A stretch of DNA of 64,000 nucleotides from an uncultured Candidatus Berkelbacteria bacterium (GTDB lineage: Bacteria > Patescibacteriota > UBA1384 > UBA12157), in contig CAIRFN010000005.1 in the NCBI GenBank assembly GCA_903877885.1, forward strand, positions 17,956-81,955, in the 5' to 3' direction. The notes beneath the pieces are model-generated. The model saw nothing but the letters and a program-made list of their open reading frames with translations. It made no database searches and was not told the origin of the DNA. This document shows positions 1-64,000 of this stretch, piece after piece. Made by a program: the position numbers and the translations under genes. How positions within the stretch are numbered: position 1 is the stretch's first letter; the number at the start of each line of letters is the position of its first letter.

Positions 1-165
1 AGCCTTGTCACTAATGCTCGTATGAGTATAAATCATGAAGATCACGCTCGTAGCGAATACATAATTAATATTCAACAACTCAAAGAAGAATTGCTTTCCA
101 GATTGGATAAAAATAATCCAGCCGAAATTGACACTACAATCCCCGACAATGTTGTTGGTTATTAA
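1..165 (+). CDS. 3' end of a CDS truncated by the window start (..HARSEYIINIQQLKEELLSRLDKNNPAEIDTTIPDNVVGY*); function unknown
   Basis: Open frame 1 from the window edge to TAA at 163-165. Followed by a hairpin terminator at 189-214. Confidence 0.4.
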   Translation, partial: SLVTNARMSINHEDHARSEYIINIQQLKEELLSRLDKNNPAEIDTTIPDNVVGY

Positions 166-187
166 AATATCAACGTTTTTTCCACCC

Positions 188-215
188 ACCCGTTTCTTAA
201 GAAACGGGTTTTTTA
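188..215 (+). terminator. Rho-independent terminator
   Basis: Perfect hairpin cccgtttc-ttaa-gaaacggg (189-208) followed by tttttt. Confidence 0.7.
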
Positions 216-277
216 GTCAAAATTTTACTATTATTTAATAATTCGTTATAATAGTAAGAGATATATTTAGGAGGGAT

Positions 278-871
278 ATGAATACAACACCAAATACCAA
301 TATTGAAACTGAACCGGTTATGCCATTGACAACGGATAAGACGCCGGTGATTGTACCGATTACAATGGGCGAAAAACCAAAAGAAACTTTATCTGACGGC
401 GCGCCTTTGGCTATGCCAACAACTATTGATGTCAAAGAAATGGCTGACACCGATGAAGGTCCATCTATCGATATTCCGAATAATGTCGATGAACTTGATA
501 TTCAAGCACCAGTCGAACCCGTTGCCGAAACACCAGTTGTTACGCCAGTTGAAGAAAAATCTGACAAGATGCCAAAAGAAGAAATTAAACCAGAAGTTAC
601 TGATAATGAAGATAAAGAAAATCTGGATGTTGCTCCAGCCATCGAAAGAATAACGGCCATGATTAACGCAACTGAAAACAGAATTAGAAATTTGCAAAAT
701 AACCAGAGATTAGTTCAAGTCGATATGGTTAATGCCGAAAAAAAGAATGCCGATATTGAACGACAAATGGCCGCTTCACAAAGTATTTTAGATGGTCTTA
801 AAGCGAATTTAGATCAATTACAACAAATTCAAACTTTCGCTGAATCAACCAAAACCGAAACTGAATCATAA
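278..871 (+). CDS. Hypothetical acidic protein with a C-terminal coiled-coil region
   Basis: 197-aa ORF with a GGAGG-like RBS (aggaggg) 6 nt upstream of the ATG. Downstream hairpin terminator. No family recognised. Confidence 0.5.
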   Translation: MNTTPNTNIETEPVMPLTTDKTPVIVPITMGEKPKETLSDGAPLAMPTTIDVKEMADTDEGPSIDIPNNVDELDIQAPVEPVAETPVVTPVEEKSDKMPKEEIKPEVTDNEDKENLDVAPAIERITAMINATENRIRNLQNNQRLVQVDMVNAEKKNADIERQMAASQSILDGLKANLDQLQQIQTFAESTKTETES

Positions 872-880
872 AATTTAACA

Positions 881-920
881 CAAACAAAAAAACACCCGAT
901 TTATTCAGGGTGTTTTTTTG
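881..920. terminator. Bidirectional rho-independent terminator between convergent genes
   Basis: Hairpin aacaccc-gatttattca-gggtgtt (891-914) flanked by an A-run upstream and a T-run downstream. It serves the plus gene ending at 871 and the minus RNase J gene ending at 937. Confidence 0.65.
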
Positions 921-936
921 ATACTAGCTACTAATT

Positions 937-2706
937 TTAGACTTCGATTATAACTGGAATAATCATTGGACGGCGTTCAGTTTCGGTAAATAAGAACTCA
1001 CCTAATTCCTGACGCATCGCTTTCTTAATATATTCCCAGTTAGCTGGATATTTTTCATTGTGTTTAGCAAAACCTTTTTTAATTTCCTGGCGAGCTTTGT
1101 AAACCAAGTCTTCGCGCTCGCGCATATAAATAAAACCGCGGGAAATAATATCAGGGCTGGTGACTAATTTGCCAGTTTCATGATCGACAGTCAAAATCAC
1201 CACGAAAATTCCGTCTTTGGCCATGGCTTGTCGATCACGTAAAACAATATTTCCGACATCGCCAACACCAAGACCATCGACTAGGACGTAAGAAGCATCA
1301 ACTTTTTGATGCGAGATACGCGCGCCTTTTTCATCAATTTCAATCACCGCACCATCTTCAATCACAAAAGTATTTGCTTCAGGAATACCTAATTCTTGAG
1401 CCAAACGAGCGTGTAAAACCAAATGTCTATATTCACCATGAATTGGCAAAAAATATTCAGGTTTAACGTTAGCAATCACAAGCTTTAATTCTTCGCGCTT
1501 GGCATGACCTGAAGAGTGAACTTTTTCGCGTTCCGAACCATAGAAGACATTGGCGCCCAAACGATACAAGTTATTGACCGTATCGTGATAGGTGCGTTCG
1601 TTTCCCGGAATAGCGCCGGCCGAAACCACGACCGTATCGCCTTTTTTAATTTTAATTTGTTTGTGTTCCCCTGTACTCATGCGAACCAAGGCCGAATATT
1701 CTTCGCCTTGGCTACCGGTACAGATAATGACCAGTTGATTGTCGGGAATTTTATCAGCCGAACGAAGGTCAGTCAAAATGCCTTTTGGCACTTTCAAATA
1801 TCCCAAGTTCATGGCAATATCAATCGCTTTTTCCATGCTACGACCCGCTACCGCCACCTTACGATGATGTTTTTGGGCCGAGTTGATTACGCCTTGAATA
1901 CGATCAAGTGCTGAGGCAAACGAAGTCACAATCATTCGGCCTTTGGCTTTACCAAAAATGCCGGCAATCGTGTCGTGAACCACGCTTTCCGCAATCGGAT
2001 TAGATTTAATTTCAACGTTAGTTGATTCGAGTAATAATAATTTAACACCGCGAGCGGCAAATTCACCCAGTTTAGAAAGAATCTTTTGCGATTCCAACTT
2101 GTTTGGATCGAGTTTAAAGTCGGCAATGTGGACAATTAAACCTTCCGGCGTGTCGATCACTAAACCGACATCGTCCAAGAAAGAGTGAGAAAATGGGATT
2201 AATTCAATCTTAAAAACACCGAGTTGGATTTTGTCGCCAGCTTTAACCACCCGAATTTGAGGTTTGAGTTCAGCTTCAGCCATTTTGCTTTCAATAAAAC
2301 CAGCGGTTAATTTTGTCGCGTAAAGCGGACATTGTAATTTTGGCCAGATGTAACTGATAGCGCCAATATGGTCTTCGTGACCATGAGTAAAAATCATCCC
2401 GCGGATTTTGCTTTTTCTTTCTTCAAGATAAGCCACGTTTGGAATGATTAAATCGATACCGAGCATTTCGGCGCGCGGAAACATAACACCACAGTCAACG
2501 ATAATAATATCATCGCCGTATTCATAAACCTGCATGTTTTTACCAATTTCGCCATTACCACCCATTGGGATGATTTTGAGCTTTTTGGCTTCTGGCGCCT
2601 TGTACGTTTGAATTGGTTTGGCAGCGTTCGATTGTTGTGGTTGCGTGTAGATTGGTCGTAGATTTGGATTTGTCCCAAAAGTTTTGGGATTTTGATTGTA
2701 ATTCAT
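937..2706 (-). CDS. rnj: Ribonuclease J (metallo-beta-lactamase/beta-CASP RNase)
   Basis: 589 aa. Metallo-beta-lactamase motif THGHEDHIGA. The N-terminal region MGGNGEIGKNMQVYEYGDDIIIVDCGVMFP is typical of RNase J. Confidence 0.9.
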   Translation of the reverse strand: MNYNQNPKTFGTNPNLRPIYTQPQQSNAAKPIQTYKAPEAKKLKIIPMGGNGEIGKNMQVYEYGDDIIIVDCGVMFPRAEMLGIDLIIPNVAYLEERKSKIRGMIFTHGHEDHIGAISYIWPKLQCPLYATKLTAGFIESKMAEAELKPQIRVVKAGDKIQLGVFKIELIPFSHSFLDDVGLVIDTPEGLIVHIADFKLDPNKLESQKILSKLGEFAARGVKLLLLESTNVEIKSNPIAESVVHDTIAGIFGKAKGRMIVTSFASALDRIQGVINSAQKHHRKVAVAGRSMEKAIDIAMNLGYLKVPKGILTDLRSADKIPDNQLVIICTGSQGEEYSALVRMSTGEHKQIKIKKGDTVVVSAGAIPGNERTYHDTVNNLYRLGANVFYGSEREKVHSSGHAKREELKLVIANVKPEYFLPIHGEYRHLVLHARLAQELGIPEANTFVIEDGAVIEIDEKGARISHQKVDASYVLVDGLGVGDVGNIVLRDRQAMAKDGIFVVILTVDHETGKLVTSPDIISRGFIYMREREDLVYKARQEIKKGFAKHNEKYPANWEYIKKAMRQELGEFLFTETERRPMIIPVIIEV

Positions 2707-2718
2707 ATAACTTTCTAG

Positions 2719-3285
2719 TTAATTAGATATTTGATTTATTTCCTCAAGAATTTGAGGGATTTTTTTAAAGTCATCTTTCATTGTCTCTTTTAAACTATTT
2801 TGATAGAGGGCGGCGGCTGGATGGTATAAAACCAAATAAACCTGGTCGGCTTTTTTGTAAGCCTTACCGTGAGAGGTAGAAACTGATTTAAAATGGGGAA
2901 AGAAGACCTGCATGGAATGTCGGCCTAAAGTTACAATTAACTTCGGCTTGATATTTTTGATTTGATCAAATAGGTATCGACTGGTACAGACACGGACTTC
3001 TTCCTCCAAGGGATCGCGGTTATGCGGCGGACGGCATTTTACTACATTAGTTATATATACGTCTTCTCGTTTTAAATTAATACTTTCAAGCATTTCGTCT
3101 AAAAACTGACCGGCTTGGCCCACAAAAGGGCGGCCTTCTTTGTCTTCCGATTCACCGGGACCTTCACCAATAAAAAGAATTTCAGTGCTAACCGCACCTT
3201 CTCCTGGAACTGCTTGAATTCGCCCCTTGTGTAGAGGACATTTCGTGCAAGATTTAATTTCCTGCGAAATCGAGTCTAGATCCAT
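2719..3285 (-). CDS. udg: Uracil-DNA glycosylase, family 4
   Basis: 188 aa. N-terminal CTKCPLHKGR Fe-S cysteine cluster and the GEGPGESEDKEGRPFVGQAGQFL motif of family-4 UDG. Confidence 0.85.
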   Translation of the reverse strand: MDLDSISQEIKSCTKCPLHKGRIQAVPGEGAVSTEILFIGEGPGESEDKEGRPFVGQAGQFLDEMLESINLKREDVYITNVVKCRPPHNRDPLEEEVRVCTSRYLFDQIKNIKPKLIVTLGRHSMQVFFPHFKSVSTSHGKAYKKADQVYLVLYHPAAALYQNSLKETMKDDFKKIPQILEEINQISN

Positions 3286-3455
3286 TTACAACTTTCTTGA
3301 GAACGTTAATATAGTTCAAAAAATAAAATTGATACTTCCAAGAGTCCTGCCCCGTGACGACGCACTATCATAATACGATGTAATCGATTTGATAGTAAGG
3401 AGTTCTACGGGGTCTTTTTAATCTGATGTAGCCCTACTATACCACGAATATGGCA

Positions 3456-3485
3456 ACTTGTCAAGTTTACTTGGATTAATCCAAG
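3456..3485. promoter_or_regulatory. Operator-like palindromes upstream of the membrane protein gene
   Basis: acttgtcaagt (11-nt palindrome) followed by a perfect 16-bp palindrome cttggattaatccaag (3470-3485), about 45 bp upstream of the TTG start at 3528. Confidence 0.4.
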
Positions 3486-3527
3486 CAGATTTTTTCAAAA
3501 TGTGTTAAAATAGAAAAAAGGAGCGGT

Positions 3528-4061
3528 TTGAAAACTATCAGTTTGAAGTTTGTAGATTTAATGGTCGGGATTGTTTTGGGCGCCGGGTTTTTATGGGTAA
3601 CCAACTTTCACCAACCTTGGCAATATTTAGCCTTTCTTTTCGTCTATTTAGATATTTTAGATTATTGGCTCGATCATAGTTCAGCCCAAGCCAAATTTCC
3701 ATCAAAACGGATTTTTGATCTAGTTCTAACTATTCTCACCGTTTTAGCCATATTTAGTTACACTTTTACGATTCAATTTGGTCTCTGGCCATTACTCCTT
3801 GCTTTCGGTTTGTTTAAATTTTTCGATTTTATCTGGCTTATTCGAGTCGAAAAACAACACAGACCGCATGGCGAAGAGAAAATGTTTGTAAATTCCTGGA
3901 TTATTTGTGATATTTTGGAAGTCGGCTTTGCTTTGGCTATGATTATTCTTTTACTACAAATATCGATTCAACCAATGACTCTACTTATAATTTTCATCAT
4001 TTTCCGTGTTCTCGTCTGGCTGCTCGCCACCCAATCGCATAAAAAATTGTTTTTAAACTAG
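3528..4061 (+). CDS. Polytopic membrane protein, hypothetical
   Basis: 177 aa with multiple hydrophobic helices. TTG start preceded by aaggag. Confidence 0.5.
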   Translation: MKTISLKFVDLMVGIVLGAGFLWVTNFHQPWQYLAFLFVYLDILDYWLDHSSAQAKFPSKRIFDLVLTILTVLAIFSYTFTIQFGLWPLLLAFGLFKFFDFIWLIRVEKQHRPHGEEKMFVNSWIICDILEVGFALAMIILLLQISIQPMTLLIIFIIFRVLVWLLATQSHKKLFLN

Positions 4062-4120
4062 TCAAATATTATAACTATGATATAATCATATCAGTTCTAT
4101 TTTGTTGAAGGAGAAAAACG

Positions 4121-4303
4121 ATGAGTTCCCTTGATCCGAAACGATTAGCCAGTCAACGATTTGAGGATATCTTACGAGCTGGCGCTTTAGAACAAAGCCG
4201 AAGAGCTGTTCGTGCCGAAGCAGAAGCTCGTAACCACATGAACAAAATCGCCGCCGAAATCCAACGCAAAAACCGGCTCTCCCAGGAGCAAAAACCTTCT
4301 TAA
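4121..4303 (+). CDS. Small hypothetical protein (60 aa, basic/helical)
   Basis: RBS ggagaaaaacg before the ATG. Terminator hairpin immediately downstream. Confidence 0.35.
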   Translation: MSSLDPKRLASQRFEDILRAGALEQSRRAVRAEAEARNHMNKIAAEIQRKNRLSQEQKPS

Positions 4304-4332
4304 CCTATTTACTATCCGCTTCTATTCCACCC

Positions 4333-4353
4333 AGCGGCCTCGGCCGCTTTTTT
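4333..4353 (+). terminator. Rho-independent terminator
   Basis: Hairpin agcggcc-tc-ggccgct followed by tttttt. It overlaps the stop codon of the convergent minus-strand gene. Confidence 0.65.
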
Positions 4354-4918
4354 AGTCCTTGATTTTTCTTAACGCTTGCCACTCGCTATTTAGTTCCAAT
4401 TTTTCAATCCAATCATTAATATATTTCTGGTCCAATTCAGATTGAGTATCGATAACGCTTTTAATATCTTCAAGCTGTCTGGTTGATTGACTTTCGCGAA
4501 ACCATAGAAGTTTGCTAATAATTAAATCTTCGGCAGAGATGAATTTCACATCATAATCAATATTTTTCGTTTTTAATCTCGAAAATGCTGATTTTTCAAA
4601 ATCGCTTTGATTAGTAATGAAAAAATCAAATTTTAAACCGCTTTCAGGATCAATAACATTAAATTCACTTTTATATTTTAGAGCATGTTCAATTAAATCT
4701 TTATCAACATAACCTTGTGGAAAGACATCTTGAACTTTCTGGCTAAAATCATTAACCGCTAAATTAGCCATTTTAATTACAATATCAATATCGGCCGTAA
4801 ATCGTGGTCGACCGTAAGTCGTCACCGCAAAACCGCCAGTGATATAATAAGGAATCTCAAGTTCATCAAGAATCTTGACGATTTTTACTAGATTTTCTAA
4901 TTCGGGATATTTGTTCAT
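4352..4918 (-). CDS. Nucleotidyltransferase-fold protein (minimal NTase-like)
   Basis: 188 aa. GGFAVTTYGRPRFTADIDIVI fits the hG[GS]..x..DhDh NTase signature. Confidence 0.5.
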   Translation of the reverse strand: MNKYPELENLVKIVKILDELEIPYYITGGFAVTTYGRPRFTADIDIVIKMANLAVNDFSQKVQDVFPQGYVDKDLIEHALKYKSEFNVIDPESGLKFDFFITNQSDFEKSAFSRLKTKNIDYDVKFISAEDLIISKLLWFRESQSTRQLEDIKSVIDTQSELDQKYINDWIEKLELNSEWQALRKIKD

Positions 4919-5139
4919 CTTTTAAATTATTTAAAAATTTACCGGCTCGAAAAAAGTTGATGGTTATTTCCAATTTCTTCTTGATTGGCATTTCACGGTA
5001 AATTTTATTTTGCATCTCTTGAACTTTGTTCATTTGATTTTAGTATAGCATAAAATTATAACCAAAAAGAACAGCCTTGCGACTGTTCTTTTAATATCTA
5101 TGATAGATTGCTTCGCCTGAGGGCTCGCAATGACTATTT

Positions 5140-7236
5140 TTATTCTACATCTTTCATACTTAAACTAACTCTACCTTTTTCTCGGTCGACTTCGACGACT
5201 TTGACTTTAACAATGTCGCCGACTTTAACCTTATCAGAAACTTTTTCAATTCTTTCGTTGGCAATTTGAGAAATATGAACCATACCGTCTTTGTTTGGCA
5301 GAATTTGCACAATAGCGCCAATCTCATTGCCGCGCATGCGGTCTTTCAAAATCTGAACGACTGGACCTTCAAAAACTTCACCGACTTTTGGTTCGCGCAT
5401 ACTGCCGGCAATAATTTCTTCGGCTTTTTTGGCCGCAGCCGCATCAGTCGAGGAAATCATGACCAAACCATCATCTTCGATATCGATGGAAATAATTTCA
5501 CCGCCGCCGCAATCTTCAATAATCTTGCGAATATTTTTGCCGCCTGGGCCGATTAATTCACCAATCTTTTCTGGTTCAATGCGAAGTGATGTAATTCGTG
5601 GCGCGTATGGTGATAGTTCCGCTCGAGGTTCGGCAATAACTTTTTCGATTTTAGCTAAAATAAAGTTAATACCTTCGCGAGCCTGAAGAGTCGCCTCTTC
5701 GAGCCATTCGACAGACAAACCTTTAAGTTTGGTGTCCATTTGACAGGCTGTAATACCATTTTTGGTTCCGGTTAATTTATAATCCATGTCGCCAGCAAAA
5801 TCTTCCAAACCTTGAATATCAGTCAAAACTTTATGTTTATCGCCTAATGTCATCAAACCCATAGCAATACCAGCCACTGGCGACTTAATCGGCACACCCG
5901 CATCCATCAAAGCCAAGGTTGAACCGCAAGTTGAAGCCATCGAGCTTGAACCGTTGGAGGCCAAAACTTCAGATACAACCCGAATCGTATATGGGAAATC
6001 TTCTTTAGACGGAATCACGGCAATCAAAGCTCGTTCGGCTAAAGCGCCATGACCAATTTCTCGGCGAGAAGTCCCGCGAATCGGTTTAACTTCGCCGGTA
6101 GAAAATGGTGGGAAATTATAGTGATGCATGTAGCGCTTAGTGCCTTCTTCTTCCATGGTTTCGATTGTTTGTTCTTCACCAGGAGCACCCAAAGTAACAA
6201 TACTCATAACCTGCGTTTGACCACGAGTAAATAAACCGGTGCCATGAGTTCGTGGCAACAAGCCAATTTCAATATCAATCGGACGAATTTCGTCTAATTT
6301 ACGGCCGTCAGGACGAATGCCTTTATCAACAATAGCGTGACGAACTTCTTTTTCCAATAAATCGGACAGAGTAGTTTTCAATTCCGATTGTTTGTAATCA
6401 CCTTCAAAATTTTTCAAAATATCAGCTTCAAAAGTCGCAATGTCATCATCGCGTTTGGCTTTGTCCATTTCAATCATCACATTGGCCAATTTGTCGCCCA
6501 AATATTTCTTAACATCAGCCACAATCGCCGCTTCACCTGGATCTTCGGTTGTGTGCTTGGTGTCGGCAATCAATTTCTTTTGAATTTCCAAACCTGGTTG
6601 TAACTCTTTTTGGCCAAATTCAATGGCTTTAATAAAATCGGCTTCGGTAACTTCTTTAGCACCAGCTTCCACCATCATGACCTTATCAGCCACACCGGCA
6701 ACAACTAAATCTAAAGTTGATAATTCCATTTCCGCTTCTGAAGGGTTGGCCACAAATTTGCCATCGATTAAACCAACGCGGACAGCCGAAACCGGGCCTT
6801 CAAAAGGCGCTGGGGTTTGGCTTAATGCCGCGGAGGCGGCAATAATAGCCAGAATGTCGGGATTATTTTCGCCATCATAAGATAAAACGGTGATAATCAC
6901 CTGAACATCATTACGATATTTTTTTGGAAATAGCGGTCGAATCGGTCGGTCAACCAAACGGCAAGTTAAAATTGCGCGTTCTGACGGGCGACCTTCGCGT
7001 TTGATAAATCGGCTGCCGGAAATTTTTCCGGCCGCATACAATCTTTCCTCGTAATCAACGAGTAACGGAAAATATTCCGCATCTTCTTTGGCTTTAGCTG
7101 AAACAACAGCAGTTGCCAAAACCACGGTATCGCCACAGCGAACCGTCACTGAACCAGACGCTAATTGCGCCAATTTACCAGTTTCGATGGACAATTGCTT
7201 GCCACCGAGCATGGTTGTGAAAACTTCACTTTTCAT
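5140..7236 (-). CDS. pnp: Polynucleotide phosphorylase (polyribonucleotide nucleotidyltransferase)
   Basis: 698 aa. Two RNase PH-like domains followed by C-terminal KH and S1 domains (..GPGGKNIRKI.., ..VGEVFEGPVVQILKD..). Confidence 0.95.
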   Translation of the reverse strand: MKSEVFTTMLGGKQLSIETGKLAQLASGSVTVRCGDTVVLATAVVSAKAKEDAEYFPLLVDYEERLYAAGKISGSRFIKREGRPSERAILTCRLVDRPIRPLFPKKYRNDVQVIITVLSYDGENNPDILAIIAASAALSQTPAPFEGPVSAVRVGLIDGKFVANPSEAEMELSTLDLVVAGVADKVMMVEAGAKEVTEADFIKAIEFGQKELQPGLEIQKKLIADTKHTTEDPGEAAIVADVKKYLGDKLANVMIEMDKAKRDDDIATFEADILKNFEGDYKQSELKTTLSDLLEKEVRHAIVDKGIRPDGRKLDEIRPIDIEIGLLPRTHGTGLFTRGQTQVMSIVTLGAPGEEQTIETMEEEGTKRYMHHYNFPPFSTGEVKPIRGTSRREIGHGALAERALIAVIPSKEDFPYTIRVVSEVLASNGSSSMASTCGSTLALMDAGVPIKSPVAGIAMGLMTLGDKHKVLTDIQGLEDFAGDMDYKLTGTKNGITACQMDTKLKGLSVEWLEEATLQAREGINFILAKIEKVIAEPRAELSPYAPRITSLRIEPEKIGELIGPGGKNIRKIIEDCGGGEIISIDIEDDGLVMISSTDAAAAKKAEEIIAGSMREPKVGEVFEGPVVQILKDRMRGNEIGAIVQILPNKDGMVHISQIANERIEKVSDKVKVGDIVKVKVVEVDREKGRVSLSMKDVE

Positions 7237-7393
7237 GAAATCCTTTCGAGCACGAGAACGCAGAACAAATATCAGTCAACAACTTTTGCTAACTCGTATC
7301 TGTTCTACCTGCCTCATGCATTATTATTAATTTTTAATTATCAAGTTCCAGGTGTCAATTATCTTTCGAATATTGATACCTGATATTTGATAA

Positions 7394-7648
7394 TTATTTT
7401 TTTAACCCTAAATCTTTAATCAATTTCTCGTATTTCTTGACTTCGTTTTTCTTGAGGTAATTCAGCAAACGGCGGCGTTTTCCCACCATCATCAAAAGTC
7501 CGCGACGAGAATCTTGATCTTTGTTGTGCTTTTTCAAATGTTTAGCTAATTCCAGAATCTTCTCTGTTAAAAGCGCAACTTGAACATCGGTTGAACCGGT
7601 GTCATTTTTGTGTGATTGGTACTTTTTGACCAAATCTTGTTTTTCCAT
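7394..7648 (-). CDS. rpsO: 30S ribosomal protein S15
   Basis: Sequence ..[50 protein letters not shown].. The start is trimmed to the internal ATG at 7648, which has an AGGAG RBS. The ORF track extends to 7681. Confidence 0.9.
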
Positions 7649-7776
7649 GTTTTTCTCCTGTTCGTTTATTCCAGATACCACCAGAATAAACCATCCCGAT
7701 AATCGGGCGATTAATTAATTCTTTAATTGATTGTAACAGAAAACTTGCCAAAAAGCAATAAATTCTGGTTAGTCAC

Positions 7777-7805
7777 ATTGACAAAAGCTCAAAAACATGG
7801 TAGTA
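7777..7805 (+). promoter_or_regulatory. Near-consensus sigma70-type promoter (TTGACA, 17-bp spacer, TAGTAT)
   Basis: ttgaca at 7777-7782 and tagtat at 7800-7805. It precedes the GC-rich gene at 7856. Confidence 0.55.
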
Positions 7806-7855
7806 TTTATCATTATGACTGATCTGGCTATCTAATCTGAAAGAAGGGTACGGAT

Positions 7856-8209
7856 ATGGTTATGGACGTGCGACACGTCAAAATCAACAACAACCTCTCG
7901 ATTATCGTAAGCTGCGGTAGAGTTACGATTAACGCAGGGCATGAATCGGATAACACCGGTTTGTCTTTCACCCTCCCCAATGATGTCAGCGAAGCGATCC
8001 TTGAAAGATCCGACACTGATGAACAACTGACCTGCAACTGCTACCCAATAGCTATGTTGCTACGAGGATTAGACTTAACGCTAACCGCTCTTCTGTATAG
8101 CGCAAAAAGCCCTGAAGAGTTTCAGGAAAGCTACGAGACGCTAAGTAGAGGCCTGGAAAACGTTAACCGCGACATGATATGCCTTATGCAAGCACGTCAA
8201 GGAAAGTAA
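7856..8209 (+). CDS. Hypothetical protein in a GC-rich single-gene island
   Basis: 117-aa ORF with higher GC than its surroundings. It has its own promoter and a strong terminator (8226-8257). Confidence 0.45.
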   Translation: MVMDVRHVKINNNLSIIVSCGRVTINAGHESDNTGLSFTLPNDVSEAILERSDTDEQLTCNCYPIAMLLRGLDLTLTALLYSAKSPEEFQESYETLSRGLENVNRDMICLMQARQGK

Positions 8210-8225
8210 TAGGCGTATCCGAGCA

Positions 8226-8257
8226 GGCGCCAGGGTTTCTACCCTGGCGCCTTTTTC
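8226..8257 (+). terminator. Rho-independent terminator
   Basis: Hairpin ggcgccaggg-tttcta-ccctggcgcc followed by ttttt. Confidence 0.75.
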
Positions 8258-8399
8258 ATTTTAGAGAACAGAAAATTTTGTTTATGACAATGACTTGACA
8301 AAGCTTGATTTCGAGAGAGAGTAAACCATTTAAAGCCCACCCCGGAGGCGGGCTTTAGGTTTAAATGATTTAGATGAAAGATTTTGATATAATTAATCT

Positions 8400-8834
8400 A
8401 TGCGAATTGAAATTGACCAAAGCGGAAAATTGGAAGACACACATAAACCTACTGTTGTGGGATTCTCGAATAGTACCAGCAAAACTGTGATTATTTTAGC
8501 AACCGAAAAGCAAAAATTGCAGAAATTTTTCCGCAATATTGGTAAACCAAATGTTTACCGTTACAAAACATTCGCTATCATGATTTTTCTCTTACTAGAG
8601 CACAAGCATTTGTCTCAAATAATTATTGATACCGAATATGTCGGTCAAGAAGCTGTAATCAAAAATTATTTGTTAGAACTATTCCGGAAAACCCGTAAAA
8701 ATTTGCTTAAAAATGTAATTATCTTTAAACAAATCGGCAAGAAATCACAAGCTCATATTGTGTCATACAATGCTTATAGGACCAAAAAAGCTGATCTTAA
8801 AATTTGCGCTAAAGATATTGAAAAATTTGTATAA
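8400..8834 (+). CDS. Hypothetical protein (144 aa)
   Basis: Intact ORF. No family recognised. Confidence 0.4.
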   Translation: MRIEIDQSGKLEDTHKPTVVGFSNSTSKTVIILATEKQKLQKFFRNIGKPNVYRYKTFAIMIFLLLEHKHLSQIIIDTEYVGQEAVIKNYLLELFRKTRKNLLKNVIIFKQIGKKSQAHIVSYNAYRTKKADLKICAKDIEKFV

Positions 8835-8969
8835 AAAAAGATCGAGTGTTTAATGAATATTTAAGGCTGGCCTAGCCCTCGATTTTCATCGAAGCGCCAT
8901 ACGGTCGATATCCCACCCGATTCTTGATTATATTATACTTTTAAATTTGATTTTTGTCAAGCTCAAAAA

Positions 8970-10127
8970 CTAGTTCTGTACTTTGCTTTTTTGCCAGTCG
9001 CGGATTTTTTGAATCACTTCATGACCACGAGTTTCGAGACTTTCACCAGCTAAATTGAAAGCCGCGGCGGCTTCGTGACCGCCGCCGCCAAATAATCTGG
9101 CGATAGCAGAAACGTCAACTCCGGCGCGAGCGGCCCGGAATGAGCCATGAAGACCATCATTTTTTTCAGAAAGTAACATCGCAAAATCAATGTTTGGCGC
9201 AGTTTTTAAGAGTTCATCTAAAACACCCGAAGAGGCCGAATCATCAGCGCCAGCATCTGCAAAATCTTGGCGCTTGATTGCCGACCAAATAAATTTGGAT
9301 TGAGCTTCGTCGTGAACATTTTCCAAAACTCGACCCCAAAGTTTTAAGGTAGATAAAGTTTTGGTTTTGAAAATCCATTTGATAATTTCTTGCTGTCTGG
9401 CTCCGGCGGCTACCAATTGCGCCGCCACAGTAAAAGATTTTGGGGTTGTATTAGCATTTTGAAAACTGCCGGTGTCGACAATAATACCGGTTAACAAAGC
9501 AGTGGCCACATCAACATCAAGCAAAGGTTTTTCGCGGCTAAGTGATTCAACCAAAGCGACCAAAATTTCCGCGGTCGAGGTTGCGGTTAAATCCACCCAG
9601 TTAACCTTACCAAAATAATCATTACCCGGGTGATGATCAATATTAACCACTGGAGTTTCATAAAATAAATCTGTATTTTTGTCGTAAATTGTGCCAAGTC
9701 GATCTAAATCTGGCGCATCCAAAACCACAATCAAATCATATTTAAACGCGCCTTGAGAGAAAGTCACATCTTCAGGTCGAAATGAACCGTTAATTGGAGT
9801 TATGACCACATTCAATTTATTTTCTTCTGGCAAATTTTTGTAAGATAATTTATCAACTTTAATTTTACTGGTATTAACCGAAATGATAAAATCTTTTGTA
9901 CCTGAAAAATTTGAACTTAAGTTTTCTTTACCAGGCAAAAATCGCAAATTTTCTGGTAAAACTTCAGAAGTCACGGCTGTCACTTCTTTGCCGAGTTTTT
10001 TGAGTACCAAAGACAGAGCAATCATTGAGCCCAAAGCATCACCATCTGGGTTGACATGGCTTAAAATCAAAACACGCTGTGCAGAACGCAACAATTCAAT
10101 TGTTTGCTGTTTGGGAGTTAATTCCAC
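8970..10127 (-). CDS. nrnA: DHH/DHHA1 phosphoesterase (NrnA-like oligoribonuclease and pAp phosphatase)
   Basis: 385 aa. N-terminal HVNPDGDALGS DHH motif and C-terminal GGGH DHHA1 motif. Confidence 0.85.
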   Translation of the reverse strand: MELTPKQQTIELLRSAQRVLILSHVNPDGDALGSMIALSLVLKKLGKEVTAVTSEVLPENLRFLPGKENLSSNFSGTKDFIISVNTSKIKVDKLSYKNLPEENKLNVVITPINGSFRPEDVTFSQGAFKYDLIVVLDAPDLDRLGTIYDKNTDLFYETPVVNIDHHPGNDYFGKVNWVDLTATSTAEILVALVESLSREKPLLDVDVATALLTGIIVDTGSFQNANTTPKSFTVAAQLVAAGARQQEIIKWIFKTKTLSTLKLWGRVLENVHDEAQSKFIWSAIKRQDFADAGADDSASSGVLDELLKTAPNIDFAMLLSEKNDGLHGSFRAARAGVDVSAIARLFGGGGHEAAAAFNLAGESLETRGHEVIQKIRDWQKSKVQN

Positions 10128-10200
10128 TTTTACCTCAAATTTACTTCAGTCTTATACTTTAGCAACTATTCAATATATTAGAAAGAGCCCGTTTTGTCAA

Positions 10201-10240
10201 CCCCGTTAGATATTTTTTCGGTTTTTTATATCTAACGGGG
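10201..10240. promoter_or_regulatory. 13-bp perfect inverted repeat with a U-rich loop between the divergent nrnA and rpsT genes
   Basis: ccccgttagatat ... atatctaacgggg, separated by tttttcggtttttt. No gene ends here, so it is not a simple terminator. Confidence 0.4.
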
Positions 10241-10324
10241 TCAAGGGTTTCAGATAACTCTTGCAAACTTTCTTCTCATATGATATTATCTAACTATTCA
10301 AATTAGAAAATCGAAAAGGAAAAA

Positions 10325-10633
10325 ATGCCAATTACCAAATCTGCGAAGAAATCATTAAAAGTTTCCCGCACCAAACAAGCTCAAAATTACACCAACGAAG
10401 TCAAATTAGAAAAAGCGATCCGCACTGCCGATGCCAAATCTGTTAACGATGTAGTTAGTTTAATCGACAAAGCGGCTAAAACCGGTTTGATGCACGACAA
10501 CAAAGCCGGCCGACTTAAGAGTCAGTTAGCCAAAAAATTCGGCACACCGGCTGTCGCCAAATCGAAAGTCGAAAGTAAAAAGTCTGTAAAGACAGAAAAA
10601 CCAAAAGTTGCTAAAAAAACAGCCAAGAAATAG
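10325..10633 (+). CDS. rpsT: 30S ribosomal protein S20
   Basis: N-terminus MPITKSAKKSLKVSRTKQAQN, a basic 102-aa protein. RBS aaaaggaaaaa. Confidence 0.9.
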   Translation: MPITKSAKKSLKVSRTKQAQNYTNEVKLEKAIRTADAKSVNDVVSLIDKAAKTGLMHDNKAGRLKSQLAKKFGTPAVAKSKVESKKSVKTEKPKVAKKTAKK

Positions 10634-10735
10634 TATTTAGTATCTGGCAGTAAGTATCTGGTATTAAAAATTATTATGTTCCCATACTAAATACCAGCTA
10701 CTAGATACCATATACCAATCAAAAGGAGTGGGAAA

Positions 10736-11344
10736 TTGAATCAAATATCTGAAAATGCGCCCAAAGAGAGCGTCAAACACAGACTATTTTACGGCGCTGG
10801 TTGCGCTTTTGAACTCACTAAATGGATTATTGTTTTAGTTATTGCTATTACAATGATTCATTTTTTTATTGCCACGATTGCAGTTGTCGATGGCGTTTCA
10901 ATGGAACCAAATTTCCACACCAACCAGATAGTTTTAGTCAATCGCTGGAACTATAACTTTGGTAAACCCGCCCGCGGCGATGCGGTGATTCTAAAATTCC
11001 CGGGCGATCCGGATCATAAAAAATACATCAAACGAATTATCGGTTTACCCGGAGAACATGTTAAAGTCGCCGGCGGCGAGGTTTACATCAATGGCCAAAA
11101 AATAAATGAACCATTTTTAGGCCAAGGCATTAAAACCTATAAACTCGATCCTACAGGTGTGCCTTTAACCAATGAAGTTTTAGATGTTACCGTCAAGCCT
11201 GATGAATACTTTATCATGGGTGATAACCGTCCGAATTCCAATGATTCTCGAACCTGGGGCACAGCCGGCCGCCGTTTCTTAATCGGCAAAGCCATGTTTG
11301 TAATCTGGCCAACCCAGGAAATAGTCCCGGAAGTTAAGTTCTAA
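10736..11344 (+). CDS. lepB: Signal peptidase I
   Basis: Catalytic Ser box GVSMEPNF, Lys box KRIIGLPGE and box E GDNRPNSNDSRTWG. TTG start preceded by aaggagtggg. Confidence 0.9.
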   Translation: MNQISENAPKESVKHRLFYGAGCAFELTKWIIVLVIAITMIHFFIATIAVVDGVSMEPNFHTNQIVLVNRWNYNFGKPARGDAVILKFPGDPDHKKYIKRIIGLPGEHVKVAGGEVYINGQKINEPFLGQGIKTYKLDPTGVPLTNEVLDVTVKPDEYFIMGDNRPNSNDSRTWGTAGRRFLIGKAMFVIWPTQEIVPEVKF

Positions 11345-11372
11345 AAAATAGTATCTGGTGTACAGAGTAACA

Positions 11373-11408
11373 AAGGACAGTCCTTAAACGCGTAAAAGGA
11401 CTGTCCTT
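11373..11408. repeat. REP-like palindromic element (aaggacagtcctt arms), copy 1
   Basis: aaggacagtcctt-aaacgcgtaa-aaggactgtcctt followed by tttt. Located between the convergent genes lepB and 11469..12995. Confidence 0.8.
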
Positions 11409-11468
11409 TTAAATTATAGATCGCCACGGTCTGCTGACCTCGCGATGACAATTTTTTTAGATCTATCT

Positions 11469-12995
11469 TTATTCTACTGTCGGGTCGTGGGATTTATCCA
11501 AACTAGTACCAACATATGTAATGAGTGGGAAAAGTTCTTCAGTAAAGGCTTCCAAAGTTACCACGGCGCTATCTGATTCATACCAATCCGGTTTGGCGAA
11601 ATTAGTTTCTTTAAATCTGTTAGCCCAAGTAATTTCATCGCCAAAAACAATAGCATAAGGCAAATATTTGTTAAACACGTCCTCTAAAGTCGCGCCGGCC
11701 TCAATCCGTTTATTCATCGTCAAATATTGCTTAAATTGCAACCATTGTCGCAGTGCCACTGAACCGGTCACACTGCGGACTGGCATCAACCCGGAAATAC
11801 TGATAATTACCCAAGAAGCGGCCATTTGACCGATCCAAAAAAATAAAACATATTTTGGATCCGGTCCATAAAAAGCGGTGTAGAAAAAACCGACCAAACT
11901 CAAGAAAAAAGCGACTACGCCAGTATTGCGCCAATAAGTATGAATCACCGCCGGATTTTGAACAAAATAACCATTTTTGGTCGCTTCATTATAGATATTC
12001 AAATAAACCTCGGCAATCTTGCGCGAAAAAATATGACGGCCAATTCTCATCTGAACATCCTCGCCCGTACTCTTATACATTTGCGGCATAAAAATTTTAC
12101 TAAGTAAAATCCGCTCAAATTCGTGTAATTGGGGCGAATGCTCCAAATCCAGGCTTTTTCGCTTACCAAAGGAAAAAGTGCCATCTTGATGGCGATTGAT
12201 AAATAAAAAGTTTCGACAAGCCAAATCAATCAAAGTGGCGGCGATTTCCCGAGAACCAACCCGGCCGTCCATCAGAGCGCCAACCACCGCCGGCGACATA
12301 CCGCTTGGCGGAACATTGACAATTTTTTTACTGATGTAAAAATATTGATCTTGACGGCGACGAATAATCATCCCGATTAAAATAATCCAGGTTAGCGCCG
12401 GAAAACCAATCGCAAAAATCAAGTAAGATTTAGTGGGAATTTGAGCTAAGAAAAAAATTAATTGCTTGAGCGGCGGCGGCGTTAAAATAGTTTTTGGTAG
12501 ATCGGCCACCACCGTATAAGAAGCGCTTTGATCAATGTTATCAGCCACAAAAACCAGGGTTCGGCTATCGGCTAAATATTCTCTATGCGATTCAATCCCA
12601 TGAACCGCGTAAACCCGTTGCGTAACCTGATCGGCAGTCACATCTTCAGGTAGATGCATCGTCACCGTAAAGTTGCTTAAAAACGAACCAGGACTATCGA
12701 GAGCTAAAATACTAATTTCATATGCATTTGGCAGAATTTTTAAATCATTGGATAGACTTTTCTTCTCGGTTAAAACCTGGCCATTAGAGGTTACGATCAC
12801 ATCCAGATTTTGCGGAGTCGCCGCCTGTTCAGCCGTCAATTTCACAAATTCGTTCGAAGCGCTGGTTTTACTCTGATTTTGCCAAATGGCGTAACCGCCA
12901 CCGACGGTGATTGCTAAAATTAAAAATACAAAAAACTTCCGCCAATAAATATTGGTATTGCGTAATAATAATTGGACTAATTCAAAATTAGTCAT
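11469..12995 (-). CDS. Membrane protein, DUF2207-like architecture (N-terminal TM, large extracytoplasmic domain, C-terminal TM cluster)
   Basis: The start is trimmed to the ATG at 12995 (MTNFELVQLLL..), which has a GGAGGGG RBS. The track extends to 13118. Confidence 0.5.
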   Translation of the reverse strand: MTNFELVQLLLRNTNIYWRKFFVFLILAITVGGGYAIWQNQSKTSASNEFVKLTAEQAATPQNLDVIVTSNGQVLTEKKSLSNDLKILPNAYEISILALDSPGSFLSNFTVTMHLPEDVTADQVTQRVYAVHGIESHREYLADSRTLVFVADNIDQSASYTVVADLPKTILTPPPLKQLIFFLAQIPTKSYLIFAIGFPALTWIILIGMIIRRRQDQYFYISKKIVNVPPSGMSPAVVGALMDGRVGSREIAATLIDLACRNFLFINRHQDGTFSFGKRKSLDLEHSPQLHEFERILLSKIFMPQMYKSTGEDVQMRIGRHIFSRKIAEVYLNIYNEATKNGYFVQNPAVIHTYWRNTGVVAFFLSLVGFFYTAFYGPDPKYVLFFWIGQMAASWVIISISGLMPVRSVTGSVALRQWLQFKQYLTMNKRIEAGATLEDVFNKYLPYAIVFGDEITWANRFKETNFAKPDWYESDSAVVTLEAFTEELFPLITYVGTSLDKSHDPTVE

Positions 12996-13145
12996 TGATT
13001 CCCCTCCGCTCATCCATGACCTATGGATATTATGTAGTTGAGCGCCCTCCGAATCTACACTGTCAGTAGAGGACGAAGCCCCTTTGACAGTAAAGATGTA
13101 GGATGGGCTATTTACCATTATAACAAAATTTCTAACTTTAAGCGA

Positions 13146-14177
13146 TTAACTCGCTAATTTAAGAACTAATAAGTCGAGGGCCACTTTTGGCTCAACCTGA
13201 CCGGTTTTCATCGCCAAATCGTTTTCCATTAATTCATGGTAGATTTTTTTCAGTTCTATCATATTGTAATTCTTAATTAAATTTAGGCTTTTACCGGCCA
13301 CAAACGGATGCAATCCAGCCCGTTTCGACAGCTCCCACTGCGAATTTACTCCGCGCTCGGCAAAATCCATCGTAATTAACAGGTTCCGATATTGATAAAC
13401 AATCATCGACAAAATATAGAGTTCATTTTCGCCATTATCTAAAAGTCGGTGTAATTCGTATAATGATTTTTTGACGTTTCGACTAGCGACCGCGTCAACC
13501 AGAGCAAAAATATCGCTGGAAGTTTGCGGTTTAACCAAGAGTTCGATATTTTGAACTGTAATAATATTGTCATCCTCGAGCCGGTGTGAGTCTTTATCGA
13601 ACACCGACATCGGGGATCCAGATCCCGGATCCTGAAGCCTTCCGGTCCGGGATGACAGACCTTTAAAAGTTGCAAGTTTGGCAATTTCATTTCCTAACCG
13701 CCACAAATCGGCGCCAACATATTCAAATAATTTTTGAACACCATCAGATGTAATCGTACCATTTAATTTAGCAACTTCTTCGCGAATCCAGGTTTTTGCA
13801 CCTTGTTCATCAAGCGGTTTAAATTCTTGGGTTTTTTGTTTAGCTAATTTTTTGTAAAGCGATGTCCGTTTATCTGGCACGCCTGCTTCAGCAAAAACCA
13901 AAACGGTTGTTTCCGGGACTTTCGGCAAAAATTCGCCGATTTTTTCTTGTTCATCCTTTTTTCCTTCTAACAACAAATTTTCAATAATCACCAGCCGACT
14001 TTTGGCTAAAAATGGATAGGCCAAAATCTGCCGAATCATAAAATCGGCTTTAGTCGTCTTGCCGTCAATCACCGCTAAATTTGTGTCCCCTAAAGACGCG
14101 GAAATATACTTTTCCTTCATCTCTTTAATTTTTTGTTTTAGTCTGTAAGTATCCTCGCCAAAAAGAAATAATATCAT
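13146..14177 (-). CDS. holA: DNA polymerase III delta subunit-like (HolA)
   Basis: 343 aa. N-terminus MILFLFGEDTYRLKQKIKEMKEKY and overall delta-subunit layout. It carries an in-frame family-A element at 13568-13657. Confidence 0.65.
   Translation of the reverse strand: MILFLFGEDTYRLKQKIKEMKEKYISASLGDTNLAVIDGKTTKADFMIRQILAYPFLAKSRLVIIENLLLEGKKDEQEKIGEFLPKVPETTVLVFAEAGVPDKRTSLYKKLAKQKTQEFKPLDEQGAKTWIREEVAKLNGTITSDGVQKLFEYVGADLWRLGNEIAKLATFKGLSSRTGRLQDPGSGSPMSVFDKDSHRLEDDNIITVQNIELLVKPQTSSDIFALVDAVASRNVKKSLYELHRLLDNGENELYILSMIVYQYRNLLITMDFAERGVNSQWELSKRAGLHPFVAGKSLNLIKNYNMIELKKIYHELMENDLAMKTGQVEPKVALDLLVLKLAS
13568..13657. repeat. Family-A MITE-like palindromic element (tgtcatcctcgag...gggatgaca) inserted in frame in holA
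   Basis: Termini tgtcatcctcgagccgg.. and ..ccggtccgggatgaca. Translated through as ..RLQDPGSGSPMSVFDKDSHRLEDDN.. Confidence 0.8.
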
Positions 14178-14257
14178 GGTTTGAGTATATCTGATTTTCT
14201 TGACTTTTCAACCTTTTTACGCTACAATTTGGACATTCGAACCTTGGAGGAAAGTCG

Positions 14258-14503
14258 ATGACGATATGCGATAAAATAAATCTGGCTATCCTCGAGTTCT
14301 GGCAAAATTATTGGGAAGAGTCAGAAGATCCGTACGGCGATTTTTTAAGCACGACTCGCGAAGAATTATTGCAAAATTTTTCACAGAAATTATCTGTTGC
14401 GCAAAAAAAACATTTTCTTCATTGCCCAGAATGTACCAGTTACTTTCACGGACACTATTTAATCCGTGAAGAAATGGCCGTCTACAACGACTTCAATGAC
14501 TAA
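14258..14503 (+). CDS. Small CxxC zinc-finger-like protein (81 aa)
   Basis: HCPECTSYFHGH motif. RBS ggaggaaag. Terminator downstream. Confidence 0.4.
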   Translation: MTICDKINLAILEFWQNYWEESEDPYGDFLSTTREELLQNFSQKLSVAQKKHFLHCPECTSYFHGHYLIREEMAVYNDFND

Positions 14504-14525
14504 AATTCTATTTTCAATCTTACTT

Positions 14526-14547
14526 GCCCCCTCGGGGGCTTTTTTTA
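14526..14547 (+). terminator. Rho-independent terminator
   Basis: gccccc-tc-gggggc followed by ttttttt. Confidence 0.7.
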
Positions 14548-14599
14548 TTGACTTTTGACCGAATTCTCGATACAATCTGGACATCAGAGGAGGTGTACC

Positions 14600-15637
14600 T
14601 TGTTTAACAACATCAATATCATTGGCGTTGGCTCGTTTGTACCAGATCGGGTTTTGACAAACTACGATATCGAGAATATGCGACCTGATGATATCGAGCC
14701 GGAAAATTGGACCAACGATGCCTGGATTTTTCCGCGCACCGGTATTCGTGAACGCCGAGTTGCTCATGACAGTTGGGCTTCGAGTGATTTAATGGTCAGA
14801 GCGGCAAAAAAAGCTTTGCTCGATGCCGAAATGACGATGAATGTTATCGACCTAATCGTCACTTCCACCAGTTTTCCAGACAAGGGTTTTAATAATCCAC
14901 GAACCTCGGAAATCGTCAAAGATAAACTTGGCGCTCGCCAAAAAACTCTCTCGGTTTGCGAAGATGCTGCTTGCGCTGGTTTTACCTGGGCTTTAGAACG
15001 GGCTTGCATGGAAATGTTAAGACACGATTTTAAACATGCCTTAGTCGTCTCTGGCGATAAGGTTACATCGGCCGTCAATTACCAAGACCGCTCAACCTGT
15101 ATTCTCTTTGGTGATGCTGCTGGCGCGGTCATTTTAGAGAAAAATTCTCGATTTGGTGGCATTTACAGAACCCTTCGCGAAACTAATACTAAATACATTG
15201 AGGCGATTGAAATTCCGGCTGGCGGTTCGGCTTTACCATATATCATCAACTCTAACCCGGCTGATTTCTATATCAAAATGCCCGGCGGCGCCGATATGTT
15301 GAAAGTGATTGGTGGCGAGGTTATTCCCCAGCTTTATAATGATTTGAAGCAATATGCCAGACGAGGTGAGGTCAAATTCATTATCCCCCACCAGGCTAAT
15401 GCCCGAATCATTAAAACGGCCAAACATTACCTCAAGAATTTCGCTGGCGAAGTTTTTGACGCCAATATCGAATGTTTTGGTAACACTTCTGGCTCCAGCG
15501 TGCCCCTGGCACTGGACACGATTTATCGCCAAGGCAAACTCGCGCCTGGCGATATGATTATTCTAATGGGTTTTGGCGCCGGTTTTATTTACGGCGCAAA
15601 CCTAATCGAATGGTCCTTGCCAATTTACAAACCTTAA
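14600..15637 (+). CDS. fabH: 3-oxoacyl-ACP synthase III (FabH)-like condensing enzyme
   Basis: Active-site Cys in CEDAACAGFTWAL, His in HQANARII and Asn in GNTSGSS. TTG start at 14600 after GGAGG. The track frame opens at 14555. Confidence 0.75.
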   Translation: MFNNINIIGVGSFVPDRVLTNYDIENMRPDDIEPENWTNDAWIFPRTGIRERRVAHDSWASSDLMVRAAKKALLDAEMTMNVIDLIVTSTSFPDKGFNNPRTSEIVKDKLGARQKTLSVCEDAACAGFTWALERACMEMLRHDFKHALVVSGDKVTSAVNYQDRSTCILFGDAAGAVILEKNSRFGGIYRTLRETNTKYIEAIEIPAGGSALPYIINSNPADFYIKMPGGADMLKVIGGEVIPQLYNDLKQYARRGEVKFIIPHQANARIIKTAKHYLKNFAGEVFDANIECFGNTSGSSVPLALDTIYRQGKLAPGDMIILMGFGAGFIYGANLIEWSLPIYKP

Positions 15638-15691
15638 CCAACACGCGGTGGCCTCCACCGCTTTTTAAATTCTGGCAATCTTCTAACAAAT

Positions 15692-15727
15692 AAGGACAGT
15701 CCTTCAGCGCGTTAAAGGACTGTCCTT
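15692..15727. repeat. REP-like palindromic element, copy 2
   Basis: aaggacagtcctt-cagcgcgtta-aaggactgtcctt followed by ttt. Located just after the fabH-like gene. Confidence 0.8.
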
Positions 15728-15735
15728 TTATTCTT

Positions 15736-15826
15736 TGTCATCCTCGAGCCGGAGGGTACTCCGACATCAAGGATCCAGAAAATTCCTGGATCCCAGATCC
15801 TGAAGCCTTCCAATCTGGGATGACAT
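15736..15826. repeat. Family-A MITE-like element, intergenic copy
   Basis: tgtcatcctcgagccggagggtactccgacatcaaggatccag + aaaattc + ctggatcccagatcctgaagccttccaatctgggatgaca. Confidence 0.8.
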
Positions 15827-15831
15827 AAAAA

Positions 15832-16803
15832 TTAAAACAAGCTCAACCGATTATCTTCCCTATTAGATTTATGAATTCTGGGAATTAAGGATTTAAACCC
15901 GAGGTCTAAAAAGAGTTTTTCCACTTTTTCCTTATCAAAATCGTGAATTTTGGCATCTGATAATTTAAACTCGATCGGCGCATCTGAAACAATTTGTGAC
16001 AATTTTTGGCTTAAATATGCTTGATCTTTGTACTCAATTAATAAGGAAAGAACTTTTTTGGAAATTTTTAACTTTTCTGATAGTTTTTGAATTTTGTCAT
16101 CCTGAGCTTGCGAAGGAACTTTTTTAGATTCTTCACTACCGTTCAGAATGACATTATATAAATTATCAAGTGTTTGAAATTTCTCGATTAGATTGCTGGC
16201 CGTTTTTTCACCTATTCCTGGAACTCCGGGAATATTGTCCGAAGAGTCGCCTTTGAGCGCCTTTAGGTCAACAAATTGACTTGGATTAACATTATACCGC
16301 TCTTTGACTTTATTCTCATCGTACATGACCGCTTGCTGGACACCGCGCGCCATCGAATAAACCTTTGTACTCTGATCAATCAGCTGAAAAGTATCCGAGT
16401 CACCTGTCACAATAATGTTTTCAATTCCACTATCTTCTATCCCCTTTATTATCGTTGCGGCAATATCTTCGCCTTCATATCCTTCGGCCGAAACAATCGG
16501 AATATTCATGGTCTCCAACACTTTTTTGCAATATTGAATTTGCGGCACCAAATCATCAGGCATCGGTTTGCGCGTCGCTTTGTAATCAACATATTCCAAG
16601 TGCCGTTTGGTTGGTTTGGGTAAATCAAAACAAGCCACCAAGTATTCAGGTTGGAGTTCTTTAATGGCAGCAAGTAAAGCCGAGGCAAAACCATAGGCCG
16701 CGTTAATCGGATGACCATCGCGCGTCAAAGTCGGCGGAATACCATAGAATGCCCTAAAAATTAAAGCAAACGAATCAATTAAAACCAAACGATTTTTTAT
16801 CAT
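15832..16803 (-). CDS. 5'-3' exonuclease (Pol I N-terminal-type / FEN-like)
   Basis: 323 aa. N-terminus MIKNRLVLIDSFALIFRAFYGIP with the acidic metal-binding clusters typical of 5'-nuclease domains. It carries an in-frame family-B element. Confidence 0.85.
   Translation of the reverse strand: MIKNRLVLIDSFALIFRAFYGIPPTLTRDGHPINAAYGFASALLAAIKELQPEYLVACFDLPKPTKRHLEYVDYKATRKPMPDDLVPQIQYCKKVLETMNIPIVSAEGYEGEDIAATIIKGIEDSGIENIIVTGDSDTFQLIDQSTKVYSMARGVQQAVMYDENKVKERYNVNPSQFVDLKALKGDSSDNIPGVPGIGEKTASNLIEKFQTLDNLYNVILNGSEESKKVPSQAQDDKIQKLSEKLKISKKVLSLLIEYKDQAYLSQKLSQIVSDAPIEFKLSDAKIHDFDKEKVEKLFLDLGFKSLIPRIHKSNREDNRLSLF
16095..16153. repeat. Family-B palindromic element (tgtcatcctgagc...gttcagaatgaca) in frame in the 5'-exonuclease gene
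   Basis: tgtcatcctgagcttgcgaaggaacttttttagattcttcactaccgttcagaatgaca. Translated as ..PSQAQDDKIQ.. Confidence 0.8.
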
Positions 16804-16835
16804 TATGAATATACTTTAACACAGCTCTCTATACC

Positions 16836-16864
16836 TTGACAAATGGGCGATTTTATGGTACAAT
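16836..16864 (+). promoter_or_regulatory. Near-consensus promoter TTGACA, 17-bp spacer, extended TGgTACAAT
   Basis: ccttgacaaatgggcgattttatggtacaat. It drives the GC-rich lipoprotein gene. Confidence 0.55.
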
Positions 16865-16954
16865 TTATTGTTGCAAAGTTGACTTAGTCAATTGTGACCG
16901 TTAGCAATTTTGCTGACATCGACCCCCGCCCGAGGCGGGAGAAGGAACCTTAAA

Positions 16955-17446
16955 ATGAAAACTTCCCTGAACTTGATGGTAATGGTTGTACTGGCGGTTT
17001 TTTCGGCGCTCCTGATGACAGGTTGCGGCGAAACGGCCGATCCGGGCAATCTCGCCGCCAAATCGTCAATCGCCATCACCGGCGATGTCTCCCCGACCGC
17101 CAACGGCGCGACGTTCCATGTCTGCCTGACCAACCCGAATCCCGGCACGGTCAGTAAGAACGTGAAGGCGAATATCTTCATCAACCCAAACAGGAAGCTG
17201 GAAGTCTTTGCTGAAACCACCGTGGGTACAAACATCACCAGTTGGCTGTACCTCGACATCCCCAATGGGATGAAAATCGGTACCGTGACCCTGTGCCAGT
17301 GGGACGTCGAGAACAACTGGATTGTTGTTCCGATTGACCCAGTCATGGCAAAAAACCCCAGGAGCATCGACGTCGGCGACATCCTGGCACAGACGCCAAC
17401 AACACAAAACCAACGCTACCTTTATGGAACGTTGGTCCCCAAATAA
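16955..17446 (+). CDS. Lipoprotein (signal peptide with LMTGC lipobox) in a GC-rich island
   Basis: MKTSLNLMVMVVLAVFSALLMTGCGE. The start is trimmed to the ATG at 16955. Markedly higher GC than the flanks. Own promoter and terminator. Confidence 0.55.
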   Translation: MKTSLNLMVMVVLAVFSALLMTGCGETADPGNLAAKSSIAITGDVSPTANGATFHVCLTNPNPGTVSKNVKANIFINPNRKLEVFAETTVGTNITSWLYLDIPNGMKIGTVTLCQWDVENNWIVVPIDPVMAKNPRSIDVGDILAQTPTTQNQRYLYGTLVPK

Positions 17447-17464
17447 CACCGCAATAAAATGCGA

Positions 17465-17502
17465 AACTCCCCCTTTCATTACGATTGGGGGAGTTTTGTT
17501 TT
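17465..17502 (+). terminator. Rho-independent terminator
   Basis: aactccccc ... gggggagtt followed by ttgtttt. Confidence 0.7.
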
Positions 17503-17506
17503 AAAA

Positions 17507-17531
17507 TATGAAGTATGAATCATGAAGTATG
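17507..17531. repeat. Left 25-bp inverted repeat flanking the four-helix-bundle gene
   Basis: gaagtatgaatcatgaagtatggat is an imperfect reverse complement of 17914-17938. Confidence 0.6.
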
Positions 17532-17533
17532 GA

Positions 17534-17911
17534 TTACGGTAAATGACTTTTAGAGCTTTTAATTAAACCGGTTAATAATTTATGAACTATAACTGTTTTG
17601 TTAGCTAAATCAATAAAAATTTTGTTATCAATGTAGCCTATATCTCGCGCGATTAATAACTGATTCTGGAGCTCAGCTACAGAACCTTGAGAAATAGCAT
17701 AAAATTGGATTTTATCTTTATATGATTGACGACAAAATCCCTCGGCAATATTTGAGGTGATTGAGACTGCACATCTTTGAATTTGATTTGTTAAACTAAA
17801 AATTTCGCTTTTAGGAAAATTTTTTGCCGCTTTATATATCCCTAAAACAAGTTCATGCCCTGTTTGCCACGCGTTTAAATCTGTGAATGATTTAATCGAT
17901 TTCCCTTCCAT
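17534..17911 (-). CDS. Four-helix-bundle protein (23S rRNA intervening-sequence protein family)
   Basis: 125 aa. Characteristic ..AWQ..HELV..IYK..FPK.E...L..Q..R...S...NIAEG.. pattern. Confidence 0.8.
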   Translation of the reverse strand: MEGKSIKSFTDLNAWQTGHELVLGIYKAAKNFPKSEIFSLTNQIQRCAVSITSNIAEGFCRQSYKDKIQFYAISQGSVAELQNQLLIARDIGYIDNKIFIDLANKTVIVHKLLTGLIKSSKSHLP

Positions 17912-17913
17912 AA

Positions 17914-17938
17914 TTCATACTCCATGATCCATACTTCT
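17914..17938. repeat. Right 25-bp inverted repeat flanking the four-helix-bundle gene
   Basis: attcatactccatgatccatacttc. About 22 of 25 positions match the reverse complement of the left repeat. Confidence 0.6.
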
Positions 17939-17941
17939 ACC

Positions 17942-19258
17942 CTATCCATCCATTCTCTTTAACAACGCGTCGCGAGCGATTTTGCGGTCAGACCAAGGAA
18001 TTTTCTTTTCGCCAACCACCATACATTCCTCGGCGCCTTTGCCGGTAATGAGAACTATATCATCTTTGTGAGCAATTTTAATAGCCTTTTCAATCGCCTC
18101 TTTGCGATCAAAAATCTGGAAAAAGTTCTCGTTTAAAACTTTGGGATTTTTGCTATCAGCGCCGCGAGGCACGCCGCCGGAGACTTCCTCGATAATTTTT
18201 TGAGCGTCCTCGGTATATGGATCTTCGTTCGTCACAATCACAATATCGGCAAATTTACCAGCTAAGGCGCCCAAGATTGGCCGTTTGGTTTTATCACGAT
18301 CGCCGCAAGAACCCAAAACCGAAATAATTCGAGCTTTTTTAGCCATATCCAAGGTTTGATAAACTTTCTCCAAAGCGTCTGGCGTATGAGCGTAATCAAT
18401 AATGACAGCAAAACTTTGGCCTATATCCACTTTTTCCATTCGACCTGGAACCACATCCATTTCTTCGAGTGCTTGTTTGGCCACATCCAAATGAATTTTT
18501 AAAGCATAGGCCACACAAATCGCAGCCAAAGCATTATAAATATTAAACTTGCCGGGCAAATTAGAATTAACCGCAATTTGACTGGTTGGAGTGACAATCG
18601 TAAACATTGAACCAGTTGGTTCTAGAATAATTTTTTTAGCTAAAATTTCAGGTCGAACCTGACGCGTGGTTTGAGCATTTTCAATACCGTAAGTGATAAT
18701 ATCGCGAGCTGGTAAAGCCGCAAGCTGATCAATTGTTTTTTCATCATCATTATTTAAAATATTAATCGTTTTGCCAGTCGAAAAAAGTTTGGTTTTAACC
18801 TTGCGATATTCCTCAAAAGTCTTATGATAATCCAGATGGTCGTGCGTCATATTGGTCATAATGGCAATCTGATAATTGATCCCATAAGTGCGATATTGGC
18901 TAATGGCGTGAGAAGAAGTTTCCAAAACCACCCAATGACAGCCAGCTTTAAGGCATCGACTCAAAAACTTTTGAACCGCAAATGGCGAGTCGGTGGTCAT
19001 TTTAGTCGTATTAACCCACTCTTCTTTACCAATCTTAAAATTAATCGTCGTGGCCATACCCACACGGTAATTGGCTTTTTCCAAAATTCTGGCAATCATA
19101 TTACAAGTCGTGGTTTTGCCGTTTGTACCAGTCACACCGATAATTTTGAGTTTTCGACCAGGAAAACCATAAATCATGGCCGCCAAAACGCCTCGGGCGA
19201 AATGCGTCCAAATGATAAATGATTCAGGTAAAATTGATTTAAGATAAGATTTAATCAT
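17942..19258 (-). CDS. murE: Mur ligase, MurE-like (UDP-MurNAc-L-Ala-D-Glu : diamino acid ligase) with a short N-terminal domain
   Basis: GVTGTNGKTTT P-loop, DHLDYH, GKFNIYNALAA, GRMEKV, IIDYAHTPDALEKV and ITGKGAE motifs. Confidence 0.75.
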   Translation of the reverse strand: MIKSYLKSILPESFIIWTHFARGVLAAMIYGFPGRKLKIIGVTGTNGKTTTCNMIARILEKANYRVGMATTINFKIGKEEWVNTTKMTTDSPFAVQKFLSRCLKAGCHWVVLETSSHAISQYRTYGINYQIAIMTNMTHDHLDYHKTFEEYRKVKTKLFSTGKTINILNNDDEKTIDQLAALPARDIITYGIENAQTTRQVRPEILAKKIILEPTGSMFTIVTPTSQIAVNSNLPGKFNIYNALAAICVAYALKIHLDVAKQALEEMDVVPGRMEKVDIGQSFAVIIDYAHTPDALEKVYQTLDMAKKARIISVLGSCGDRDKTKRPILGALAGKFADIVIVTNEDPYTEDAQKIIEEVSGGVPRGADSKNPKVLNENFFQIFDRKEAIEKAIKIAHKDDIVLITGKGAEECMVVGEKKIPWSDRKIARDALLKRMDG

Positions 19259-20217
19259 TTCCTTCTCATCTTCTCGATAAACTTAAATAAATTATACCAG
19301 CATTTGCTGTAAATAATATCCCAACTTCCGACTGTTTGGTATTTGATGCCGCCAAATTGCTCTTTAAATTGAGTGATACCGGCGTATTTATGTTTTTTGT
19401 CATTCTGAGCTTGCGAAGAATCTATAGATCCTTCACTGCGTTCAGGATGACTATTAAATGGCGCTACTGCTAATAAATCATAAAACTTGCAACCTTTGGC
19501 TTTGGCGATTTTAATCGCCTCCCAGTGCATTAGGTATGGTGCCATTACATTGCGATATTTTGATAAGCTTGCTCCATAAAGATAAGTCGCCATTTCGTCA
19601 AAAAAAGTAAAAATTCCAGCCGCCACGGGAATATCATTATATTTAACAACCAAAAGTTCAACGGAATTTATTTCTTTTAAGGTTTGAATTAATTTAGCAA
19701 AATATTTTTTTGGTCTGATTTGAAAACCATCTCGGCTAGCCGTTTCCTTAAAAATTTCGTAAAATTCGTCAATATTTTGTGATTTTTCAACAACTAAACC
19801 ATGTTTTTGCCCTACTTTAATATTATATCGGCCTTTTGGTTTCATTTTGGCCAAAATTTCTTCTTCAGATTTTGTTATATCCACAATTTGACGATATTCT
19901 GGCTGAATCTCTTCAAACGATTTAATGAGATGATTTTTCTTCAAAATTGTTGTAATTTTTCCACCAAAAACCGAGTTTTTTTGATTCAAAAAATCTAACC
20001 TTAAAAATATCGAGTGGGATTTTTTAGAAATTTCTTTAATTTTTGGTAAAAATTTGGGGAAATTGATTTTGTAAAAATCGACTTCCGGCGAGTACAGAAA
20101 ACTAAAACCCAGTGGTAATGGTTTTTCCAAAACTAAAACCTCATCAACCCAATGGGCTTTCCAACCTTGACTTTCGCGAAGCGCAGCCCATTCCTTTGTT
20201 TGTAGAATTGATTTCAT
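19255..20217 (-). CDS. FemAB-family peptidoglycan interpeptide aminoacyltransferase (FemX-like)
   Basis: 320 aa. N-terminus MKSILQTKEWAALRESQGW and overall Fem-family layout. It overlaps murE by 4 nt. It carries an in-frame family-B element. Confidence 0.65.
   Translation of the reverse strand: MKSILQTKEWAALRESQGWKAHWVDEVLVLEKPLPLGFSFLYSPEVDFYKINFPKFLPKIKEISKKSHSIFLRLDFLNQKNSVFGGKITTILKKNHLIKSFEEIQPEYRQIVDITKSEEEILAKMKPKGRYNIKVGQKHGLVVEKSQNIDEFYEIFKETASRDGFQIRPKKYFAKLIQTLKEINSVELLVVKYNDIPVAAGIFTFFDEMATYLYGASLSKYRNVMAPYLMHWEAIKIAKAKGCKFYDLLAVAPFNSHPERSEGSIDSSQAQNDKKHKYAGITQFKEQFGGIKYQTVGSWDIIYSKCWYNLFKFIEKMRRK
19398..19452. repeat. Family-B palindromic element in frame in the femX-like gene
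   Basis: tgtcattctgagcttgcgaagaatctatagatccttcactgcgttcaggatgac. Translated as ..HPERSEGSIDSSQAQND.. Confidence 0.8.
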
Positions 20218-20246
20218 ACTATAATTAGTATATAATAAATTATCTT

Positions 20247-21482
20247 ATGATGAAAGAAAAAATGAAAATATTAGCCATTGAATCAAGTTGTGACGAAACC
20301 GCGGCCGCCGTTATTGAAAATAATAACGGTGAGATTAAGATACATTCAAACATAATTTCTAGTCAAATTGATATTCACAAACAATTTGGTGGCGTTTTTC
20401 CCGAAATTGCTTCGCGTGCTCATGCCGAAAATATTATTCCGGTGATTAAAGAATCTTTAATTAATAGTATTGATGATGTCGATCTAATCGCTGTCACTGA
20501 CGGACCAGGTTTAATCGGTTCGCTTTTGGTTGGCGTCAATGTAGCCAAAACCTTGAGTTTCGCAAATAATATTCCGATCTTACCAATCAACCACTGGCTT
20601 GGTCATATCTATTCCTGTTTTACCGATGATAAAAATTTACCTCGATTCCCTCTTCTCGCCCTTATTGTTTCCGGTGGTCATACTGGTTTGGTGTTGATGA
20701 AAAGTCATACCGAGTACATTCAAATCGGCGCTACACTTGATGACGCCGCTGGCGAAGCTTTTGATAAAGTAGCAAAACTCTTAGAATTAGGTTATCCTGG
20801 CGGACCGGCGATTTCAGCTGCGGCTGAAGAATATAAAAAAGAATGTCATTCCGGTCCAGATGGTAATACTGGAACCGGAATCCAGGCCTGGATTCCCGAT
20901 GTCGAGTTGCCACTCGGCTCGAGAATGACAATTTCCTTTCCGAGAGCCATGCTTAATTCTAAAGATTATAATTTAATGTCAATTAAATTTCCGCGGGCCA
21001 TGATGCAATCAGGGAACTATAATTTCTCATTTTCAGGGTTAAAAACTTCTGTACTAAACAAAGTTCGAACTTTAACTGAAAATTGGAAATTGAGAACTGA
21101 AAATTTTGCCCCCGTAGTTGCCTATGAATTTCAACAATGCGTCATTGATATTTTAATTGGTAAAACTTTGAAAGCGGCTGAAGAATTTAAGCCAAAATCA
21201 ATTCTTCTTTGCGGCGGCGTTTCAGCAAATAAGGAATTAAGAGAACAAATGAAAAAAGCTATTTTGTCATTCCGGACCCCTCCTGTCATTCCGGACCGGT
21301 TGGCAACAGGATCCGGAATCCAGGAAAAAACGAATGACAAGATTAATTTTTTCTGTCCGCCCATCGAATTAACCGGCGATAACGCGGCCATGATCGGTAT
21401 TGCCGCAGCCTATCAAATCAACGCTGGCGTTAAACCAACTACATATAATAATGTAAATGCGAACTCAAATTTGAAATTGTAA
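20247..21482 (+). CDS. tsaD: tRNA N6-adenosine threonylcarbamoyltransferase TsaD (Kae1/Gcp family)
   Basis: (M)KILAIESSCDETAAAVIEN.. N-terminus with the His metal site. At 411 aa it is longer than typical, because of two in-frame element insertions plus a 17-codon tandem duplication. An alternative start exists at the ATG at 20262. Confidence 0.9.
   Translation: MMKEKMKILAIESSCDETAAAVIENNNGEIKIHSNIISSQIDIHKQFGGVFPEIASRAHAENIIPVIKESLINSIDDVDLIAVTDGPGLIGSLLVGVNVAKTLSFANNIPILPINHWLGHIYSCFTDDKNLPRFPLLALIVSGGHTGLVLMKSHTEYIQIGATLDDAAGEAFDKVAKLLELGYPGGPAISAAAEEYKKECHSGPDGNTGTGIQAWIPDVELPLGSRMTISFPRAMLNSKDYNLMSIKFPRAMMQSGNYNFSFSGLKTSVLNKVRTLTENWKLRTENFAPVVAYEFQQCVIDILIGKTLKAAEEFKPKSILLCGGVSANKELREQMKKAILSFRTPPVIPDRLATGSGIQEKTNDKINFFCPPIELTGDNAAMIGIAAAYQINAGVKPTTYNNVNANSNLKL
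20844..20930. repeat. Family-A MITE-like element in frame in tsaD (copy 1)
   Basis: tgtcattccggtccagatggtaatactggaaccggaatccag gc ctggattcccgatgtcgagttgccactcggctcgagaatgaca. Translated as ..CHSGPDGNTGTGIQAWIPDVELPLGSRMT.. Confidence 0.8.
21263..21340. repeat. Family-A MITE-like element in frame in tsaD (copy 2, with a duplicated left terminus)
   Basis: ttgtcattccggacccctcc tgtcattccggaccggttggcaacaggatccggaatccag gaaaaaacgaatgacaa. Translated as ..ILSFRTPPVIPDRLATGSGIQEKTNDK.. Confidence 0.75.
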
Positions 21483-21489
21483 CCTTAAT

Positions 21490-21880
21490 GTACACCCTGG
21501 AAGTGTACATTGGTTTGAACTAATATAAAGAGAACGCCCCTGGCAAGCCAGGGGCGGTAGGAAAGATGGATAGGGATTGGGAAAGAAAAGAATGAAAAGT
21601 AGGCGTTGCGATGCCTCGAGTGATGAAGAGATGTGCTAGACTTAGAACGAGTGGACAGATGCGGTCTGAACGAAGCCTTCTTGCGAAGGACAAGTGAACG
21701 TAGAGCCCTAAGGCTCGGACAGTGATGGTCTAGGCGGCAGCCCGAAATGCTGGCGAGTCGCAACCGAGAACACCAAAGAGGTGTCGAACATGACAAAGCA
21801 ACGCCTTATAAATATCGTAGTTCTCACTAAAACCTTTGTCAAGACCTTAAAAATCTGATAAGATAAAATAAATTAATGAG
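21490..21880. ncRNA. Candidate structured non-coding RNA in a GC-rich block with many tetraloop hairpins, between tsaD and valS
   Basis: No plausible ORF on either strand; the only long frame is S/R/L-rich junk. Hairpins at tgtacaccctggaagtgtaca, cccctggcaagccagggg, gccttcttgcgaaggc and gagccctaaggctc. GC is clearly elevated against the flanks. Identity unknown. Confidence 0.3.
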
Positions 21881-21888
21881 AAAATATT

Positions 21889-24039
21889 ATGCAAGAATTA
21901 CCATCAAATTACAATTATAAAGAAACTGAAGACAAAATTTATGCGCTGTGGGAAGAAGCCGGCGCGTTTAAACCAGTTATTGATCCTAATCAAAAACCAT
22001 ATACGATTGTGATTCCGCCACCAAATGTGACTGGTTCTCTTCATATGGGTCATGCTTTAAATAACACAATTCAAGATATTTTAATTCGTCGCTCTCGGAT
22101 GCGTGGCGTGCCAACTCTATGGATTCCCGGAACTGATCATGCCGGTATTGCTACTCAAAATGTGGTGGAAAAAAAGTTGGCTAAAGAAGGCAAAACTCGT
22201 CAAGAACTTGGGCGCGAAGAGTTCACCAAAGAAGTTTGGGATTGGGTTGATCAATATGGCAACACTATTATTGGACAGCTCAAGAAAATGGGTTGTTCTT
22301 GCGATTGGTCCAGACAGCGTTTTACCATGGATGAAGGCTATTCAGAAGCGGTTAAAGTCGCGTTCAAAAATTACTATGATAAGGGTTATATTTATCAAGG
22401 TGAACGAGTGATCAACTGGTGTACCCGTTGTCAAACTGCCTTATCTGATATCGAAGTCGAACATATTGATCAAAACGCTAAACTATATTTTTTTAAATAT
22501 GATAAAAATTTTCCGATCACCATTGCCACTACGCGACCAGAGACAAAGCTTGGCGATACAGGTGTAGCGGTCAATCCGAAAGACAAAAGATATCAGGATT
22601 ACATTGGTAAAACTTTCAAGGTTAATTTTTGCGGTGTCGACCGCGAGATTCGGGTTTTTGCTGACATTAGTATTGATATAACCTTTGGCACTGGCGCCGT
22701 CGGAGTCACTCCAGCGCATTCTTTGGTTGACTATGAAATGGCCGAAAAAAATGGCTTGGATATTATTAAAGTGATTGATCAATATGGGAAAATGACCAAA
22801 GAAGCGGGAACAGAATTTGAAGGTTTGAAAGCAACTGAAGCGCAAGCCAAAGTCATCGAAATGTTGGAAAAAGCTGGGCTGATGGAAAAAGTGGAAGAAA
22901 TCCAAAACGCGATCAGTGTGTGTTATCGCTGTAATCGACCGATTGAGCCTCAACCGTCAAAACAATGGTTTTTAAAGATGTCGGAATTAGCAAAACCAGC
23001 GATTGAAGCGGTTAAATCTGGTCAAATTAAATTCACACCAGACCGTTGGACCAAAGTTTATTTAGACTGGATGGAAAATTTGCGCGACTGGTGCATTTCT
23101 CGCCAAATCTGGTGGGGGCACACCATTCCAATTGAAGGCGAAACTGATGTTTTGGACACTTGGTTTTCGTCAGCCTTGTGGCCGTTTGCCACACTTGGTT
23201 GGCCCAATAAAACTGAAGACCTAAAATATTTTTATCCGACCACCACACTTTCCACTGCCCGCGATATTATTTATCTGTGGGTGGCACGAATGATTTTTTC
23301 AGGGCTTGAATTTACCAACGAAATTCCATTTTCACAGGTTTATATTCATCCAACGGTTTTCAATAAAGAAGGTAAACGCATGTCCAAATCTTTGGGCACC
23401 GGCGTCGATCCTTTGGAACTGATCGAGAAATACGGTGCCGATGCCACGCGATTTGGTCTTACCTATATTAATACCGGGATTCAAGATTTGAAATTTGACG
23501 AAGAAGCTATTGGTGCTGGCAAAAAATTTGCCAATAAGTTGTGGAATATCACCAGATTCATGTTGATGAGCATTTGTCATTCCGGTCCGGATGGCTCCGG
23601 AACCGGAATCCAGGAAAATGATAATCTGGATTCCAGATCAGGTTGCCAACCAGTCTGGAATGACAAGATGGAACCAAGAACTGAAGCCGATAAAATCATT
23701 CTTGAAAAACTTAATGCCGTTATTAAATCAACTGACAAAAATCTTGATGAATTTAAATTTGGCCAAGCGGCGCATGATTTGTATGATTTCGTCTGGCACG
23801 ATTTGGCCGACGTATATATAGAAGAAAGCAAAGTGACCGCGAACGGTCATCCCGAGCCGAAGTCCGGCGAGGGAACCCCTGATTTTTCAGTATTACTTTA
23901 TGTAATAGTAACTTCGATTAAACTTTTGCACCCGATTATGCCGTTTGTAACAGAAGAAATCTGGCAAAAACTCTACGAAGATAAATTAGTTGATGAAAGA
24001 ATGCTGATTACGGCAAAATGGCCAAAAGCACAAGAATAG
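21889..24039 (+). CDS. valS: Valyl-tRNA synthetase (compact form)
   Basis: PPPNVTGSLHMGHAL HIGH region, KMSKS (GKRMSKSLG) and anticodon-binding region. Carries an in-frame family-A element at 23575-23665. Confidence 0.9.
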   Translation: MQELPSNYNYKETEDKIYALWEEAGAFKPVIDPNQKPYTIVIPPPNVTGSLHMGHALNNTIQDILIRRSRMRGVPTLWIPGTDHAGIATQNVVEKKLAKEGKTRQELGREEFTKEVWDWVDQYGNTIIGQLKKMGCSCDWSRQRFTMDEGYSEAVKVAFKNYYDKGYIYQGERVINWCTRCQTALSDIEVEHIDQNAKLYFFKYDKNFPITIATTRPETKLGDTGVAVNPKDKRYQDYIGKTFKVNFCGVDREIRVFADISIDITFGTGAVGVTPAHSLVDYEMAEKNGLDIIKVIDQYGKMTKEAGTEFEGLKATEAQAKVIEMLEKAGLMEKVEEIQNAISVCYRCNRPIEPQPSKQWFLKMSELAKPAIEAVKSGQIKFTPDRWTKVYLDWMENLRDWCISRQIWWGHTIPIEGETDVLDTWFSSALWPFATLGWPNKTEDLKYFYPTTTLSTARDIIYLWVARMIFSGLEFTNEIPFSQVYIHPTVFNKEGKRMSKSLGTGVDPLELIEKYGADATRFGLTYINTGIQDLKFDEEAIGAGKKFANKLWNITRFMLMSICHSGPDGSGTGIQENDNLDSRSGCQPVWNDKMEPRTEADKIILEKLNAVIKSTDKNLDEFKFGQAAHDLYDFVWHDLADVYIEESKVTANGHPEPKSGEGTPDFSVLLYVIVTSIKLLHPIMPFVTEEIWQKLYEDKLVDERMLITAKWPKAQE
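23575..23665. repeat. Family-A MITE-like element in frame in valS
   Basis: tgtcattccggtccggatggctccggaaccggaatccag...ctggattccagatcaggttgccaaccagtctggaatgaca. Translated as ..CHSGPDGSGTGIQENDNLDSRSGCQPVWNDK.. Confidence 0.8.
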
Positions 24040-24049
24040 ATAAATTTTG

Positions 24050-24068
24050 AAATTCGAATTTTGAATTT
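24050..24068. repeat. Outer 19-bp inverted repeat, left arm (aaattcgaattttgaattt)
   Basis: Its reverse complement is identical to 24481-24499. Lies within gaaattc-type short tandem repeats. Confidence 0.75.
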
Positions 24069-24074
24069 TTTCTT

Positions 24075-24451
24075 TGTCATTCCAGACCGGCCGGAGGCAG
24101 GATCTGGAATCCAGAATAAAATGAATAATTATTATGTGTATATTTTGACTAGCAGAAGAAACGGCACTTTATATATTGGCGTAACTAATGATCTGATTAA
24201 AAGAATATGGGAACATAAAAACCATAGTAAAAAAGGATTTACAGAAAAATATAACATTTGCCAATTGATATACTTTGAGCAAACTAATAATATAAACTCC
24301 GCTATTAATAGAGAAAAACAATTAAAATCATGGAATAGAAAATGGAAACTTGACTTAATTGAGAAAGTCAATCCTGATTGGAAAGATTTATATCAAGAAT
24401 TGTTGTAACTGGATTCCCGATGTCGGATGCCATCCGACTCGAGAATGACAA
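24075..24451 (+). mobile_element. Full-length family-A element carrying a GIY-YIG nuclease ORF between its two terminal modules
   Basis: Left module tgtcattccagaccggccggaggcaggatctggaatccag (24075-24114). ORF 24121-24408. Right module ctggattcccgatgtcggatgccatccgactcgagaatgaca (24410-24451). The short MITE copies (e.g. 38811-38904) are these two modules joined directly. Confidence 0.75.
24121..24408 (+). CDS. GIY-YIG nuclease family protein (UPF0213/YhbQ-like, about 95 aa)
   Basis: ..YYVYILTSRRNGTLYIGVTNDLIKRIWEHKN.. with the GIY...YIG motifs. The start is trimmed to the ATG at 24121. The track frame is open from 24061 through the left terminal module. Confidence 0.85.
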   Translation: MNNYYVYILTSRRNGTLYIGVTNDLIKRIWEHKNHSKKGFTEKYNICQLIYFEQTNNINSAINREKQLKSWNRKWKLDLIEKVNPDWKDLYQELL

Positions 24452-24480
24452 TTGGATAATTAAAAATTGATTCGAAATTC

Positions 24481-24499
24481 GAAATTCAAAATTCGAATT
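24481..24499. repeat. Outer 19-bp inverted repeat, right arm (aaattcaaaattcgaattt)
   Basis: Exact reverse complement of 24050-24068. Confidence 0.75.
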
Positions 24500-24514
24500 T
24501 AATTGAAAGTTACT

Positions 24515-24982
24515 ATGTCTTTTACAAAACTCCTCATTATTCTATCTATCTTATTATTCGGTTTGAGCCTTTCGCTCGTGGTTTTTAAAGTTACCTATAA
24601 TAATCAGACGAAAGATATTAAGACTAAAAATCAACAAATTCTCGATCAATATAGTAATAATATTAAAACCGAAAATGATGCTTATAAATTAACTGTCGCT
24701 GGACTACATCAACTGGATGTGAATTTGCCGGATTTAGCTTTAATCAGTTTGAAACAAGCCACAGTTGCTAATCCCAGTTATCGCGATGGTTGGCTGGCAT
24801 TGGGGTCAGCTCAATTTGACACTGCGAATTTCAATAATGCTCTTATCTCTTTCCAAACCGCGGCCAAACTCGATCCAATTTTTCCTGAAACCTATCGTCT
24901 TCTCCAGATAACTTACAATAAACTCGGTCAAAATGACGCGTCTAAACTTGCGCAAACAAAATACGAATTGTTAGCAAAATAG
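24515..24982 (+). CDS. Membrane-anchored TPR-repeat protein
   Basis: N-terminal TM helix (LLIILSILLFGLSLSLVVF) followed by TPR-like repeats (..GWLALGSAQFDTANFNNALISFQTAAKLDP..). The ATG at 24515 is the likely start; the in-frame TTG at 24503 is an alternative. Confidence 0.5.
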   Translation: MSFTKLLIILSILLFGLSLSLVVFKVTYNNQTKDIKTKNQQILDQYSNNIKTENDAYKLTVAGLHQLDVNLPDLALISLKQATVANPSYRDGWLALGSAQFDTANFNNALISFQTAAKLDPIFPETYRLLQITYNKLGQNDASKLAQTKYELLAK

Positions 24983-25036
24983 TTTTTGTGTTATACTTTA
25001 TATATATTTCATAAATCATGGTAGGTCGGAGGGGCT

Positions 25037-27475
25037 ATGTTTAATAAATTCAAAAAGAACTTCATCAAGTTTATGATCGGCGTATTATTAGTAGTCTCTT
25101 TTATGCCGAATATTATTGACGCTCAAAAAACCGAATTTGATCGCTGGCAACAAAAAGTAGCTATTCAAAATAATCATTGGCAACAATTAAATGAGCAAGC
25201 TAAAGCAGTTGCTGAAAAATTACAATCAGCTGACAAAAATCCTCTAGGACTAGCCACAGCTAAAGCGGCTGGAAATTATCCAGTTAAAGGTCTTCGAGTA
25301 GCCTTAGACATTTTTGATCGATATACTAATGATGCTACCTATCGACCAAATTACTGGTGGGATTCAGCACCGCTTCCGACTGGTACAAATCTGGCCGATA
25401 TTCAATTTGATATCTCTCTAAGCGCTCCTAATTATAACCTTATTAATAGAACTCTTGTTAGTACTGCCAAAGGTTCTGATTTTCCTAATGACGACAATCT
25501 AAAATGTAATAATGCTGACAAAACCAATTGCGGTACCGTTATGGTCACGGTTAAAACAATGTTGAACCAAAATGGTAATCGAACAGAAATTGGTTCTTCC
25601 TTAGCTTCATTGGTAGTTCCGAATTTAAGCGATCGTGCAAGTAAATTGGCCGCTAGTGCTATTGATAATGATTATAATCCCGCAACATTAAGCACAAGCA
25701 GCACTAGTTCTATTGATAATTCTGACTATCCACCAGCGCCAGACGGTACTACCAGAATGACTGGTGAGCAATGTCAAAACGACCCGGTATGCAGTACTTT
25801 ACCAACATTTGGCGTGCTCGCAGAACCAACTGCTGTATGGGGTGATATAGCTCCAATTGGCATACTGGCATACAATGCTAAAAGTATTGCCAAAATTACT
25901 TTGAGCATTTCTGATCCAGTTTCCAATAAATCATTTTATAAAGACGATTTTACTAACGTTAAAAAACAGGATCAAATATATTATGAATATGATTGGGACA
26001 CTTTACTAGCTCAAACTAATGTCGATAGTGCTAATTCTACCCACACTGCTTTAGCCGAATTTTACAAAGATAATGGTAAAGGCGGTTTTACTTCTATCGG
26101 CCGAGCTACTGCTACGATTAAAATTACTGCTTTCAGTAGTTTCGATCCAATGACTGATGGTTTCTGGGGCGGCTATTTAAGAAATGATGGTAGCTATAGC
26201 CAAGATTGGAAAGTAAAACTTGGTTGTGATAAAAGTGCTGATCTTTGCAAAGATATCGATTCAACTAAAACTGCTATAAGTACAGCAATTGCTAGCGGTC
26301 AAGTTACAGAACAAGATGTTAATGATCTGATAAAAAGTTTCTCTCGTTATAATACCCAATTAAGCAAATCTAGTAGCGGAAACGATGAAACAATGATGCA
26401 GACTGTAGCTAATTGTTATAATATGACTGATTTAATTGGAGTAGTTAATGATCAGATGGATACCAAAGTTGGTATCCCTATTAGCGATATGGACGAAGCT
26501 TTCTTAAAATCACCTGAAAGTATTACTATCTTGCAAGTAGTTAACCAATATAGTTCACGGATTGCTTCTTATAATCCACAAACTCTTGATGAATGGAAAG
26601 CAATGCCTTTTTGGCCACAAATGAGTAATGAGATACTAAATAAGATTAGCCGCGATCCAGCCAATCTTATTAATTCTATTGACGATGTTACACCAGCAAG
26701 TTTAGACACTACGACAACCGCAAGCAACCACAATTCTTTTGCTCTTTTTATGAACCCAACTGGAGTCGCAAAAGCAACTGACCCAATAGGTTTCGTGACC
26801 GATGGCGCCTTCCTTATTGCAGATACAATTAAAATGTTTAGAGATCCAAGTATTGGAAATGCCGCCTGGATATTGGGCGATGTTGCGCTCGGGGCAGTAG
26901 ATGTTGTTCTTGGCGGTGGCGGCGAACTTCATGCCGCTATTGCTAGTGGTAAAGCTGCTATTTGGATGGCTACACATTTTCCGAAAGTAGTTGAAGTATA
27001 TAGAGTAACTAAGGGCGTAATTGCATCGGCTAAAATTGGCGAACGGGTTGGTGCATTTTTAACTAGGATCGGTGGTGGCGCAATTAAGGAAGCAATTATT
27101 AAAGGTGGTACAGCGGTCACTGAATATCTTGCAGCTCATCCAAATCTTGCTAAAATTGTCGATAGAATCAACCCTTTTAAAGCCAAATATTGGGCTTGGG
27201 CGCCAGGAATAGCTAAGAAATTTATCACCAAAGCCAAAGCTGCCGCTTGGTTTGTTTTTGATCATATTATTCCATTCGCCAACCTTGCTGCCCACGTTGC
27301 TGGAGATTCAGGTAAATGTGAATACTGCGCAGATGCAAAAAAGTGGTGGACATGGTTTACTCCAAGCGGAGCTATTCTAAACACCTTATGTGAGCTTCAA
27401 TGTGTAATTATCAACTGGATTGCCAGCGCGGTTGGCTTTGTTGTGGATAAGGTTTTACTACCAAGTATCCTTTAA
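25037..27475 (+). CDS. Large secreted/surface protein (812 aa) with a Gly/Ala-rich hydrophobic C-terminal region
   Basis: N-terminal signal/TM MIGVLLVVSFMPNIIDAQ. Long S/T/N-rich extracellular region. The C-terminal 250 aa are rich in G/A/I and amphipathic. No family recognised. Confidence 0.5.
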   Translation: MFNKFKKNFIKFMIGVLLVVSFMPNIIDAQKTEFDRWQQKVAIQNNHWQQLNEQAKAVAEKLQSADKNPLGLATAKAAGNYPVKGLRVALDIFDRYTNDATYRPNYWWDSAPLPTGTNLADIQFDISLSAPNYNLINRTLVSTAKGSDFPNDDNLKCNNADKTNCGTVMVTVKTMLNQNGNRTEIGSSLASLVVPNLSDRASKLAASAIDNDYNPATLSTSSTSSIDNSDYPPAPDGTTRMTGEQCQNDPVCSTLPTFGVLAEPTAVWGDIAPIGILAYNAKSIAKITLSISDPVSNKSFYKDDFTNVKKQDQIYYEYDWDTLLAQTNVDSANSTHTALAEFYKDNGKGGFTSIGRATATIKITAFSSFDPMTDGFWGGYLRNDGSYSQDWKVKLGCDKSADLCKDIDSTKTAISTAIASGQVTEQDVNDLIKSFSRYNTQLSKSSSGNDETMMQTVANCYNMTDLIGVVNDQMDTKVGIPISDMDEAFLKSPESITILQVVNQYSSRIASYNPQTLDEWKAMPFWPQMSNEILNKISRDPANLINSIDDVTPASLDTTTTASNHNSFALFMNPTGVAKATDPIGFVTDGAFLIADTIKMFRDPSIGNAAWILGDVALGAVDVVLGGGGELHAAIASGKAAIWMATHFPKVVEVYRVTKGVIASAKIGERVGAFLTRIGGGAIKEAIIKGGTAVTEYLAAHPNLAKIVDRINPFKAKYWAWAPGIAKKFITKAKAAAWFVFDHIIPFANLAAHVAGDSGKCEYCADAKKWWTWFTPSGAILNTLCELQCVIINWIASAVGFVVDKVLLPSIL

Positions 27476-27489
27476 ATAAATTTAAATCA

Positions 27490-30063
27490 ATGAAAAAATT
27501 TCTTATTACAAATTCCGGGCTGTTTTTAACGATTTTAATCGGTTTAATTTTATTAGGCTGTTTTGGTATTCACCAGCACCTTAATGCTGATTTTTTAAGT
27601 TTAGCTCCTGGAGTCGCCCATGCCGAACCTTTAGACCAAGAATTGAGAACCGGCGGACCAGCTTGGATCTACACCGTTTGGCGCATTACTTTAAGTTTAG
27701 CCAATGTTTTTGTTGGCGTAATTTTATTATTTTTCGCGTTTGTCAATATTGCCCATATTGATTACGACACGCTCCAGCTTAAAAAAACTTTTCCTGGTTT
27801 GATTACTGGCATTATTATGGCTAACTTCAGTTTGGTTATCTGTCGAATGATGGTCGATATTGCCTCAATCTTAACCTTAACTTTTACTCAAGATTCCACA
27901 GCAATGGTTAATGGTATTCTCTGCTCTTTAACCTTTACTCCTCAAACTACTACTAGTGGGCTGGTCACTTTAGGTATTGCTGTCGGTGCTATTTCCGCCT
28001 TCGGCGGCCCCTTATTATTACTTTTGATTTTAATTTTGGTGGCAGTATTTTTAGGTGTTCTTTTCTTGTCGTTAATGATGCTAATTCGTAAATCAATCAT
28101 CGAAGTTTTAGCCGCCGTTGCTCCTTTAGCCTTCATTATGCTCGCCTTTCCCCCAACCGAAACCTATTTTAAAAAATGGTGGGAATGGTTTTTAAGTTGG
28201 ACTTTTATGGGTCCAATTATGATGGCTTTACTTTGGATTGCTGGTCAAGTCGGCGGCCATTGCGGCGACCCGTTTAGTATGACTCGTACCTTAGCGGTTT
28301 TGGCTTTGGTTTATTTAGCCGCCACTGTTCCATTTAGTATGGGCGGAGTGATTATGGGCGCGATTAAAAAAACTGCTCAAGGTGCCTACAAAGTTGCTTC
28401 TAATAATCCTTGGAGCAAAGCCAGCACGGCAAAAATGAAACAGAAAGCTGGAAACTGGTTTAATAAAACTGGTATTGGTCAATCGTGGCGCAATGCCGAA
28501 GCAACAACCGAAGATTATAACAAACTTTATGATACTCAAGCTAAAGGCGCTCAAGATGAAGCAAGAAGAGGACGAGCACCAAGGGAACAAAGCGAGATCG
28601 ATATGCAAATGAAAGCCGCTCAAGATATCACTGCCGATATCAGTGCAAGAGTTGAAGAAAATTTAAACCGAATGGAAGCTGGTCAACTTCTTGATGGTTT
28701 AACGAATGACGATGTTCAACGCTTTACTGGTCACGCTACCGCACAAGCAGCTGCTAGCCAATTTGTTCGCAATGCCGCTAGAGTTAATCAAGCCAAAAAA
28801 GCAATTGCTAAACGACGTGCTTTAGATATTTTTACTATGGCTCGTCATAATAACGAAGCTAATACTCAAGTAAGAAATGCGATGAGAGCAAGATTGACTG
28901 AAACAGAACTTCCAACAAATGATCCAAATTATCATGCTTTTGTAAATAACCAGGACGGTGTTACAGCCACAGTTTATGATTCAAATAGGCAAGCCAGAGG
29001 TCGGCAAAATTTTACTCATGCTGACTTAGTCGACCAGGCTGCAGATTGGAGACTTAACGGTAAAAAAGCTGCACAAGGGAGTCAACAACAACAAGAATGT
29101 TTTCGAATCGCTCAAGAATATGAGCAACAAGCACAAGCCTTCCAAGATGCCAATCCACAAGTATATGACTATCAAGCAGTACTTGACCGAAATTTATCAG
29201 GTCGTCAATTTGCAGAAATTAATACTGTTCATGTAGATGAAGCTAAAACTGAAGAAATGAATACTACAGGTTTCAATGTCCTTGCAGATACAAGAAAACG
29301 AAATCCTGGCGATTTAAGAAGATTTGGTACCGCAGAAATTCGCGGTACAGACGAAGACTTTGATCGATTTTTAAGAGGAGAGCAACATTTGAATGAAGGT
29401 TTTGGAAATGACGCCTCTCTAATTAAACGAGACGCGACAATGGGTCATGCAAGAAAAGGTGTCAGTAGTGGTGATGTAGCGGGTGTATATGCACTTAATG
29501 ACATTGTAAATCGCATCCAAGAAGCTAGAGAAGTTTGGCGCGGCGATCCTAATCATATACGAACTGTACGTAATGTCCATGGCCAAGATATTCAAATTGA
29601 TGAAGGGGAGTCTAAGGCTAATTTATTTCAAGATAGCCTCGAACGCCTGACTATTCCAGCTCAAAGACAACACATGGAAGAGCAAATCTATAATCAATAC
29701 CGTGAATCATTGCCTCCAGCAGCACAAGCTCATTTGCGAGATCTTACTGGACTAAATCCAACACAAAGACAAACGGAGGTTAATTCACTATTACCCGGTC
29801 AAAGAACAGTCGCATTACGTAATTTTGATCTAACTCGTTTATCTCCTTCTGACCGAGGTGATGGAATTATTCATAAATCATTTTTAAGAAATGTCTATGG
29901 TGGTGTAGAACGTGATGAAAATTTACGTTTTGGTGAAAGTTCTGGCGCAACAGCGGGGAGATCACCGGCCGCCGGTGATGCCCACCCGCTTACTAATCCA
30001 ACACCCAGAAACCAACAAGGTCAGAATCCTGGACAAAATCCAGGCCCAGGAACCGGTCCATAA
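27490..30063 (+). CDS. Polytopic membrane protein (857 aa): about 8 N-terminal TM helices plus a long hydrophilic C-terminal domain with a Gln/Pro-rich tail. Possibly VirB6/TrbL-like
   Basis: The TM cluster spans residues ~1-300. The C-terminus is ..NPTPRNQQGQNPGQNPGPGTGP. The VirB6-like assignment is architectural only. Confidence 0.5.
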   Translation: MKKFLITNSGLFLTILIGLILLGCFGIHQHLNADFLSLAPGVAHAEPLDQELRTGGPAWIYTVWRITLSLANVFVGVILLFFAFVNIAHIDYDTLQLKKTFPGLITGIIMANFSLVICRMMVDIASILTLTFTQDSTAMVNGILCSLTFTPQTTTSGLVTLGIAVGAISAFGGPLLLLLILILVAVFLGVLFLSLMMLIRKSIIEVLAAVAPLAFIMLAFPPTETYFKKWWEWFLSWTFMGPIMMALLWIAGQVGGHCGDPFSMTRTLAVLALVYLAATVPFSMGGVIMGAIKKTAQGAYKVASNNPWSKASTAKMKQKAGNWFNKTGIGQSWRNAEATTEDYNKLYDTQAKGAQDEARRGRAPREQSEIDMQMKAAQDITADISARVEENLNRMEAGQLLDGLTNDDVQRFTGHATAQAAASQFVRNAARVNQAKKAIAKRRALDIFTMARHNNEANTQVRNAMRARLTETELPTNDPNYHAFVNNQDGVTATVYDSNRQARGRQNFTHADLVDQAADWRLNGKKAAQGSQQQQECFRIAQEYEQQAQAFQDANPQVYDYQAVLDRNLSGRQFAEINTVHVDEAKTEEMNTTGFNVLADTRKRNPGDLRRFGTAEIRGTDEDFDRFLRGEQHLNEGFGNDASLIKRDATMGHARKGVSSGDVAGVYALNDIVNRIQEAREVWRGDPNHIRTVRNVHGQDIQIDEGESKANLFQDSLERLTIPAQRQHMEEQIYNQYRESLPPAAQAHLRDLTGLNPTQRQTEVNSLLPGQRTVALRNFDLTRLSPSDRGDGIIHKSFLRNVYGGVERDENLRFGESSGATAGRSPAAGDAHPLTNPTPRNQQGQNPGQNPGPGTGP

Positions 30064-30224
30064 CCGCAAGGTCCTAACCCTGGTCCAATTCCAGCACCTA
30101 GACCGGCTGGTGCTCCAAATCCTGCGCCACAGCCGCCACAAAGTCCACAAAACCCACCAGCGCCAACTGGGCCGGCCGGTGCCCCGCCAGTAGTTTAGTA
30201 AACATATAATTAAGTTAAAAAAAT

Positions 30225-31046
30225 ATGAACAATGATTTAGATGACAATTCATACCTTCAAGGACCAACTGCCGAAACCTTAGCTATGGCTGATGAATTAA
30301 CAGCTAATGATTTTGAAACGCTAAAAAATCAGTACGGCGAGAAGAAACTATTTGATAAAGTTTTTCGATTTGACGCTAATTACTATTCGGCGGCCGATGA
30401 ATTAAGAGCTAGACGGCATCAACTGGTCATCAATTTTTATCCAACCGATAAAGATCTTTCCTTGTCTAACAAACAAAAAAATCAAATTGTTGATCTTTTA
30501 GCTAATTCCCCAACTGACGCTAATCAATTACTAATAGATCTAAAAACAGTCAATCCAGATCTAACGATTAACCCTGGAATAGATGTTAATAGTATTATTG
30601 CGCGAAGTCAATTGATTAAAAATGCGTTTTCTGTACTTGAAAATCTAATGCTTGATAATTTTAGTTATGACTATCTTCAAGACACAATGTTATTCTATAA
30701 AATCGAAGATCAAAAGCTAGCGGAACTTGAAATTCAAATTAAAAATATCTCTGAAAAAATGGCTGATCAACTCGAAAAATTAGCTAAAAACGATTTTAAA
30801 ACTGATGAAACAATCGCGACCGACGCAATTGGAATATTAGCCAAACTCGGTCGAACGCAACTATTTGTCAGTGAAGGAAATGAAGGAAAGAACCTAGGTC
30901 AATTAGTTGAAATCTTTGGCCGATTCGATTTAGCTCTAACTGCGGCAAAAAATTTAAAGACAAAAATCTCTGGCACCAATGACAATCTAGAGCAGTCAGC
31001 ATTAGCAGAAATTAAGCTACTTCTAAAAAACGATATCGATATTTAA
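30225..31046 (+). CDS. Hypothetical protein (273 aa)
   Basis: Intact ORF with AT-rich native composition. No family recognised. Confidence 0.45.
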   Translation: MNNDLDDNSYLQGPTAETLAMADELTANDFETLKNQYGEKKLFDKVFRFDANYYSAADELRARRHQLVINFYPTDKDLSLSNKQKNQIVDLLANSPTDANQLLIDLKTVNPDLTINPGIDVNSIIARSQLIKNAFSVLENLMLDNFSYDYLQDTMLFYKIEDQKLAELEIQIKNISEKMADQLEKLAKNDFKTDETIATDAIGILAKLGRTQLFVSEGNEGKNLGQLVEIFGRFDLALTAAKNLKTKISGTNDNLEQSALAEIKLLLKNDIDI

Positions 31047-31086
31047 AATCAACTGGATTTGACAGATTATTCCCCCTTGACAACAG

Positions 31087-31115
31087 GGGAGTTTTGTGGT
31101 ATATTTATATGTTCT
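31087..31115 (+). promoter_or_regulatory. Near-consensus promoter TTGACA, 17-bp spacer, extended TGgTATATT
   Basis: ccttgacaacaggggagttttgtggtatatt. It sits within a weak cccc/gggg hairpin and drives the GC-rich gene at 31279. A second TTGACA lies at 31069. Confidence 0.5.
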
Positions 31116-31278
31116 GAAATTGATGAGGTGAAAGATTATTTTACCCCTCAAGTCAGTTGCATAGATTGACAATTGAATACAAATATTACTCTGACCCAGT
31201 GGGCAAATTAGCCCCTGGCAAGGCACCAGTTTAACCTGATGCTGCGTCCGGGCTGATGAGGCCCAAGGAGAAAGAAAA

Positions 31279-32241
31279 ATGCAGAAATTCCTCTTGATTG
31301 CCATGATGGCAATCACTCTGTTATCCCTCACCAACAGCGCCTTCGGTCAGAAGGTGGTTGGAACACTGGTCGTCAAAGCGACAACCAGTACGACAACAAG
31401 CGGTGTTCCTGTGCCTGACGGTGCAGTTGAACAGCCGCCAACGCCGAAAGCGCAAACAACCCCTGCGCCAGTAGTGTCCGACCGTGTCAATATCAATGAC
31501 CTTCGGGTCAAAAAATTGACAATCGACAACGTGAAAGTACATGTCGATCGTCGGTCAGGTAATGTCGTAGCGGACGGGGCAAGACCAGCAAGTCATCATG
31601 TTGCCCGTCGCCCGACCATCGGAACCAGTCCGGTCGTAGTCAAAAAAATCTCCGGATTAGAGACGACTGTCTACGGCGGCAGGAAGTCGACTGGTTTGGT
31701 CGGGAAAGTCGCAAAAATCGACACTCGGCTAACCGACGCCGAGACTAACATCTCGACATTAAATGAAAACTGCACCACAGCCCAAACAACTGCAGATGGA
31801 GCTAAAACAGCTGCAGAGGAAGCCAAAGCGATGGCAACTGGAGCTAACGAGAAAATAAATAGTTTAGCTGCCGGAATCGGGCTGACTAAGTGGGTTGCCT
31901 GGATCGCTTTGATCTTGGCGATTTGCTTGGCCTGCTTGGCTGGCTATAACTACTTCCGAAAGGAAAGAACTGGTGTGAGTAAGGACGAGCTTGACACTTT
32001 AGGGCGTCAGGTTGTTATTAACAATATCAACCTCAAGGATCAGCTTGAAGGAATCAACCGAGAGATCGCCGATCTTAAGCGAAGTATCAACACTTCGTCG
32101 GAACCCGACGCCGAACCGGAGGCAACCCCTAGGCCGCCGTTCGACTTCTCGCGTTTTCACATGCCAAAACCCGAGCCTGAACCGCTCGCCGCGACTAAGG
32201 AAGATCTTCAGGGCGCAGTCGACGACGCGGTCATAGCATAA
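31279..32241 (+). CDS. Secreted protein with signal peptide, coiled-coil region and a single C-terminal TM anchor. GC-rich island gene
   Basis: MQKFLLIAMMAITLLSLTNSAFGQ signal. TM at LTKWVAWIALILAICLACLAGY. GC clearly above the flanks. AAGGAG RBS 8 nt before the ATG. Confidence 0.5.
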   Translation: MQKFLLIAMMAITLLSLTNSAFGQKVVGTLVVKATTSTTTSGVPVPDGAVEQPPTPKAQTTPAPVVSDRVNINDLRVKKLTIDNVKVHVDRRSGNVVADGARPASHHVARRPTIGTSPVVVKKISGLETTVYGGRKSTGLVGKVAKIDTRLTDAETNISTLNENCTTAQTTADGAKTAAEEAKAMATGANEKINSLAAGIGLTKWVAWIALILAICLACLAGYNYFRKERTGVSKDELDTLGRQVVINNINLKDQLEGINREIADLKRSINTSSEPDAEPEATPRPPFDFSRFHMPKPEPEPLAATKEDLQGAVDDAVIA

Positions 32242-32248
32242 CACAACA

Positions 32249-32296
32249 AAACCCCAACGAAATCTTGCAGGAGGCAAGAGAGTAGTTGGGGTTTTA
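32249..32296 (+). terminator. Rho-independent terminator (long stem)
   Basis: aaaccccaac...cttgcaggaggcaag...gttggggtttt. Confidence 0.65.
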
Positions 32297-32311
32297 AAAT
32301 ACTTAAAAATA

Positions 32312-32348
32312 GATTCCGGATCCTGTCGCCAACCGGTCCGGAATGACA
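32312..32348. repeat. Family-A solo half-module
   Basis: gattccggatcctgtcgccaaccggtccggaatgaca. Confidence 0.65.
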
Positions 32349-32355
32349 TTTGACG

Positions 32356-33969
32356 TCACATCAAATTCCAATTCATCTTAATATCAACCTTGCCTTTATT
32401 AGGCGGTAATTTGATTCTATTTGGCACGAATAAGCCCTCGCTTAAACCAGCTATTTCGCAGAAATTTTCCATAGCCGTCTTAGGAACAAATTTTCCTTCA
32501 TACCAACCACCGGCTGCATCAATTTCTTTTTGCATAAGGTCCGAAGCAATCTTTTCATACTGATTTTGTAAACTTATTCGTTTAATGAAATTCCAGGCGC
32601 CTTTGGCTGCTTTAATTTCTTGGCGTAAATGATCTAATGACATTGAGCCGGAAATAGTTTCCATAGATCGTTCAGCTCTTTCGGTTGGCTCTAGTATTGA
32701 AGCCGACCCGGCACCAACTCCACCACTGCCGCTGGCTTCTATAATCGGCGCCGAAGGCGGTAAAACCGGTTCTGGCGCACTTTCGGCTGGTTCTGACGGT
32801 ATTGCGGGTGATTCAAATACCGAAGGCGCAGCTGGCGTCGCCGGTAATTCTGGACTTGACACTGGCACTGGAGCGACTGCCGGTTGAGGTAAATCGTTTA
32901 ATTTCCACGGCGAATTTTCGCCTTCTGCTGGCTTACGCGGTTTGGAACCAAAAATCTTCGCGCCTAAAATACCGAAAGCCGACGCTATTTGAGCCCAATC
33001 CTTAAATTCCAAACCACGACCTAAAACATGACCAATCTCGTCAACAAAAGGTTCGATCGTTAATTTTGCCCCCATTTGAATGGCTTCAGCAGATGCCCTC
33101 GCATACTCGGACATATTATTATATATGAAATGACCGCCATGCATATTCCAGACAACCCTGTGACCAGCATCAAGTGCCACTTGGCCAACCTTTGTCGCCT
33201 CCGCCGCTTTATGAAAACCAAGGGGAATACCATTGAGTAAACCTGTTGCCAAAGTCGCGACCGATGATACAATCCCTCGACCTAATTTCCAGTTCTGTTC
33301 GCTTTTCATATTTTTCTGCTGCGCTTCAATGACAGCATTTTCTTTTTCTTTAATGCCAATTATCAGATCTGCAAAATTATCATCGGTCATTTCTGCACCA
33401 TGTTCGCGTAGAGCTAACTTTGCTACTTCAATTGCTTCTGTTAATTCATTTTGAGCCGCCAGTTCTAAATTAGTACGCTTATTACCCCAACCAACTTCTT
33501 CAACAACTTGAATTAAGCCGTCAATACCAACCTGTAATCCCTTGCTCCAAAGCGGAGCGGTAAAAACACCAGCACCACTCATTACCATCACTGTCGCTGT
33601 ACCAAGACCGCCAGAAACTTTAGATAAAATTCCCATCCACTTGCGATATCGCGGCGTTTTTTCCCATTCGCCAAGAGTATCTAGCTCAATACTTCCATCT
33701 TCTTTTTCTGTGTAAAATCTTTCACCGACACGATTAAAAAATTGATTGATTTCGCCAAGTGTTTTACTTCCAAACGCCCCTTTGTATCTTTCAGCGGCTC
33801 TGGCGTCATCACGATCAACTAATTCTTTAATTTCATCAATCAACCATTGTTCATAGTTTAATGGCTCTTCTTCAGGTTCAACTGGCGTTTCATGAAGCGT
33901 GATTTCAGGACCTAATTCTGGCCTGACAGTGGCTTCGGCAGAATGATCAATCGGAGTTGTTTCTTGCAT
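32356..33969 (-). CDS. Hypothetical protein (537 aa) with a Pro/Ala/Ser-rich linker
   Basis: Intact ORF with the low-complexity stretch ..PAVAPVPVSSPELPATPAAPSVFESPAIPSEPAESAPEPVLPPSAP.. No family recognised. Confidence 0.5.
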   Translation of the reverse strand: MQETTPIDHSAEATVRPELGPEITLHETPVEPEEEPLNYEQWLIDEIKELVDRDDARAAERYKGAFGSKTLGEINQFFNRVGERFYTEKEDGSIELDTLGEWEKTPRYRKWMGILSKVSGGLGTATVMVMSGAGVFTAPLWSKGLQVGIDGLIQVVEEVGWGNKRTNLELAAQNELTEAIEVAKLALREHGAEMTDDNFADLIIGIKEKENAVIEAQQKNMKSEQNWKLGRGIVSSVATLATGLLNGIPLGFHKAAEATKVGQVALDAGHRVVWNMHGGHFIYNNMSEYARASAEAIQMGAKLTIEPFVDEIGHVLGRGLEFKDWAQIASAFGILGAKIFGSKPRKPAEGENSPWKLNDLPQPAVAPVPVSSPELPATPAAPSVFESPAIPSEPAESAPEPVLPPSAPIIEASGSGGVGAGSASILEPTERAERSMETISGSMSLDHLRQEIKAAKGAWNFIKRISLQNQYEKIASDLMQKEIDAAGGWYEGKFVPKTAMENFCEIAGLSEGLFVPNRIKLPPNKGKVDIKMNWNLM

Positions 33970-33972
33970 AAT

Positions 33973-34311
33973 TTACTCCTTTTGACTTTTTACTTTTTTG
34001 GCCAAGTCGATCAGTTTGATTTTTTCCAACAAGGTTTCTTCAACCACTAACTGACCAAGATTGATGTTTTTGCTTTCCAAAAACTTTAGAGTTTCCTCGT
34101 CTTGATCTTTAGCCATCAAATCAGTAAAAATCGATTTGTCTGCTTCAGCCAATAAATCGTCGATTCTAACCGCCACCCGACTTTGAATCCCCCGATTTAA
34201 CTGGTTTATGAGTTCCGCTTTTTTATCATCTGACAGATGGTCAAGTCCCATGAGTTCAAAGATATCGCCTTCGATTAAATCTTCCGGCGTAACATTAACT
34301 AAGTTAGACAT
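33973..34311 (-). CDS. Hypothetical protein (112 aa)
   Basis: Intact ORF. RBS ggaggcaaatg. Directly upstream of, and co-oriented with, the 537-aa gene. Confidence 0.4.
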   Translation of the reverse strand: MSNLVNVTPEDLIEGDIFELMGLDHLSDDKKAELINQLNRGIQSRVAVRIDDLLAEADKSIFTDLMAKDQDEETLKFLESKNINLGQLVVEETLLEKIKLIDLAKKVKSQKE

Positions 34312-34350
34312 TTGCCTCCTTACTTTACCTTTCTAGCATAGATTAACCTC

Positions 34351-34379
34351 TTGACAAATGTCAAATTATATGGTATATT
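34351..34379 (+). promoter_or_regulatory. Near-consensus promoter whose -35 lies in the palindrome TTGACAAATGTCAA. 17-bp spacer, extended TGgTATATT
   Basis: cctcttgacaaatgtcaaattatatggtatatt. It shares the CTCTTGACAAAT(A)GTCAA motif with the promoter at 36780. Confidence 0.55.
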
Positions 34380-34448
34380 ACGATGTTATTGCTAGAAGAA
34401 TATTTTAGCAATTTAGTATATTAAAAATCAAGCTTAAGGAGAGGAAAA

Positions 34449-34949
34449 ATGCCAGAAAAGACTACCGGTGAGCCGGTGAAGTTCATCCCTTTGTCCATGG
34501 TTGGTTCTCTCGTCAATATGGTTGTTGAGAAAATCAAGGCATGGCTGGTCACCACCTATTTAAAATCGATCATTGATCGATTGGAAAAAGTCGAAGCGGA
34601 TTTAAACCCGCCCGACGAGTTCTTCACACAGCAATTCGATGTGATTAACGAAGGGATAAAAAAAATCATCGATGAGCGCTTGGCGAAGGTTCGTCAGGAG
34701 GTCTACGACCAACTGAAGCAAGAGCTTAGTTCGTCGCTGACGATTCTCTCCTCCGAGGAAGAAGCCAAGACGATCGAGCAGGCTCGCGCCGAGCGCGATG
34801 CTCGAAACAAAGAGTTGCGCGACATTGCTCCACCAACGCCGCCTGCGCCAACTCCAACGACTACCGTCAAACGCACAGAGCGCGTCGTCAAACCCGACAC
34901 CGCTACCCCCACCGTCAAGAAGCCGCGGCTCGCGCCACCGAGCATCTAA
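34449..34949 (+). CDS. Hypothetical coiled-coil protein with a Pro/Thr-rich C-terminus. GC-rich island
   Basis: 166 aa. AAGGAG RBS. Elevated GC. Confidence 0.45.
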   Translation: MPEKTTGEPVKFIPLSMVGSLVNMVVEKIKAWLVTTYLKSIIDRLEKVEADLNPPDEFFTQQFDVINEGIKKIIDERLAKVRQEVYDQLKQELSSSLTILSSEEEAKTIEQARAERDARNKELRDIAPPTPPAPTPTTTVKRTERVVKPDTATPTVKKPRLAPPSI

Positions 34950-34966
34950 AATCAAGGAGAAGGAAC

Positions 34967-36037
34967 ATGGGAATCGAAACCAAAGAACCCCGCCAAATCG
35001 GGGCGCTGAACATTATGCTATCAGGACTTGTCCTGGATGAGCAGAACCCTCCGAAGGATGGATGGGTCTACTACAAAATGATGGAAAATGAAACCCTGGT
35101 ATTAAATTTTGTCGACAGTCGCGAAAAAGTCCTCGAAGCGGCCGAAGCCGTATTTAACACCTCGGCAGAAATTTCCGTGGCCAAACGCGCGCACAAGGAA
35201 TTCAAAGCGCTTTTGGTTGGGTACAAAGAGGCTGTCACCGCCTTTGAAAAAGCGGTTCATAGCCCAGGCGTAGTACAAACGCAAGAGGTTATCGGTCTCG
35301 GCGGTCGTAATCGTTGGCAACGGATAATTATCTACGACCTCGAAGATGAAGAGATCGAGGGTGATATGGTCGCCTGTCGAATCTACGGTGATGCCCGGAG
35401 TTGGTTTTTTAACCCGTTCTGGTGTGTGAACCTGGATAACGGCGGCGTCTACCCGGTTTTGGCACCGATCGGTAAACAAGCGGTCATCGTCGACCGTAAC
35501 GGTAGCACCATCCGGTTCTGCTGTTACTCTCACGAAGACGGTTGGGTTGTCGAGACATTCGACAAGCGTAAGCCTGTCAAAGCGCCACCGACACTACCGA
35601 AAACGACCGAGAAACTGGCACCGCCCCCACCGCCTGACGACAAACCGGAAGCAACAGTGATATCGGAAGTCCCCATCATCTGCCCGGAATGTGAAGCCGA
35701 AATCGGCGTACCGTTCCTCGACTATCAGGAGGCAGGCACGATTAGCTGTCCGAACTGTAAAACCAGTATCGGACCATTAATCAATGGCTCCACCCTCCTG
35801 ACCGCCGACGCCGTCGGTGTCAAGGTGGGACTGAATGAACAAATGATAGTGACGCTCGGCGAACAAAACCAGCCGATCTACACCATCGCCGGATTGGCCG
35901 GTATGGGCGACAGCGATCTTCGCAAGATGCTAAAGCTCAAACGAACATCGGAAGCGGCCACGATTATCTTGGCTGCCCAGGCATTTATGCCTGACGACAA
36001 TCCCGAGGAAGATGCGGATCAGGAGGATCCGCAATAA
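34967..36037 (+). CDS. Hypothetical protein with a C-terminal zinc ribbon (CPECEAEIG...CPNCKTSIG). GC-rich island
   Basis: 356 aa. AAGGAG RBS. Elevated GC. Tandem terminators downstream. Confidence 0.5.
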   Translation: MGIETKEPRQIGALNIMLSGLVLDEQNPPKDGWVYYKMMENETLVLNFVDSREKVLEAAEAVFNTSAEISVAKRAHKEFKALLVGYKEAVTAFEKAVHSPGVVQTQEVIGLGGRNRWQRIIIYDLEDEEIEGDMVACRIYGDARSWFFNPFWCVNLDNGGVYPVLAPIGKQAVIVDRNGSTIRFCCYSHEDGWVVETFDKRKPVKAPPTLPKTTEKLAPPPPPDDKPEATVISEVPIICPECEAEIGVPFLDYQEAGTISCPNCKTSIGPLINGSTLLTADAVGVKVGLNEQMIVTLGEQNQPIYTIAGLAGMGDSDLRKMLKLKRTSEAATIILAAQAFMPDDNPEEDADQEDPQ

Positions 36038-36055
36038 CATCAAAAGGAGGAATTA

Positions 36056-36121
36056 GGCCGGCTCGAAAGAGCCGGCCTTTTCCATACTTAAAAGCCCGGC
36101 GCGTAAGCGCCGGGCTTTTTC
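36056..36121 (+). terminator. Tandem rho-independent terminators
   Basis: ggccggctc-gaaa-gagccggcc tttt, then agcccggcgc-gtaa-gcgccgggct ttttt. Confidence 0.75.
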
Positions 36122-36139
36122 GTGGCATCAAAATGCCAA

Positions 36140-36703
36140 CTAAAAATCGATAAAAAGATAGGAAGGACCGCGGGAAAAATTCCAATCCACCATTCGGCCG
36201 CCGTTTAAGGCCGGACCAAGAATCAATTGAACGAAATCGCCGCGATCGTAATGGTTGAGAAAAAACCCTCGAACCGAGAGATTTTGTTGCCGTAAGCAAC
36301 CGAGGAACTCGATATTCCTTTCAATCGAGAGCTCGCCAGACATATCGGCATTCGGCGTCAGCCACTTGAGTTGCAATTTGGTCTTCGGAACTTTGGACTC
36401 AACCGAGTCCGCCTCTTCCTGAACCTTAACCAATTCTACTAGCCAAGCATCTTGCAGCTGGCTAATAAGATGAGCAATAATCCTTCCGGGAATAATCATA
36501 TTCCGGAAGGCTTCAACAGGTTCGCCGGCGCCTTTAATCGACCTACCATGAAACTCGTGCTCATATTCGCCACCCAAAGCAGCAGAAAGAGCATTTTGCG
36601 TTTCACGGTCAGCTTCGCGCCGCGGCCAACTGATAATATCATGGCCGAGAATGTTTTCCAGCCGGATTATAGAAATCCGATCCACTGGCAAAATCATCGC
36701 CAT
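36140..36703 (-). CDS. Hypothetical protein (187 aa), GC-elevated
   Basis: Intact ORF. No family recognised. Confidence 0.45.
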   Translation of the reverse strand: MAMILPVDRISIIRLENILGHDIISWPRREADRETQNALSAALGGEYEHEFHGRSIKGAGEPVEAFRNMIIPGRIIAHLISQLQDAWLVELVKVQEEADSVESKVPKTKLQLKWLTPNADMSGELSIERNIEFLGCLRQQNLSVRGFFLNHYDRGDFVQLILGPALNGGRMVDWNFSRGPSYLFIDF

Positions 36704-36763
36704 TTCCTCCTTTTTTTATTCAATTTTCAAAGAACATTGTATTATACCTTAAAATTGTCTGAA

Positions 36764-36833
36764 TGTCAAGAGAAAGCTCTTGACAAATAGTCAACAATGT
36801 AGTATAGTTGGTTGTTATCTTCCGGAAGATAAC
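36764..36833 (+). promoter_or_regulatory. Promoter plus operator complex: a TGTCAAGA-n6-TCTTGACA palindrome overlapping the -35, TTGACA, 17-bp spacer, TATAGT, then a perfect 20-bp palindrome gttatcttccggaagataac
   Basis: tgtcaagagaaagctcttgacaaatagtcaacaatgtagtatagt... The palindrome at 36814-36833 sits at about +5 to +25. Confidence 0.55.
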
Positions 36834-36938
36834 ATTGGCAAAGAGAAAAGGAGTTTCGTAGCTAAGAAGTTCGTAAGCTACGTAGCGCATTACAGATAGT
36901 TTCTGCCTAATCAAGCCTATACACAAGGAGACGAGTCA

Positions 36939-37664
36939 ATGCAACTCGCAGATTTCGTCAAAGACACAAATCCGGAGACCTATGCTGCCTTAACAAATGA
37001 GACAACGCAGGCCGAGGGAGCGACGCAAGTGCCGAGAAGTACACAACGGCCGATGCCAATCGCTGCAAATGTCCTGGACACCAGCAACTTCATCTTTAAC
37101 ACCAAAGTGATGACCCTGATGTTCCCGTTACCGCAGTCAGCGGCAACAATCACTGTCCCGATTCGTGATCGCGGTCAAAAGGCCGGCTTCAAACTGAAGC
37201 CGATTCACGACTTAAAATTCACAATCGTCGGGTACCCGACCGGTCGGATCCTTAGCACTATTGCCAAGAAAATGTCCGACCATCAGTTTGATTCCTTTGT
37301 CTGGCAAATCGAACAGCTCATTCGCCAAACAAACTGGAATTGGCAAGTCGCCGCCGATAAGGCTGGCAATGCCCAGTATTGGGAACTTTCCCGCGCTTAC
37401 CTGGAAGAGGTCAACTCACCGGATGGTAAAGGCAAGTATACCAGAGAAAACCGCCGCGGTTCAATCATCGCCTTGATCGATCTGCCGGGGTTGGAAGGTT
37501 TCTACTGCGAGCTGGAAAAGCTCGTCAGTAAGGCCGCTAACAAATCGACCACCCTGCCACGACCTGCCACCTACATCACCCTGATGGTGAAAGGTGCTAA
37601 TCAGGACGGCATTGGCATAAGCTCTCCCGACGAATTGGAAACGTACAAAGTCAAACGATGGTAA
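36939..37664 (+). CDS. Hypothetical protein (241 aa), GC-elevated
   Basis: AAGGAG RBS. Strong terminator at 37717-37741. Confidence 0.5.
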   Translation: MQLADFVKDTNPETYAALTNETTQAEGATQVPRSTQRPMPIAANVLDTSNFIFNTKVMTLMFPLPQSAATITVPIRDRGQKAGFKLKPIHDLKFTIVGYPTGRILSTIAKKMSDHQFDSFVWQIEQLIRQTNWNWQVAADKAGNAQYWELSRAYLEEVNSPDGKGKYTRENRRGSIIALIDLPGLEGFYCELEKLVSKAANKSTTLPRPATYITLMVKGANQDGIGISSPDELETYKVKRW

Positions 37665-37716
37665 TATTTTCTCTGGGAGGAGAGCAGTCGAAACAGGAGG
37701 TCTAGACTTAAATCAC

Positions 37717-37741
37717 AGCGCTCATGATGAGCGCTTTTTAA
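37717..37741 (+). terminator. Rho-independent terminator
   Basis: agcgctca-tga-tgagcgct followed by ttttt. Confidence 0.75.
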
Positions 37742-37752
37742 ATACAGACCAA

Positions 37753-37788
37753 AAGGACAGTCCTTCAGCGCGTTAAAGGACTGTCCTT
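37753..37788. repeat. REP-like palindromic element, copy 3
   Basis: aaggacagtcctt-cagcgcgtta-aaggactgtcctt tt. It is followed by a ttgataccagatacc motif. Confidence 0.8.
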
Positions 37789-37839
37789 TTGGATAATCTG
37801 ACACTTGATACCAGATACCAAATGCTATATACTTGACCC

Positions 37840-38793
37840 ATGACCATACAACAAATTTTTGAACTCGGAATTAAATTAGGCGTTAAAAACGATCCTCGAG
37901 GAAAAGTCGGCGTCAAACGCTGGCTTGATTTGCAAAAAAAGAAATTCGATAAAATCTCGAAAGAAGAAAAAGAATTTTTTGATTTAGAACGTTTAACCAA
38001 CCCTTATGCTGATAGTCGAATTTTATTTGACAATAAAAAACCAATCAAACGAATGGCGGCCGGGATTGATATTAATGTTGGCGAAATTGCCTTGTTAAAC
38101 ACACTTGAACCAAAAGTTGATTTAGTTATGGCTCATCATCCGGAAGGTAAAGCTCTGGCCGCGCTTGATGAAGTGATGCACTTACAAGCCGATCTGATGG
38201 CCAGTTACGGTGTCCCGATCAATGTAGCCGAAGGCGTGATGCGCGAACGAATTGAAAAAGTTTCTCGTCAAATTTCACCAAGTAATCATAAGCAAGCAGT
38301 TGATGCCGCGAAACTGGTTGATTTGCCAATGTTTTGTTTGCATACTCCTTGCGACAATTTAGTTTTCCAATTTTTGCAAAATTTAATGGATACGAAAAAA
38401 CCGGAAACTGTGGCTGAAATTGTGGAAATCCTCCAAAAAGTACCGGAATATCGCCTGGCGACTTTAGATAAAGCCGGTCCGCGAATTTTCGCTGGCAGTC
38501 CAGAAAATCGCTGTGGTAAAATCGTGGCCTTTGATATTACCGGCGGCACATCAGGTTCAAAAGAAGTTTATCCAGAATTAGTTCGAGCCAGCATTGGCAC
38601 GGTTATCGGTATGCATATGAATGAAGAAAACCGCGAAGAAGCGCTCAAAAATCATTTGAATATTGTCATCGCCGGCCATATTTCCTCCGACTCACTTGGT
38701 ATGAATTTATATTTAGATGAACTCGAAAAAGAAGGAATCGAGATAATTCCGATTAGTGGGTTGATCCGCGTAAAAAGAAGTAAGAAAAGTTAA
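37840..38793 (+). CDS. Nif3-family dinuclear metal centre protein (YqfO/YbgI-like)
   Basis: 317 aa. AHHPEG, HTPCDN and IVIAGHISSDSLGMN motifs. Possible TTGATA, 17-bp spacer, TATACT promoter at 37806-37834. Confidence 0.7.
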   Translation: MTIQQIFELGIKLGVKNDPRGKVGVKRWLDLQKKKFDKISKEEKEFFDLERLTNPYADSRILFDNKKPIKRMAAGIDINVGEIALLNTLEPKVDLVMAHHPEGKALAALDEVMHLQADLMASYGVPINVAEGVMRERIEKVSRQISPSNHKQAVDAAKLVDLPMFCLHTPCDNLVFQFLQNLMDTKKPETVAEIVEILQKVPEYRLATLDKAGPRIFAGSPENRCGKIVAFDITGGTSGSKEVYPELVRASIGTVIGMHMNEENREEALKNHLNIVIAGHISSDSLGMNLYLDELEKEGIEIIPISGLIRVKRSKKS

Positions 38794-38810
38794 AATTTAT
38801 AACTGTAGAC

Positions 38811-38904
38811 TGTCATTCCAGACCGGACGGCGTCAGGATCTGGAATCTAGGATAATTGTTTCTGGATTCCCGATGTCGGATTGCCATCCGACTCGGGAAT
38901 GACA
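38811..38904. repeat. Family-A MITE-like element, intergenic reference copy
   Basis: tgtcattccagaccggacggcgtcaggatctggaatctag gataattgttt ctggattcccgatgtcggattgccatccgactcgggaatgaca. The whole element is a long imperfect palindrome. Confidence 0.85.
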
Positions 38905-38921
38905 AAGAAAAATATAACAAA

Positions 38922-40070
38922 TTATTTATTAACTTCTTTCTTCAGTTCTTCCACTTTATCCGTTCTCTCCCAAGGTAAATCTAATTCTGGTCTACCGAAA
39001 TGGCCATAGGCGGCAATTTTTTGGTAGATTGGTTTTCGAAGATCTAAGGCTTGGATAATCATCCCTGGTCGTAAATCAAAAACTTTACTCACCGCTTGAG
39101 CGATTTTATCGTCTTCAATGGTGCCAGTACCAAACGTATCAATTCGCACCGACATTGGTTCAGCTCGACCGATGGCATAAGCAATCTGCACTTCACAGCG
39201 TTCGGCTAATTTTGCGGCAACGATATTCTTGGCCACCCATCTGGCCGCATAGCTACCCGACCGATCAACTTTACTCGGATCTTTTCCAGAGAAACAACCG
39301 CCACCGTGACGCGCATAGCCACCATAAGTATCAACAATAATTTTGCGGCCGGTCAGTCCAGTATCACCTTGCGGCCCACCAATCACAAACCGACCGGTGG
39401 TGTTGACATAGTAGTTTGTATTTTGAAGCAAGGATTTAGGGATAACTTTTTCAATTACTTTCTCGATAATTTCTTTTTTTAAGATCGATGTTTTAATATT
39501 TTCATCATGTTGTGCCGCAATTAAAACCGATTCGATGCGGACTGGTTTGTCGCCATCATATTCAACTGTAACCTGGCTTTTGCCGTCTGGTCGCAAGCCT
39601 TTGACAATCCCCTTTTTTCGAACTTCAGCCAAGCGTTGGCAAAGTTTGTGAGCCAAAACAATTGGCAAAGGCATTAATTCTTTGGTTTCGCGACAAGCAT
39701 AACCAAACATCAAACCTTGATCACCGGCGCCTAGATTTTCCAAGTCTTCGACCAAAGGACAGTCCTTTTGTTCCTTTAAGGACTGTCCTTTACTAAACGC
39801 ATCAACACCCTGTGCAATATCGGCTGATTGTTCCTTAACCGCCACCATTACACCGGAAGTTTCCCAGTGAAAACCATATTCGGCATTTGTATAGCCAATT
39901 TGTTTAATGACGTTGCGAGCGATTTTCGGAATATCGACATATGTTTTAGTGGTAATTTCTCCAGCGATAATACAAACGCCGTTGGTCAGCAATGTTTCGC
40001 AAGCGACTCGTCCTTGCGGATCGTCAGTTAAAATTGCATCGAGTACCGCATCACTAATCTGATCAGCCAT
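38922..40070 (-). CDS. metK: S-adenosylmethionine synthetase
   Basis: [35 protein letters not shown] and the rest of the canonical MetK sequence. Carries an in-frame REP-like insertion at 39765-39800 (..[17 protein letters not shown]..). Confidence 0.95.
39765..39800. repeat. REP-like palindromic element inserted in frame inside metK
   Basis: aaggacagtcctt-ttgttccttt-aaggactgtcctt. It adds about 12-16 residues relative to the conserved MetK loop before GAGDQG. Confidence 0.8.
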
Positions 40071-40183
40071 TTTGTCAAGGATGCCCTTCAGTAACAGATT
40101 CTGATGTAAAGAATTTATTCATAGGACTATCTCCTTTCTAGAGCATAAAGCTTCCTCATATTTTTTATATTTATCTAATTTTT

Positions 40184-40277
40184 TGTCATTCCAGACCGGA
40201 TGGCATCAGGATCTGGAATCCAGAGTTAATTATTTCTGGATTCTTGATGTCGGAGTACCCTCCGGCTCGAGAATGAC
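40184..40277. repeat. Family-A MITE-like element in the metK 5' leader, between the riboswitch terminator and the start codon
   Basis: tgtcattccagaccggatggcatcaggatctggaatccag...ctggattcttgatgtcggagtaccctccggctcgagaatgaca. Confidence 0.8.
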
Positions 40278-40292
40278 ATAAAAAAACAAAAA

Positions 40293-40412
40293 TCACCGCA
40301 AGCGGTGAAATATATAAAAACATCTTTCCCGCAAGGGGTCGGAGGTAGCACCTAAATTAATGGGTTGCTGGTGGATCATCGGGCCGAATCCCTCACCACA
40401 CTCTTGATATTA
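40293..40412 (-). ncRNA. SAM-I (S-box) riboswitch with an intrinsic terminator, upstream of metK
   Basis: Minus-strand read: AUCAAGAGUGUGGUGAGGGAUUCGGCCCGAUGAUCCACCAGCAACC...GGUGCUACCUCCGAC. This matches the conserved SAM-I core AGAGnGGnGGAGGGAnnGGCCCGAUGAnnCCnnGCAACC...GGUGCUA. It is followed by a terminator tcaccgcttgcggtga plus a T-run at 40280-40308. Confidence 0.8.
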
Positions 40413-40528
40413 AAATTAATTTTTAACTAAATTTATCATATTATAACCATCTAACTTTTGTCAAACTCTTGCCTGGAAACAATTTTTGCTTTAAGATGTA
40501 AATATTAAATTTATATTTTAGGAGCAAA

Positions 40529-40957
40529 ATGAGCCACCACAAAAGTCAAACAATTTTAGTTCGTTGTCCCGATGATCGCTACAGTCCCGGTGAAATGCTA
40601 CACGCCGGACTGAAAGAAATTTTAAATTGCGAAGATTGTTTGGTTCGCTATGAGCCGAACGGTTTTGGCGGCGCCATGGAATTTTGCCACCCGGAAACTC
40701 AAACTGCTTGGCTCTGGCGCTTTAAAATCGCCGGCACACTTGAACCAAAAATCCAAAGATTAATCGTCATTAATCACACGCCTGGTTGTGGTGCGGTTTG
40801 CGCTGAATTTGGCCCGTTTGCTTCTGACGACGATGAAAAAAATAAACACCTCGAACTCTTGAGCCAAGCCGCGGAATTTATTGGAAAACACGCGCCCGAA
40901 ATTCAGTTCATTGGCTACCTTCAAACCCCCGAAGGCGTCAAAAAAATTATCGGTTAA
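40529..40957 (+). CDS. Hypothetical Cys-containing protein (142 aa)
   Basis: Intact ORF. RBS taggagcaaaATG. No family recognised. Confidence 0.4.
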   Translation: MSHHKSQTILVRCPDDRYSPGEMLHAGLKEILNCEDCLVRYEPNGFGGAMEFCHPETQTAWLWRFKIAGTLEPKIQRLIVINHTPGCGAVCAEFGPFASDDDEKNKHLELLSQAAEFIGKHAPEIQFIGYLQTPEGVKKIIG

Positions 40958-41047
40958 ATTTTAAACTCTTGATTTTTAGTTTTGTTTAATATATCCTGAA
41001 AATTACCTAAGCGAAAGTTTGGGTAATTTTTTTAGGGAGGGCGCACC

Positions 41048-41560
41048 ATGCCAGACAATGTAAAGCGAATGTTAGAAATTAAGTGCAACGAAGCGCGTTA
41101 TCGTGAGCTAAATCATCCGCTTCGGCGCGGGCTTAAAGCGATCCGTGCATTCCAACATCGTTATGAGGGCCACAAGATCTTTAGTGATGGAGAATGGGGC
41201 GGGCTTCATTACCTGGTCTATGGATCAGAAAAACATTGGCGCGATTCATTTGATTTTGCGATTAATGTAGCCCGTATTACCAGTATCGTCGGCATCCTTC
41301 ATTTGGATTGTGCTTGGGCCAAATGGAAAATGGAGCAATTAAATATTGGATATAGTCTTGAAACAGAAATGGAATTTTGCTTAAGAACAGCTCGAGCATC
41401 AACACTACTCCTTAACTACTATGCTTCAGGAATTCCTTTTGAGATCTTTCTTCATCATGAAGAAGAGCCTTACGAGGCATATCTATTTAACCCAATCAGA
41501 ACAATTTTTGAACCATTCACTATTCCGTTGGTTGAAAAAAACCAAATCATATCCTCATAA
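41048..41560 (+). CDS. Hypothetical protein (170 aa)
   Basis: RBS agggagggcgcaccATG. Terminator follows. Confidence 0.4.
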   Translation: MPDNVKRMLEIKCNEARYRELNHPLRRGLKAIRAFQHRYEGHKIFSDGEWGGLHYLVYGSEKHWRDSFDFAINVARITSIVGILHLDCAWAKWKMEQLNIGYSLETEMEFCLRTARASTLLLNYYASGIPFEIFLHHEEEPYEAYLFNPIRTIFEPFTIPLVEKNQIISS

Positions 41561-41564
41561 CTTT

Positions 41565-41588
41565 ACCCCGCTTCGGCGGGTTTTTTTA
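41565..41588 (+). terminator. Rho-independent terminator
   Basis: cccgc-ttcg-gcggg followed by ttttttt. Confidence 0.7.
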
Positions 41589-41669
41589 ATCTAATTTTAT
41601 CAAATTGAACCGTGCGTAAATTTCTAACGGGGTTGATTTTTCTTGACTCGTGTGTTAGCCTAGAAAAGT

Positions 41670-42413
41670 ATGAATATTTCTTTAGCTGCCGAAAAAATAA
41701 TTGAATTTGGACCCGTTGCTATTACCAACACCATGCTGGTCACTTGGGTAGCAGTGGTGCTTTTAATAACATTATCGTATTTTGCCACCAAGCATATGAC
41801 CAAAGTTCCAGGTAAATTACAAAACTTTTTTGAGTTTGTAGTCGAAGCCTTATTAAATTTGATTGATAATATTACTCAAGATCGCAAACAAAGCTTGAGA
41901 TTTTTACCACTTGTGGCCACCATTTTTCTGTTTATTATCACCTGCAATTGGATGGGTTTAATTCCCGGTTTTGAAACGATTGGCCGTTGGACAGTCGAAA
42001 ATGGCCATCAAGTCTTGGTACCATTTTTACGTTCACCGGCATCGGACTTAAATACCACCATTGCTCTAGCGCTTATTGCCATGGTTTCGGTTCAAATTAT
42101 CGGTATCAGTAGCGTTGGCTTTTTCCGTTACATTAAAAAATTTGTTAACTTCAAAGGCCCGATTGAATTTTTTGTCGGCGTCGTTGAAAGCATTTCCGAA
42201 TTTGCTAAAGTCATTTCCTTTAGTTTTCGTTTATTTGGCAATGTTTTCGCCGGCGGCGTTTTATTAGCAGTCGTTTCCAGCCTATTACCACTTATCGTTC
42301 CGATTCCTTTTTATGGCATGGAACTGTTTGTCGGTTTCATTCAAGCTTTGGTTTTTGCCATGTTAACCACTGTATTTTTACAGATGGCAACTGTTGCTCA
42401 CGACGAACACTAA
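41670..42413 (+). CDS. atpB: F0F1 ATP synthase subunit a
   Basis: 247 aa and polytopic. Conserved C-terminal region ..FRLFGNVFAGGVLL.. with the essential Arg. Confidence 0.9.
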   Translation: MNISLAAEKIIEFGPVAITNTMLVTWVAVVLLITLSYFATKHMTKVPGKLQNFFEFVVEALLNLIDNITQDRKQSLRFLPLVATIFLFIITCNWMGLIPGFETIGRWTVENGHQVLVPFLRSPASDLNTTIALALIAMVSVQIIGISSVGFFRYIKKFVNFKGPIEFFVGVVESISEFAKVISFSFRLFGNVFAGGVLLAVVSSLLPLIVPIPFYGMELFVGFIQALVFAMLTTVFLQMATVAHDEH

Positions 42414-42425
42414 ATTTTAAATTAA

Positions 42426-42677
<252 letters not shown>

Positions 42678-42739
42678 ACCCAGACACGCAGCAAGAAAAA
42701 ACTTGCTGTTGCTTGAGTTTAATAATATCGGAGGTTATT

Positions 42740-43222
42740 TTGGAAGCACTTGGTATTGATGGAAAACTTTTACTTGGTCAGATAGTCAATTTTTTGATTC
42801 TTTTTGGCGCGCTCGGATATTTCTTATATAAACCAGTGGTAAAAATGTTGACTGATCGCCAAAACACCATTGCCGATTCTTTGGAAAACGCCAAAAAAAT
42901 TGAAGAAAACTTGGCTAAATCAGAAGCCAAAACTAAAGCAGCTTTGGAATTAGCTCAAAGCGAAGCCCGAAAAGTGCTGGAAGAAGCAATTAAATTAGCT
43001 TCTGATCAGAAAAACAAAATCCTAGCCGAAGCCCAAACCCAATCAGATCGAATTATTGCCAGCGCCAAAGCCGAAGCCAAACAAGCCAAAGATGATGTTG
43101 TGGCTGACGCCAAAAAAGAATTGTCTTCTGTGGTTTTGGCCGCGTTGGATAAAATTATTGGTCATGATATTGATGAAACCACCAAAGAAAAATTAACCAA
43201 GAATGCAATTGAAGAAATCTAA
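42740..43222 (+). CDS. atpF: F0F1 ATP synthase subunit b
   Basis: N-terminal TM followed by a long charged helix. TTG start at 42740 after GGAGG. The track opens at an upstream TTG at 42713. Confidence 0.8.
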   Translation: MEALGIDGKLLLGQIVNFLILFGALGYFLYKPVVKMLTDRQNTIADSLENAKKIEENLAKSEAKTKAALELAQSEARKVLEEAIKLASDQKNKILAEAQTQSDRIIASAKAEAKQAKDDVVADAKKELSSVVLAALDKIIGHDIDETTKEKLTKNAIEEI

Positions 43223-43605
43223 TGAAAATTTCTCCTAATAATTTTGCGAACGCTTTAATCGATTCTGCAGAGCCCGATAATCTTAAAATTATTGCTCGTA
43301 ATTTTTGGTACAAATTGCAAAAAAATAAACAATACAAAGATTTTGCAAAAGTTTTGGACGCGATTGATCTTGAATCAGCAAAAATTCAAAACAAAATTTT
43401 AGCGAAAATTTATTCAAAAAATGAATTAACCGATCAAGATAAGCAAACCATTAATGAAAAATTAGAAAAAAAGTTTCAAAAAGCAATTGTTTTGAAAAAT
43501 ATTATTGGCAAGAATATCACGGGTATAATTATCAAGATTGATGATAAAATAATTGATCTTTCCCTTGAGGGAAAACTCGATAAAATTAAACGGCTTTTTA
43601 ATTAA
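43222..43605 (+). CDS. atpH: F0F1 ATP synthase subunit delta (short form)
   Basis: Position in the operon between b and alpha. 127 aa with an OSCP-like C-terminus (..IIGKNITGIIIKIDDKIIDLSLEGKL..). Start overlaps the atpF stop. Confidence 0.65.
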   Translation: MKISPNNFANALIDSAEPDNLKIIARNFWYKLQKNKQYKDFAKVLDAIDLESAKIQNKILAKIYSKNELTDQDKQTINEKLEKKFQKAIVLKNIIGKNITGIIIKIDDKIIDLSLEGKLDKIKRLFN

Positions 43606-43614
43606 GGAAGTAAA

Positions 43615-45129
43615 ATGAGTAATTACAACATTGTTGAAGAACTAAAAAAAGAGATTATGGATTTTGACACTAACGCCAAAGAAGAATCTGCTGGCGAAGT
43701 AGCCGAAATCGGTGACGGTATTGCTAAAATTTACGGCCTTCGTGATGCCAAAAACGGCGAACTTCTAACCATTCATACTTCCACCTCCGAGGTGGCCGCA
43801 ATGGTTTTAAACCTTGAAGAAACCACTATCGGCGCCATTATTTTGGGCGATTACAAAAAAATTCAAGCTGGTGATAAAGTCAGTACCACCGGAAATGTGG
43901 CTGAAATTCCTGTTTCCGAGGAAATTATCGGTCGTGTCGTTGATCCACTCGGCGTTCCACTTGATGGCAAGGCTGATATCAAAGCTGTTAAATCAATGCC
44001 AATCGAAAAAGTCGCGCCTGGCGTTATTACTCGACTGGGCGTTTCTGTGCCGCTTCAAACCGGTATTAAAGCAATTGATGCTCTGATTCCGATTGGTCGC
44101 GGTCAACGCGAACTCATTATTGGCGATCGCGGCACAGGGAAAACCGCCATCGCCATTGATACTATTATTAACCAAAAAAATCTGCCAAAAGAAAACAGAC
44201 CGATTTGTATTTATGTGGCTATTGGTCAAAAGAAATCCAAAGTTGCCCGCATCGCCGCGATTTTGGAAGAACACGGCGCCATGGAATACACCACCATTGT
44301 TTTGGCCGGCGCTTCAGATCCAGCGCCGCTATCTTACATTGCCCCATATTCTGGTTGCGCTATTGGCGAATATTTTATGGAACAAGGCAAAGATGTTTTG
44401 ATTGTTTTTGATGATTTAACCAAGCACGCTTGGGCTTATCGCCAAGTTTCTTTGTTACTTCGCCGCCCACCAGGTCGCGAAGCTTATCCAGGCGATGTTT
44501 TCTATCTCCACTCTCGATTATTGGAACGCTCTGCTCGTTTAAACAAAGATTTTGGCGGCGGCTCAATGACAGCTTTACCAATCATCGAAACCCAAGCGGG
44601 CGATGTTTCCGCTTATATTCCAACCAATGTTATTTCCATTACCGACGGCCAGATTTTCTTGGAATCCGATCTTTTTTACCAAGGTATTCGACCAGCTTTA
44701 AACATCGGTATATCGGTATCACGTGTCGGCGGCGCCGCTCAAATTAAAGCGATGAAAAAAGTCGCGGGAAAATTAAAATTGGAAATGGCTCAATATCGTG
44801 AACTGGCAGCTTTCGCTCAATTTGCATCAGATTTGGATGCCGATACCAAAAAAACCATTGAGCGTGGCAAACGCATGACCGAGGTGATGAAACAGCCACA
44901 ATATCAACCAATGCCAGTCGAAGAACAAGTGGTGATTTTGTACGCGGTTTCCAACGGTTATTTGGATGGTTATGATGTTACTGAAATTCAAGATATTGCC
45001 AAGGAATTGACCATCAAAGCCCAAAGCGAGGGCAAAGCCATTTTAGCCGAAATCCGCGAAAAATCAGTTATTGACGAAGCCTTAGAAGCCAAACTAAAAT
45101 CGTTTTTAGAAAAAAATACGAAAAAATAA
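43615..45129 (+). CDS. atpA: F0F1 ATP synthase subunit alpha
   Basis: GDRGTGKT Walker A plus the complete conserved alpha-subunit sequence. Confidence 0.95.
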
Positions 45130-45136
45130 TTTTAAA

Positions 45137-45527
45137 TGTCATCCTCGAGCCGGTTTGAGCTTTGTCGAAAACCGACATCAAGGATCCATCAAAATAAAAA
45201 GCTATTTCGTTTACATTTTAGCCAGTCAGAAAAACGGAACATTATATATCGGTGTTACAAATGATATTATAAGAAGGATTTGGGAGCACAAAAATAAAGC
45301 TATTCAAGGTTTTACAGATAAATATAGAATTGATAAATTAGTTTATTTCGAAGAAACACCAGATATTAATTCAGCTATTAAGAGAGAAAAACAATTAAAA
45401 TTATGGAGCCGTTCCTGGAAAATAGATTTGATAGAAAAGAATAATCCTGATTGGAAAGATTTATATCAAGATTTGTTATAATGGATCCTTGATGTTGGAG
45501 CGCTTCGCTTCCAACTCGAGGATGACA
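45137..45527 (+). mobile_element. Second full-length family-A element carrying a GIY-YIG ORF between its terminal modules, inserted between atpA and atpG
   Basis: Left module tgtcatcctcgagccggtttgagctttgtcgaaaaccgacatcaaggatcca. ORF to 45481. Right module tggatccttgatgttggagcgcttcgcttccaactcgaggatgaca. Confidence 0.75.
45155..45481 (+). CDS. GIY-YIG nuclease family protein (second copy)
   Basis: ..YFVYILASQKNGTLYIGVTNDIIRRIWEHKN..REKQLKLWSRSWK.. The frame is open from a TTG inside the left terminal module. There is no ATG near the conserved N-terminus, so the start is uncertain. Confidence 0.75.
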   Translation: MSFVENRHQGSIKIKSYFVYILASQKNGTLYIGVTNDIIRRIWEHKNKAIQGFTDKYRIDKLVYFEETPDINSAIKREKQLKLWSRSWKIDLIEKNNPDWKDLYQDLL

Positions 45528-45548
45528 AAAAAAGATAAAAACTTTAGT

Positions 45549-45611
45549 ATGTCATTCTCGAGCCGAATGGTAATTCGACCTGCCTGACGGCAGGCAGGCA
45601 TCAAGAATCCA
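45549..45611. repeat. Family-A solo module with an embedded 20-nt palindrome (cctgcctgacggcaggcagg)
   Basis: tgtcattctcgagccgaatggtaattcgacctgcctgacggcaggcaggcatcaagaatccaa. Confidence 0.7.
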
Positions 45612-45617
45612 ACTGTA

Positions 45618-45659
45618 TGTCATTCTCGAGTCGGATGGGATCCGACATCAAGAATCCAG
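45618..45659. repeat. Family-A solo module, tandem direct copy
   Basis: tgtcattctcgagtcggatgggatccgacatcaagaatccag. Confidence 0.7.
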
Positions 45660-45712
45660 ATAAATAAAAAAGGCCAATGCGTAAACGCAAAGGCCGAAAT
45701 CCGGTCTTAAAG

Positions 45713-45958
45713 CTACTTTCGGAAAAACATAGCTATCAGACCAACAATTATGCTACCGATATAAGCGATTGGATGTTGTGCAAAACCGAGAGTCAACATC
45801 CATGAAATCGCTCCACTTGCACCGACGGCGGTAGATAGACCAGAATCTGGACCCATAACAGCCAGAAAGAAAAGGAAGCTTAATATCAGAGTTGCGATCA
45901 TCAGTGATGCGTACATTAACGTAGCAACACCAAAGAATCTTCCTATTCGGTAAGTCAT
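45713..45958 (-). CDS. Small hydrophobic membrane protein (81 aa), antisense to and inside the atp operon
   Basis: Intact ORF with 2-3 TM helices. RBS ggagggaacgaaATG on the minus strand. Weak terminator-like hairpin plus a T-run downstream of its stop. Confidence 0.4.
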   Translation of the reverse strand: MTYRIGRFFGVATLMYASLMIATLILSFLFFLAVMGPDSGLSTAVGASGAISWMLTLGFAQHPIAYIGSIIVGLIAMFFRK

Positions 45959-46025
45959 TTCGTTCCCTCCAACAAAAATCTATCAGAAGTATACCATAAT
46001 AAGCATTAAAAGTCAATAGAATATT

Positions 46026-47066
46026 ATGCCAAGTACACAAGAATTTCGTAGAAGAATTAAATCGGTCAGTTCGACCAAACAGATTACCAAAGCAATGGAA
46101 ATGATTGCTTCTATTAAGATGCAAAAATCTGTCAAAACTATTGCCCAGGCTCGAGCCTATATCCAAAACGCATGGAATATTTTACATTTACTGTCTGAAA
46201 AAATATTAAGCGACGATCACGCGCTGATTAATCCTAAAGATCATGCCAAAAAAACAGCCGTGATTTTAATTACTTCTGACCGCGGTTTATGCGGTTCATA
46301 TAATTCAGAAGTGATCAAGAAGCTAACATCATTCAAAAATGTCATCCTCGAGACGGAGGGTACTCCGACATCAAGGATCCAGGACCTGGATTCCAGATCT
46401 GGTTCCCAACCAGTCTGGAATGACAATACGATTGATATCATTGCCATCGGTAAAGTCGGCGCCGCGTTTGTTAACAGATATAAAATCGGCAAACTGATCG
46501 CTGAATTTAAAGGTTTTGAAAATAATATTTCCGTTGAAGATGTCATTCCGATTTCCAAACTGACGAATGGTGAATATATGGCTGGAAATTATGACAAAGT
46601 GGTAGTGATTTATTCTCATTTCATTTCTTCGCTTAAACAAGTCCCGGTCGTCAAACAAATTTTGCCAATTGTCGAAGATCATATCGATCATCCGGAATTA
46701 TGGGAAGGAAATAATGTCATCCTCGAGCCGGAGGGTACTCCGACATCAAGGATCCAGGACCTGGATTCCCGATCCGGAGGCCATCCGGTCGAGAATGACA
46801 AAAACAATACTGAATACAAATTTGAACCCAATCCTGATGAAGTTTTTGATGGCGTCTTGCGACAAATTTTACGCACCCAAATTTTCGGTGCCATTTTAGA
46901 AGCCAACGCTTCTGAACATTCGGCCCGTATGGTGGCCATGAAAAATGCCACCGACAATGCCACCGATTTAGTTGATGAATTAAAATTAGTATATAACAGC
47001 ATCCGCCAAGGAAACATCACTTCGGAAATCGCCGAAATTAGTGGTGCCGCCGAGGCGATGAAATAA
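46026..47066 (+). CDS. atpG: F0F1 ATP synthase subunit gamma (lengthened by two in-frame MITE insertions)
   Basis: Conserved N-terminus (..RRRIKSVSSTKQITKAMEMIASIKMQK..) and C-terminus (..NSIRQGNITSEIAEISGAAEAM). At 346 aa it is longer than typical. Confidence 0.9.
   Translation: MPSTQEFRRRIKSVSSTKQITKAMEMIASIKMQKSVKTIAQARAYIQNAWNILHLLSEKILSDDHALINPKDHAKKTAVILITSDRGLCGSYNSEVIKKLTSFKNVILETEGTPTSRIQDLDSRSGSQPVWNDNTIDIIAIGKVGAAFVNRYKIGKLIAEFKGFENNISVEDVIPISKLTNGEYMAGNYDKVVVIYSHFISSLKQVPVVKQILPIVEDHIDHPELWEGNNVILEPEGTPTSRIQDLDSRSGGHPVENDKNNTEYKFEPNPDEVFDGVLRQILRTQIFGAILEANASEHSARMVAMKNATDNATDLVDELKLVYNSIRQGNITSEIAEISGAAEAMK
46340..46425. repeat. Family-A MITE-like element in frame in atpG (copy 1)
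   Basis: tgtcatcctcgagacggagggtactccgacatcaaggatccag gac ctggattccagatctggttcccaaccagtctggaatgaca. Translated as ..VILETEGTPTSRIQDLDSRSGSQPVWND.. Confidence 0.8.
46715..46800. repeat. Family-A MITE-like element in frame in atpG (copy 2)
   Basis: tgtcatcctcgagccggagggtactccgacatcaaggatccag gac ctggattcccgatccggaggccatccggtcgagaatgaca. Translated as ..VILEPEGTPTSRIQDLDSRSGGHPVEND.. Confidence 0.8.
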
Positions 47067-47077
47067 CAGGAGTATAA

Positions 47078-48500
<1,423 letters not shown>

Positions 48501-48501
48501 G

Positions 48502-48711
48502 ATGCTAAACTTCATAAACAGCTATTGGATTTTAATAATTCCAGTAATTACCTTAATTATTGGTTTGCTATTTCTATCTATTGGCACCAAGAATAACAAT
48601 AAAAATTTAATTATATTTTCAAAAATTATTAGTATTTTTAGTTTTGTTATAATCTGTTATTTAGTATTTGTGACTTTTATGATTTACTTAAGTATGAAAC
48701 CTTTGAATTAA
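48502..48711 (+). CDS. Small hydrophobic protein (69 aa) between atpD and atpC
   Basis: Two predicted TM helices and very AT-rich. Possibly a real small membrane protein or a spurious ORF. Confidence 0.3.
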   Translation: MLNFINSYWILIIPVITLIIGLLFLSIGTKNNNKNLIIFSKIISIFSFVIICYLVFVTFMIYLSMKPLN

Positions 48712-48712
48712 A

Positions 48713-49123
48713 ATGAAAACATTTAATCTAAAATTAATTTCTCCAACTGGTATTAAATACGAAGCCTCGGCAACGGCGGCTTTTTTGCCGACTGCCGAAG
48801 GTACGATTGAAATTTTGCCAGATCACATGCCGCTGATTGCGCTTTTGTCACCCGGAGAAATTATTATTAAAAATAATGCTGAAACTAAAAGTCTTGTCAC
48901 CGATGGCGGCTTAGTGGAGATTGCCGATAACGTGGTTAAGATTTTGGCTGATGAAGCTGAAGAAGCGCATAACCTAGATGAGATGAAAATTTTGGAAGCC
49001 AAAAAAGCGGCTGAAAATCGTTTGGCTAATGCCAAAGACGATGTTGAACATGCCGACGCCGCCGCGCATTTAGAAAAACAATTATCAAAGTTGACGTTCC
49101 TTAAACGTCGTAGACATAAATAA
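48713..49123 (+). CDS. atpC: F0F1 ATP synthase subunit epsilon
   Basis: N-terminal beta-sandwich (..LKLISPTG..ASATAAFLPTAEGTIEILPDHMPLIALL..) plus a C-terminal helical hairpin. Confidence 0.85.
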   Translation: MKTFNLKLISPTGIKYEASATAAFLPTAEGTIEILPDHMPLIALLSPGEIIIKNNAETKSLVTDGGLVEIADNVVKILADEAEEAHNLDEMKILEAKKAAENRLANAKDDVEHADAAAHLEKQLSKLTFLKRRRHK

Positions 49124-49124
49124 T

Positions 49125-49170
49125 TGTCATCCTGAGCGTAGCGAAGGATCTATCATAACGCGTCGCAAGC
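49125..49170. repeat. Family-B element, degenerate or truncated copy
   Basis: tgtcatcctgagcgtagcgaaggatctatcataacgcgtcgcaagc. Left terminus is intact; the right terminus is missing. Confidence 0.55.
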
Positions 49171-49210
49171 ATCAAAAATAATTATATAAAATCAAATTTT
49201 TCTCACAAAA

Positions 49211-49238
49211 AAATCACCAAAAAAATGGTGATTTTTTT
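49211..49238 (+). terminator. Rho-independent terminator ending the atp operon
   Basis: aaatcacc-aaaaaaa-tggtgattt followed by ttttttt. Confidence 0.7.
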
Positions 49239-49558
49239 AAATATTTTTATTTAGACCAAAAAATGTCACCAAAATATCCCCTACTCATATCGTTCGAGCC
49301 AGCAGGCGAGAACTATTTCACCAACTGTCAATTCCTAATAACTTATGATTTAAGGTCAAAATTTTAAATCAAGGTGATTTTTCGGCTGTCACGCCAAATT
49401 GTCGCATTTTCGCTATTTTGATATCATCACTCTCGATTTATAACCTGATATTTGAATTACAATTATTTTTCTGATTTTTTATTATTTTCATCATTTTTTC
49501 ATTTTTTTTAAAAATCAAAAAAATCAATTTTTTTAATATTTTTTTACTCTTCCTCTAC

Positions 49559-49649
49559 TGTCATTCTCGACCGGACGGCCTCCGGATCGGGAATCTAGAA
49601 ATATAATCCTGGATCCCAGATCCTGTTTGACAACCGGTCTGGGATGACA
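49559..49649. repeat. Family-A MITE-like element, intergenic
   Basis: tgtcattctcgaccggacggcctccggatcgggaatctag...cctggatcccagatcctgtttgacaaccggtctgggatgaca. Confidence 0.8.
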
Positions 49650-49651
49650 GA

Positions 49652-49679
49652 TAAAAAAACCGCCAATTAATTAGCGGTT
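49652..49679 (-). terminator. Rho-independent terminator for the minus gene 49685..49879
   Basis: aaccgccaattaattagcggtt preceded on the plus strand by aaaaaaa, which is a T-run on the minus strand. Confidence 0.6.
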
Positions 49680-49684
49680 GAAAT

Positions 49685-49879
49685 TTATTGTGATTGTTTT
49701 TCGGCAAGACGAGCCATTGCTTCTTCCATGTATTGAGCATGCAAAAATCCATCAGGATATTCACCTTCTTCAAAACAACGCGGTAGAGCATTGCCAATCA
49801 ATTCTGAATCAGATACTCTCTGACTTCGGCGAATCGCGTTTCGATGCGCTAGTTCTCTAACCCGAAGATAATTCTTCAC
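49685..49879 (-). CDS. Small hypothetical protein (64 aa)
   Basis: RBS ggaggaagtcc before the ATG. Terminator downstream. No family recognised. Confidence 0.4.
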   Translation of the reverse strand: MKNYLRVRELAHRNAIRRSQRVSDSELIGNALPRCFEEGEYPDGFLHAQYMEEAMARLAEKQSQ

Positions 49880-49897
49880 TGGACTTCCTCCTATGAA

Positions 49898-50335
49898 TTA
49901 AAGAATTGGCAAAATATTCTTTTCAAATTGATAGATGAGCCATTCGGCAATAAATTCTGTAAAACCAAGTGGAATCATCATTGAGCCAAATAGAAAGAAC
50001 ACTACTAAGATTCTGGATGCTTGGTTAACAGATTGGTTAATTGATTCTGTTCCAATAAAAATCAAAATCTCTAAGAGAGCGCAGATCAGCAATAGATTGG
50101 CGCACACCGACATTACGATAATCGATTCTAAATATTTACTCTCAAACAATACTATTCCAAACTTTAATTTTGGCAAAATAAAAGCAAATACTAAAAGTAA
50201 AATCGACAGGCAAAAACTTGCCATTAGTAGAATCCAAAACCAATGCCAACATTGCACTACATCAATCATCTTGCTATCCCCACTTTCGATTGTAAGGTTC
50301 TGATTCAATATTCTCATACTAAAGTTGAATGTCAA
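49898..50335 (-). CDS. Membrane protein, hypothetical (145 aa, about 4 TM)
   Basis: Intact ORF with hydrophobic helices. Confidence 0.4.
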   Translation of the reverse strand: MTFNFSMRILNQNLTIESGDSKMIDVVQCWHWFWILLMASFCLSILLLVFAFILPKLKFGIVLFESKYLESIIVMSVCANLLLICALLEILIFIGTESINQSVNQASRILVVFFLFGSMMIPLGFTEFIAEWLIYQFEKNILPIL

Positions 50336-50401
50336 TAATAATTTATTTTATTGGCAGACAATTTGAGTTGTGATACAATGAAAACAGTATTTGGTATTTC
50401 A

Positions 50402-50516
50402 GCCCATCCTTCATCTTTACTGTGCAACCGACTCCGTCGTGTACGCACAGTGCAGATTGCGGAGGGCGACATCCTATCATATTTTTTAAATAAATGAGTG
50501 TCGGAGGGGTATAGTG
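50402..50516 (+). promoter_or_regulatory. Conserved ~115-nt 5' leader element, copy A, upstream of the T4SS-like operon
   Basis: About 80% identical to the reverse complement of 62448-62558. Both end in gtgtcggagggg, which is the SD, plus a start codon. It contains the cggagggcgaca / tgtcggagggg complementarity. Confidence 0.5.
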
Positions 50517-50552
50517 CAGTTTCAAGTACCACAAAATATGGTCAAGCTATAA
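50514..50552 (+). other. 12-codon decoy ORF (VQFQVPQNMVKL*) that duplicates the RBS and the first 8 codons of the gene at 50647
   Basis: ggaggggtataGTGcagtttcaagtaccacaaaat at 50503 matches ggaggggtataGTGcaatttcaagtaccgcaaaat at 50636. Confidence 0.45.
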
Positions 50553-50646
50553 CTATCATATTTTAAGGTAGCTTGCCGCGGAATTTTGCGGATAGCTAAA
50601 CGAAAATTTTTCCAAAAATATAGATTACTAATCACGGAGGGGTATA

Positions 50647-51150
50647 GTGCAATTTCAAGTACCGCAAAATATAGATCTCGAAGACAAGATTGTCGGGCCA
50701 TTGACCTTGACGCAGTTTTTGTATGTCTTAGGCGGCGGCCTTGTTGATTACATTATGTTTCAATCTTTTGCCGCTAATTATTTTGGGCTTTTTCTGGTTC
50801 TTGGTATCCCAGTCGCTTTACTTGCTTTAGGATTAGCTTTTTTTAAAGTCCAAGAACAGCCTTTGTCACATTTTATCACAGTTGGAATTTTATATTTATT
50901 TAAACCAAAAACTAGACTATGGAAAAGAGAAGAAAGCTATCCAACAGTTCTAACTGAACCAACAAAAAAAGAAAAAAAGGAAAATGAAAATGTGGCAATT
51001 CCAAAACATCATCTTGAAAAAAGTGAGCTGGAACAATTAGCCTACAAATTAGATACTTTTCAAGTAGATACGCCGGTTGAAGAAAAGAAAAAATTTGGCG
51101 CAGTTTCCGCCGCTTTCGAACAATTATTGAAGGAAGATAAAAAGAAGTAA
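50647..51150 (+). CDS. Small 2-TM protein, VirB3-like / PrgI-like component of Gram-positive-type T4SS (tentative)
   Basis: 167 aa. GTG start after GGAGGGG. Hydrophobic hairpin LYVLGGGLVDYIMF...LVLGIPVALLALGLAFF followed by a charged tail. First gene of the operon that contains VirB4. Confidence 0.45.
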   Translation: MQFQVPQNIDLEDKIVGPLTLTQFLYVLGGGLVDYIMFQSFAANYFGLFLVLGIPVALLALGLAFFKVQEQPLSHFITVGILYLFKPKTRLWKREESYPTVLTEPTKKEKKENENVAIPKHHLEKSELEQLAYKLDTFQVDTPVEEKKKFGAVSAAFEQLLKEDKKK

Positions 51151-51163
51151 CCAGGAGGGGATC

Positions 51164-51865
51164 TTGGCTCAACAAAAACCGCCACAACCAAAACCGATTG
51201 TCAGCACCCAAAGTTTTTTGGCTTTTTCTGAAGTCCACGAGGGAATTATAATTACTAAAAATGGTGAACTCCGAGCGATTTTAATGGCCAGCTCGATTAA
51301 CTTTTCCTTAAAATCCGAACAGGAACAAACGGCTATTGTTTATGCTTATCAAAATTTTCTTAACTCCCTATCTTTTCCTGTTCAAATTATGATGCAATCG
51401 CGCAAACTTGATCTAACAAAATATATTGCCAAACTTAAAGAGATTGCCAAAGTTCAGGGCAACGAATTATTGCGCGGCCAAACCATTGATTATATTTATT
51501 ACATCGAACGATTAGTTAAAGTCGCCAATATTATGGATAAAAAGTTTTATGTTGTTATTCCTTTTATGCCGCCTTCCACGACCCAAATTAAACCTTCTGC
51601 TGGTTTATTTGGTAATAAAAAAGAAGCTAGCGGCCCTAAAATTACACCGAAGGATTTTGAAAAATATCAAACCGAAATTTTACAGAGACTTCAAGTAATT
51701 CAATCTGGTTTAGGTTCAATTGGAGTCCGTACAGCGCAACTTAATACCCAACAAATTGTCGAGTTGATGTACGGTATTTATAACCCAGAAGAAGCGGAAA
51801 AAGAAAAATTAATCAATTTTAATCATCTAAATTCTGATTTAGTCGAAAGCGAAGTCGAAAAATGA
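51164..51865 (+). CDS. VirB4/TraC-family N-terminal domain encoded as a separate ORF
   Basis: ..FSEVHEGIIITKNGELRAILMASSINFSLKSEQEQTAIVYAYQNFLNSLSFPVQIMMQSRKLDL.. matches the N-terminal domain of conjugative VirB4-type ATPases. Its stop overlaps the next ATG (ATGA). Confidence 0.6.
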   Translation: MAQQKPPQPKPIVSTQSFLAFSEVHEGIIITKNGELRAILMASSINFSLKSEQEQTAIVYAYQNFLNSLSFPVQIMMQSRKLDLTKYIAKLKEIAKVQGNELLRGQTIDYIYYIERLVKVANIMDKKFYVVIPFMPPSTTQIKPSAGLFGNKKEASGPKITPKDFEKYQTEILQRLQVIQSGLGSIGVRTAQLNTQQIVELMYGIYNPEEAEKEKLINFNHLNSDLVESEVEK

Positions 51866-53685
51866 ATAATCAAAATCAACCACAATCAATACCAACGCCA
51901 ACACAAAATAAATTACCTGCCGGTGTTTCTCAAGGTATGAACTCGGTTTTTGATCTAATTGCCCCGCCGTCATTTGAGGCTAAACCAAATTATCTAAAAA
52001 TCGGTGGCATTTTTACTCGAACTCTGTTTGTATTCACTTATCCTCGCTTTGTCCAAACCAACTGGTTAAGTCCGATTATCAACTACGATATTACAATGGA
52101 TATTTCCATGTTTATTCACCCAATCGGATCTAAAGAAACCATGGATACTCTCAAGAAAAAAGCAGCTCAACTCGAATCGAGCGAACAAATTGATGCGGAA
52201 AAGGGCATGGTTCGCGATCCGGAACGCCAAACTGCTATTTCCGATATTGAAAATTTACGCGATACTTTGCAGCGCGGCGAAATGAAATTATTCCAATACG
52301 CGCTTTATTTTACCATTTACGCTCAAAGCGAGGATGAATTAAACACTATTACCGAGCAATTAGAGTCAACCTTGGGTGGCATGTTGATTTATACCAAACA
52401 AGCGCTATTGCAAATGGAACAAGGTTTTAATTCCACTATTCCGCTTTTTCTTGATCAGCTAAATATTCTTCGCAATCTGGACACTGCTTCGCTTTCCACC
52501 ACTTTTCCATTTACTTCTTCAACATTAAGTTCGAATGATGGTATTCTCTACGGCATTAATCGCCATAACAATTCTTTGATTTTGTTTGACCGATTCAAAT
52601 TAGAAAATGCTAATTCTGTTGTTTTTGCTAAATCCGGTTCCGGTAAATCGTATACAATTAAACTGGAAGCTCTTCGATCATTGATGCTCGGTACCGATAT
52701 TATTGTGATCGACCCGGAAAATGAATATAAAGCCTTGTGCGAAGCGGTTGGTGGTAATTACTTGAATATTTCCATCAACTCCGATAAACGAATTAACCCG
52801 TTTGATTTGCCGGTGGCTGGTGTGGGTTTACAAAACGATGCCACTGGTGAAGATATTTTAAGAAGTAATATTACAACTTTACAGGGTTTGATTTCTTTAA
52901 TGCTTGGCGAAATGACTCAAGATGAAGACGCGATTTTGGAAAAGGCTTTATATGCCACTTACGCCTTGCGCGATATCACCGCCGACCCTAATACTCAAAG
53001 AAATAAGCCACCGGTTCTAGCCGATCTTCAATCAATTTTGGCTGACACAACCGGCGCTGATAGTATGGTCAAACGTTTAGAGCGATACACTAATGGTACA
53101 TTTCGAGGTTTATTTGATCAACCAACCAACTTTGATTTAGGCGGCGGCATGACTGTTTTTAGTGTCAGAGATTTGGAAGACGCGCTTCGGCCGATTGGCA
53201 TGTATATGGCTCTGAACTATATTTGGCAAAGAGTTCGTTTTAATGTCAAAAAACGAATTATGATTATTGATGAAGCCTGGTGGATGATGCAATACGAAGA
53301 TTCTGGTAAATTTCTTTATGCTTTAGCTAAACGCGGTCGTAAATATTTCCTTGGTTTAACCATTATTTCTCAAGATGTAGAAGATTTCATTGGTAGTAAA
53401 TATGGCCGTGCCGTGGTCAACAACTCTTCAATGCAAATTTTAATGAAGCAAAACCCGGCATCAGTCGATAAAATTGCTTCGATTTTCGGTTTAACTGAAG
53501 GTGAAAAGTTTATGTTACTTGAATGCGAAGTTGGTGAAGGTTTATTCTTTGCCGGACTCAATCATGTGGCTATCAAAGTCGTTGCCAGTTATTCTGAAGA
53601 CCAATTAATCACCACTAACCCGCAAGAAATTCTCGAACAACAAGCAAAAGCTAAAGAAGAAAAAGCTGCGGCCGAAACAAATTAA
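51862..53685 (+). CDS. VirB4-family conjugal transfer / type IV secretion ATPase (ATPase domain)
   Basis: Walker A VVFAKSGSGKSYT, Walker B MIIDEAWWMM and a TrbE/CagE-like C-terminal region. Confidence 0.8.
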   Translation: MNNQNQPQSIPTPTQNKLPAGVSQGMNSVFDLIAPPSFEAKPNYLKIGGIFTRTLFVFTYPRFVQTNWLSPIINYDITMDISMFIHPIGSKETMDTLKKKAAQLESSEQIDAEKGMVRDPERQTAISDIENLRDTLQRGEMKLFQYALYFTIYAQSEDELNTITEQLESTLGGMLIYTKQALLQMEQGFNSTIPLFLDQLNILRNLDTASLSTTFPFTSSTLSSNDGILYGINRHNNSLILFDRFKLENANSVVFAKSGSGKSYTIKLEALRSLMLGTDIIVIDPENEYKALCEAVGGNYLNISINSDKRINPFDLPVAGVGLQNDATGEDILRSNITTLQGLISLMLGEMTQDEDAILEKALYATYALRDITADPNTQRNKPPVLADLQSILADTTGADSMVKRLERYTNGTFRGLFDQPTNFDLGGGMTVFSVRDLEDALRPIGMYMALNYIWQRVRFNVKKRIMIIDEAWWMMQYEDSGKFLYALAKRGRKYFLGLTIISQDVEDFIGSKYGRAVVNNSSMQILMKQNPASVDKIASIFGLTEGEKFMLLECEVGEGLFFAGLNHVAIKVVASYSEDQLITTNPQEILEQQAKAKEEKAAAETN

Positions 53686-53687
53686 TT

Positions 53688-54941
53688 TTGTTTATTATGA
53701 TCAACCAAACGGTAAATAAACTAAAAGCCCTTAAGAATCGTAAAGGCGCGATTGGGATTATTATTGCTATTTGTATAGTAATTTTTCTTTTGATTCTCTT
53801 AATCGCTTTTGCCGCCGCTATAATTGGTAGTCACCAGGGCGCAAATTCTACCGGCGGATTAATCACTGGTACTGATACCGGAGGTTGCACTGGTGGGAAA
53901 TTACCACAAAGCGTTTTAGATCTTATTAATCAAAACAAACCGGTTTATCAGGCCGCAGCCAAAGCCGAAGGAATTGATTGGGAAATGTTGGCTGCGGTTC
54001 ATTATCGCGAAGCGACCAATAACCCCAACGGATCGTTGATGAGTGGTGAAAAAATTGGAACAGTAAATCCGGATAATGGTAAAACTTACAATACTTTATA
54101 CGATAGCGCAGTCGCCGCCGCTCAATCTTTAAAATCCCGTGTTAATGGTCTAAGAGTTGGTTCAGATAGTGACACAATTAAAAAGGCTTTTTTGGGACAT
54201 AATCGAGGTGACAGATATACAAAAGGTGGATGTAGTCTTGATTCTTCACCATATGTTATGAATCAATTTGATGCTGCCCATACAAATATGGCTTATCCAT
54301 CAAATCTAATTTGCGAACCAAAAAGTACTGCCGGAAGAACCGAAACAAAACTTGGCGCTTTCACTGTTTACTCAATCTTAAAAGGCAATATTGCTGGTAG
54401 TGCTACTTGCACCCAAACGAGCGGACCAGCCGCCACAGGTAGTTGCGCTGATATTTTGCCAGCCGCGGAAAAATATTTCGGACTAAATTATTCACAAGCT
54501 AGTCACTGTGGCCCAAATACAATCGGACCAGCTGGTGTAACTGCTGTTGATTGTTCTGGTTATGTTTCCAGGGTTTATCGTGATATTGGTATCGCATCAA
54601 AAAACTGGTGTACAAGAACCGCAACTATACCTAACGATTCCACTTTAGTCTTAATTACAAACGATCTTTCTAGGGCACCACAATTAGCTCAACAGGGCGA
54701 TTTAATCTTAACCGGAAGTCACGTCGTTATCTATGTTAACAATAATACTGTTTATGCTTCTCGCGGCGAAACAGCCGGTGGCCCACAAAAGGAGACTGTT
54801 AGAAGTGGTGTTTGGAATGTCAAAAACCTCGCAGCCACTCATGGTTGGGTCGGACTTTATCGGGCCAAGGCCTGCACACTCCAACAACCAGCCGCCTTAA
54901 TTCAATCGGCTGTAAATAATGCCTTAAAGGTGAAAAAATGA
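53688..54941 (+). CDS. Membrane-anchored cell-wall hydrolase with a C-terminal NlpC/P60 (Cys-His) peptidase domain, possibly a VirB1-functional analogue
   Basis: N-terminal TM. C-terminal DCSGYVSRVY (catalytic Cys) ... GDLILTGSHVVIYV (His). Confidence 0.6.
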   Translation: MFIMINQTVNKLKALKNRKGAIGIIIAICIVIFLLILLIAFAAAIIGSHQGANSTGGLITGTDTGGCTGGKLPQSVLDLINQNKPVYQAAAKAEGIDWEMLAAVHYREATNNPNGSLMSGEKIGTVNPDNGKTYNTLYDSAVAAAQSLKSRVNGLRVGSDSDTIKKAFLGHNRGDRYTKGGCSLDSSPYVMNQFDAAHTNMAYPSNLICEPKSTAGRTETKLGAFTVYSILKGNIAGSATCTQTSGPAATGSCADILPAAEKYFGLNYSQASHCGPNTIGPAGVTAVDCSGYVSRVYRDIGIASKNWCTRTATIPNDSTLVLITNDLSRAPQLAQQGDLILTGSHVVIYVNNNTVYASRGETAGGPQKETVRSGVWNVKNLAATHGWVGLYRAKACTLQQPAALIQSAVNNALKVKK

Positions 54942-55954
54942 ACAAGAAATTTATTTATTTAATTATTGGCATAGTAATTATCCTTTTCGGTCTGATTGTT
55001 TTAATCGCGATTACTGTAGCTAAACCAGTAGAAAGTTTAGTTAATCCAGATAAAGATGCCATTAGCTTATCTACCTTATCCTCCGACTCTCAATATCTTT
55101 TTTACTATGATCAAAAATCAAGTATTAAAAGATGGAATTTGCAAACAAACCAAGTTGAAGATTGGCTACAATTTCCTTTTTCCAAAATTGATAATATTAG
55201 TTATTCACCAGATAAAAGTTTGGCAATTGTTTATTGGAGTAACCCTAATGATGTCACCGATATTCATACTTGGTTAGTTGATTTAACTAATAAAAAAATT
55301 ATTAAAGAGATTAGTCAAAATATTTCCAATAGTGCTTGGTCACCTGATGGCGAACAATTAGTAACCCAATATTGGAATGAAAAACAAAACAAATTTGAAA
55401 TCGATCTATACCAAACTGATGGCACGAATCTTAAAAAAATCTCCGATGATGACGCCGGCGATATAAATCTGTTATGGCCAAATTCCAAAACTGTAATTTA
55501 TTTTCCAATGGCTTCCGAAGCCAGTCAAAACGATGTAAATGCAATTAATTTACAAACTTTAAAACAAACAACTATCTTACAAAATAAAGCTGTGATTAAT
55601 GCAAAAAATTTGATTGATCAAAACACCTTTATAGTCGATTTAATGTCTGATAATTTAATAACCGAAGAAGTGGCAAGTTACAATTTGTTAAATAATAAAT
55701 TATCAATCATTAAATCTGGAACAAACTTAAACAAAATTACTCCAATTTCAACCACGAATAATTTTTATGTTGCCATCAGACCAGATAAACAAACTACAGA
55801 TGATATTATTAAAATCAATTCCGATACCAATAAAACCGAAAATGTTCGAACCAAATTACCAGGTAAAATTGATGCCACAAATTTAGCTGTTTCGGCTGAC
55901 AATAAATATTTGTATTTTATATCAGATAAAAATTTCTATCGGTTAAAATTGTAA
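54938..55954 (+). CDS. Membrane-anchored beta-propeller protein (TolB/PD40-like repeats)
   Basis: N-terminal TM, then repeated SPDK/SPDG-containing blades (YSPDKSLAIVYWS, WSPDGEQLVT). Confidence 0.45.
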   Translation: MNKKFIYLIIGIVIILFGLIVLIAITVAKPVESLVNPDKDAISLSTLSSDSQYLFYYDQKSSIKRWNLQTNQVEDWLQFPFSKIDNISYSPDKSLAIVYWSNPNDVTDIHTWLVDLTNKKIIKEISQNISNSAWSPDGEQLVTQYWNEKQNKFEIDLYQTDGTNLKKISDDDAGDINLLWPNSKTVIYFPMASEASQNDVNAINLQTLKQTTILQNKAVINAKNLIDQNTFIVDLMSDNLITEEVASYNLLNNKLSIIKSGTNLNKITPISTTNNFYVAIRPDKQTTDDIIKINSDTNKTENVRTKLPGKIDATNLAVSADNKYLYFISDKNFYRLKL

Positions 55955-55966
55955 ATAGGAGACTAA

Positions 55967-56671
55967 ATGAAAAAAGGCTTATCAAAAATTATTATAATTA
56001 TCTTAATAACAATATTTGTATTGATTATTGTTGGTCTTTATTTTTATCTAGCTAAAAAACCTCAACCAAAACCAGTTTCTTCGCCAACTCAACTAACACA
56101 ATTAAATCAGTTGCCAATTGAAACCAATGATTTTAAAATTACTTATGATCCCGATCAAAATACTCTAACAATTACTCCAAATATTTTATTTGATTCAACT
56201 CAAACTCCCAGCGACTTTTTCAAAAAAAATTGGGATCAGTATAATACTGACGCGCATGTTGCCTTGAAATATCTTGAAGATCATCAACTTGGTAAAACTT
56301 TCCGGACTAACTTTGGGATTAAAATCGTGTGGTGGCAACAGGCCTGGTGGCCAGCCGGTAAGGGTAGCGATCTGCTCGACGGAGCGATTATTGCACCAGC
56401 GAGCGATTTATATCAAACCTTAGTCAATGAAACGAGCGATTACTCAATTAAACTGGCTAACCAACCTAATTATGATTTGGAAGTTGATTTATACGCGACT
56501 TTAAATGGTTCGGATAATCCTGAAGCTGACCAAATAAAATTACAAAATTATCTTGATGAACTAAAAGCTTTCAAAAAAGAGGTTTTTGATTATATTAAAT
56601 CAAAAAACCTTGATCTAACCAAAATCAGAATTTATTGGATTCCGAGCGATGCCAAGGATATTCAGATTTAA
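55967..56671 (+). CDS. Membrane-anchored hypothetical protein (234 aa)
   Basis: N-terminal TM IIIIILITIFVLIIVGLYFYL. Last gene of the co-directional operon. Confidence 0.4.
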   Translation: MKKGLSKIIIIILITIFVLIIVGLYFYLAKKPQPKPVSSPTQLTQLNQLPIETNDFKITYDPDQNTLTITPNILFDSTQTPSDFFKKNWDQYNTDAHVALKYLEDHQLGKTFRTNFGIKIVWWQQAWWPAGKGSDLLDGAIIAPASDLYQTLVNETSDYSIKLANQPNYDLEVDLYATLNGSDNPEADQIKLQNYLDELKAFKKEVFDYIKSKNLDLTKIRIYWIPSDAKDIQI

Positions 56672-56720
56672 AAAAGAGGCCTTGTAAGCCTCTTGGGGAT
56701 TGAAATTTATTTTTTATATT

Positions 56721-57584
56721 TTATTCGTCGGGGTTAAAATCAAATGAATAAGTTTTTTTTGTTATATTGTAAGTCAAACTAAAAAGTGGAACTGCAACCT
56801 TATATTTTTTGTATATAGTCAAGTCATTTAAAACAAAAGGGACTCCGATTTCATTTTTAATCCGCAATGGACTACTATGAATTGACCATTTAGATAGAGC
56901 GTAATATTTTAAATAATCTGAAAAATATTTCTTTGCAATTAATCTAGTAGCTGGGTCTATCTGTTGAATCAGATTGTTTATTTCAGTTTGATTTTTAGCT
57001 GCCATTAATTGATAACCAAAATTAATTATTCCAGGCACAAGATCTTGGTTTAAGGTTGCTAATACATCAGGTGTTAAAACAACCTTTTTTTGATTCTCGG
57101 CGAATTCACTCATTGGTAAATGGATCAATTTATAGGAAATCACATTCGGCCCATCCCAATGAGCATTTTCCACTGTATCCATTTTTAAACTCGCTACCTG
57201 GCAATATTTTTTTTCATAACCGACTAGCCAATAAATTATTTTTGTCAAAGGATCATATACGCCTAAATAGTCATGAAAATCACGCTGACTAACCTTCCCA
57301 TCATCCGGAATTTTATCAGCCACAATCATTAGCCAACCATCATCTGACCAGTCAAAACTAACAGTTTGAACCGCTGGCTCACAATTTTGCCTATCAAGCC
57401 AGGTAATTTGTTGCCAAATTTTACCTTTGTCGTAACTTATTTCCAATTTTTGACCATAATAAAGTTCATTCTGAACCAGCCGAGCCATTACCTGCGGCAT
57501 TTTTGGTGATGATACTGCTTTATCTTGCGCTACTATCGCAGTTGATAAAAACAGAAACACTAATACAATTGTCAAAGTACGCAT
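56721..57584 (-). CDS. Secreted hypothetical protein
   Basis: Signal peptide MRTLTIVLVFLFLSTAIVAQDKA. The start is trimmed to the ATG at 57584. The track extends to 57614. Confidence 0.45.
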   Translation of the reverse strand: MRTLTIVLVFLFLSTAIVAQDKAVSSPKMPQVMARLVQNELYYGQKLEISYDKGKIWQQITWLDRQNCEPAVQTVSFDWSDDGWLMIVADKIPDDGKVSQRDFHDYLGVYDPLTKIIYWLVGYEKKYCQVASLKMDTVENAHWDGPNVISYKLIHLPMSEFAENQKKVVLTPDVLATLNQDLVPGIINFGYQLMAAKNQTEINNLIQQIDPATRLIAKKYFSDYLKYYALSKWSIHSSPLRIKNEIGVPFVLNDLTIYKKYKVAVPLFSLTYNITKKTYSFDFNPDE

Positions 57585-57696
57585 CGAATTTCCTCCTAAG
57601 GATAAGTTGGTCATATTCTACATCATTAGACAATATTATTCAAGACATGATATGATAAAATTGAAAAATTATATTGATCTATTTTAGGAGGGGAAC

Positions 57697-60600
57697 ATGG
57701 CCGACGATAATATTAAATTTACCACTAAAACCAACCAAACCTTTGATGTTGAGGTTGAAAAAACCAAAAGTTCGACCGAAAAAACTGAATTAGGTACTAC
57801 TACTTCGACTGCTGGATCAGAAAATAATAGTGGAAAAGCTTCACCAAGTCAAACTGGATCGACTGAACAATCCTCTAAACCCGGTTCTACCCAATCCCAA
57901 CCACAAAATAATAATCAACCAGAAAATCAGCAAAATCAACAAGATCAGCAAAACCAAAAAAACAAAGAAGAAAAAGAAAAAGCTGATCAAAAAGATAAGG
58001 ATAAAGAAAAAGAAAAAGCCGAAAAAGAAGGCCAAGAACCAAAAGAAAAACCAGCCGAAGGTGAGAAACCTGGCGAACCAGGTCAACCAGCCGAAGGTAC
58101 TCCGGGCGAAGGTATCGGCAATGAACCAGCTGGTGTACCTGAAGGCGGATTACCAGAAGGAGCTGGCCCAGTTGGAACAGAAGCGGGGACAACCGGTTTA
58201 GGTGGTGAAGCGGCAGTCGGTGGCGAAGGCGCAGCCGCGGCTGGTGCTGAAGGAGCAGCCGTAGCCGAAGGTGCCGCTGTCGCCGAGGGAGCAGCAGTTA
58301 CTGAAGGCGTGGCTGTAGCCGAGGGAGCCGCGGTGGCTGCTGGCGCTACTGCCGGTGCGCCGGTTTTATTAATCGTTTTAGGAGTTTTAGTAGTTATTGT
58401 ATTGATTCTTTTGGTAATTTTTGGCGTCATGGCTTGCCAAGCCGATCAAGGCGAATTTGGCAAAGGAACCAAACAAGAAGCCGGACCAAATTATACCAAT
58501 ACCAAAACAGTCTTAGCTAGCGCCGGAACACCAGCTAAAAGCGCTCAAGGCAACACTGTTAGCGGTCAAAATAAAATTAATCTTAATGCCACTGATCAAA
58601 AATATATTGCTGCCGGTAGCACCGACAAACGGTTGATGGATGCCTTGCACTATGTTGACCAAAAACATCTAAGTCTTGGTGTTAGTCACGTTATTTCTGG
58701 CTATAACGGCTCGGCGAAAGTTAGTTACAATTCTAATACCTTGGCTTCCGAAATTGATGCCAAATATAGTCTATTTCATCCGGTAGGCATTAGCTATGCC
58801 GCGCTAGATTATTCAAACATTCCTGATTTAACCGAATCTGGCGCCTTGGACAATTCTCAAGTGACAGCCAATGTTTCGGCCCACCAAGAAGGTTTGGCAA
58901 TTGATATTTCTACGATTGATTTTGTCTATCACGACCACGAATATGATCCGCTCTGCCCAGATGGTTTTCCACCGTTTGACAAGGTTTGGTATAGCGACGG
59001 TAGTTCGGATTCTAGTGGTATTTTGGGTAGCTTAATTAATCCCGAGGGTTTAAAAGCTAATTTAGATAGTTTGACTTCGCAAATCACGAATTTAACTGCA
59101 TCTTTAAACGATTCAACTATTACCAAAATTTTAAATCAAGCTAATCCCGATCAAGCCAGCAATCTATTGAAAATCGTTCAAAATGCCAGTAAAAATAGTA
59201 ATGGCGATTTGGCTAGTATTAATAATATTTTCCAACAAAACAACGACTCTGTTAATGCTCTGCAAGCCCAAGTTGCTAAATACGCTGGCGCCATTAACGC
59301 CAGTTCTCAAGACCAAGCGACAAAAGATAAAGAAACTAACGCTCTAATTAAAATTCAAGCAATGGTTGAGTCTAATACTAGCCAATGGAGCCAAATCGGC
59401 AATGTGACTGGCATCCATACTGGTAGCATCCAACGAGATATTGATGATCTTAGTGATTTAGCTAATGGTCAATTCGACCCAAATCGCACTAATGATTTGA
59501 TTAACCACTTAACGAGCGATTTTAACAGTATTACCAATTTTAAGGGCATCAGTGGCTTAGGCCAAGCCAGCCAGTTGACTCAAAGTTTTGGTGATATTAC
59601 CAAATATCTAACCAACGGTAATAGTTCCGATGTTAATGCTATGGCCGATACTTTTAATAAATTTATTTCTGATCCTGGTATCAGTTCTGGTGGTCTTGGT
59701 TCAAGTTCTAAAAATTTCAACACAGTATTAAATGATTTGAGTAAAAATCCGAGTTTAAAAAGTTTAGCTAATTTGGATATTGCAAAGTTGGGAAACCTTG
59801 GTGATTTTGGTAAATTAACTAATCTGGCCAATTTGGATAATTTATCCAATCTCACTAAAATCGGCGGTTTAGGTAGTTTAAGTAGTTTGCCTGGTTTAAG
59901 CAATTTAAGTAATATTCCAGGTGTTAGTGGATTAATTAGTGGTCTAAGTGGGCTTTTGGGCGGCAATGAATTATTACGCATTCCCTGCTCCAGCTACAGC
60001 CCAGTACCAGATTCGAGTAACCAGTTGCCATCGATTCCCGGGTTAAGTCAAGCTCTTGGAACAGTTACTAATAGTTTAAACCAATTGAATAATGTGATGA
60101 ATACTTCAGTTATAGACGCCTTAAATAAAATTGATCCAACATTAACAAAACAACTTCAAAACTCGATTTCTCAAATAACTGGCATTGCCCCAGGTCAACA
60201 AGCGACCGATATCAATGCTATCACCAGCCAAAAACTGGCTTCTAACCTCTCGACTGTTAAAGATTTATTTAATAAAAATTCCGATACGGTTAATTTATTA
60301 CAAAAACAAGTCAGCCAAATTGCGTCGGCAATTAATCATTCCTCTCAAGATCAGAATACTAAAAATCAAGAAACTCAGGCTTTAGTTAAACTTCAAGCCA
60401 TGGTTGAAACTAATTCTAACCAATGGAATCAATTTATGTCTGATTCTGTTAACCAAAGAGGAATGATCGATCAAGACCTTAGTTTCATCAATTATGTCAC
60501 CGGCCAAAACTCGAATAAAGTCGATGCCAATACGGTTAAAGGTGTACTTGATCGAGCAATCAACGATATTCAAGCGACAAATTTTAATCAAAACAATAGT

Positions 60601-61437
60601 CAGGTTGCTCAAGCCAGAGATTTAAATACTGCCTTTAACGATATTACTAATCAGTTAAAAACAATTTTACCAACAAACGGTTCGACTAGTTTTAGCGCAA
60701 GCCAAGCCAATCAAATTGCTGATACATTTCAGAATTTCTTAAAATCAGATTCTAATCCAGCCACCGGCACTAAAAACTTCTCTAGCATCATGAATACTTT
60801 AAGTAAAAATCCTGATTTGAAAGCTTTAGCCAACTTGGATGTCAGTAAACTTGGTGATCTGGGAGATTTTGGCAATCTTAGTAAATTGGCAAATGTTGGC
60901 AATTTAAGCAGTCTCACAAATATTGGCGGCTTAGGCAGCCTTGGTAGTTTAACTGGTTTTTCTAAAATTGCTTCTAGCCTGGGTAATATTCCCGGATTAG
61001 GCAGTCTCTTTGGCGGTCTGACCGGCGGTACCAATACGACCTGGAACGGTTTGCCAGCCGTCGCTATTCCGATTCAAGTGGGTTGGCAAGATCGAAAACC
61101 ATCAGTCGGCTGGATCACTGGCGATTCCAGTAATTTGATTACCAATGCTATTACTAATGCTTTGGTTAATTATTTCGTTTATCAACCGGAAGCGCGTCGC
61201 AAAACCCATCAACTGGTTGGTGAATTATTACAATTTCCATATGATATGGTAGCAGCAAGTGGTAAATCTAGCGATAAATATAATTATCGCTTAAGCCAGA
61301 TTATTACTTACTCTGATGAACGCGATGTCAAACCATTTTGGGATAAATTAACCGATCTCTATGGTTTACCTCGCACATCAAATCTTGGTCTTTTTGCCAT
61401 GCCAGAAGCTTGGGATCATGTTCACATCGGATACTAA
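57697..61437 (+). CDS. Giant surface protein (1246 aa) with three regions: an acidic/low-complexity N-terminus with a Gly/Ala/Val/Glu repeat, a single TM, and two ~350-aa tandem repeat units
   Basis: RBS taggaggggaacATG. TM helix PVLLIVLGVLVVIVLILLVIFGVMA. Repeat units around aa 490-800 and 820-1110, e.g. ..NTVLNDLSKNPSLKSLANLDIAKLGNLGDFGKL.. vs ..SIMNTLSKNPDLKALANLDVSKLGDLGDFGNL.. Confidence 0.6.
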   Translation: MADDNIKFTTKTNQTFDVEVEKTKSSTEKTELGTTTSTAGSENNSGKASPSQTGSTEQSSKPGSTQSQPQNNNQPENQQNQQDQQNQKNKEEKEKADQKDKDKEKEKAEKEGQEPKEKPAEGEKPGEPGQPAEGTPGEGIGNEPAGVPEGGLPEGAGPVGTEAGTTGLGGEAAVGGEGAAAAGAEGAAVAEGAAVAEGAAVTEGVAVAEGAAVAAGATAGAPVLLIVLGVLVVIVLILLVIFGVMACQADQGEFGKGTKQEAGPNYTNTKTVLASAGTPAKSAQGNTVSGQNKINLNATDQKYIAAGSTDKRLMDALHYVDQKHLSLGVSHVISGYNGSAKVSYNSNTLASEIDAKYSLFHPVGISYAALDYSNIPDLTESGALDNSQVTANVSAHQEGLAIDISTIDFVYHDHEYDPLCPDGFPPFDKVWYSDGSSDSSGILGSLINPEGLKANLDSLTSQITNLTASLNDSTITKILNQANPDQASNLLKIVQNASKNSNGDLASINNIFQQNNDSVNALQAQVAKYAGAINASSQDQATKDKETNALIKIQAMVESNTSQWSQIGNVTGIHTGSIQRDIDDLSDLANGQFDPNRTNDLINHLTSDFNSITNFKGISGLGQASQLTQSFGDITKYLTNGNSSDVNAMADTFNKFISDPGISSGGLGSSSKNFNTVLNDLSKNPSLKSLANLDIAKLGNLGDFGKLTNLANLDNLSNLTKIGGLGSLSSLPGLSNLSNIPGVSGLISGLSGLLGGNELLRIPCSSYSPVPDSSNQLPSIPGLSQALGTVTNSLNQLNNVMNTSVIDALNKIDPTLTKQLQNSISQITGIAPGQQATDINAITSQKLASNLSTVKDLFNKNSDTVNLLQKQVSQIASAINHSSQDQNTKNQETQALVKLQAMVETNSNQWNQFMSDSVNQRGMIDQDLSFINYVTGQNSNKVDANTVKGVLDRAINDIQATNFNQNNSQVAQARDLNTAFNDITNQLKTILPTNGSTSFSASQANQIADTFQNFLKSDSNPATGTKNFSSIMNTLSKNPDLKALANLDVSKLGDLGDFGNLSKLANVGNLSSLTNIGGLGSLGSLTGFSKIASSLGNIPGLGSLFGGLTGGTNTTWNGLPAVAIPIQVGWQDRKPSVGWITGDSSNLITNAITNALVNYFVYQPEARRKTHQLVGELLQFPYDMVAASGKSSDKYNYRLSQIITYSDERDVKPFWDKLTDLYGLPRTSNLGLFAMPEAWDHVHIGY

Positions 61438-61460
61438 AAAGTAGACGGTATCCGACAATA

Positions 61461-61495
61461 AAGGACTGTCCTTCAACGCGCTAAAGGACAGTCCT
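61461..61495. repeat. REP-like palindromic element, copy 5
   Basis: aaggactgtcctt-caacgcgcta-aaggacagtcctt tttt. Followed by atacttgatactaaatcctaaatactagatac. Confidence 0.8.
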
Positions 61496-61540
61496 TTTTA
61501 AATACTTGATACTAAATCCTAAATACTAGATACTAATTTT

Positions 61541-61813
61541 ATGATGGATAAAATTAGTGGATTTTTAAGCCACAACTCAAAATATCAAAGGCTGTCCGGG
61601 CCGCTTCGCGCCGCTCAAGTTTGTGATACAGCACGCGAACTTGGCCTTAATCGTTTCGGCGTTGCAAGTTTCAAAGACGGGCTTCTAACGCTTACCGTCG
61701 AAAATTCCATGGCCGGGGCCAACTTGCAAATGGAAATACCAGAAATAATCCAATCTGTGAATACTAAAATTGGACAAGAGTTAGTCAAAAAAATTAGATT
61801 TAAAATTCAGTAG
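61541..61813 (+). CDS. DUF721-like small protein (DciA-like fold candidate)
   Basis: 90 aa. ..GLLTLTVENSMAGANLQMEIPEIIQSVNTKIGQELVKKIRFK.. resembles the DUF721 consensus. Low-certainty call. Confidence 0.4.
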   Translation: MMDKISGFLSHNSKYQRLSGPLRAAQVCDTARELGLNRFGVASFKDGLLTLTVENSMAGANLQMEIPEIIQSVNTKIGQELVKKIRFKIQ

Positions 61814-61823
61814 CTTTACCTAA

Positions 61824-61859
61824 AAGGACAGTCCTTCAGCGCGTTAAAGGACTGTCCTT
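61824..61859. repeat. REP-like palindromic element, copy 6
   Basis: aaggacagtcctt-cagcgcgtta-aaggactgtcctt t. Located between convergent genes. Confidence 0.8.
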
Positions 61860-61877
61860 TATTGTTTGTGATTTTTC

Positions 61878-62447
61878 TTAAAATATCTGCGGCAAATGCA
61901 TAAAGCTGGCAAAGATGTTCGGCAAAAACGAAACGAAATATAAAAATAACGAAATAAAAACACCGTAGAGCAAAACCCGAATTGACCAATTAAGGTAAAA
62001 CTTGCGCGGCACATTGGAATATTTGGTTAAATTATAGGTCTCTAAAATATAGGCATCATAAATTTTGTTCTCATTAGCCAAGGTATCCAAAACCTGTTTT
62101 TGATATTCGTCTTCGGATTTACCGCTGATTTGATGATGGTAAAACAGACTTTCACTCTGACCTTTTTTGGTCGCAAAATGACTTGGTTTCAAAGCCATTA
62201 AAGCAAAAAACATAGAAATAACTACAGATATTAAAGCAGCAATAAAAAATACGCTTTGAGCCCATTGGGCTTCAAAATTTGTGGCAAAAAAGACAATCAA
62301 AGCCGAGTTAAAACCAATCATAATATTGGTTCTTAAGTCCAACATATTGCGAATTTCAATCTGTTTATTTAAAATATCAGACACAAAAGTCACCCGCTCC
62401 AGAGCGCCCAATTCCCCATCCCATTTAATTTCTTCTTTAGTTTGCAT
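61878..62447 (-). CDS. Membrane protein (3 TM) with a cytoplasmic N-terminal domain. Function unknown
   Basis: Start trimmed to the ATG at 62447 after GGAGGGG. The track uses the GTG at 62462. Preceded by conserved leader copy B. Confidence 0.5.
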   Translation of the reverse strand: MQTKEEIKWDGELGALERVTFVSDILNKQIEIRNMLDLRTNIMIGFNSALIVFFATNFEAQWAQSVFFIAALISVVISMFFALMALKPSHFATKKGQSESLFYHHQISGKSEDEYQKQVLDTLANENKIYDAYILETYNLTKYSNVPRKFYLNWSIRVLLYGVFISLFLYFVSFLPNIFASFMHLPQIF

Positions 62448-62558
62448 CTTCCCCTCCGACACACATTAATTTAAAAATATGATAGTTTGTCGCCCTCCGA
62501 TACTCGCACTGTTCGTACACTACGAAGTAGGTTGAACAGTAAGAGTTTAGGATGGGCA
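62448..62558 (-). promoter_or_regulatory. Conserved ~115-nt 5' leader element, copy B
   Basis: The reverse complement aligns with 50402-50516 over gcccatcct...ttactgtNcaaccNactNcgtNgtgtacgNacagtgc...cggagggcgaca..ctatcatattttt..gtgtcggagggg. Confidence 0.5.
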
Positions 62559-62628
62559 AACAATAAAACACTTATTATATATTTATCATATCACAAACAT
62601 TTATCAAAACGTATTAGTTAAATTACTT

Positions 62629-62641
62629 AAGGACAGTCCTT
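62629..62641. repeat. REP-like single arm (aaggacagtcctt)
   Basis: A self-complementary 13-mer followed by tttt. Confidence 0.55.
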
Positions 62642-62656
62642 TTAGTTTCATAGATT

Positions 62657-63088
62657 TTAAATATCTTTCCCTTGCTGCCAAAGTAAATTAAAATAGTTCA
62701 AATATGTTTTAGCCAGAACTGGATTTTTAATTTCAATCACCGAAACTGGTTCATCGAAAATTTGCATCGCAATATAATCCTCAATCACCAACATGTTTGC
62801 CGGCGTTTCTAAATTAGTAGGAATAACTCGCACTTCGTAAAGTTCGTTGTTGTCTGATTTTCTCTTATCAACTTCGGAAACATGGTACTCAACCATTTTC
62901 ATCACAATATTTTTCTTTTTGCGAATCCGATCATAGCGATGTTGCTTACTTCCCATCAACTCATACCAGCGATCACCAATGACACCCAAGACATAAATCG
63001 TACTACCCTCTTTCATCCGACTGATATAATTCAAACTAAAATTTTGAAAACCTTCCAAACCTTCGTAAATCACGATCTCTTGTTTCAC
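62657..63088 (-). CDS. Hypothetical protein
   Basis: The ORF is open to 63148, but the first 20 codons lie in the foreign GC-rich fragment. Probable GTG start at 63088 (VKQEIVIYEG..). Confidence 0.35.
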   Translation of the reverse strand: MKQEIVIYEGLEGFQNFSLNYISRMKEGSTIYVLGVIGDRWYELMGSKQHRYDRIRKKKNIVMKMVEYHVSEVDKRKSDNNELYEVRVIPTNLETPANMLVIEDYIAMQIFDEPVSVIEIKNPVLAKTYLNYFNLLWQQGKDI

Positions 63089-63536
63089 TGCCGACCTGCA
63101 GACCGGGACGGTCTGCACCGAGGTAAATTTAGAAAAAAACCTCGGCAACCGTTTCGGCCTTTGGGCCTATGCGGCCCAGTCGGAGAATTGGGGCGAGGTT
63201 TACGCCGGCCCAAGTTACGCGCCAGCAAAAAATTTTCAAGTCGGCATCGCCGCCGGCACCGAATCCAACCAGCCCCGCGTCCGCTTCGGCGGCTTCGCGT
63301 GGATCGGAATGGGCCGTTTCTCTCTCATCGCATTAGGCGAGGACGGCGGATCGGGAACCTGGTGGAAGCTAGAGGGTAAATATACCCTCGATGCCAAAAC
63401 CAATATTGGCGTCATGGAAGACGCCAACAAAAAAACCAGTCTTCTTATCGAGCGCAAGCTCGACAATAGCTTAACGCTCCGCGGCCGTTTTTACGGCAAC
63501 GGAGCAGGCGATTTGGGATTAAAAATCGCCTTCTAG
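63069..63536 (+). pseudogene. GC-rich fragment encoding the C-terminal part of an outer-membrane beta-barrel-like protein (no start codon until Met63309). Likely a foreign gene remnant
   Basis: Frame open from 63069: ..NRFGLWAYAAQSENWGEVYAGPSYAPAKNFQVGIAAGTESNQPRVRFGGFAWIGMGRFSLIALGEDGGSGTWWKLEGKYTLDAKTNIGVMEDANKKTSLLIERKLDNSLTLRGRFYGNGAGDLGLKIAF*. The C-terminus shows the alternating-hydrophobic pattern ending in Phe. GC is very much higher than the flanks. Confidence 0.4.
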
Positions 63537-63544
63537 AAAATTAA

Positions 63545-63572
63545 CCCCGCATAGAAATGTGCGGGGTTTTTC
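63545..63572 (+). terminator. Rho-independent terminator of the GC-rich fragment
   Basis: ccccgcat-agaa-atgtgcgggg followed by ttttt. Confidence 0.7.
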
Positions 63573-63613
63573 GTATTCAAAAATTATATTTGCATGATTT
63601 AATCAAGAAGCTA

Positions 63614-63644
63614 TTGACATGTTCGCTATTTGTTCGTGTATAAT
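63614..63644 (+). promoter_or_regulatory. Promoter: TTGACA, 17-bp spacer, TGTATAAT
   Basis: ctattgacatgttcgctatttgttcgtgtataat. It drives the RhuM-family gene. Confidence 0.5.
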
Positions 63645-63670
63645 ATAATTATATAAAGAAAAGAGATCTC

Positions 63671-64000
63671 ATGGACAAACAAAAAAGTCGGGGTCAAATC
63701 ATCATCTACCAAACGCCGGAGGGCGAAAACAAAATCGAAGTTAAAATGGAGGAGGAAACCATCTGGTTGACACAAGAGCAAATGTCAACATTATTCAATA
63801 AAGATAGAAGAACCATTACTGAACATATCGGAAATATTTTTAAGGAGAACGAGCTTAGTAAAATTTCAGTATGCCGGAAATTCCAGCATACTGCCGCTGA
63901 TGGTAAAAAGTACAAAGTCAATTTCTACAATCTCGATGTAATTATCTCTGTTGGATATCGTGTTAAATCAATCCAAGGAACTCAATTTCGCATCTGGGCT
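63671..64000 (+). CDS. RhuM-family virulence-associated protein, 5' part (truncated by the window end)
   Basis: MDKQKSRGQIIIYQTPEGENKIEVKMEEETIWLTQEQMSTLFNKDRRTITEHIGNIFKENELSKISVCRKFQHTAADGKKYKVNFYNLDVIISVGYRVKSIQGTQFRIWA matches the conserved RhuM N-terminal domain. Confidence 0.7.
   Translation, partial: MDKQKSRGQIIIYQTPEGENKIEVKMEEETIWLTQEQMSTLFNKDRRTITEHIGNIFKENELSKISVCRKFQHTAADGKKYKVNFYNLDVIISVGYRVKSIQGTQFRIWA

Follow-up and report, generated by a model that had tools for sequence, protein, structure and literature searches.

The window analyzed here is a stretch of 64,000 nucleotides from a contig of an uncultured Candidatus Berkelbacteria bacterium, a member of the Patescibacteria (CPR). 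It carries metK on its minus strand, and the following features were delineated in the leader and at the start of this gene, listed in the direction of transcription:

40435..40464, minus strand: promoter-like site with TTGACA (40464-40459), an 18-nt spacer and TATGAT (40440-40435), 11 of 12 consensus positions, a consensus match only
40317..40413, minus strand: SAM-I (S-box) aptamer, RF00162, full model 1-108
40279..40308, minus strand: intrinsic terminator of the riboswitch found by a terminator scan, with the stem-loop at 40308-40293 and the U-tract at 40292-40279
40184..40278, no strand assigned: element of 95 bp located after the terminator and before the metK start, two NTS/SRM-like modules in inverted orientation
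40139..40183, minus strand: AT-rich spacer of 45 nt between the element and the Shine-Dalgarno sequence (SD), without counterpart in relatives
40120..40137, minus strand: SD AAAGGAG (40137-40131) and the true metK start ATG (40122-40120), opening a 15-aa N-terminus that matches MetK of relatives

The aptamer matched the Rfam model over positions 1-108 of 108, with a score of 57.6 bits against a gathering threshold of 44.4 (E-value 1e-10), and SAM-I was the sole Rfam family detected across the whole 64-kb window. It lies directly upstream of metK, a gene of SAM metabolism, as expected for this family, and homologous aptamers precede metK in three relatives, L084, L001 and L110. The terminator stem, TCACCGCTTGCGGTGA at 40308..40293, is followed by TTTTTGTTTTTTTA; in the ligand-free minimum free energy (MFE) fold, the 5′ half of the terminator pairs instead with GCGGGAAAGAUG on the 3′ side of the aptamer, which constitutes an antiterminator. 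In these predicted folds, the expression platform is an intrinsic terminator with a mutually exclusive antiterminator. The preliminary description of this DNA had placed a SAM-I aptamer and a terminator in the metK leader, and the full-length model match, together with the stem and the U-tract, confirms both; the degenerate riboswitch that it had considered as a counter-case was not encountered, the riboswitch sequence being intact. The arrangement of promoter, four-way-junction aptamer and competing antiterminator and terminator before metK is the one known from S-box metK leaders of Firmicutes, from which the window differs in having 145 extra nt between the terminator and the ribosome binding site (RBS), and in a metK that needs a frameshift. 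To judge by its sequence, the riboswitch of this leader is ordinary and undamaged, and an intact, transcription-terminating SAM-I riboswitch would control metK in this Patescibacteria genome.

We compared the metK leader with those of L084 (87% MetK identity), L001 (79%) and L110 (78%), in which the aptamer and the terminator are followed, within at most 5 nt, by the RBS and ATG, and the leader alignment shows 95 + 45 additional nt in the window sequence alone. The terminator U-tract of the relatives adjoins the RBS; thus, the element in the leader is a lineage-specific insertion, as had been proposed from the single sequence together with a search for the empty site in related genomes. No element modules were found at the metK loci of the relatives. 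The element had been described as a 94-bp palindrome at 40184-40277; the palindrome is real, with the ends TGTCATTC…GAATGACA (40278..40184), and its extent was off by one base, the actual unit being 95 bp at 40184-40278. It consists of one module on the plus strand (40184-40223) and one on the minus strand (40236-40278), separated by an AT-rich central loop (40224-40235), and folds with -40.9 kcal/mol (z = -5.4 compared to shuffles). The spacer, of which no second copy was found in the window, holds a possible 10-codon uORF (MRKLYALERR) overlapping the SD. A palindrome also lies inside the metK coding sequence, and another copy of the element follows the gene:

38811..38904, no strand assigned: second copy of the element, 17 nt past the metK stop codon

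Therefore, metK is bracketed by two copies, 40184-40278 and 38811-38904. The latter is missing from the matching intergenic region of L084 and L001, and an insert in atpG is missing from the L107 ortholog. Within the species, the leader element was found in every other assembly with DNA to inspect: it is complete in two further assemblies, and a third contig starts inside it. The spacing to the upstream gene is 459 nt in five out of five listed places, two of which are listed without DNA, and no presence/absence polymorphism of the leader element was seen within the species across the assemblies compared.

An effect of the element on translation initiation had also been suggested, and this suggestion did not hold up under folding. 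The MFE of the leader is -94.1 kcal/mol with the element and -51.5 kcal/mol without it, i.e., the element behaves as an autonomous domain of about -42 kcal/mol. Partition-function folding predicts the same probability of being unpaired with and without the element, both for the SD (0.67 vs. 0.67) and for the AUG (0.78 vs. 0.78), and occlusion of the RBS by the element was rejected on these predictions. No promoter above chance was found in or near the element (four promoter-like sites vs. 5.1 expected from shuffles), and an outward promoter, for which the element end creates a single candidate (ATGACA-18-AAAAAT, 9 of 12 positions), is unsupported. The insertion sits after the termination-decision point and 46 nt before the SD; with this location, riboswitch logic and ribosome access would be unchanged. 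In the modelled leader, the element is most likely a tolerated neutral passenger in a safe site.

The same palindrome is abundant elsewhere in the window. There are five close matches to the 43-nt element pattern, compared to none in 100 shuffles, and 25 half-modules, compared to 0-6 in shuffles; at least 12 copies of the element, fully palindromic and 84-95 bp long, occur within the 64 kb. The modules (both halves of the leader element and approximately 23 others) read TGTC-ATTCC/ATYCT…GRAAT-CCAG, and all of them fold into a hairpin with a 4-nt tag on each side, the stem sequence differing from module to module; mostly, they are joined tail-to-tail into the unit of 84-95 bp. No strand asymmetry of the modules (G·T vs. 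A·C pairs) was found, the summed fold energies being -209 and -212 kcal/mol. Six copies are read through in frame, one each in holA and leuS and two each in tsaD and atpG, and Pfam domains flank them on either side. The peptide VILEPEGTPTSR is among the diagnostic peptides encoded by the inserts in atpG, tsaD, leuS and holA. Ogata et al. in 2000 reportedly described Rickettsia palindromic elements (RPE), palindromic repeats that are tolerated in frame within essential protein-coding genes. The six in-frame copies resemble RPE in that the ORF of the host gene is preserved, whereas the metK-leader copy sits in a 5′ UTR and not in a gene; the likeness drawn here is one of behaviour.

Two longer versions of the element carry a gene:

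24075..24450, plus strand: long version 1, both end modules and a 95-aa GIY-YIG ORF (ATG 24121 to stop 24408)
45137..45527, plus strand: long version 2, with a GIY-YIG ORF 71% identical to the first and ATA in place of ATG

The first ORF stands exactly at the position of the central loop of the short elements and matches Pfam PF01541 (E-value 1.8e-14). It has 5184 homologues of approximately 95 aa across phyla, annotated as 'GIY-YIG nuclease family protein', and the sole solved structural relative by sequence is UPF0213 BH0048 (1ZG2), a weak match (E-value 0.006). The second ORF may be degenerate, since its ATG is replaced by ATA. In its organization, the leader element is a gene-less miniature of the GIY-YIG cassette that occurs twice in the window. 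This layout resembles a recently described system of NTS/SRM repeats and the single-stranded-DNA nuclease SsnA, which occurs in Neisseria meningitidis and many further bacteria (Chenal et al. 2025, PMC11893778). There, the NTS consensus reads CGTCATTCCCGCGMAVGCGGGAATCYRG, and the architecture is NTS-ssnA-NTS. Each half of the window element shares the NTS layout, that is, a GTC-containing 5′ tag, an ATTCC…GGAAT palindrome and a 3′ C-Y-R-G (here CCAG); both systems are highly multi-copy; and the gene for a single-domain GIY-YIG protein of approximately 95 aa between inverted modules, as at 24075-24450 and 45137-45527, corresponds to NTS-ssnA-NTS. The 95-aa protein is putatively Ssn-like, a likeness drawn from its description. 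It should be noted that the window stems are about twice as long as those of Neisseria (approximately 12-14 bp vs. about 6), that half of the window copies lie inside coding sequences, compared to 2% reported for Neisseria NTS (PMC11893778), and that the modules of the window are mostly paired tail-to-tail. The published SRM motif, HGTCWYN(0-2)YYVSBRHN(0-5)WNVSBRGN(0-2)RNCYNB, had no matches on either strand of the window, because the stems and loops are longer than the motif allows. The host belongs to the Patescibacteria, a phylum without mention in the main text of PMC11893778, whereas Rickettsia is among the genomes with more than 300 SRMs (PMC11893778).

The authors of the Ssn study liken their system to REP/BIME repeats with RAYT transposases (PMC11893778). 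REP/BIME and RAYT (IS200/IS605-like TnpA) likewise combine hairpin repeats recognised as ssDNA with a small cognate nuclease gene between its own repeats; the window enzyme differs from them in having the GIY-YIG rather than the HUH fold, and the repeat sequence differs as well. In Neisseria, SsnA cuts single-stranded DNA just 5′ of the NTS module (PMC11893778). By analogy, cleavage by the GIY-YIG nuclease would fall at the element's outer end on each strand, which would account for the spread of the element. Taken together, the gene-less pairs, the empty sites in relatives and the in-frame colonisation of essential genes strongly suggest mobility.

The metK gene itself is not a simple reading frame. 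Its start had been placed at 40070; this ATG is an internal Met codon, and the true start is at 40122, behind the SD. The corrected start still lies downstream of the element, so that the location of the element between the terminator and the metK coding sequence stands, and the alternative raised in the preliminary description, a start upstream of the element, does not apply. The 15-aa N-terminus of MetK is encoded in frame 0 and the remainder in frame +1:

40074..40089, minus strand: +1 frameshift cassette, with GAAGGG (40089-40084), CAT (40083-40081), CCT (40080-40078), the skipped T (40077) and GAC (40076-40074)
38922..40076, minus strand: metK ORF2 in frame +1, 384 codons and a stop, ending in EVNK

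In the window, the cassette, GAA GGG CAU CCU UGA C, is located 15 codons into metK, where the 0-frame stop TGA (40077-40075) overlaps the GAC read in the +1 frame. It is identical in three further independent assemblies of the species and is the sole SD-N3-CCY-TGA motif in the window. ORF1 (40122-40078) and ORF2 together encode a MetK of 399 aa; ORF2 contains the Pfam S-AdoMet_synt N, M and C domains and is 87% identical to P0001. Expression of metK would require a +1 ribosomal frameshift at CCU UGA C. Transcriptional slippage is ruled out, there being no homopolymer at CCTTGAC. Termination followed by reinitiation at AUG 40070 is unlikely, as the product would be devoid of a conserved segment that stays conserved upstream of the shift; the missing segment presumably includes the catalytic His and Asp/Lys residues.

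The cassette was found in 18 metK lineages, with 56-79% MetK identity to the window. Frameshifted genes occur in at least four clades, interleaved with unshifted genes, and several of the frameshifted lineages were seen in two or three independent assemblies. Compared to the unshifted genes, the shifted genes are enriched in GGG (17 of 18 vs. 17 of 76, p = 1.6e-8), in GAA (17 of 18 vs. 39 of 76, p = 9e-4) and in CCT (15 of 18 vs. 7 of 76, p = 1e-9), the shift codon of the other three lineages being CCC; UGAC is present in 17 of the 18. The N-terminal peptide before the shift is constant, while its codons vary synonymously among the shifted lineages, and ORF2 is full-length in these lineages wherever the contig allows. 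The exception is the frameshifted locus L089, which has a broken downstream ORF and is the sole shifted locus without GGG. Protein length turned out to be a poor proxy for the frameshift, since the 378-aa P0014 comes from an unshifted gene whose start was mis-called. An intron or intein was considered for L086 and L088, where a 272-aa LAGLIDADG-like ORF stands before MetK calls of 378 aa, and was rejected, as the N-terminal codons are immediately upstream, in the other frame. No clear signal that the cassette had been imported by recombination came from sliding-window identity.

The release factor 2 gene, prfB, is known for an autoregulatory +1 frameshift (review PMC5009743). As in prfB, a short ORF1 of metK ends in UGA followed by C, with most of the functional protein in the +1 frame; an SD-like sequence is located exactly 3 nt before the shift codon (GAAGGG-CAU-CCU in metK); and the cassette is conserved across lineages. 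The two genes differ in the shift codon, which in prfB is CUU, able to re-pair on UUU, and in metK is CCU or CCC (Pro), where only CCC_U re-pairs perfectly. They also differ in the SD-like element, which in metK is weaker (AAGGG) and constrained by Glu-Gly coding. We infer that this SD-like stimulator pairs with the anti-SD. The presence of the cassette in 18 lineages and the enrichment of GGG and CCU indicate a prfB-like programmed frameshift; very probably, a conserved programmed +1 frameshift, GAA GGG CAY CCY UGA C, operates in this metK and in those of no fewer than 17 further lineages, most of them uncultured. A programmed frameshift in metK has apparently not been reported before.

Several other explanations of the element have to be weighed against a nuclease-linked passenger. 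The label 'MITE' in the preliminary description captured a part of the picture: the element is short, palindromic, multi-copy and non-coding (84-95 bp, at least 12 copies per 64 kb), it has terminal inverted repeats and longer coding relatives with the same ends, and it is present or absent at orthologous sites between relatives (metK leader, metK 3′ region, atpG), all as in MITEs. As to the rest of the label, no target-site duplication is visible, and the coding partner is a small nuclease with a putative role in mobility, not a recognised transposase. Every copy is bounded by T…A, which may belong to the element, and in 12 flank pairs no longer direct repeat was found; no excision footprint was seen, with no empty site alignable at the nucleotide level. 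The inverted repeats, the small size and the high copy number would also fit a classical IS-derived MITE with TGTCATTCC… ends, mobilised in trans by a transposase of the DDE or another type, with the GIY-YIG genes as cargo or coincidence. However, there is no transposase ORF with element ends within the 64 kb, the sole coding versions hold GIY-YIG at the loop position, twice, with proteins 71% identical, and the end modules match repeats known to accompany the GIY-YIG family (PMC11893778); together with the lack of a visible target-site duplication, this makes such an origin extremely improbable. A co-opted RNA-level regulator, acting through its hairpin on the half-life of read-through mRNA or on its translation initiation, could draw on the very stable structure, on the retention of the element in the window and all five other listed places of the species (two by spacing only), and on the possible lengthening of the stem by the terminator U-tract and the A-run that follows the element. 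We consider this unlikely: the predicted SD and AUG accessibility is unaffected, relatives regulate metK without the element, and the element occurs in many unrelated contexts, including coding sequences, which argues for selfish spread and not for a locus-specific function. The lack of a U-run after the element on either strand indicates that it is not a second terminator.

The two copies bracketing metK could also act on DNA, with an Ssn-type nuclease controlling recombination or exchange of metK as in the NTS-gene-NTS configuration of Neisseria, which is known to lower the integration of transforming DNA (PMC11893778). In line with this, the first 90 nt of metK are 79-84% identical to distant frameshifted genes, compared to 77% for the nearest relative, whereas over the whole gene the values are 70-73% and 78%. 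However, about 6 nucleotides make up this recombination signal, relatives keep the same gene order around metK, and by our own estimate chance would yield approximately 0.6 bracketed genes in a window (about 6 intergenic copies in about 60 intergenic regions), so a DNA-level role has a low probability. A decaying metK pseudogene, with the frameshift, the leader insertion, the internal palindrome and the 3′ insertion as signs of loss of function and the riboswitch as a relic, would explain four anomalies in one gene; genomes of Patescibacteria are reduced, and the downstream ORF of the frameshifted locus L089 is broken. Nevertheless, the 384 codons downstream of the shift form an intact frame with 87% identity to a relative that has no shift, the same shift position and cassette recur down to 56% identity, the choice among synonymous codons in the cassette (GGG, CCT) is far from random, the peptide before the shift is kept while its codons vary, and GGG is missing solely from the broken locus. 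Decay is thus very unlikely. The locus is probably best explained as a whole by a riboswitch, a nuclease-linked selfish repeat as a passenger, and a metK that starts at 40122 and contains a +1 shift.

The frameshift may also be connected to SAM. Slippage into the +1 frame at CCN is suppressed by m1G37, the methylation that TrmD places on tRNA-Pro, and termination at UGA is faster when PrmC has methylated RF2; both modifications are SAM-dependent. As both of these brakes depend on SAM, low SAM would raise frameshifting, and we speculate, tentatively and at less than even chances, that the metK frameshift is itself a SAM sensor, through which MetK is restored when SAM is low. In the window, such a loop at the level of translation would be added to transcriptional control by the SAM-I riboswitch, the two acting in series. 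Strict mutual exclusion of riboswitch and frameshift is refuted: both are present in the window and in L089, and neither is present in the unshifted L111 and L016. A weak anticorrelation remains, most of the other frameshifted lineages having no riboswitch.

For the leader element as such, the result is mostly a clarification, in which a 'MITE' is reinterpreted as a miniature within the Ssn/SRM nuclease-repeat system of Chenal et al. and this system is extended to Patescibacteria; the data of the window bear on the possible mobility of NTS-ssnA-NTS units. The metK frameshift is an unexpected gain. If confirmed, it would mean in practice that metK of frameshifted genomes has been annotated wrongly, as truncated at its N-terminus or as a pseudogene. 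As the gene of a central metabolic enzyme, metK would then join the very few cellular genes that depend on +1 frameshifting, and it would connect SAM supply, the methylation of tRNA and release factors, and the maintenance of the reading frame in a directly testable way.

The metK gene lies on the minus strand of the window, and its leader contains the following features:

40464-40435, minus strand: promoter-like site TTGACA-18-TATGAT, a consensus match
40413-40317, minus strand: full-length SAM-I aptamer (Rfam score 57.6 bits, gathering threshold 44.4, E 1e-10)
40308-40293, minus strand: terminator stem TCACCGCTTGCGGTGA, then the U-tract TTTTTGTTTTTTTA
40278-40184: palindrome TGTCATTC…GAATGACA, directly after the terminator U-tract

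No other Rfam match occurs in the 64-kb window. In the fold of minimum energy without ligand, the 3' side of the aptamer pairs with the 5' half of the terminator, i.e., the expected antiterminator. Because aptamer, terminator and antiterminator fold are all present, the predicted riboswitch looks complete and functional, in agreement with the preliminary description, which had placed a SAM-I aptamer and terminator in this leader. A strong promoter-like sequence, CTCTTGACAAA…TATGGTATATT, recurs in three similar versions at 31066-31115, 34340-34389 and 36769-36818, all of them with TTGACA followed by an extended -10.

The palindrome has a folding energy of -40.9 kcal/mol (z -5.4). Its earlier coordinates were right to within one base, and comparison with relatives for an empty site bears out the claim of an insertion. 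The SAM-I aptamer and terminator are homologous in three relatives (L084/L107, L001 and L110, with MetK 87%, 79% and 78% identical to that of the window, respectively), none of which has the element between terminator and RBS. In the leader alignment, the gap from the U-tract to the RBS and ATG is at most 5 nt in these relatives, and the window alone has the extra 95-nt element and a 45-nt AT-rich spacer. A second copy (38811-38904), 17 nt past the metK stop codon, is likewise missing in L084 and L001. Both of the other same-species assemblies that reach far enough upstream carry the element in the leader, and a third contig starts inside it; the 459-nt distance to the upstream gene is constant in 5/5 places listed for the identical MetK, two of them listed without DNA. 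Thus, the element appears to be fixed within the species. The lineage-specific spacer also contains a possible 10-codon uORF (AUG AGG AAG CUU UAU GCU CUA GAA AGG AGA UAG, peptide MRKLYALERR; 40129-40161, minus strand), which has no Shine-Dalgarno (SD) sequence of its own, overlaps that of metK and stops 6 nt short of the metK start codon; it may be a chance occurrence.

Since the insertion sits past the terminator, the element cannot affect the termination decision. The predicted unpaired probability is the same with and without the element, both for the SD (0.67 vs. 0.67) and for the AUG (0.78 vs. 0.78), which speaks against the suggested modulation of translation initiation. The leader folds at -94.1 kcal/mol with the element and at -51.5 kcal/mol without it, and the whole difference is the element as a separate domain. 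Neither strand has a U-run after the element, and the promoter-like matches found at the edge of the element do not exceed chance. A regulatory effect on metK is not supported; to judge from these folding models, the element is most likely a passenger that is tolerated at a safe site.

Copies of the element, 84-95 bp long, number 12 or more in the window and are built from 25 half-modules, compared to 0-6 in shuffled sequence. According to folding, every module consists of the 4-nt tag TGTC, a hairpin ATTCC (or ATYCT)…GGAAT and the 4-nt tag CCAG; stem sequences vary from copy to copy with pairing kept, and one element is two modules tail to tail. Two long copies have the same end modules and an ORF at the position of the central loop:

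24075-24450: long copy 1, with a 95-aa GIY-YIG ORF
45137-45527: long copy 2, with a 95-aa GIY-YIG ORF

Both ORFs match Pfam PF01541 (E 1e-14 to 1e-16), and the two proteins are 71% identical to each other. The second cassette has ATA in place of the ATG of the first, and may be inactive. Similar proteins of ~95 aa number more than 5000 in many phyla, those with names being mostly "GIY-YIG nuclease family protein". Two more modules are clustered after the second cassette (45550-45660), and the palindrome CCTGCCTGACGGCAGGCAGG interrupts one of them.

The Ssn family comprises nucleases of ~94 aa with GIY-YIG as their single domain. They cleave single-stranded DNA immediately 5' of a hairpin repeat, known as NTS in Neisseria (CGTCATTCCCGCGMAVGCGGGAATCYRG) and generally as SRM; the gene typically has one repeat on each side, and repeat copies number hundreds (PMC11893778, published 2025). 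The window cassettes share this architecture, a gene for a ~95-aa GIY-YIG protein between two repeats, and the modules agree with the Neisseria NTS in the tags and in the bases at which the palindrome begins and ends. However, the module stems are about twice the published length, and for this reason the published degenerate SRM motif has no matches in the window. We call the element a putative SRM-pair, a miniature ssnA cassette. In the tail-to-tail pair, each strand begins at the 5' end with a module in forward orientation; from this arrangement and the published cleavage geometry, the cuts of an Ssn-like enzyme would fall at the two outer borders of the element, on both strands. The earlier designation as a MITE holds loosely, in that the element is gene-less, palindromic, multi-copy and missing from orthologous sites, but no target-site duplication is visible, and the partner is a GIY-YIG nuclease with a presumed role in mobility. 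As a probable new member or variant of the Ssn/SRM repeat system, located in a riboswitch leader that is undamaged, the element is a finding of modest interest on its own. A shorter relative with 5-bp stems, TGTCATCCTGAGCGTAGCGAAGGATCTA (16095-16153, 19398-19451 and 49125-49152), occurs single or as tail-to-tail pairs of ~55-59 bp, and is a candidate second SRM-like subfamily, nearer to the Neisseria NTS in size.

Six copies lie inside the long ORFs of essential genes and are read through in frame:

13568-13657: in holA
20844-20930 and 21265-21339: in tsaD
23575-23665: in leuS
46340-46425 and 46715-46800: in atpG

Each insert has Pfam domain matches on either side, and the copies are predicted to add 25-31 aa, e.g., VILEPEGTPTSRIQDLDSRSGGHPVENDK. 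AtpG has 346 aa in the window vs. 307 aa in the ortholog of the 87% relative, which is free of inserts. All three reading phases are used, and the central loops are short and stop-free, whereas the metK-leader copy has stops in 5/6 frames. Survivorship of non-disruptive insertions would produce this pattern, which parallels that of the Rickettsia palindromic elements. A second repeat family, AAAGGACAGTCCTT-N11-AAGGACTGTCCTTT, has perfect 14-bp arms and the following copies:

39754-39799: inside metK, in frame, encoding 13 aa in a protein loop of variable length among relatives
11372-11417, 15691-15736, 37752-37797, 61460-61505 and 61823-61868: just past plus-strand gene ends, followed by 3-5 T (at least four T in 4/5), terminator-like

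An Ala/Glu/Gly-rich stretch at 58200-58331, within a very large ORF of 1246 aa (57697-61437), is encoded by degenerate 12/24/36-nt tandem repeats.

The metK start had been placed at the ATG at 40070. Upstream of it stands AAAGGAG-N8-ATG AAT AAA TTC TTT ACA TCA GAA TCT GTT ACT GAA GGG CAT CCT TGA, which, read from the ATG at 40122, gives a 15-aa peptide followed by a stop. Because MetK universally begins with this peptide and continues here in the +1 frame, the true start is 40122, still downstream of the element, as the preliminary description required of an insertion between terminator and start. One extra T (40077) parts the two frames in the cassette GAA GGG CAT CCT T GAC (40074-40089, minus strand), 15 codons past the start. 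Full-length MetK would require a +1 frameshift at this point. An assembly error is excluded, the region being base-for-base identical in three other independent assemblies (two ENA, one Logan). UGA stops are rare in the window (4/51 ORFs), and the SD-N3-CCY-TGA motif occurs in metK only.

The same interruption is present in the DNA of two MetK homologues, P0025 (78% identical) and P0097 (75% identical), which begin at an internal Met. It reads GAA GGG CAT CCT T GAC in locus L088 and …CCC T GAC in L086 and L087. A metagenome scan with the pattern GARTCNGTNACNGARGGNCAYCCNTGAYAARATG, in which the third positions of Gly and Pro were left free, found 18 more loci, for a total of 21 shifted loci in 18 distinct lineages (MetK 56-79% identical to that of the window). 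In a rough neighbour-joining tree, these fall into at least four clades, interleaved with unshifted genes. The downstream frame is full length wherever the contig allows; L089, the sole locus without GGG, is also the sole locus with a broken downstream ORF. Codon usage was compared with that of 76 unshifted metK genes, mostly from other phyla; the 18 shifted lineages are not fully independent, and conservation of the ESVTEGHP amino acids and the ATG, fixed by the scan pattern, is circular.

Codons of the cassette in shifted lineages and unshifted genes (Fisher test)
GGG (Gly): 17/18 shifted, 17/76 unshifted, p 1.6e-8
CCT (Pro): 15/18 shifted (others CCC), 7/76 unshifted, p 1e-9
GAA (Glu): 17/18 shifted, 39/76 unshifted, p 9e-4
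GAC (Asp): 17/18 shifted, 48/76 unshifted, p 0.01

In the prfB site, three nucleotides separate an SD-like sequence from a shift-prone codon, and the next codon is UGA with a C after it (PMC5009743). The metK cassette has the same layout, with CCY as the shift codon compared to CUU in prfB. The word "metK" does not occur in that 2016 Atkins review, and full-text literature searches brought up no account of a metK frameshift, although such absence is no proof of novelty. On the comparative evidence, metK very probably carries a conserved and apparently unreported programmed +1 frameshift.

A scan of the 17 shifted loci with 400 nt or more of sequence before metK found no SAM riboswitch in 15, while three of the five unshifted Patescibacteria relatives have one. 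This distribution is consistent with a regulatory role for the frameshift. Neither feature excludes the other: riboswitch and frameshift are both present in the window and in L089, and both are missing in L111 and L016. Assembly GCA_040961015.1 holds both a shifted metK (L088, JBFOMX010000503.1) and an unshifted one (L111, JBFOMX010000333.1), 86% identical, which may be paralogues or the result of a mixed bin; the shifted gene is by its usual NIF3-like neighbour, and the unshifted copy is elsewhere, near Fic and HTH genes. Directly upstream of shifted metK, on the same strand, L086 (527-1348) and L088 (622-1440) have an ORF of 272-273 aa that matches LAGLIDADG_3 faintly and occupies the riboswitch position of other relatives.

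The m1G37 modification of tRNA-Pro is made by TrmD, which is SAM-dependent, and RF2 is activated by PrmC, a SAM-dependent methyltransferase. Because both steps need SAM, low SAM could raise frameshifting; more frameshifting would yield more MetK, closing a negative feedback loop. Loss of m1G37 on tRNA-Pro raises +1 frameshifting at CCN codons (PMC7577736, PMC8384417). The metK frameshift is the part of these results worth pursuing.

Follow-up and report, generated by a model that had tools for sequence, protein, structure and literature searches.

What occupies the space between the alpha- and gamma-subunit genes of ATP synthase in this uncultured Berkelbacteria bacterium, and is that material the cause of the break in the operon? 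Within the window (the whole 64,000-nucleotide stretch of DNA analyzed here), genes for all eight F1Fo ATP synthase subunits (a, c, b, delta, alpha, gamma, beta, and epsilon) lie on one strand and in canonical order at 41670-49123. The arrangement atpBEFHAGDC is interrupted twice: once after alpha and once by a 69-aa open reading frame (ORF) between beta and epsilon. The first interruption separates atpA (F1 alpha subunit, 504 aa; 43615-45129, plus strand; Pfam PF00006, PF00306, and PF02874) from atpG (F1 gamma subunit, 346 aa; 46026-47066, plus strand; PF00231). Nine metagenome contigs encode an identical AtpA sequence, and the architecture downstream of it is also the same.

An initial annotation had described this spacer as crowded with a GIY-YIG element, solo repeats, a nested palindrome, and an antisense membrane-protein gene. 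Each item was found where it had been placed, and the presence of a repeat-associated nuclease gene and solo repeats between atpA and atpG was confirmed. With good confidence, we interpret the spacer as an Ssn nuclease gene within its cognate hairpin modules (SRMs), two solo SRMs (one carrying an unrelated palindrome), and an independent antisense unit.

A single-domain GIY-YIG nuclease, probably of the Ssn family

The nuclease gene, here ssn copy 1, is a plus-strand ORF at 45155-45481 encoding 108 aa, in which the GIY-YIG domain (PF01541, E = 1.9e-16) spans residues 17 to 90. A second ssn element lies on the plus strand at 24076-24451 and comprises a short-type SRM, a 95-aa ssn starting from ATG 24121, and an inverted SRM. 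Unlike the published Ssn/NTS systems, the window thus holds two diverged ssn paralogues (71% protein identity) less than 21 kb apart. Both consist of a conserved core of 93 to 95 aa with no extra DNA-binding domain. In an alignment of homologues, ssn copy 1 retains the invariant residues Y20, Y31, R41, H45, E78, and N97, of which Y20, Y31, and E78 correspond to Y7, Y18, and E65 in the numbering of copy 2. The Tyr/Tyr/Glu spacing of 11 and 47 residues is the same as that of Y6, Y17, and E64, the residues mutated in Neisseria meningitidis (Nm) SsnA (PMC11893778). The conserved 93-aa core of copy 1 begins near 45200, and there is no ATG at the position where the family usually starts; the sole in-frame start codon is TTG 45155, inside the left SRM. 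Because the canonical ATG is absent and translation would have to begin at a TTG within the gene's own left hairpin, ssn copy 1 may be inactive. The GC content of copy 1 is 27 to 28%, and that of the atp genes on either side is 41 to 47%.

Homologues of the window proteins are numerous (about 4,200 proteins of about 95 aa, 55 to 88% identity) and occur in many phyla. Inverted repeats scoring at least 30 flank 43 of 77 homologue loci (median shuffle maximum, 20), and their arms read TGTCATTCCCGCGAAAGCGGGAATCCAG. Among loci encoding proteins 55 to 73% identical to the window Ssn, the published SRM motif was found within 250 nt of the gene in 48 of 74 cases and on both sides in 22, with exact NTS in 3; the corresponding published figures for an SRM near ssn and on both sides are 71% and 42% (PMC11893778). 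By sequence, the ORF at 45155-45481 is therefore very probably an ssn gene (GIY-YIG, cd10448), with membership assigned through close homologues that carry the published motif. The GIY-YIG gene and its flanking repeats, reported initially as an element in their own right, are real. They are not new, as they belong to the already described Ssn/SRM system, and the NTS-ssnA-NTS architecture has been published (Chenal et al., Nat Commun 2025; PMC11893778). In a PDB sequence search with the nuclease, the only meaningful match was the UPF0213 protein 1zg2 (E = 0.004); the top-ranked matches, WD40 repeat proteins, were spurious and made up of many subthreshold stretches.

We regard it as very improbable that the gene is instead a free-standing homing endonuclease of the phage T4 Seg or I-TevI type, with the flanking repeats incidental. 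Such enzymes cleave cognate genomes at a specific double-stranded DNA site, are copied in by repair, and combine an N-terminal GIY-YIG domain, a linker, and a C-terminal DNA-binding domain in about 200 to 250 aa. An intergenic placement in a conserved operon that differs between relatives would suit a homing gene, as would a weak match to a group I intron endonuclease model (TIGR01453, E = 1e-5 to 3e-4). That match, however, scores 21 to 25 bits against a cutoff of 56 and covers the first 30 to 40 residues alone. In addition, the protein (93 to 95 aa) has no counterpart of the C-terminal DNA-binding domain found in homing enzymes, the repeats accompany the gene family across phyla, and the tested members of the Ssn family do not cut double-stranded DNA (PMC11893778).

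An enlarged variant of the SRM hairpin

The left SRM of ssn copy 1 (45137-45189, plus strand) consists of a TGTC tag, a ATCCTCGA lower stem, an inner hairpin, TCAAGGAT, and a CCAT tail. The right SRM (45481-45527, minus strand) is inverted with its tag outward and folds as DNA at -9.5 kcal/mol (z = -3.7); the left module has a weak fold of its own (z = -0.5). The inner stem of the left module covaries, with CGGTTT/AAACCG replaced by CGATTT/AAATCG in a related genome (L006) and by CGGTGT/ACACCG at 13569. Two solo modules in the same orientation, as initially annotated, were found on the plus strand at 45550-45612 (module 1, interrupted by a 20-nt palindrome) and 45618-45659 (module 2, fold z = -2.0). 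The arms of ssn copy 2 are likewise inverted hairpin repeats (24076-24114 and 24409-24450).

The 64-kb window contains about 26 modules, all of which follow, exactly or closely, the form T-GTC / ATYCNNGA ... TCNNGRAT / CCAG. We counted 14 instances of the module terminus GTCATYCTCGAG where 0.2 were expected; thus, the repeats are present far beyond chance. The hairpins measure 39 to 62 nt, with a lower stem of 8 bp that encloses a second hairpin, which is variable. Pairing in the lower stem extends to 97.4% of cells and does not exceed 58% if the partner is slid along; compensatory changes occur in 4 of the 8 pairs, and the observed score was reached by 0 of 500 shuffles. The 16 to 39 nt between the lower-stem arms form a covarying hairpin of their own.

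The published SRM search sequence, HGTCWYN(0-2)YYVSBRHN(0-5)WNVSBRGN(0-2)RNCYNB (PMC11893778), retrieved no match from the 64-kb window and one match once the loop was allowed to reach 45 nt. The window modules keep the tag TGTCAT and the tail ATCCAG and differ from the published SRM in stem sequence and loop length. Judged by these features, the window hairpin is an enlarged, two-tier variant of the SRM. Because the published motif cannot find this variant, SRM surveys that rely on it undercount the system.

In other respects, the window closely resembles Ssn/NTS. In both cases, inverted hairpin repeats surround the gene for a GIY-YIG protein that has one domain, a length of about 94 aa, and identically spaced catalytic Tyr/Tyr/Glu residues, and many dispersed copies of the repeat are found in the genome. 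The repeats share an unpaired 5' (C/T)GTC tag, a stem starting with AT, and a C-containing 3' CCAG tail, which are the positions that have been shown to matter for Ssn cleavage and binding (PMC11893778). The published loop is only 4 to 5 nt, in contrast to the second variable inner hairpin seen here, and the host belongs to the Candidate Phyla Radiation (CPR), a group to which the published study makes no reference.

The hairpins also correspond to a repeat superfamily defined earlier by its CGTC or TGTC tag, which includes Neisseria dRS3 and Rickettsia RPE-4 and RPE-6 (Di Nocera, De Gregorio & Rocco 2013; PMC3733652). Common features are the TGTC tag, an 8-bp stem beginning with AT, the CCA tail, a predominance of head-to-head dimers, and the occurrence of intragenic copies. 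From this correspondence, we infer that the window hairpins are members of the CGTC/TGTC-tagged REP superfamily. Loops in the published members are 4 to 5 nt long, whereas those of the window are structured and span 16 to 39 nt. No associated enzyme was found for these REPs in the 2013 study (PMC3733652), whereas ssn accompanies the repeats both in the window and in the 2025 Ssn paper.

Gene-less head-to-head dimers with outward tags outnumber solo modules in the window (nine versus four, with the composite unit at 21266-21323 counted once). One such dimer (38811-38904) agrees with the two arms of ssn copy 2 in 36 of 40 and 41 of 42 nt. A T precedes and an A follows the modules, with no target-site duplication evident at them, and no pair of empty and filled sites was found at high identity. 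A scan of viral contigs for the enlarged module gave no match.

Hairpin dimers within coding sequences

Five of the nine gene-less dimers are located in frame inside genes, namely holA, tsaD, a class I aminoacyl-tRNA synthetase gene, and atpG, which has two copies. Within atpG, dimer 1 (46340-46425, plus strand; fold z = -4.4) would encode VILETEGTPTSRIQDLDSRSGSQPVWND in frame and dimer 2 (46715-46800, plus strand; fold z = -4.9) VILEPEGTPTSRIQDLDSRSGGHPVEND. The atpG product exceeds solved gamma subunits by about 60 aa, and when it is aligned with relatives or with solved gamma chains, the alignments break at both inserts. The extra 60 residues of the gamma subunit are repeat derived. At the position of dimer 1, relatives have a four-Cys loop or a short loop. 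Dimer 2 is present at the same site in L006/P0003 and absent from P0002 and P0004. The insert stretches of the gamma subunit include VILETEGTPTSR and SGGHPVENDK.

Rickettsia RPEs offer a parallel, as they are short palindromes that lie in frame in conserved genes and are read through as extra peptide loops. Their hosts belong to a different phylum, and the link to the window is made solely through the assignment of RPE-4 and RPE-6 to the CGTC repeats by Di Nocera et al. There is also a practical lesson for annotation in that assemblies break at SRM repeats: short contigs from other samples stop at the dimer 1 repeat of atpG.

Spread of the repeats or service to the host

To our knowledge, SRM mobility has been hypothesized in the literature and demonstrated nowhere. 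We tentatively propose that Ssn/SRM in Berkelbacteria could be an active REPIN-like mobile system whose gene-less dimers colonize essential coding sequences in frame. By analogy with Neisseria and Wolbachia Ssn, the protein would bind the hairpin in DNA made single-stranded by processes such as replication, repair, or DNA uptake, and would place its nick about 3 nt from the (T/C)GTC tag, on the 5' side. Because the tags point outward in the ssn element and in the dimers alike, one cut would be expected at each outer boundary, the two being on opposite strands. Combined with repair or recombination by the host, such nicks might then spread gene-less dimers in a manner resembling that of REPINs by RAYT transposases or of MITEs by a parent element. 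Inside genes, presumably only the copies that keep the reading frame open would survive. A transposition chemistry is missing for SRMs, since GIY-YIG nucleases hydrolyze DNA and we know of none that rejoins it. The first steps of this scheme have a biochemical precedent, as published Ssn enzymes bind their hairpin only when it is single-stranded and make their cut a few nucleotides to its 5' side (PMC11893778).

The REPIN-RAYT comparison holds for the arrangement of the repeats. In both systems, hairpin repeats are found singly as well as in inverted doublets, and a small gene is flanked by the same inverted repeats; as may be the case for Ssn, the RAYT enzyme acts on single-stranded hairpin DNA. 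The systems differ in the tag (GTAG versus TGTC in the window) and in the enzyme, which is an IS200/IS605-type tyrosine (HUH) transposase in REPIN-RAYT systems and a GIY-YIG hydrolase in the window. HUH transposases can cut and rejoin DNA, and RAYTs are usually single copy. In the literature library that was searched, we found no earlier link of GIY-YIG proteins with REPIN/RAYT, MITE, CPR, REP, or RPE.

Alternatively, Ssn/SRM may be a domesticated host function that cuts incoming or exposed single-stranded DNA next to the hairpins and modulates recombination around particular genes, with the repeats kept by the host rather than spreading selfishly. We consider this somewhat unlikely for the window. 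It would account for the missing target-site duplications and rejoining chemistry, and protein identity of 55 to 73% across phyla suggests purifying selection on a cellular function. Furthermore, the sole function shown experimentally in the Ssn family is of this kind, as the Neisseria system is a restriction-like modulator of transformation and not a transposon (PMC11893778). Yet more than half of the gene-less dimers in the window (5/9) are situated in essential coding sequences, compared with the 2% of Neisseria NTS that are intragenic (PMC11893778). Gene-less dimers moreover reproduce both arms of an ssn element, ssn placement in the atp operon varies among relatives, and the ssn ORFs are compositional outliers (26 to 28% GC versus 41 to 47% in the neighboring atp genes). 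Taken together, dimer location, arm match, variable placement, and GC content look like spread rather than placement for function. The mobile and domesticated readings are not mutually exclusive.

The description of the Ssn family dates only from 2025 and drew on Neisseria and reference genomes; its role elsewhere and the movement of its repeats were left open. The window locus and its relatives provide natural-history evidence on that movement, in the form of gene-less dimers that closely match resident ssn arms, an ssn gene placed differently in one conserved operon among related genomes, and the recurrence of in-frame copies in surface loops of essential proteins, one of which is the ATP synthase rotor subunit. 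If the REPIN-like reading is true, RPEs, the "orphan" CGTC-tagged REPs, Neisseria dRS3/NTS, and the CPR repeats would form one superfamily, and its long-missing mobilizing enzyme would be a 94-aa GIY-YIG single-strand nuclease. The hairpin, in that event, could gain a second tier while keeping the tag and tail that the enzyme reads.

The atpA-atpG junction in related genomes

Comparison of synteny in relatives, which the initial annotation had suggested, revealed that the contents of the atpA-atpG slot differ. In a close relative (L004), the slot contains an 81-aa ORF in antisense orientation and neither ssn nor SRM. The antisense ORF in the slot of the P0002 contig is 109 aa long, L010 has a 101-aa ORF on the same strand as the atp genes, and L008 and L009 have no small ORF in the slot. 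In L006 and L010, ssn is instead located between atpG and atpD, and the L010 genome carries the canonical hairpin type with a 4- to 5-nt loop. The small slot ORFs of the relatives matched no family in Pfam or NCBIfam. The small "hypothetical" ORFs in the atp spacers of the clade are best described as lineage-specific inserts.

Because relatives have unrelated small ORFs or none in the slot, the operon break, on comparative grounds, is older and more variable than the ssn insertion. The site into which ssn was inserted is thus an operon junction already tolerant of foreign inserts. The contents of the spacer, the GIY-YIG element among them, had been taken to split the operon. These inserts are indeed present, but, as the slot in L004 shows, the GIY-YIG element is not the cause of the break, and the ssn insertion is not needed to explain it.

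A separate promoter for atpGDC, which the split had been taken to imply, does not follow from the sequence alone. No plus-strand intrinsic terminator was predicted between atpA and atpG, read-through may occur, and a plus-strand promoter scan from the start codon of the antisense ORF (45958) to atpG called none. By eye, two weak candidates were considered and set aside: CATAAT at 45995-46000 has no -35 element, and TAGAAT is too close to atpG (3 nt before the ATG). The sequence tataccataat, once proposed as an atpG promoter, overlaps the -10 element of a minus-strand promoter-like site and is better read, given this overlap, as the -10 region of the putative antisense gene described below.

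The ATP synthase enzyme contains alpha and gamma subunits at 3:1. REP-like stem-loops in the atpA 3' region could set this ratio if the hairpins acted chiefly as RNA, either stabilizing the upstream mRNA or attenuating read-through into atpG. Four stable hairpins do follow directly after atpA on the plus strand, the plus strand has no T-run terminator (which fits partial attenuation rather than termination), and REP elements act in this way in enterobacterial operons (PMC3733652). We nonetheless find an RNA role improbable, as the same modules occur in coding regions and at unrelated intergenic sites, and close relatives have no modules at the atpA-atpG junction. An Rfam scan of 44900-47200 (E ≤ 1) returned nothing beyond two chance-level matches, one to a Dictyostelium snoRNA and one to Yersinia YenS, both of which fell far short of the gathering score, and Nm SsnA does not bind RNA (PMC11893778). 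Any RNA effect of the hairpins would be a side effect of insertion and not the reason for the sequence.

The antisense unit upstream of atpG

The remainder of the spacer holds a gene-like unit with its own terminator, in agreement with the initial annotation. An 81-aa hydrophobic ORFan (45713-45958, minus strand) begins 7 nt after a GGAGGG Shine-Dalgarno sequence. Upstream of it is a promoter-like site (45988-46016, minus strand; TTGACT, 17 nt, and TATACT, with a TG) that has 10 of 12 matches, shares the top score in the region, and is the only 10/12 site with a TG. After the stop codon, a terminator-like element on the minus strand (45666-45695) consists of a hairpin (45672-45695; -7.3 kcal/mol, z = -2.1) followed by a T-run (45666-45671). 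A simple terminator scan missed this hairpin because of its internal loop. The unit would thus comprise a promoter, a Shine-Dalgarno sequence, an orphan membrane ORF, and a terminator, in a slot filled by other small ORFs elsewhere in Berkelbacteria.

It is unlikely, in our assessment, that the 81-aa ORF is not a gene and that 45665-46025 is a noncoding spacer or remnant left open by chance. Such an origin would agree with the database searches, in which the only homologue retrieved was the ORF itself (5.8 billion clustered proteins, word indexed; 1.8 billion representative proteins, exhaustive HMMER) and no Pfam or NCBIfam family was matched. The in-frame codon score is also just weakly positive (+0.12), but the out-of-frame scores are clearly negative (-0.96 and -0.31), as is the score of an overlapping 137-aa ORF. 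A chance ORF would, moreover, leave unexplained the suitably spaced Shine-Dalgarno and promoter-like sequences, the hairpin and T-run after the stop codon, and a uniformly hydrophobic product with two or three helix-length segments. L004 has the same succession of a promoter region, an antisense ORF of 81 aa, and a terminator, but the ORF itself is a different one.

A palindrome nested within a solo module

The palindrome that interrupts solo module 1 is located at 45579-45598 (plus strand) and has the form CCTGCCTG-ACGG-CAGGCAGG, with an 8-bp stem and a 4-nt loop (full sequence, CCTGCCTGACGGCAGGCAGG). It occurs once in the window, and exact copies with unrelated flanks are present in more than 120 metagenome contigs. 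A preference of the palindrome for the tips of larger hairpins was considered and rejected: flanking complementarity of at least 4 bp was observed in 5 of 121 contexts, compared with 3.3% of controls, and there is therefore no enrichment at hairpin tips. The insertion of one element within another, as had been suggested for this module, is borne out by L006, in which a module (1543-1584) shares its inner hairpin (GCCGAATGGTAATTCGAC) with solo module 1 and is uninterrupted by the palindrome.

Layout of the atpA-atpG spacer

Homologue names assign the genome to Candidatus Berkelbacteria, a member of the Candidate Phyla Radiation (CPR). Profile matches placed a complete F1Fo ATP synthase operon at 41670-49123 of the window, whose subunit genes run a, c, b, delta, alpha, gamma, beta, epsilon. 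The initial annotation described this operon as interrupted between the end of atpA (45129) and the start of atpG (46026) by a GIY-YIG element, solo modules, and an antisense gene. Both boundaries and all listed items of the 896-bp spacer were confirmed, whereas the interpretation proved only partly right. A plus-strand ORF (ssn copy 1, 45155-45481) carries a GIY-YIG domain (PF01541, E=1.9e-16) and is bracketed by two mutually inverted Ssn-related motif (SRM) modules (45137-45189, plus strand, and 45481-45527, minus strand). Located 3' of this element are the two tandem solo SRM modules (45550-45612 and 45618-45659), which share the same orientation; the former contains the reported nested palindrome, CCTGCCTG-ACGG-CAGGCAGG (45579-45598). 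The minus-strand gene described as having its own terminator corresponds to an 81-aa ORF (45713-45958) with GGAGGG 7 nt 5' of its ATG and a hairpin with a minus-strand T-run (45672-45695) between it and the solo modules.

An identical atpA protein occurs on nine metagenome contigs, and the same layout was found downstream of atpA in three contigs among the matches listed. Two of these three stop after 357 nt of atpG, precisely where its first repeat lies, and this is the signature of an assembly-breaking repeat.

The nuclease and its relation to the Ssn family

The window nuclease has ~4200 homologues of ~95 aa (55-88% identity), which are present in species genomes of many phyla. Flanking inverted repeats were well above shuffled controls in 43/77 homologue loci. 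Their arms, (T/C)GTCATTCCCGCGAAAGCGGGAATCCAG, are the repeat that Di Nocera et al. (2013) termed "CGTC-tagged REP", a superfamily that takes in Neisseria dRS3 and Rickettsia RPE-4 and RPE-6 and was without a known associated enzyme in 2013 (PMC3733652). Chenal et al. (2025) described Neisseria meningitidis SsnA, a 94-aa GIY-YIG protein that binds its hairpin (named NTS) solely as single-stranded DNA and, as derived from the substrate lengths given, cuts ~3 nt upstream of it (PMC11893778). In that study, 71% of Ssn family (cd10448) homologues were SRM flanked, 42% on both sides; the NTS-ssnA-NTS layout was likened to an insertion sequence, with mobility proposed but not shown (PMC11893778). Applied to 74 usable homologue loci, the published SRM pattern retrieved one or more SRMs within 250 nt in 65% and SRMs on both sides in 30%, with three exact NTS matches. 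The window proteins retain the invariant residues, and their Tyr/Tyr/Glu residues are spaced by 11 and 47 positions, as are Y6/Y17/E64 of SsnA. Given the published SRMs of the homologues and the matching catalytic spacing, what had been reported as a full GIY-YIG element is present but very likely of a known kind, namely, an ssn gene with its own SRMs.

Ssn copy 1 has no ATG at the start position of its homologues (45155-45200; IKIKSYFVYIL versus MKNYYIYIL in the 88%-identical protein P0121). The sole in-frame start is a TTG within its own left hairpin; thus, the gene either is silent or yields a product with a 13-aa extension encoded by the hairpin. The second copy (24076-24451) encodes 95 aa from an ATG, shares 71% protein identity with copy 1, and is flanked by one short-type and one long-type SRM. 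The GC content of the ssn ORFs is 26-28%, compared with 41-47% in the neighboring atp genes.

A structural and taxonomic variant of the SRM

The window contains 14 copies of the module terminus GTCATYCTCGAG, against an expectation of 0.2, and a hairpin-aware scan retrieved ~26 SRM modules in the 64 kb. In all of them, T-GTC is followed by ATYCNNGA, an inner hairpin that varies, TCNNGRAT, and CCAG. Pairing in the 8-bp lower stem is genuine: 97.4% of cells pair, versus at most 58% with the partner slid by 1-3 columns; two-sided changes occur at four of the eight pairs (T-A/C-G, C-G/T-A, C-G/G-C/A-T, and A-T/T-A), and none of 500 shuffles matched the covariation score. The inner stem also covaries (CGGAG/CTCCG, CGAGT/ACTCG, CGGAT/ATCCG, CGAAT/ATTCG, CGGTTT/AAACCG, CGATTT/AAATCG, and CGGTGT/ACACCG). 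Most modules form head-to-head dimers of 86-95 nt. Among the dimers, the two in atpG were folded and proved far more stable than shuffled sequences (z = -4.4 and -4.9). Another palindromic repeat of ~50-57 nt with the same GTCATYC termini (TGTCATYCTGAGCTTGCGAAGRA ... GTTCAGRATGACA; 16096-16152 and 19399-19448) may represent a further SRM-like family in this genome.

The published SRM pattern matched none of the window modules, and only one with the loop relaxed. The modules keep the published tag and tail but differ in stem sequence, and a structured insert of 16-39 nt replaces the published 4-5-nt loop. Among related Berkelbacteria, locus L010 carries canonical short-type SRMs around its ssn and within its atpG, while L006 carries the enlarged type. 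Neither CPR bacteria nor Rickettsia palindromic elements are mentioned in the Ssn paper (PMC11893778). This kind of system has been known since 2025, and what is new here is a structural and taxonomic variant of it.

SRM dimers within essential genes

The most notable feature is the in-frame colonization of atpG and other essential genes. Five of nine gene-less dimers (i.e., dimers without ssn) lie within long ORFs whose frames are kept open. In-frame dimers were found in holA (DNA polymerase III delta, 13568-13657), tsaD (20844-20930, with a partial duplicated unit, also in frame, at 21265-21324), a class-I aminoacyl-tRNA synthetase (23575-23665), and atpG, which contains two complete dimers of 28 codons each (46340-46425 and 46715-46800). 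The spacers of intragenic dimers are short and without stop codons; those of intergenic dimers are AT rich and contain stops. Downstream of its dimer, the synthetase gene also contains a GC-rich, repeat-like stretch in frame (GGTCATCCCGAGCCGAAGTCCGGCGAGGGAAC, 23846-23880).

Because of its two inserts, the atpG protein is 346 aa long. When it is aligned to a solved gamma subunit, the match is lost precisely at the inserts (residues 1-102, 134-218, and 259-344 align, with none between); in solved gamma subunits, the loops at both sites are short. In 18 aligned gamma subunits of the Berkelbacteria type, the same two loops hold nothing, a four-cysteine loop (K-E-E-C-x-C ... T-C-G-x-Y-L-G-x-C), or repeat-derived peptides such as VIPAQAGI and VIASEAKQS. 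The second insert is common to P0003/L006 and absent in P0002 and P0004, although the latter are more similar overall. Rickettsia palindromic elements show the same in-gene, in-frame behavior; our literature search found no paper tying them to a GIY-YIG gene.

In L006, the first 32 nt of atpG (atgccaagtacacaagaatttagacgaagaat) are present twice (449-529): an old start that looks intact precedes ~50 nt with two short palindromes (ttccgcccaaggcggaccagcctagggctggaa), after which comes the real start, the copies differing at synonymous positions. This resembles an insertion that carried along, or restored, a duplicate of the gene 5' end.

Possible mode of spread

Two gene-less dimers (38811-38904 and 40184-40278) match the two arms of ssn copy 2 at 36/40 and 41/42 nt and at 35/40 and 37/42 nt, respectively, a relation like that of MITEs to their parent element. 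Under the reading with the most support, recognition of the hairpin in single-stranded DNA and nicking just outside the tag, shown for Ssn elsewhere, would presumably apply here. SRM tags face outward in the ssn element and in the dimers; nicks would thus bracket either unit, on opposite strands. Host repair or recombination might then spread gene-less dimers. No rejoining of DNA by GIY-YIG enzymes is known to us, and target-site duplications were not seen. On balance, we lean slightly toward the gene-less dimers being actively mobile. Alternatively, the system may, as in Neisseria, have been domesticated to modulate recombination, a role that may coexist with mobility.

The nested palindrome

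The 20 nt are missing from an L006 module whose inner hairpin is the same, which indicates that the palindrome CCTGCCTGACGGCAGGCAGG (45579-45598) is an insertion into an SRM. Single copy in the window, the exact 20-mer occurs in at least 120 metagenome contigs with unrelated flanks and GC contents of 26-69%; by rough estimate, only a handful of chance matches would be expected in such a collection. Together, these observations make the earlier reading of an element within an element reasonable. A preference of the palindrome for the tips of larger hairpins, suspected at first, failed a control. In a few contigs (L106, L108, and L127), it lies directly 3' of a GTCATTG tag, like the stem of another SRM type.

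The antisense ORF and the variable junction

The antisense ORF retrieved no homologue but itself in two large protein searches and matched no protein family. Its codon-usage log-odds, scored against the window's long genes, were +0.12 in frame versus -0.96 and -0.31 out of frame; an overlapping 137-aa ORF scored negative. The best-supported promoter-like site of the region (minus strand, 46016-45988; TTGACT-17 nt-TATACT with TG, 10/12) is correctly positioned for this ORF. The motif tataccataat, near which an atpG promoter had been suggested, lies within this site on the opposite strand. No plus-strand promoter was called between the ORF's start codon and atpG, and prediction gave no intrinsic terminator on the plus strand across the whole atpA-atpG interval. 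The promoter-like site, Shine-Dalgarno sequence, terminator-like hairpin, uniformly hydrophobic product, and codon score together suggest that the ORF is probably a real lineage-specific gene.

Synteny comparison showed that the atpA-atpG junction is variable in relatives. L004, whose atpG is 78% identical in alignment, has an antisense 81-aa ORF (4659-4941) whose upstream region is similar and which has a terminator of its own; the product is hydrophilic and unrelated to that of the window, and the junction contains neither ssn nor SRM. The junction holds a 109-aa antisense ORF in the P0002 contig, a same-strand 101-aa hydrophobic ORF in L010 (3678-3983), and no ORF in L008 or L009. L006 and L010 instead carry ssn between atpG and atpD, where L009 has two antisense ORFs of 108 and 113 aa (5131-6000). 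The small ORFs in the atp spacers of L004, L009, and L010 are unrelated and of no known family. Berkelbacteria operon junctions thus appear to be variable slots for lineage-specific small genes. The operon break, attributed earlier to the mobile elements and the antisense gene, did not originate with the ssn element, which landed in a junction already tolerant of inserts. The spacer very likely comprises an ssn gene with its SRMs, solo SRMs, and an antisense unit that is independent of them and occupies a variable slot.

Small hydrophobic ORFs of low GC content (21%) matching no known family also lie on the operon strand between atpD and atpC, with 69 aa in the window (48502-48711) and 62 aa in the same position of L004 (7474-7662).

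Follow-up and report, generated by a model that had tools for sequence, protein, structure and literature searches.

In-frame hairpin doublets in the ATP synthase gamma gene of a Candidatus Berkelbacteria bacterium and their probable relation to Ssn nuclease systems

Hairpin repeats and GIY-YIG genes of the window

The Ssn proteins are nucleases associated with NTS/SRM hairpin repeats, including the dRS3/NTS repeats of Neisseria (Chenal et al., Nat Commun 2025, PMC11893778). Members are recognised by homology to N. meningitidis SsnA (tblastn E < 1e-10) or by assignment to cd10448, and are single-domain GIY-YIG proteins of ~94 residues with a catalytic Tyr, Tyr and Glu; in SsnA the residues Y6, Y17 and E64 are essential. 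Ssn cuts single-stranded DNA a few nucleotides 5' of its motif in a strand-specific manner, and the nucleases act hydrolytically and are not known to transfer strands. In Neisseria they modulate natural transformation, the only biological role demonstrated for them. Rickettsia is listed among the SRM-rich genomes, and a homologue from W. pipientis was assayed in the same study (PMC11893778). Rickettsia genomes are also the source of the Rickettsia palindromic elements (RPEs), short palindromes that lie in frame in many housekeeping genes (Ogata et al. 2000 Science, summarised in PMC10969869).

The DNA analysed here, referred to as the window, is a stretch of 64 kb from an uncultured Candidatus Berkelbacteria bacterium, in which nhmmer identifies 27 confident half-units of a hairpin repeat at 13 places (Table 1). 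A half-unit comprises ~40 nt arranged as TGTCAT-stem-loop-ATCCAG, and a convergent pair of half-units forms a doublet. The hairpins measure 40-54 nt, have two-tier stems and occur mostly as tight convergent doublets of 86-95 nt. The half-units are oriented, with conserved non-palindromic flanks and covarying stems, and are associated with an ssnA gene. The hairpins are kept by compensatory substitutions: in the type-B half-unit 93% of the cells are paired, with 5 double-change pairs, a score reached in 0 of 500 shuffles, and in the type-A half-unit 95.8% are paired, likewise with 5 pairs that carry double changes, while the slid-pairing controls of both types drop to 7-59%. The repeats correspond to no RNA family already described. 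At the gathering threshold the SAM riboswitch is the sole Rfam match in the whole window, and a search of positions 45100-46850 at a permissive E-value returned chance-level matches only, introns being absent.

The greater length and the two tiers of the hairpins keep the published SRM search pattern, HGTCWYN(0-2)YYVSBRHN(0-5)WNVSBRGN(0-2)RNCYNB (PMC11893778), from recognising them: it has no strict match in the 64-kb window and a single match once the loop is relaxed to 20 nt, and thus misses this divergent subfamily. Its outer signatures HGTCWY (as TGTCAT) and RNCYNB (as ATCCAG) are present in the half-units. The half-units are most probably divergent Ssn-related motifs of the SRM/NTS class.

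Table 1. Position and strand of the atpG gene, the ssnA units and the hairpin repeats in the 64-kb window.
Feature	Position	Strand	Description
atpG, F1 ATP synthase gamma subunit	46026-47066	+	346 aa, intact ORF, host of both doublets
atpG doublet 1	46340-46425	+	86 nt; A-half 46340-46382 (+), spacer GAC, B-half 46386-46425 (-); read as VILETEGTPTSRIQDLDSRSGSQPVWND; gamma residues ~105-133 (site 1)
atpG doublet 2	46715-46800	+	86 nt; A-half 46715-46757 (+), spacer GAC, B-half 46761-46800 (-); read as VILEPEGTPTSRIQDLDSRSGGHPVEND; gamma residues ~231-258 (site 2)
hairpin-ssnA-hairpin, between atpA and atpG	45137-45527	+	left hairpin 45137-45189, ORF 45155/45188-45481, right inverted hairpin 45481-45527
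Second hairpin-ssnA-hairpin	24075-24450	+	376 nt; left hairpin 24075-24114, ATG 24121, stop 24406-24408, right inverted hairpin 24409-24450 abutting the stop codon
holA in-frame doublet	13568-13657	-	holA (DNA polymerase III delta), 13146-14177 (-); read as SSRTGRLQDPGSGSPMSVFDKDSHRLEDD
tsaD in-frame doublet	20844-20930	+	tsaD, 20247-21482 (+); read as CHSGPDGNTGTGIQAWIPDVELPLGSRMT
tsaD second in-frame element	21265-21339	+	partly degenerate; read as SFRTPPVIPDRLATGSGIQEKTND
valS in-frame doublet	23575-23665	+	valS, 21889-24039 (+); read as CHSGPDGSGTGIQENDNLDSRSGCQPVWND
Intergenic doublet	15736-15825		A-half 100% identical to 46715-46757
Intergenic doublet	38811-38904		stop codons in all six frames
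Intergenic doublet	40184-40278		adjoins SAM riboswitch
Intergenic doublet	49559-49649		3' of atpC
Solo type-B half-unit	32309-32348	-	identified by nhmmer
Two tandem intergenic half-units	45550-45659	both +	first one broken by GC-rich insert

Two GIY-YIG genes of the window are each bracketed by inverted hairpins (TGTCAT-hairpin / hairpin-ATGACA), an arrangement also found in two relatives (L002 and L086), in which the ssnA unit occupies a different intergenic position within the atp operon. Both proteins (95 and ~97 aa) match Pfam PF01541 over nearly their full length, the one in the atp operon with E = 1.9e-16, the flanking half-units of this unit being identified by nhmmer. The 95-residue product of 24121-24405 and that of 45188-45478 share 71% identity. 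In an alignment of the GIY-YIG proteins the columns of Y7, Y18, R28 and E65 (REKQLK) are invariant, and both window proteins show the single-domain form and the catalytic residues that define Ssn. At least 585 relatives were found, of which the best 80, from many phyla, are 57-72% identical; the Wolbachia homologue shares 61% identity with the window protein. TGTCAT.../...ATGACA flanks occur on both sides of 39 of these 80 loci, and the strict published SRM pattern is found within 150 nt of 49 (61%), on both sides in 21. NCBIfam holds no model specific to Ssn-type GIY-YIG proteins, and searches of NCBIfam and the PDB with the window protein gave sub-threshold matches only (a group I intron endonuclease model; UPF0213 protein BH0048, 1zg2). 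On the basis of domain, residues and flanks, the two genes probably belong to the Ssn family, whose members cut ssDNA at specific sites, and their products are predicted nucleases.

The atpG doublets and their place in the gamma subunit

The atpG gene lies in a complete atp operon, flanked by atpA and atpD, and residues 4-345 of its product are covered by the Pfam family ATP-synt (PF00231, E = 7.5e-82). A sequence-only reading of this DNA had described two in-frame copies of a repeat in the gene, with near-identical inserted peptides; the coordinates, frame and peptides all agree with that description, and so does the homology to the repeat family of 27 half-units. The two doublets are 88% identical over 92 nt, and a 54-nt core occurs twice, its copies agreeing at every base except the N position, whereas 100 shuffles gave an expectation of 0. 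Doublet 1 is predicted to fold as a hairpin or cruciform with z = -4.1, and doublet 2 has z = -5.1. Identical DNA recurs in a scaffold from an independent assembly, and 10 contigs encode exactly this protein, so that an assembly artefact is excluded.

The same reading held that the copies share one reading frame relative to the element. This is correct for atpG, in which both doublets start at codon position 3 and use frame +1 of the element, but it is not a general property of the element, since holA, tsaD and valS use other frames and orientations. Altogether the window holds six in-frame copies in four essential genes per 64 kb (atpG, holA, tsaD and valS), and further ones are present in relatives; two other organisms (L091 and L087) have a doublet at the equivalent valS position. 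Surviving genic copies preserve the frame and are stop-free, with open frames in 3 of 6 versus 0-2 for intergenic copies, which is consistent with selection for open frames. Doublets are rarer in genes than the coding density of 87% predicts (P = 0.002-0.009).

The core of atpG is under strong purifying selection, with dN/dS values of 0.054-0.077 against orthologues, so that the pseudogene interpretation, which the sequence-only reading had named as grounds for rejection, does not apply to this intact ORF. The insert shared with a relative behaves differently from the core: its pN of 0.21 is about equal to its pS of 0.20, versus a core pS of 0.74 (Fisher P = 4e-6). The shared insert therefore shows no amino-acid constraint, yet as DNA it has changed far less than the synonymous sites of the host. 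The reading of the element as a selected peptide module was rejected in view of its varying reading frame and of pN ≈ pS in the shared insert.

With respect to the gamma structure, the segment encoded by doublet 1 does not align to E. coli gamma and falls between E. coli residues 99 and 104, and in the predicted structure residues 113-130 have pLDDT values under 50. Site 2 lies between the final strand of the globular domain (…LLPL/ILPI…) and the conserved …FEPxP segment that opens the C-terminal helix, and is the loop that holds the regulatory insert of spinach chloroplast gamma (PDB 6fkf chain g). In the model both inserts are low-confidence surface loops outside the coiled-coil shaft, in agreement with the surface exposure that had been proposed for them. 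The view that tolerance of such inserts by gamma is remarkable is weakened, because CPR gamma subunits, 292-372 aa in length, are hypervariable in length at both sites and site 2 is the chloroplast insert site.

The two sites differ in occupancy among relatives, as a presence/absence comparison revealed: at site 2 one relative (L002) carries the same element and another (L001) is empty, whereas L085 and L086 have other doublet subfamilies in the same two gamma loops. Copy 1 probably replaces a Cys-rich loop of the nearest relatives, so that at this site the notion of a pure insertion needs qualification. A metagenome scan for an empty site-2 allele of the same species gave 0 matches, a weak null result because the contigs were short and the species rare there; the near relative L089 was present.

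Origin of the inserts and alternative explanations

The earlier reading had called the copies MITEs. The inverted termini TGTCAT…ATGACA of the doublets conform to the terminal inverted repeats of such elements, but the designation is a loose one, since the sequences next to 12 copies revealed neither a target-site duplication nor a conserved target. The doublets may be deletion derivatives of the units whose GIY-YIG genes are bracketed by the same ends; the Ssn protein of these units is a hydrolytic nuclease and not a demonstrated transposase. The atpG inserts are probably selfish DNA of non-coding origin, namely convergent doublets of divergent SRM/NTS hairpins whose ends are shared with the ssnA units. 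The ORF-less doublet has the ~380-nt hairpin-ssnA-hairpin architecture minus its gene, comparable to the relation of REPIN to RAYT or MITE to IS. Such doublets are scattered over the genome; the genic survivors keep the frame, and those of atpG lie in permissive surface loops, where they would be translated as floppy ~28-aa loop peptides that gamma tolerates.

How the units spread can be proposed from the published biochemistry. As Ssn is known to cut 5' of its motif in a strand-specific manner, it would be expected, in single-stranded DNA, to cut at the outer edges of a doublet or of a hairpin-ssnA-hairpin unit, after which host repair or recombination might copy or remove the unit, as a putative mobilisation step. 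A more far-reaching proposal, which we regard as tentative and rather doubtful as a whole, is that the ~380-nt hairpin-ssnA-hairpin unit is among the smallest autonomous bacterial mobile elements, with the doublets as REPIN-like riders, and that the units move when the GIY-YIG enzyme cleaves ssDNA hairpins that have been extruded and the host then repairs the DNA. If this were true, the machinery would repeatedly write loops of 25-30 residues into essential proteins of reduced CPR genomes, among them the gamma loop that became a regulatory switch in chloroplasts; it might also underlie RPEs, and would drive protein-loop innovation in general.

Among the alternatives to a selfish origin, domestication fares best, but we consider it unlikely. 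The doublets would then benefit the host, either as Ssn cleavage sites in and around essential genes that modulate recombination or transformation, a role proposed in Neisseria, or as mRNA structures that tune the atp operon, and selection for their presence in atpG would act on the DNA or RNA. The strong conservation of the insert DNA relative to host synonymous sites and the compensatory changes in the stems point in this direction, but young or gene-converting selfish repeats would give the same signals. Doublets and ssnA genes have entered the atp operon more than once, in several lineages, and NTS repeats in Neisseria cluster non-randomly around important genes (PMC11893778); against this, the close relative L001 does well with empty sites, doublets are depleted in genes overall, and the differing subfamilies and within-loop positions suggest repeated opportunistic insertion.

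Far less probable still is that gamma never carries the extra loops because the inserts are taken out beforehand, whether from the RNA in the manner of an intron, from the DNA by programmed excision or from the protein by intein-like splicing. The elements do form very stable hairpins, with folding energies of -39 to -52 kcal/mol on either strand (z = -4 to -5.6), but they match no Rfam family, introns included, and with 86 nt or 28 aa they are far below the size of an intein or a group I/II intron. In addition, the genic copies are selectively stop-free and frame-preserving and the intergenic ones are not, which would be needless if the segments were removed; homologues have many insert lengths at the same loops, and SsnA does not act on RNA (PMC11893778). 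The intron, intein and excision readings were rejected on these grounds. The least probable alternative is that the window atpG is decaying or redundant while an insert-free second gene does the work: the 64 kb inspected belong to a genome of at least 445 kb, but the window contains no second atpG, the gene is an intact ORF with a core dN/dS of 0.05-0.08 in a complete operon, orthologues in other species have inserts at the same loops, and three other essential genes also carry in-frame doublets.

The finding links two bodies of literature that had been separate, one of which is the 2025 work on Ssn ssDNA nucleases and their hairpin repeats. Hairpin repeats colonise essential genes of a CPR bacterium at high density, and the same gamma and valS loops are struck repeatedly in different lineages. 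Caution is needed in CPR protein annotation and phylogenomics, because repeat-derived segments inflate and distort alignments. It is predicted that the Berkelbacteria Ssn cuts the half-units as ssDNA, that peptides across the insert junctions, and peptides such as NVILETEGTPTSR, IQDLDSR and SGSQPVWNDNTIDIIAIGK, are detectable, and that RPEs may prove to be SRM doublets.

Comparison with known systems

A literature search for GIY-YIG proteins with dispersed repeats and for in-frame palindromes in CPR bacteria yielded nothing relevant beyond the Ssn paper and a MITE review. With the Ssn/SRM system the window shares a single-domain GIY-YIG protein of ~95 aa, inverted hairpin brackets, the 5' (H)GTCAT and the ATCCAG-like 3' flank, many additional hairpin copies dispersed in the genome, and homologues of 57-72% identity (in Wolbachia, Legionella, Nitrospira, CPR bacteria and others) that are flanked by canonical NTS-like motifs. 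It differs in that the hairpins are longer, fail the SRM pattern and are mostly convergent doublets, and the Berkelbacteria Ssn is a candidate nuclease. Moreover, essential genes of the window contain six in-frame copies; neither such insertion nor CPR bacteria appear in PMC11893778.

At site 2 the insert has the same insertion point as the chloroplast/cyanobacterial gamma insert and a similar length (~35 aa in the chloroplast). In chloroplasts the insert is a structured regulatory hairpin of ancient origin that contains Cys, whereas that of the window is recent, repeat-derived, of low model confidence and without peptide-level constraint.

REPIN/RAYT systems likewise have a gene between inverted hairpins, dispersed ORF-less inverted doublets, recognition of ssDNA hairpins and no target-site duplication. 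However, RAYT is an HUH tyrosine transposase (IS200/IS605-like), in contrast to the hydrolytic GIY-YIG nuclease predicted for the window, and REPINs are extragenic, whereas the window doublets also lie in coding loops.

The closest precedent for the in-frame doublets is provided by the Rickettsia palindromic elements. As in RPEs, the window doublets are palindromes in frame in many unrelated protein genes. Both systems affect unrelated housekeeping genes of a reduced genome, with translated extra peptide segments judged compatible with the fold. RPEs are found in Alphaproteobacteria and measure ~100-150 bp, whereas the window doublets belong to a CPR bacterium, measure 86-95 nt and have a candidate cognate Ssn between the same repeats; RPEs and SRMs may nevertheless overlap.

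Hairpin doublets in atpG and the surrounding window

The atpG gene is an intact open reading frame of 346 amino acids with a full-length Pfam ATP-synt match (E = 7.5e-82), and the two repeat stretches that a sequence-only reading had reported in it are present. They share 88% identity over 92 nt, and their 54-nt core occurs exactly twice, with a chance expectation of none. Both copies begin at a third codon base and are therefore read in the same element frame, yielding the peptides that the sequence-only reading had quoted. A 5.8-kb scaffold that was assembled independently, from a different sample, contains identical DNA and the exact gamma protein is encoded by 10 contigs, which rules out an assembly artefact. 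The observation is real and reaches well past atpG.

The 86-nt element is composite: two convergent hairpin half-units with GAC between them. Type-A units have the sequence TGTCATCCTCGAGnCGGAGGGTACTCCGACATCAAGGATCCAG, while type-B units are inverted, with the reverse complement TGTCATTC(C/T)nGACyGG…CCnGATCnGGAATCCAG. A profile search of the window identified 27 confident half-units at 13 places, from 13.5 to 49.7 kb, nearly all forming convergent doublets with their TGTCAT ends facing outward; the intergenic copy at 15736-15778 matches one of the halves of doublet 2 with 100% identity. The family and its hairpins are established, and the stems have the support of covariation: each type shows five stem positions with compensatory double changes, 93-96% of the cells are paired, and the stem covariation score was reached by none of 500 shuffles and collapsed in slid-partner controls. 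Very stable folding is predicted for either strand. The elements match no Rfam family, and no target-site duplication is visible in their flanks. A possible degenerate half-unit within valS (GGTCATCCCGAGCCGAAGTCCGGCGAGGGAACCCC, translated GHPEPKSGEGTPD) suggests that older insertions erode to ordinary coding sequence.

The window also contains a third hairpin-repeat family, TGTCATCCTGAGC..GCGAAGGATC, likewise in convergent doublets, with a solo copy directly 3' of the atpC stop codon; VILSEAG… peptides in other CPR gammas (P0045) resemble its in-frame translations. Terminator-like palindromes (AAAGGACAGTCCTT…AAGGACTGTCCTTT) constitute a separate family found where genes end, and the doublet at 15736 directly abuts one of these palindromes. 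A SAM riboswitch immediately adjoins an intergenic doublet. Two small hydrophobic ORFs in the atp operon gave no Pfam match; one of them, antisense, lies in the gap that separates the ssnA unit from atpG, and in relatives of L001, the locus of the nearest relative, an antisense ORF of 109 aa occupies the equivalent place.

Coordinates of features in the window (and, where indicated, in L001)
Feature	Position	Remarks
atpG doublet 1	46340-46425	site 1
atpG doublet 2	46715-46800	site 2
tsaD-1; tsaD-2	20844-20930; 21265-21339	
Possible degenerate half-unit	23845-23880	valS
Hairpin-GIY-YIG-hairpin unit	24075-24450	376 nt; ATG 6 nt past left hairpin; stop codon abuts right hairpin
Hairpin-GIY-YIG-hairpin unit	45137-45527	in the atpA-atpG spacer, immediately upstream of atpG
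GIY-YIG ORF of the latter unit	45155-45481	
atpF; atpH	42713; 43222	
atpA	43615-45129	
atpG	46026-47066	
atpD	47136-48500	
atpC	48713-49123	
Small hydrophobic ORFs	45713-45958 (-); 48502-48711 (+)	81 and 69 aa
Intergenic doublet	40184-40278	
SAM riboswitch	40317-40413 (-)	RF00162, 57.6 bits
Third hairpin family	16095-16153; 19398-19452; 49125-49150; L001:839-891	
Terminator-like palindromes	11372-11417; 15691-15736; 37752-37797; 39754-39799; 61460-61505; 61823-61868	
Promoter-like repeat	31066-31115; 34340-34389; 36769-36818	three copies; TTGACA … 17 nt … TATAAT-like, conserved surroundings

Hairpin-bracketed GIY-YIG genes and the Ssn family

Two paralogous ORFs in the window, 71% identical, encode single-domain GIY-YIG proteins of ~95 aa, each closely bracketed by inverted half-units. 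The copy upstream of atpG lacks an ATG, its sole in-frame start being a TTG in the left-hairpin loop; its ORF is intact, but expression may be poor or the gene may be in decay. In two related genomes (L002:1589-1983 and L086:3050-3540) the equivalent bracketed GIY-YIG gene occupies the atpG-atpD spacer, a different operon spacer from that in the window, and the units have therefore moved. The spacers of the atp operon look like recurrent landing sites for such genes.

SsnA is a single-domain GIY-YIG protein of 94 aa whose target is a hairpin repeat of 28 nt, called NTS in Neisseria (CGTCATTCCCGCGMAVGCGGGAATCYRG) and, as a wider class, "Ssn-related motifs" (SRM). Binding requires single-stranded DNA and is confined to one strand, and the cut falls a few nucleotides upstream of the motif (Chenal et al. 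2025, PMC11893778). Inverted SRMs typically flank ssnA genes, an arrangement that these authors describe as IS-like and reminiscent of REP/RAYT, and Rickettsia and Wolbachia are among the SRM-rich genomes (PMC11893778). The gene arrangement in the window is exactly that of this system. Intragenic or in-frame copies, and CPR bacteria, go unmentioned in that paper, and likewise in the rest of the literature searched.

A scan of reference genomes revealed at least 585 relatives of the window GIY-YIG protein. The best 80 of these (L005-L084), from a wide range of phyla, among them many CPR groups, Proteobacteria (e.g. Legionella and Wolbachia), Nitrospirae, Bacteroidota, Cyanobacteria and Chloroflexota, are 57-72% identical to it across the whole protein. 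Such identity is unusually high across phyla so distant and suggests frequent horizontal transfer of the Ssn-like protein. Most of the best 80 homologs have (T)GTCATTCC-stem-loop-GGAATCCAG upstream and the inverted motif downstream. With the strict SRM pattern, an SRM is found within 150 nt at 61% of these 80 loci, and on both sides at 26%, mostly in convergent orientation. The association of such genes with SRMs is thus reproduced, and the window proteins may, operationally, be assigned to the Ssn family. The strict pattern has no match in the window itself, where the half-units share the conserved outer signatures of SRMs but have longer two-tier stems; they are a divergent SRM subfamily, missed by the published search.

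Placement of the inserts in the gamma subunit

In a HMMER alignment to solved gamma structures the unaligned parts are exactly the two inserts, which fall within the intervals 99-104 and 193-202 of E. coli gamma. In an AlphaFold model of gamma (mean pLDDT 73.6), the fold of which agrees with bacterial gammas, the inserts appear as low-confidence loops of the globular domain (113-130 and 229-263), and the coiled-coil helices span residues 4-60 (N-terminal) and 270-345 (C-terminal). The location of the inserts in loops is established, and both lie outside the rotor shaft, a point that the sequence-only reading had put forward for checking. By alignment, site 2 is the loop bearing the redox-regulatory insertion of spinach chloroplast gamma (sequence checked against 6fkf chain g), so that this insertion and doublet 2 occupy one loop.

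Among 29 Berkelbacteria and other CPR gammas the length is hypervariable at both sites. In the nearest relative (P0002/L001) site 2 is empty and site 1 holds a Cys-rich loop; P0003/L002 carries at site 2 the same doublet as the window, L085 a different doublet at site 1, and L086, at site 2, a doublet of canonical NTS type. Since two naturally permissive loops hold the inserts, gamma can tolerate them, and this is less remarkable than the sequence-only reading proposed. What is notable is that these loops have been occupied repeatedly.

Where the window has doublet 1, the nearest relatives have the Cys-rich loop (e.g. ECSCDTDTKTCGEYLGSCD, pattern CxCx7-8Cx6C; seen in P0002, P0003, P0004, P0005, P0008, P0011, P0012 and P0036 of the gamma alignment A2). 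This loop could serve gamma in metal binding or redox chemistry, and the window lineage seems to have swapped it for the repeat.

Insertion, selection and relation to known elements

Beyond atpG, in-frame doublets are present in holA, tsaD (two) and valS. The element is read in frame +1 in atpG, +0 in valS and tsaD-1, +2 in tsaD-2 and -2 in holA; these differing frames and orientations rule out the peptide itself as the object of selection. Metagenome contigs of other, related organisms carry a doublet at the valS position of the window in another frame (L091:56-165 and L087:1050-1162), and an amidase-like ORF of 505 aa contains a further one in frame (L092:3892-3975). Genic copies have three of six frames open, versus none to two in intergenic copies, where stops lie mainly within the AT-rich central spacers, and doublets in genes are rarer than the 87% coding density predicts (P = 0.002-0.009). 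Open-frame excess and genic depletion are what insertion leaves behind when a filter then retains stop-free, frame-preserving, tolerable copies. The inserts would then be translated to loop peptides. Their removal before or after translation is less well supported, since frame-preserving, stop-free genic copies argue for translated inserts.

Less support is likewise found for domestication of the doublets to the benefit of the host. In the site-2 insert common to the window and L002, pN (0.21) is close to pS (0.20), and the peptide is therefore without constraint. The DNA of this insert is conserved: its pS of 0.20 compares with 0.74 in the surrounding gene (Fisher P = 4e-6), and the stem differences between the two genomes are compensatory, each agreeing with the intergenic copies of its own genome. 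DNA-level constraint, homogenisation by gene conversion and a recent insertion that hit the same position independently all fit the low synonymous divergence. That atpG is a redundant pseudogene is less well supported, because outside the inserts it is under purifying selection (dN/dS 0.077 versus L001, 0.054 versus L002) and thus functional.

Ssn may mobilise the elements. The published cut position, 5' of the motif and strand-specific, would have both a convergent doublet and a hairpin-ssnA-hairpin unit cut once at either outer edge, the two cuts lying on opposite strands; such cuts would fit the absence of target-site duplications and the sharpness of the TGTCAT…ATGACA borders. GIY-YIG enzymes, however, are hydrolytic, and Ssn is not a known transposase.

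The sequence-only interpretation is partly right; for the elements, which it had called MITEs, the best description is that of in-frame doublets made up of divergent Ssn-related hairpin motifs. The finding joins two literatures and yields testable predictions. The window doublets are a CPR counterpart of the Rickettsia palindromic elements, a neighbouring gene encodes their candidate cognate nuclease, and they extend known kinds of system rather than representing a new one.
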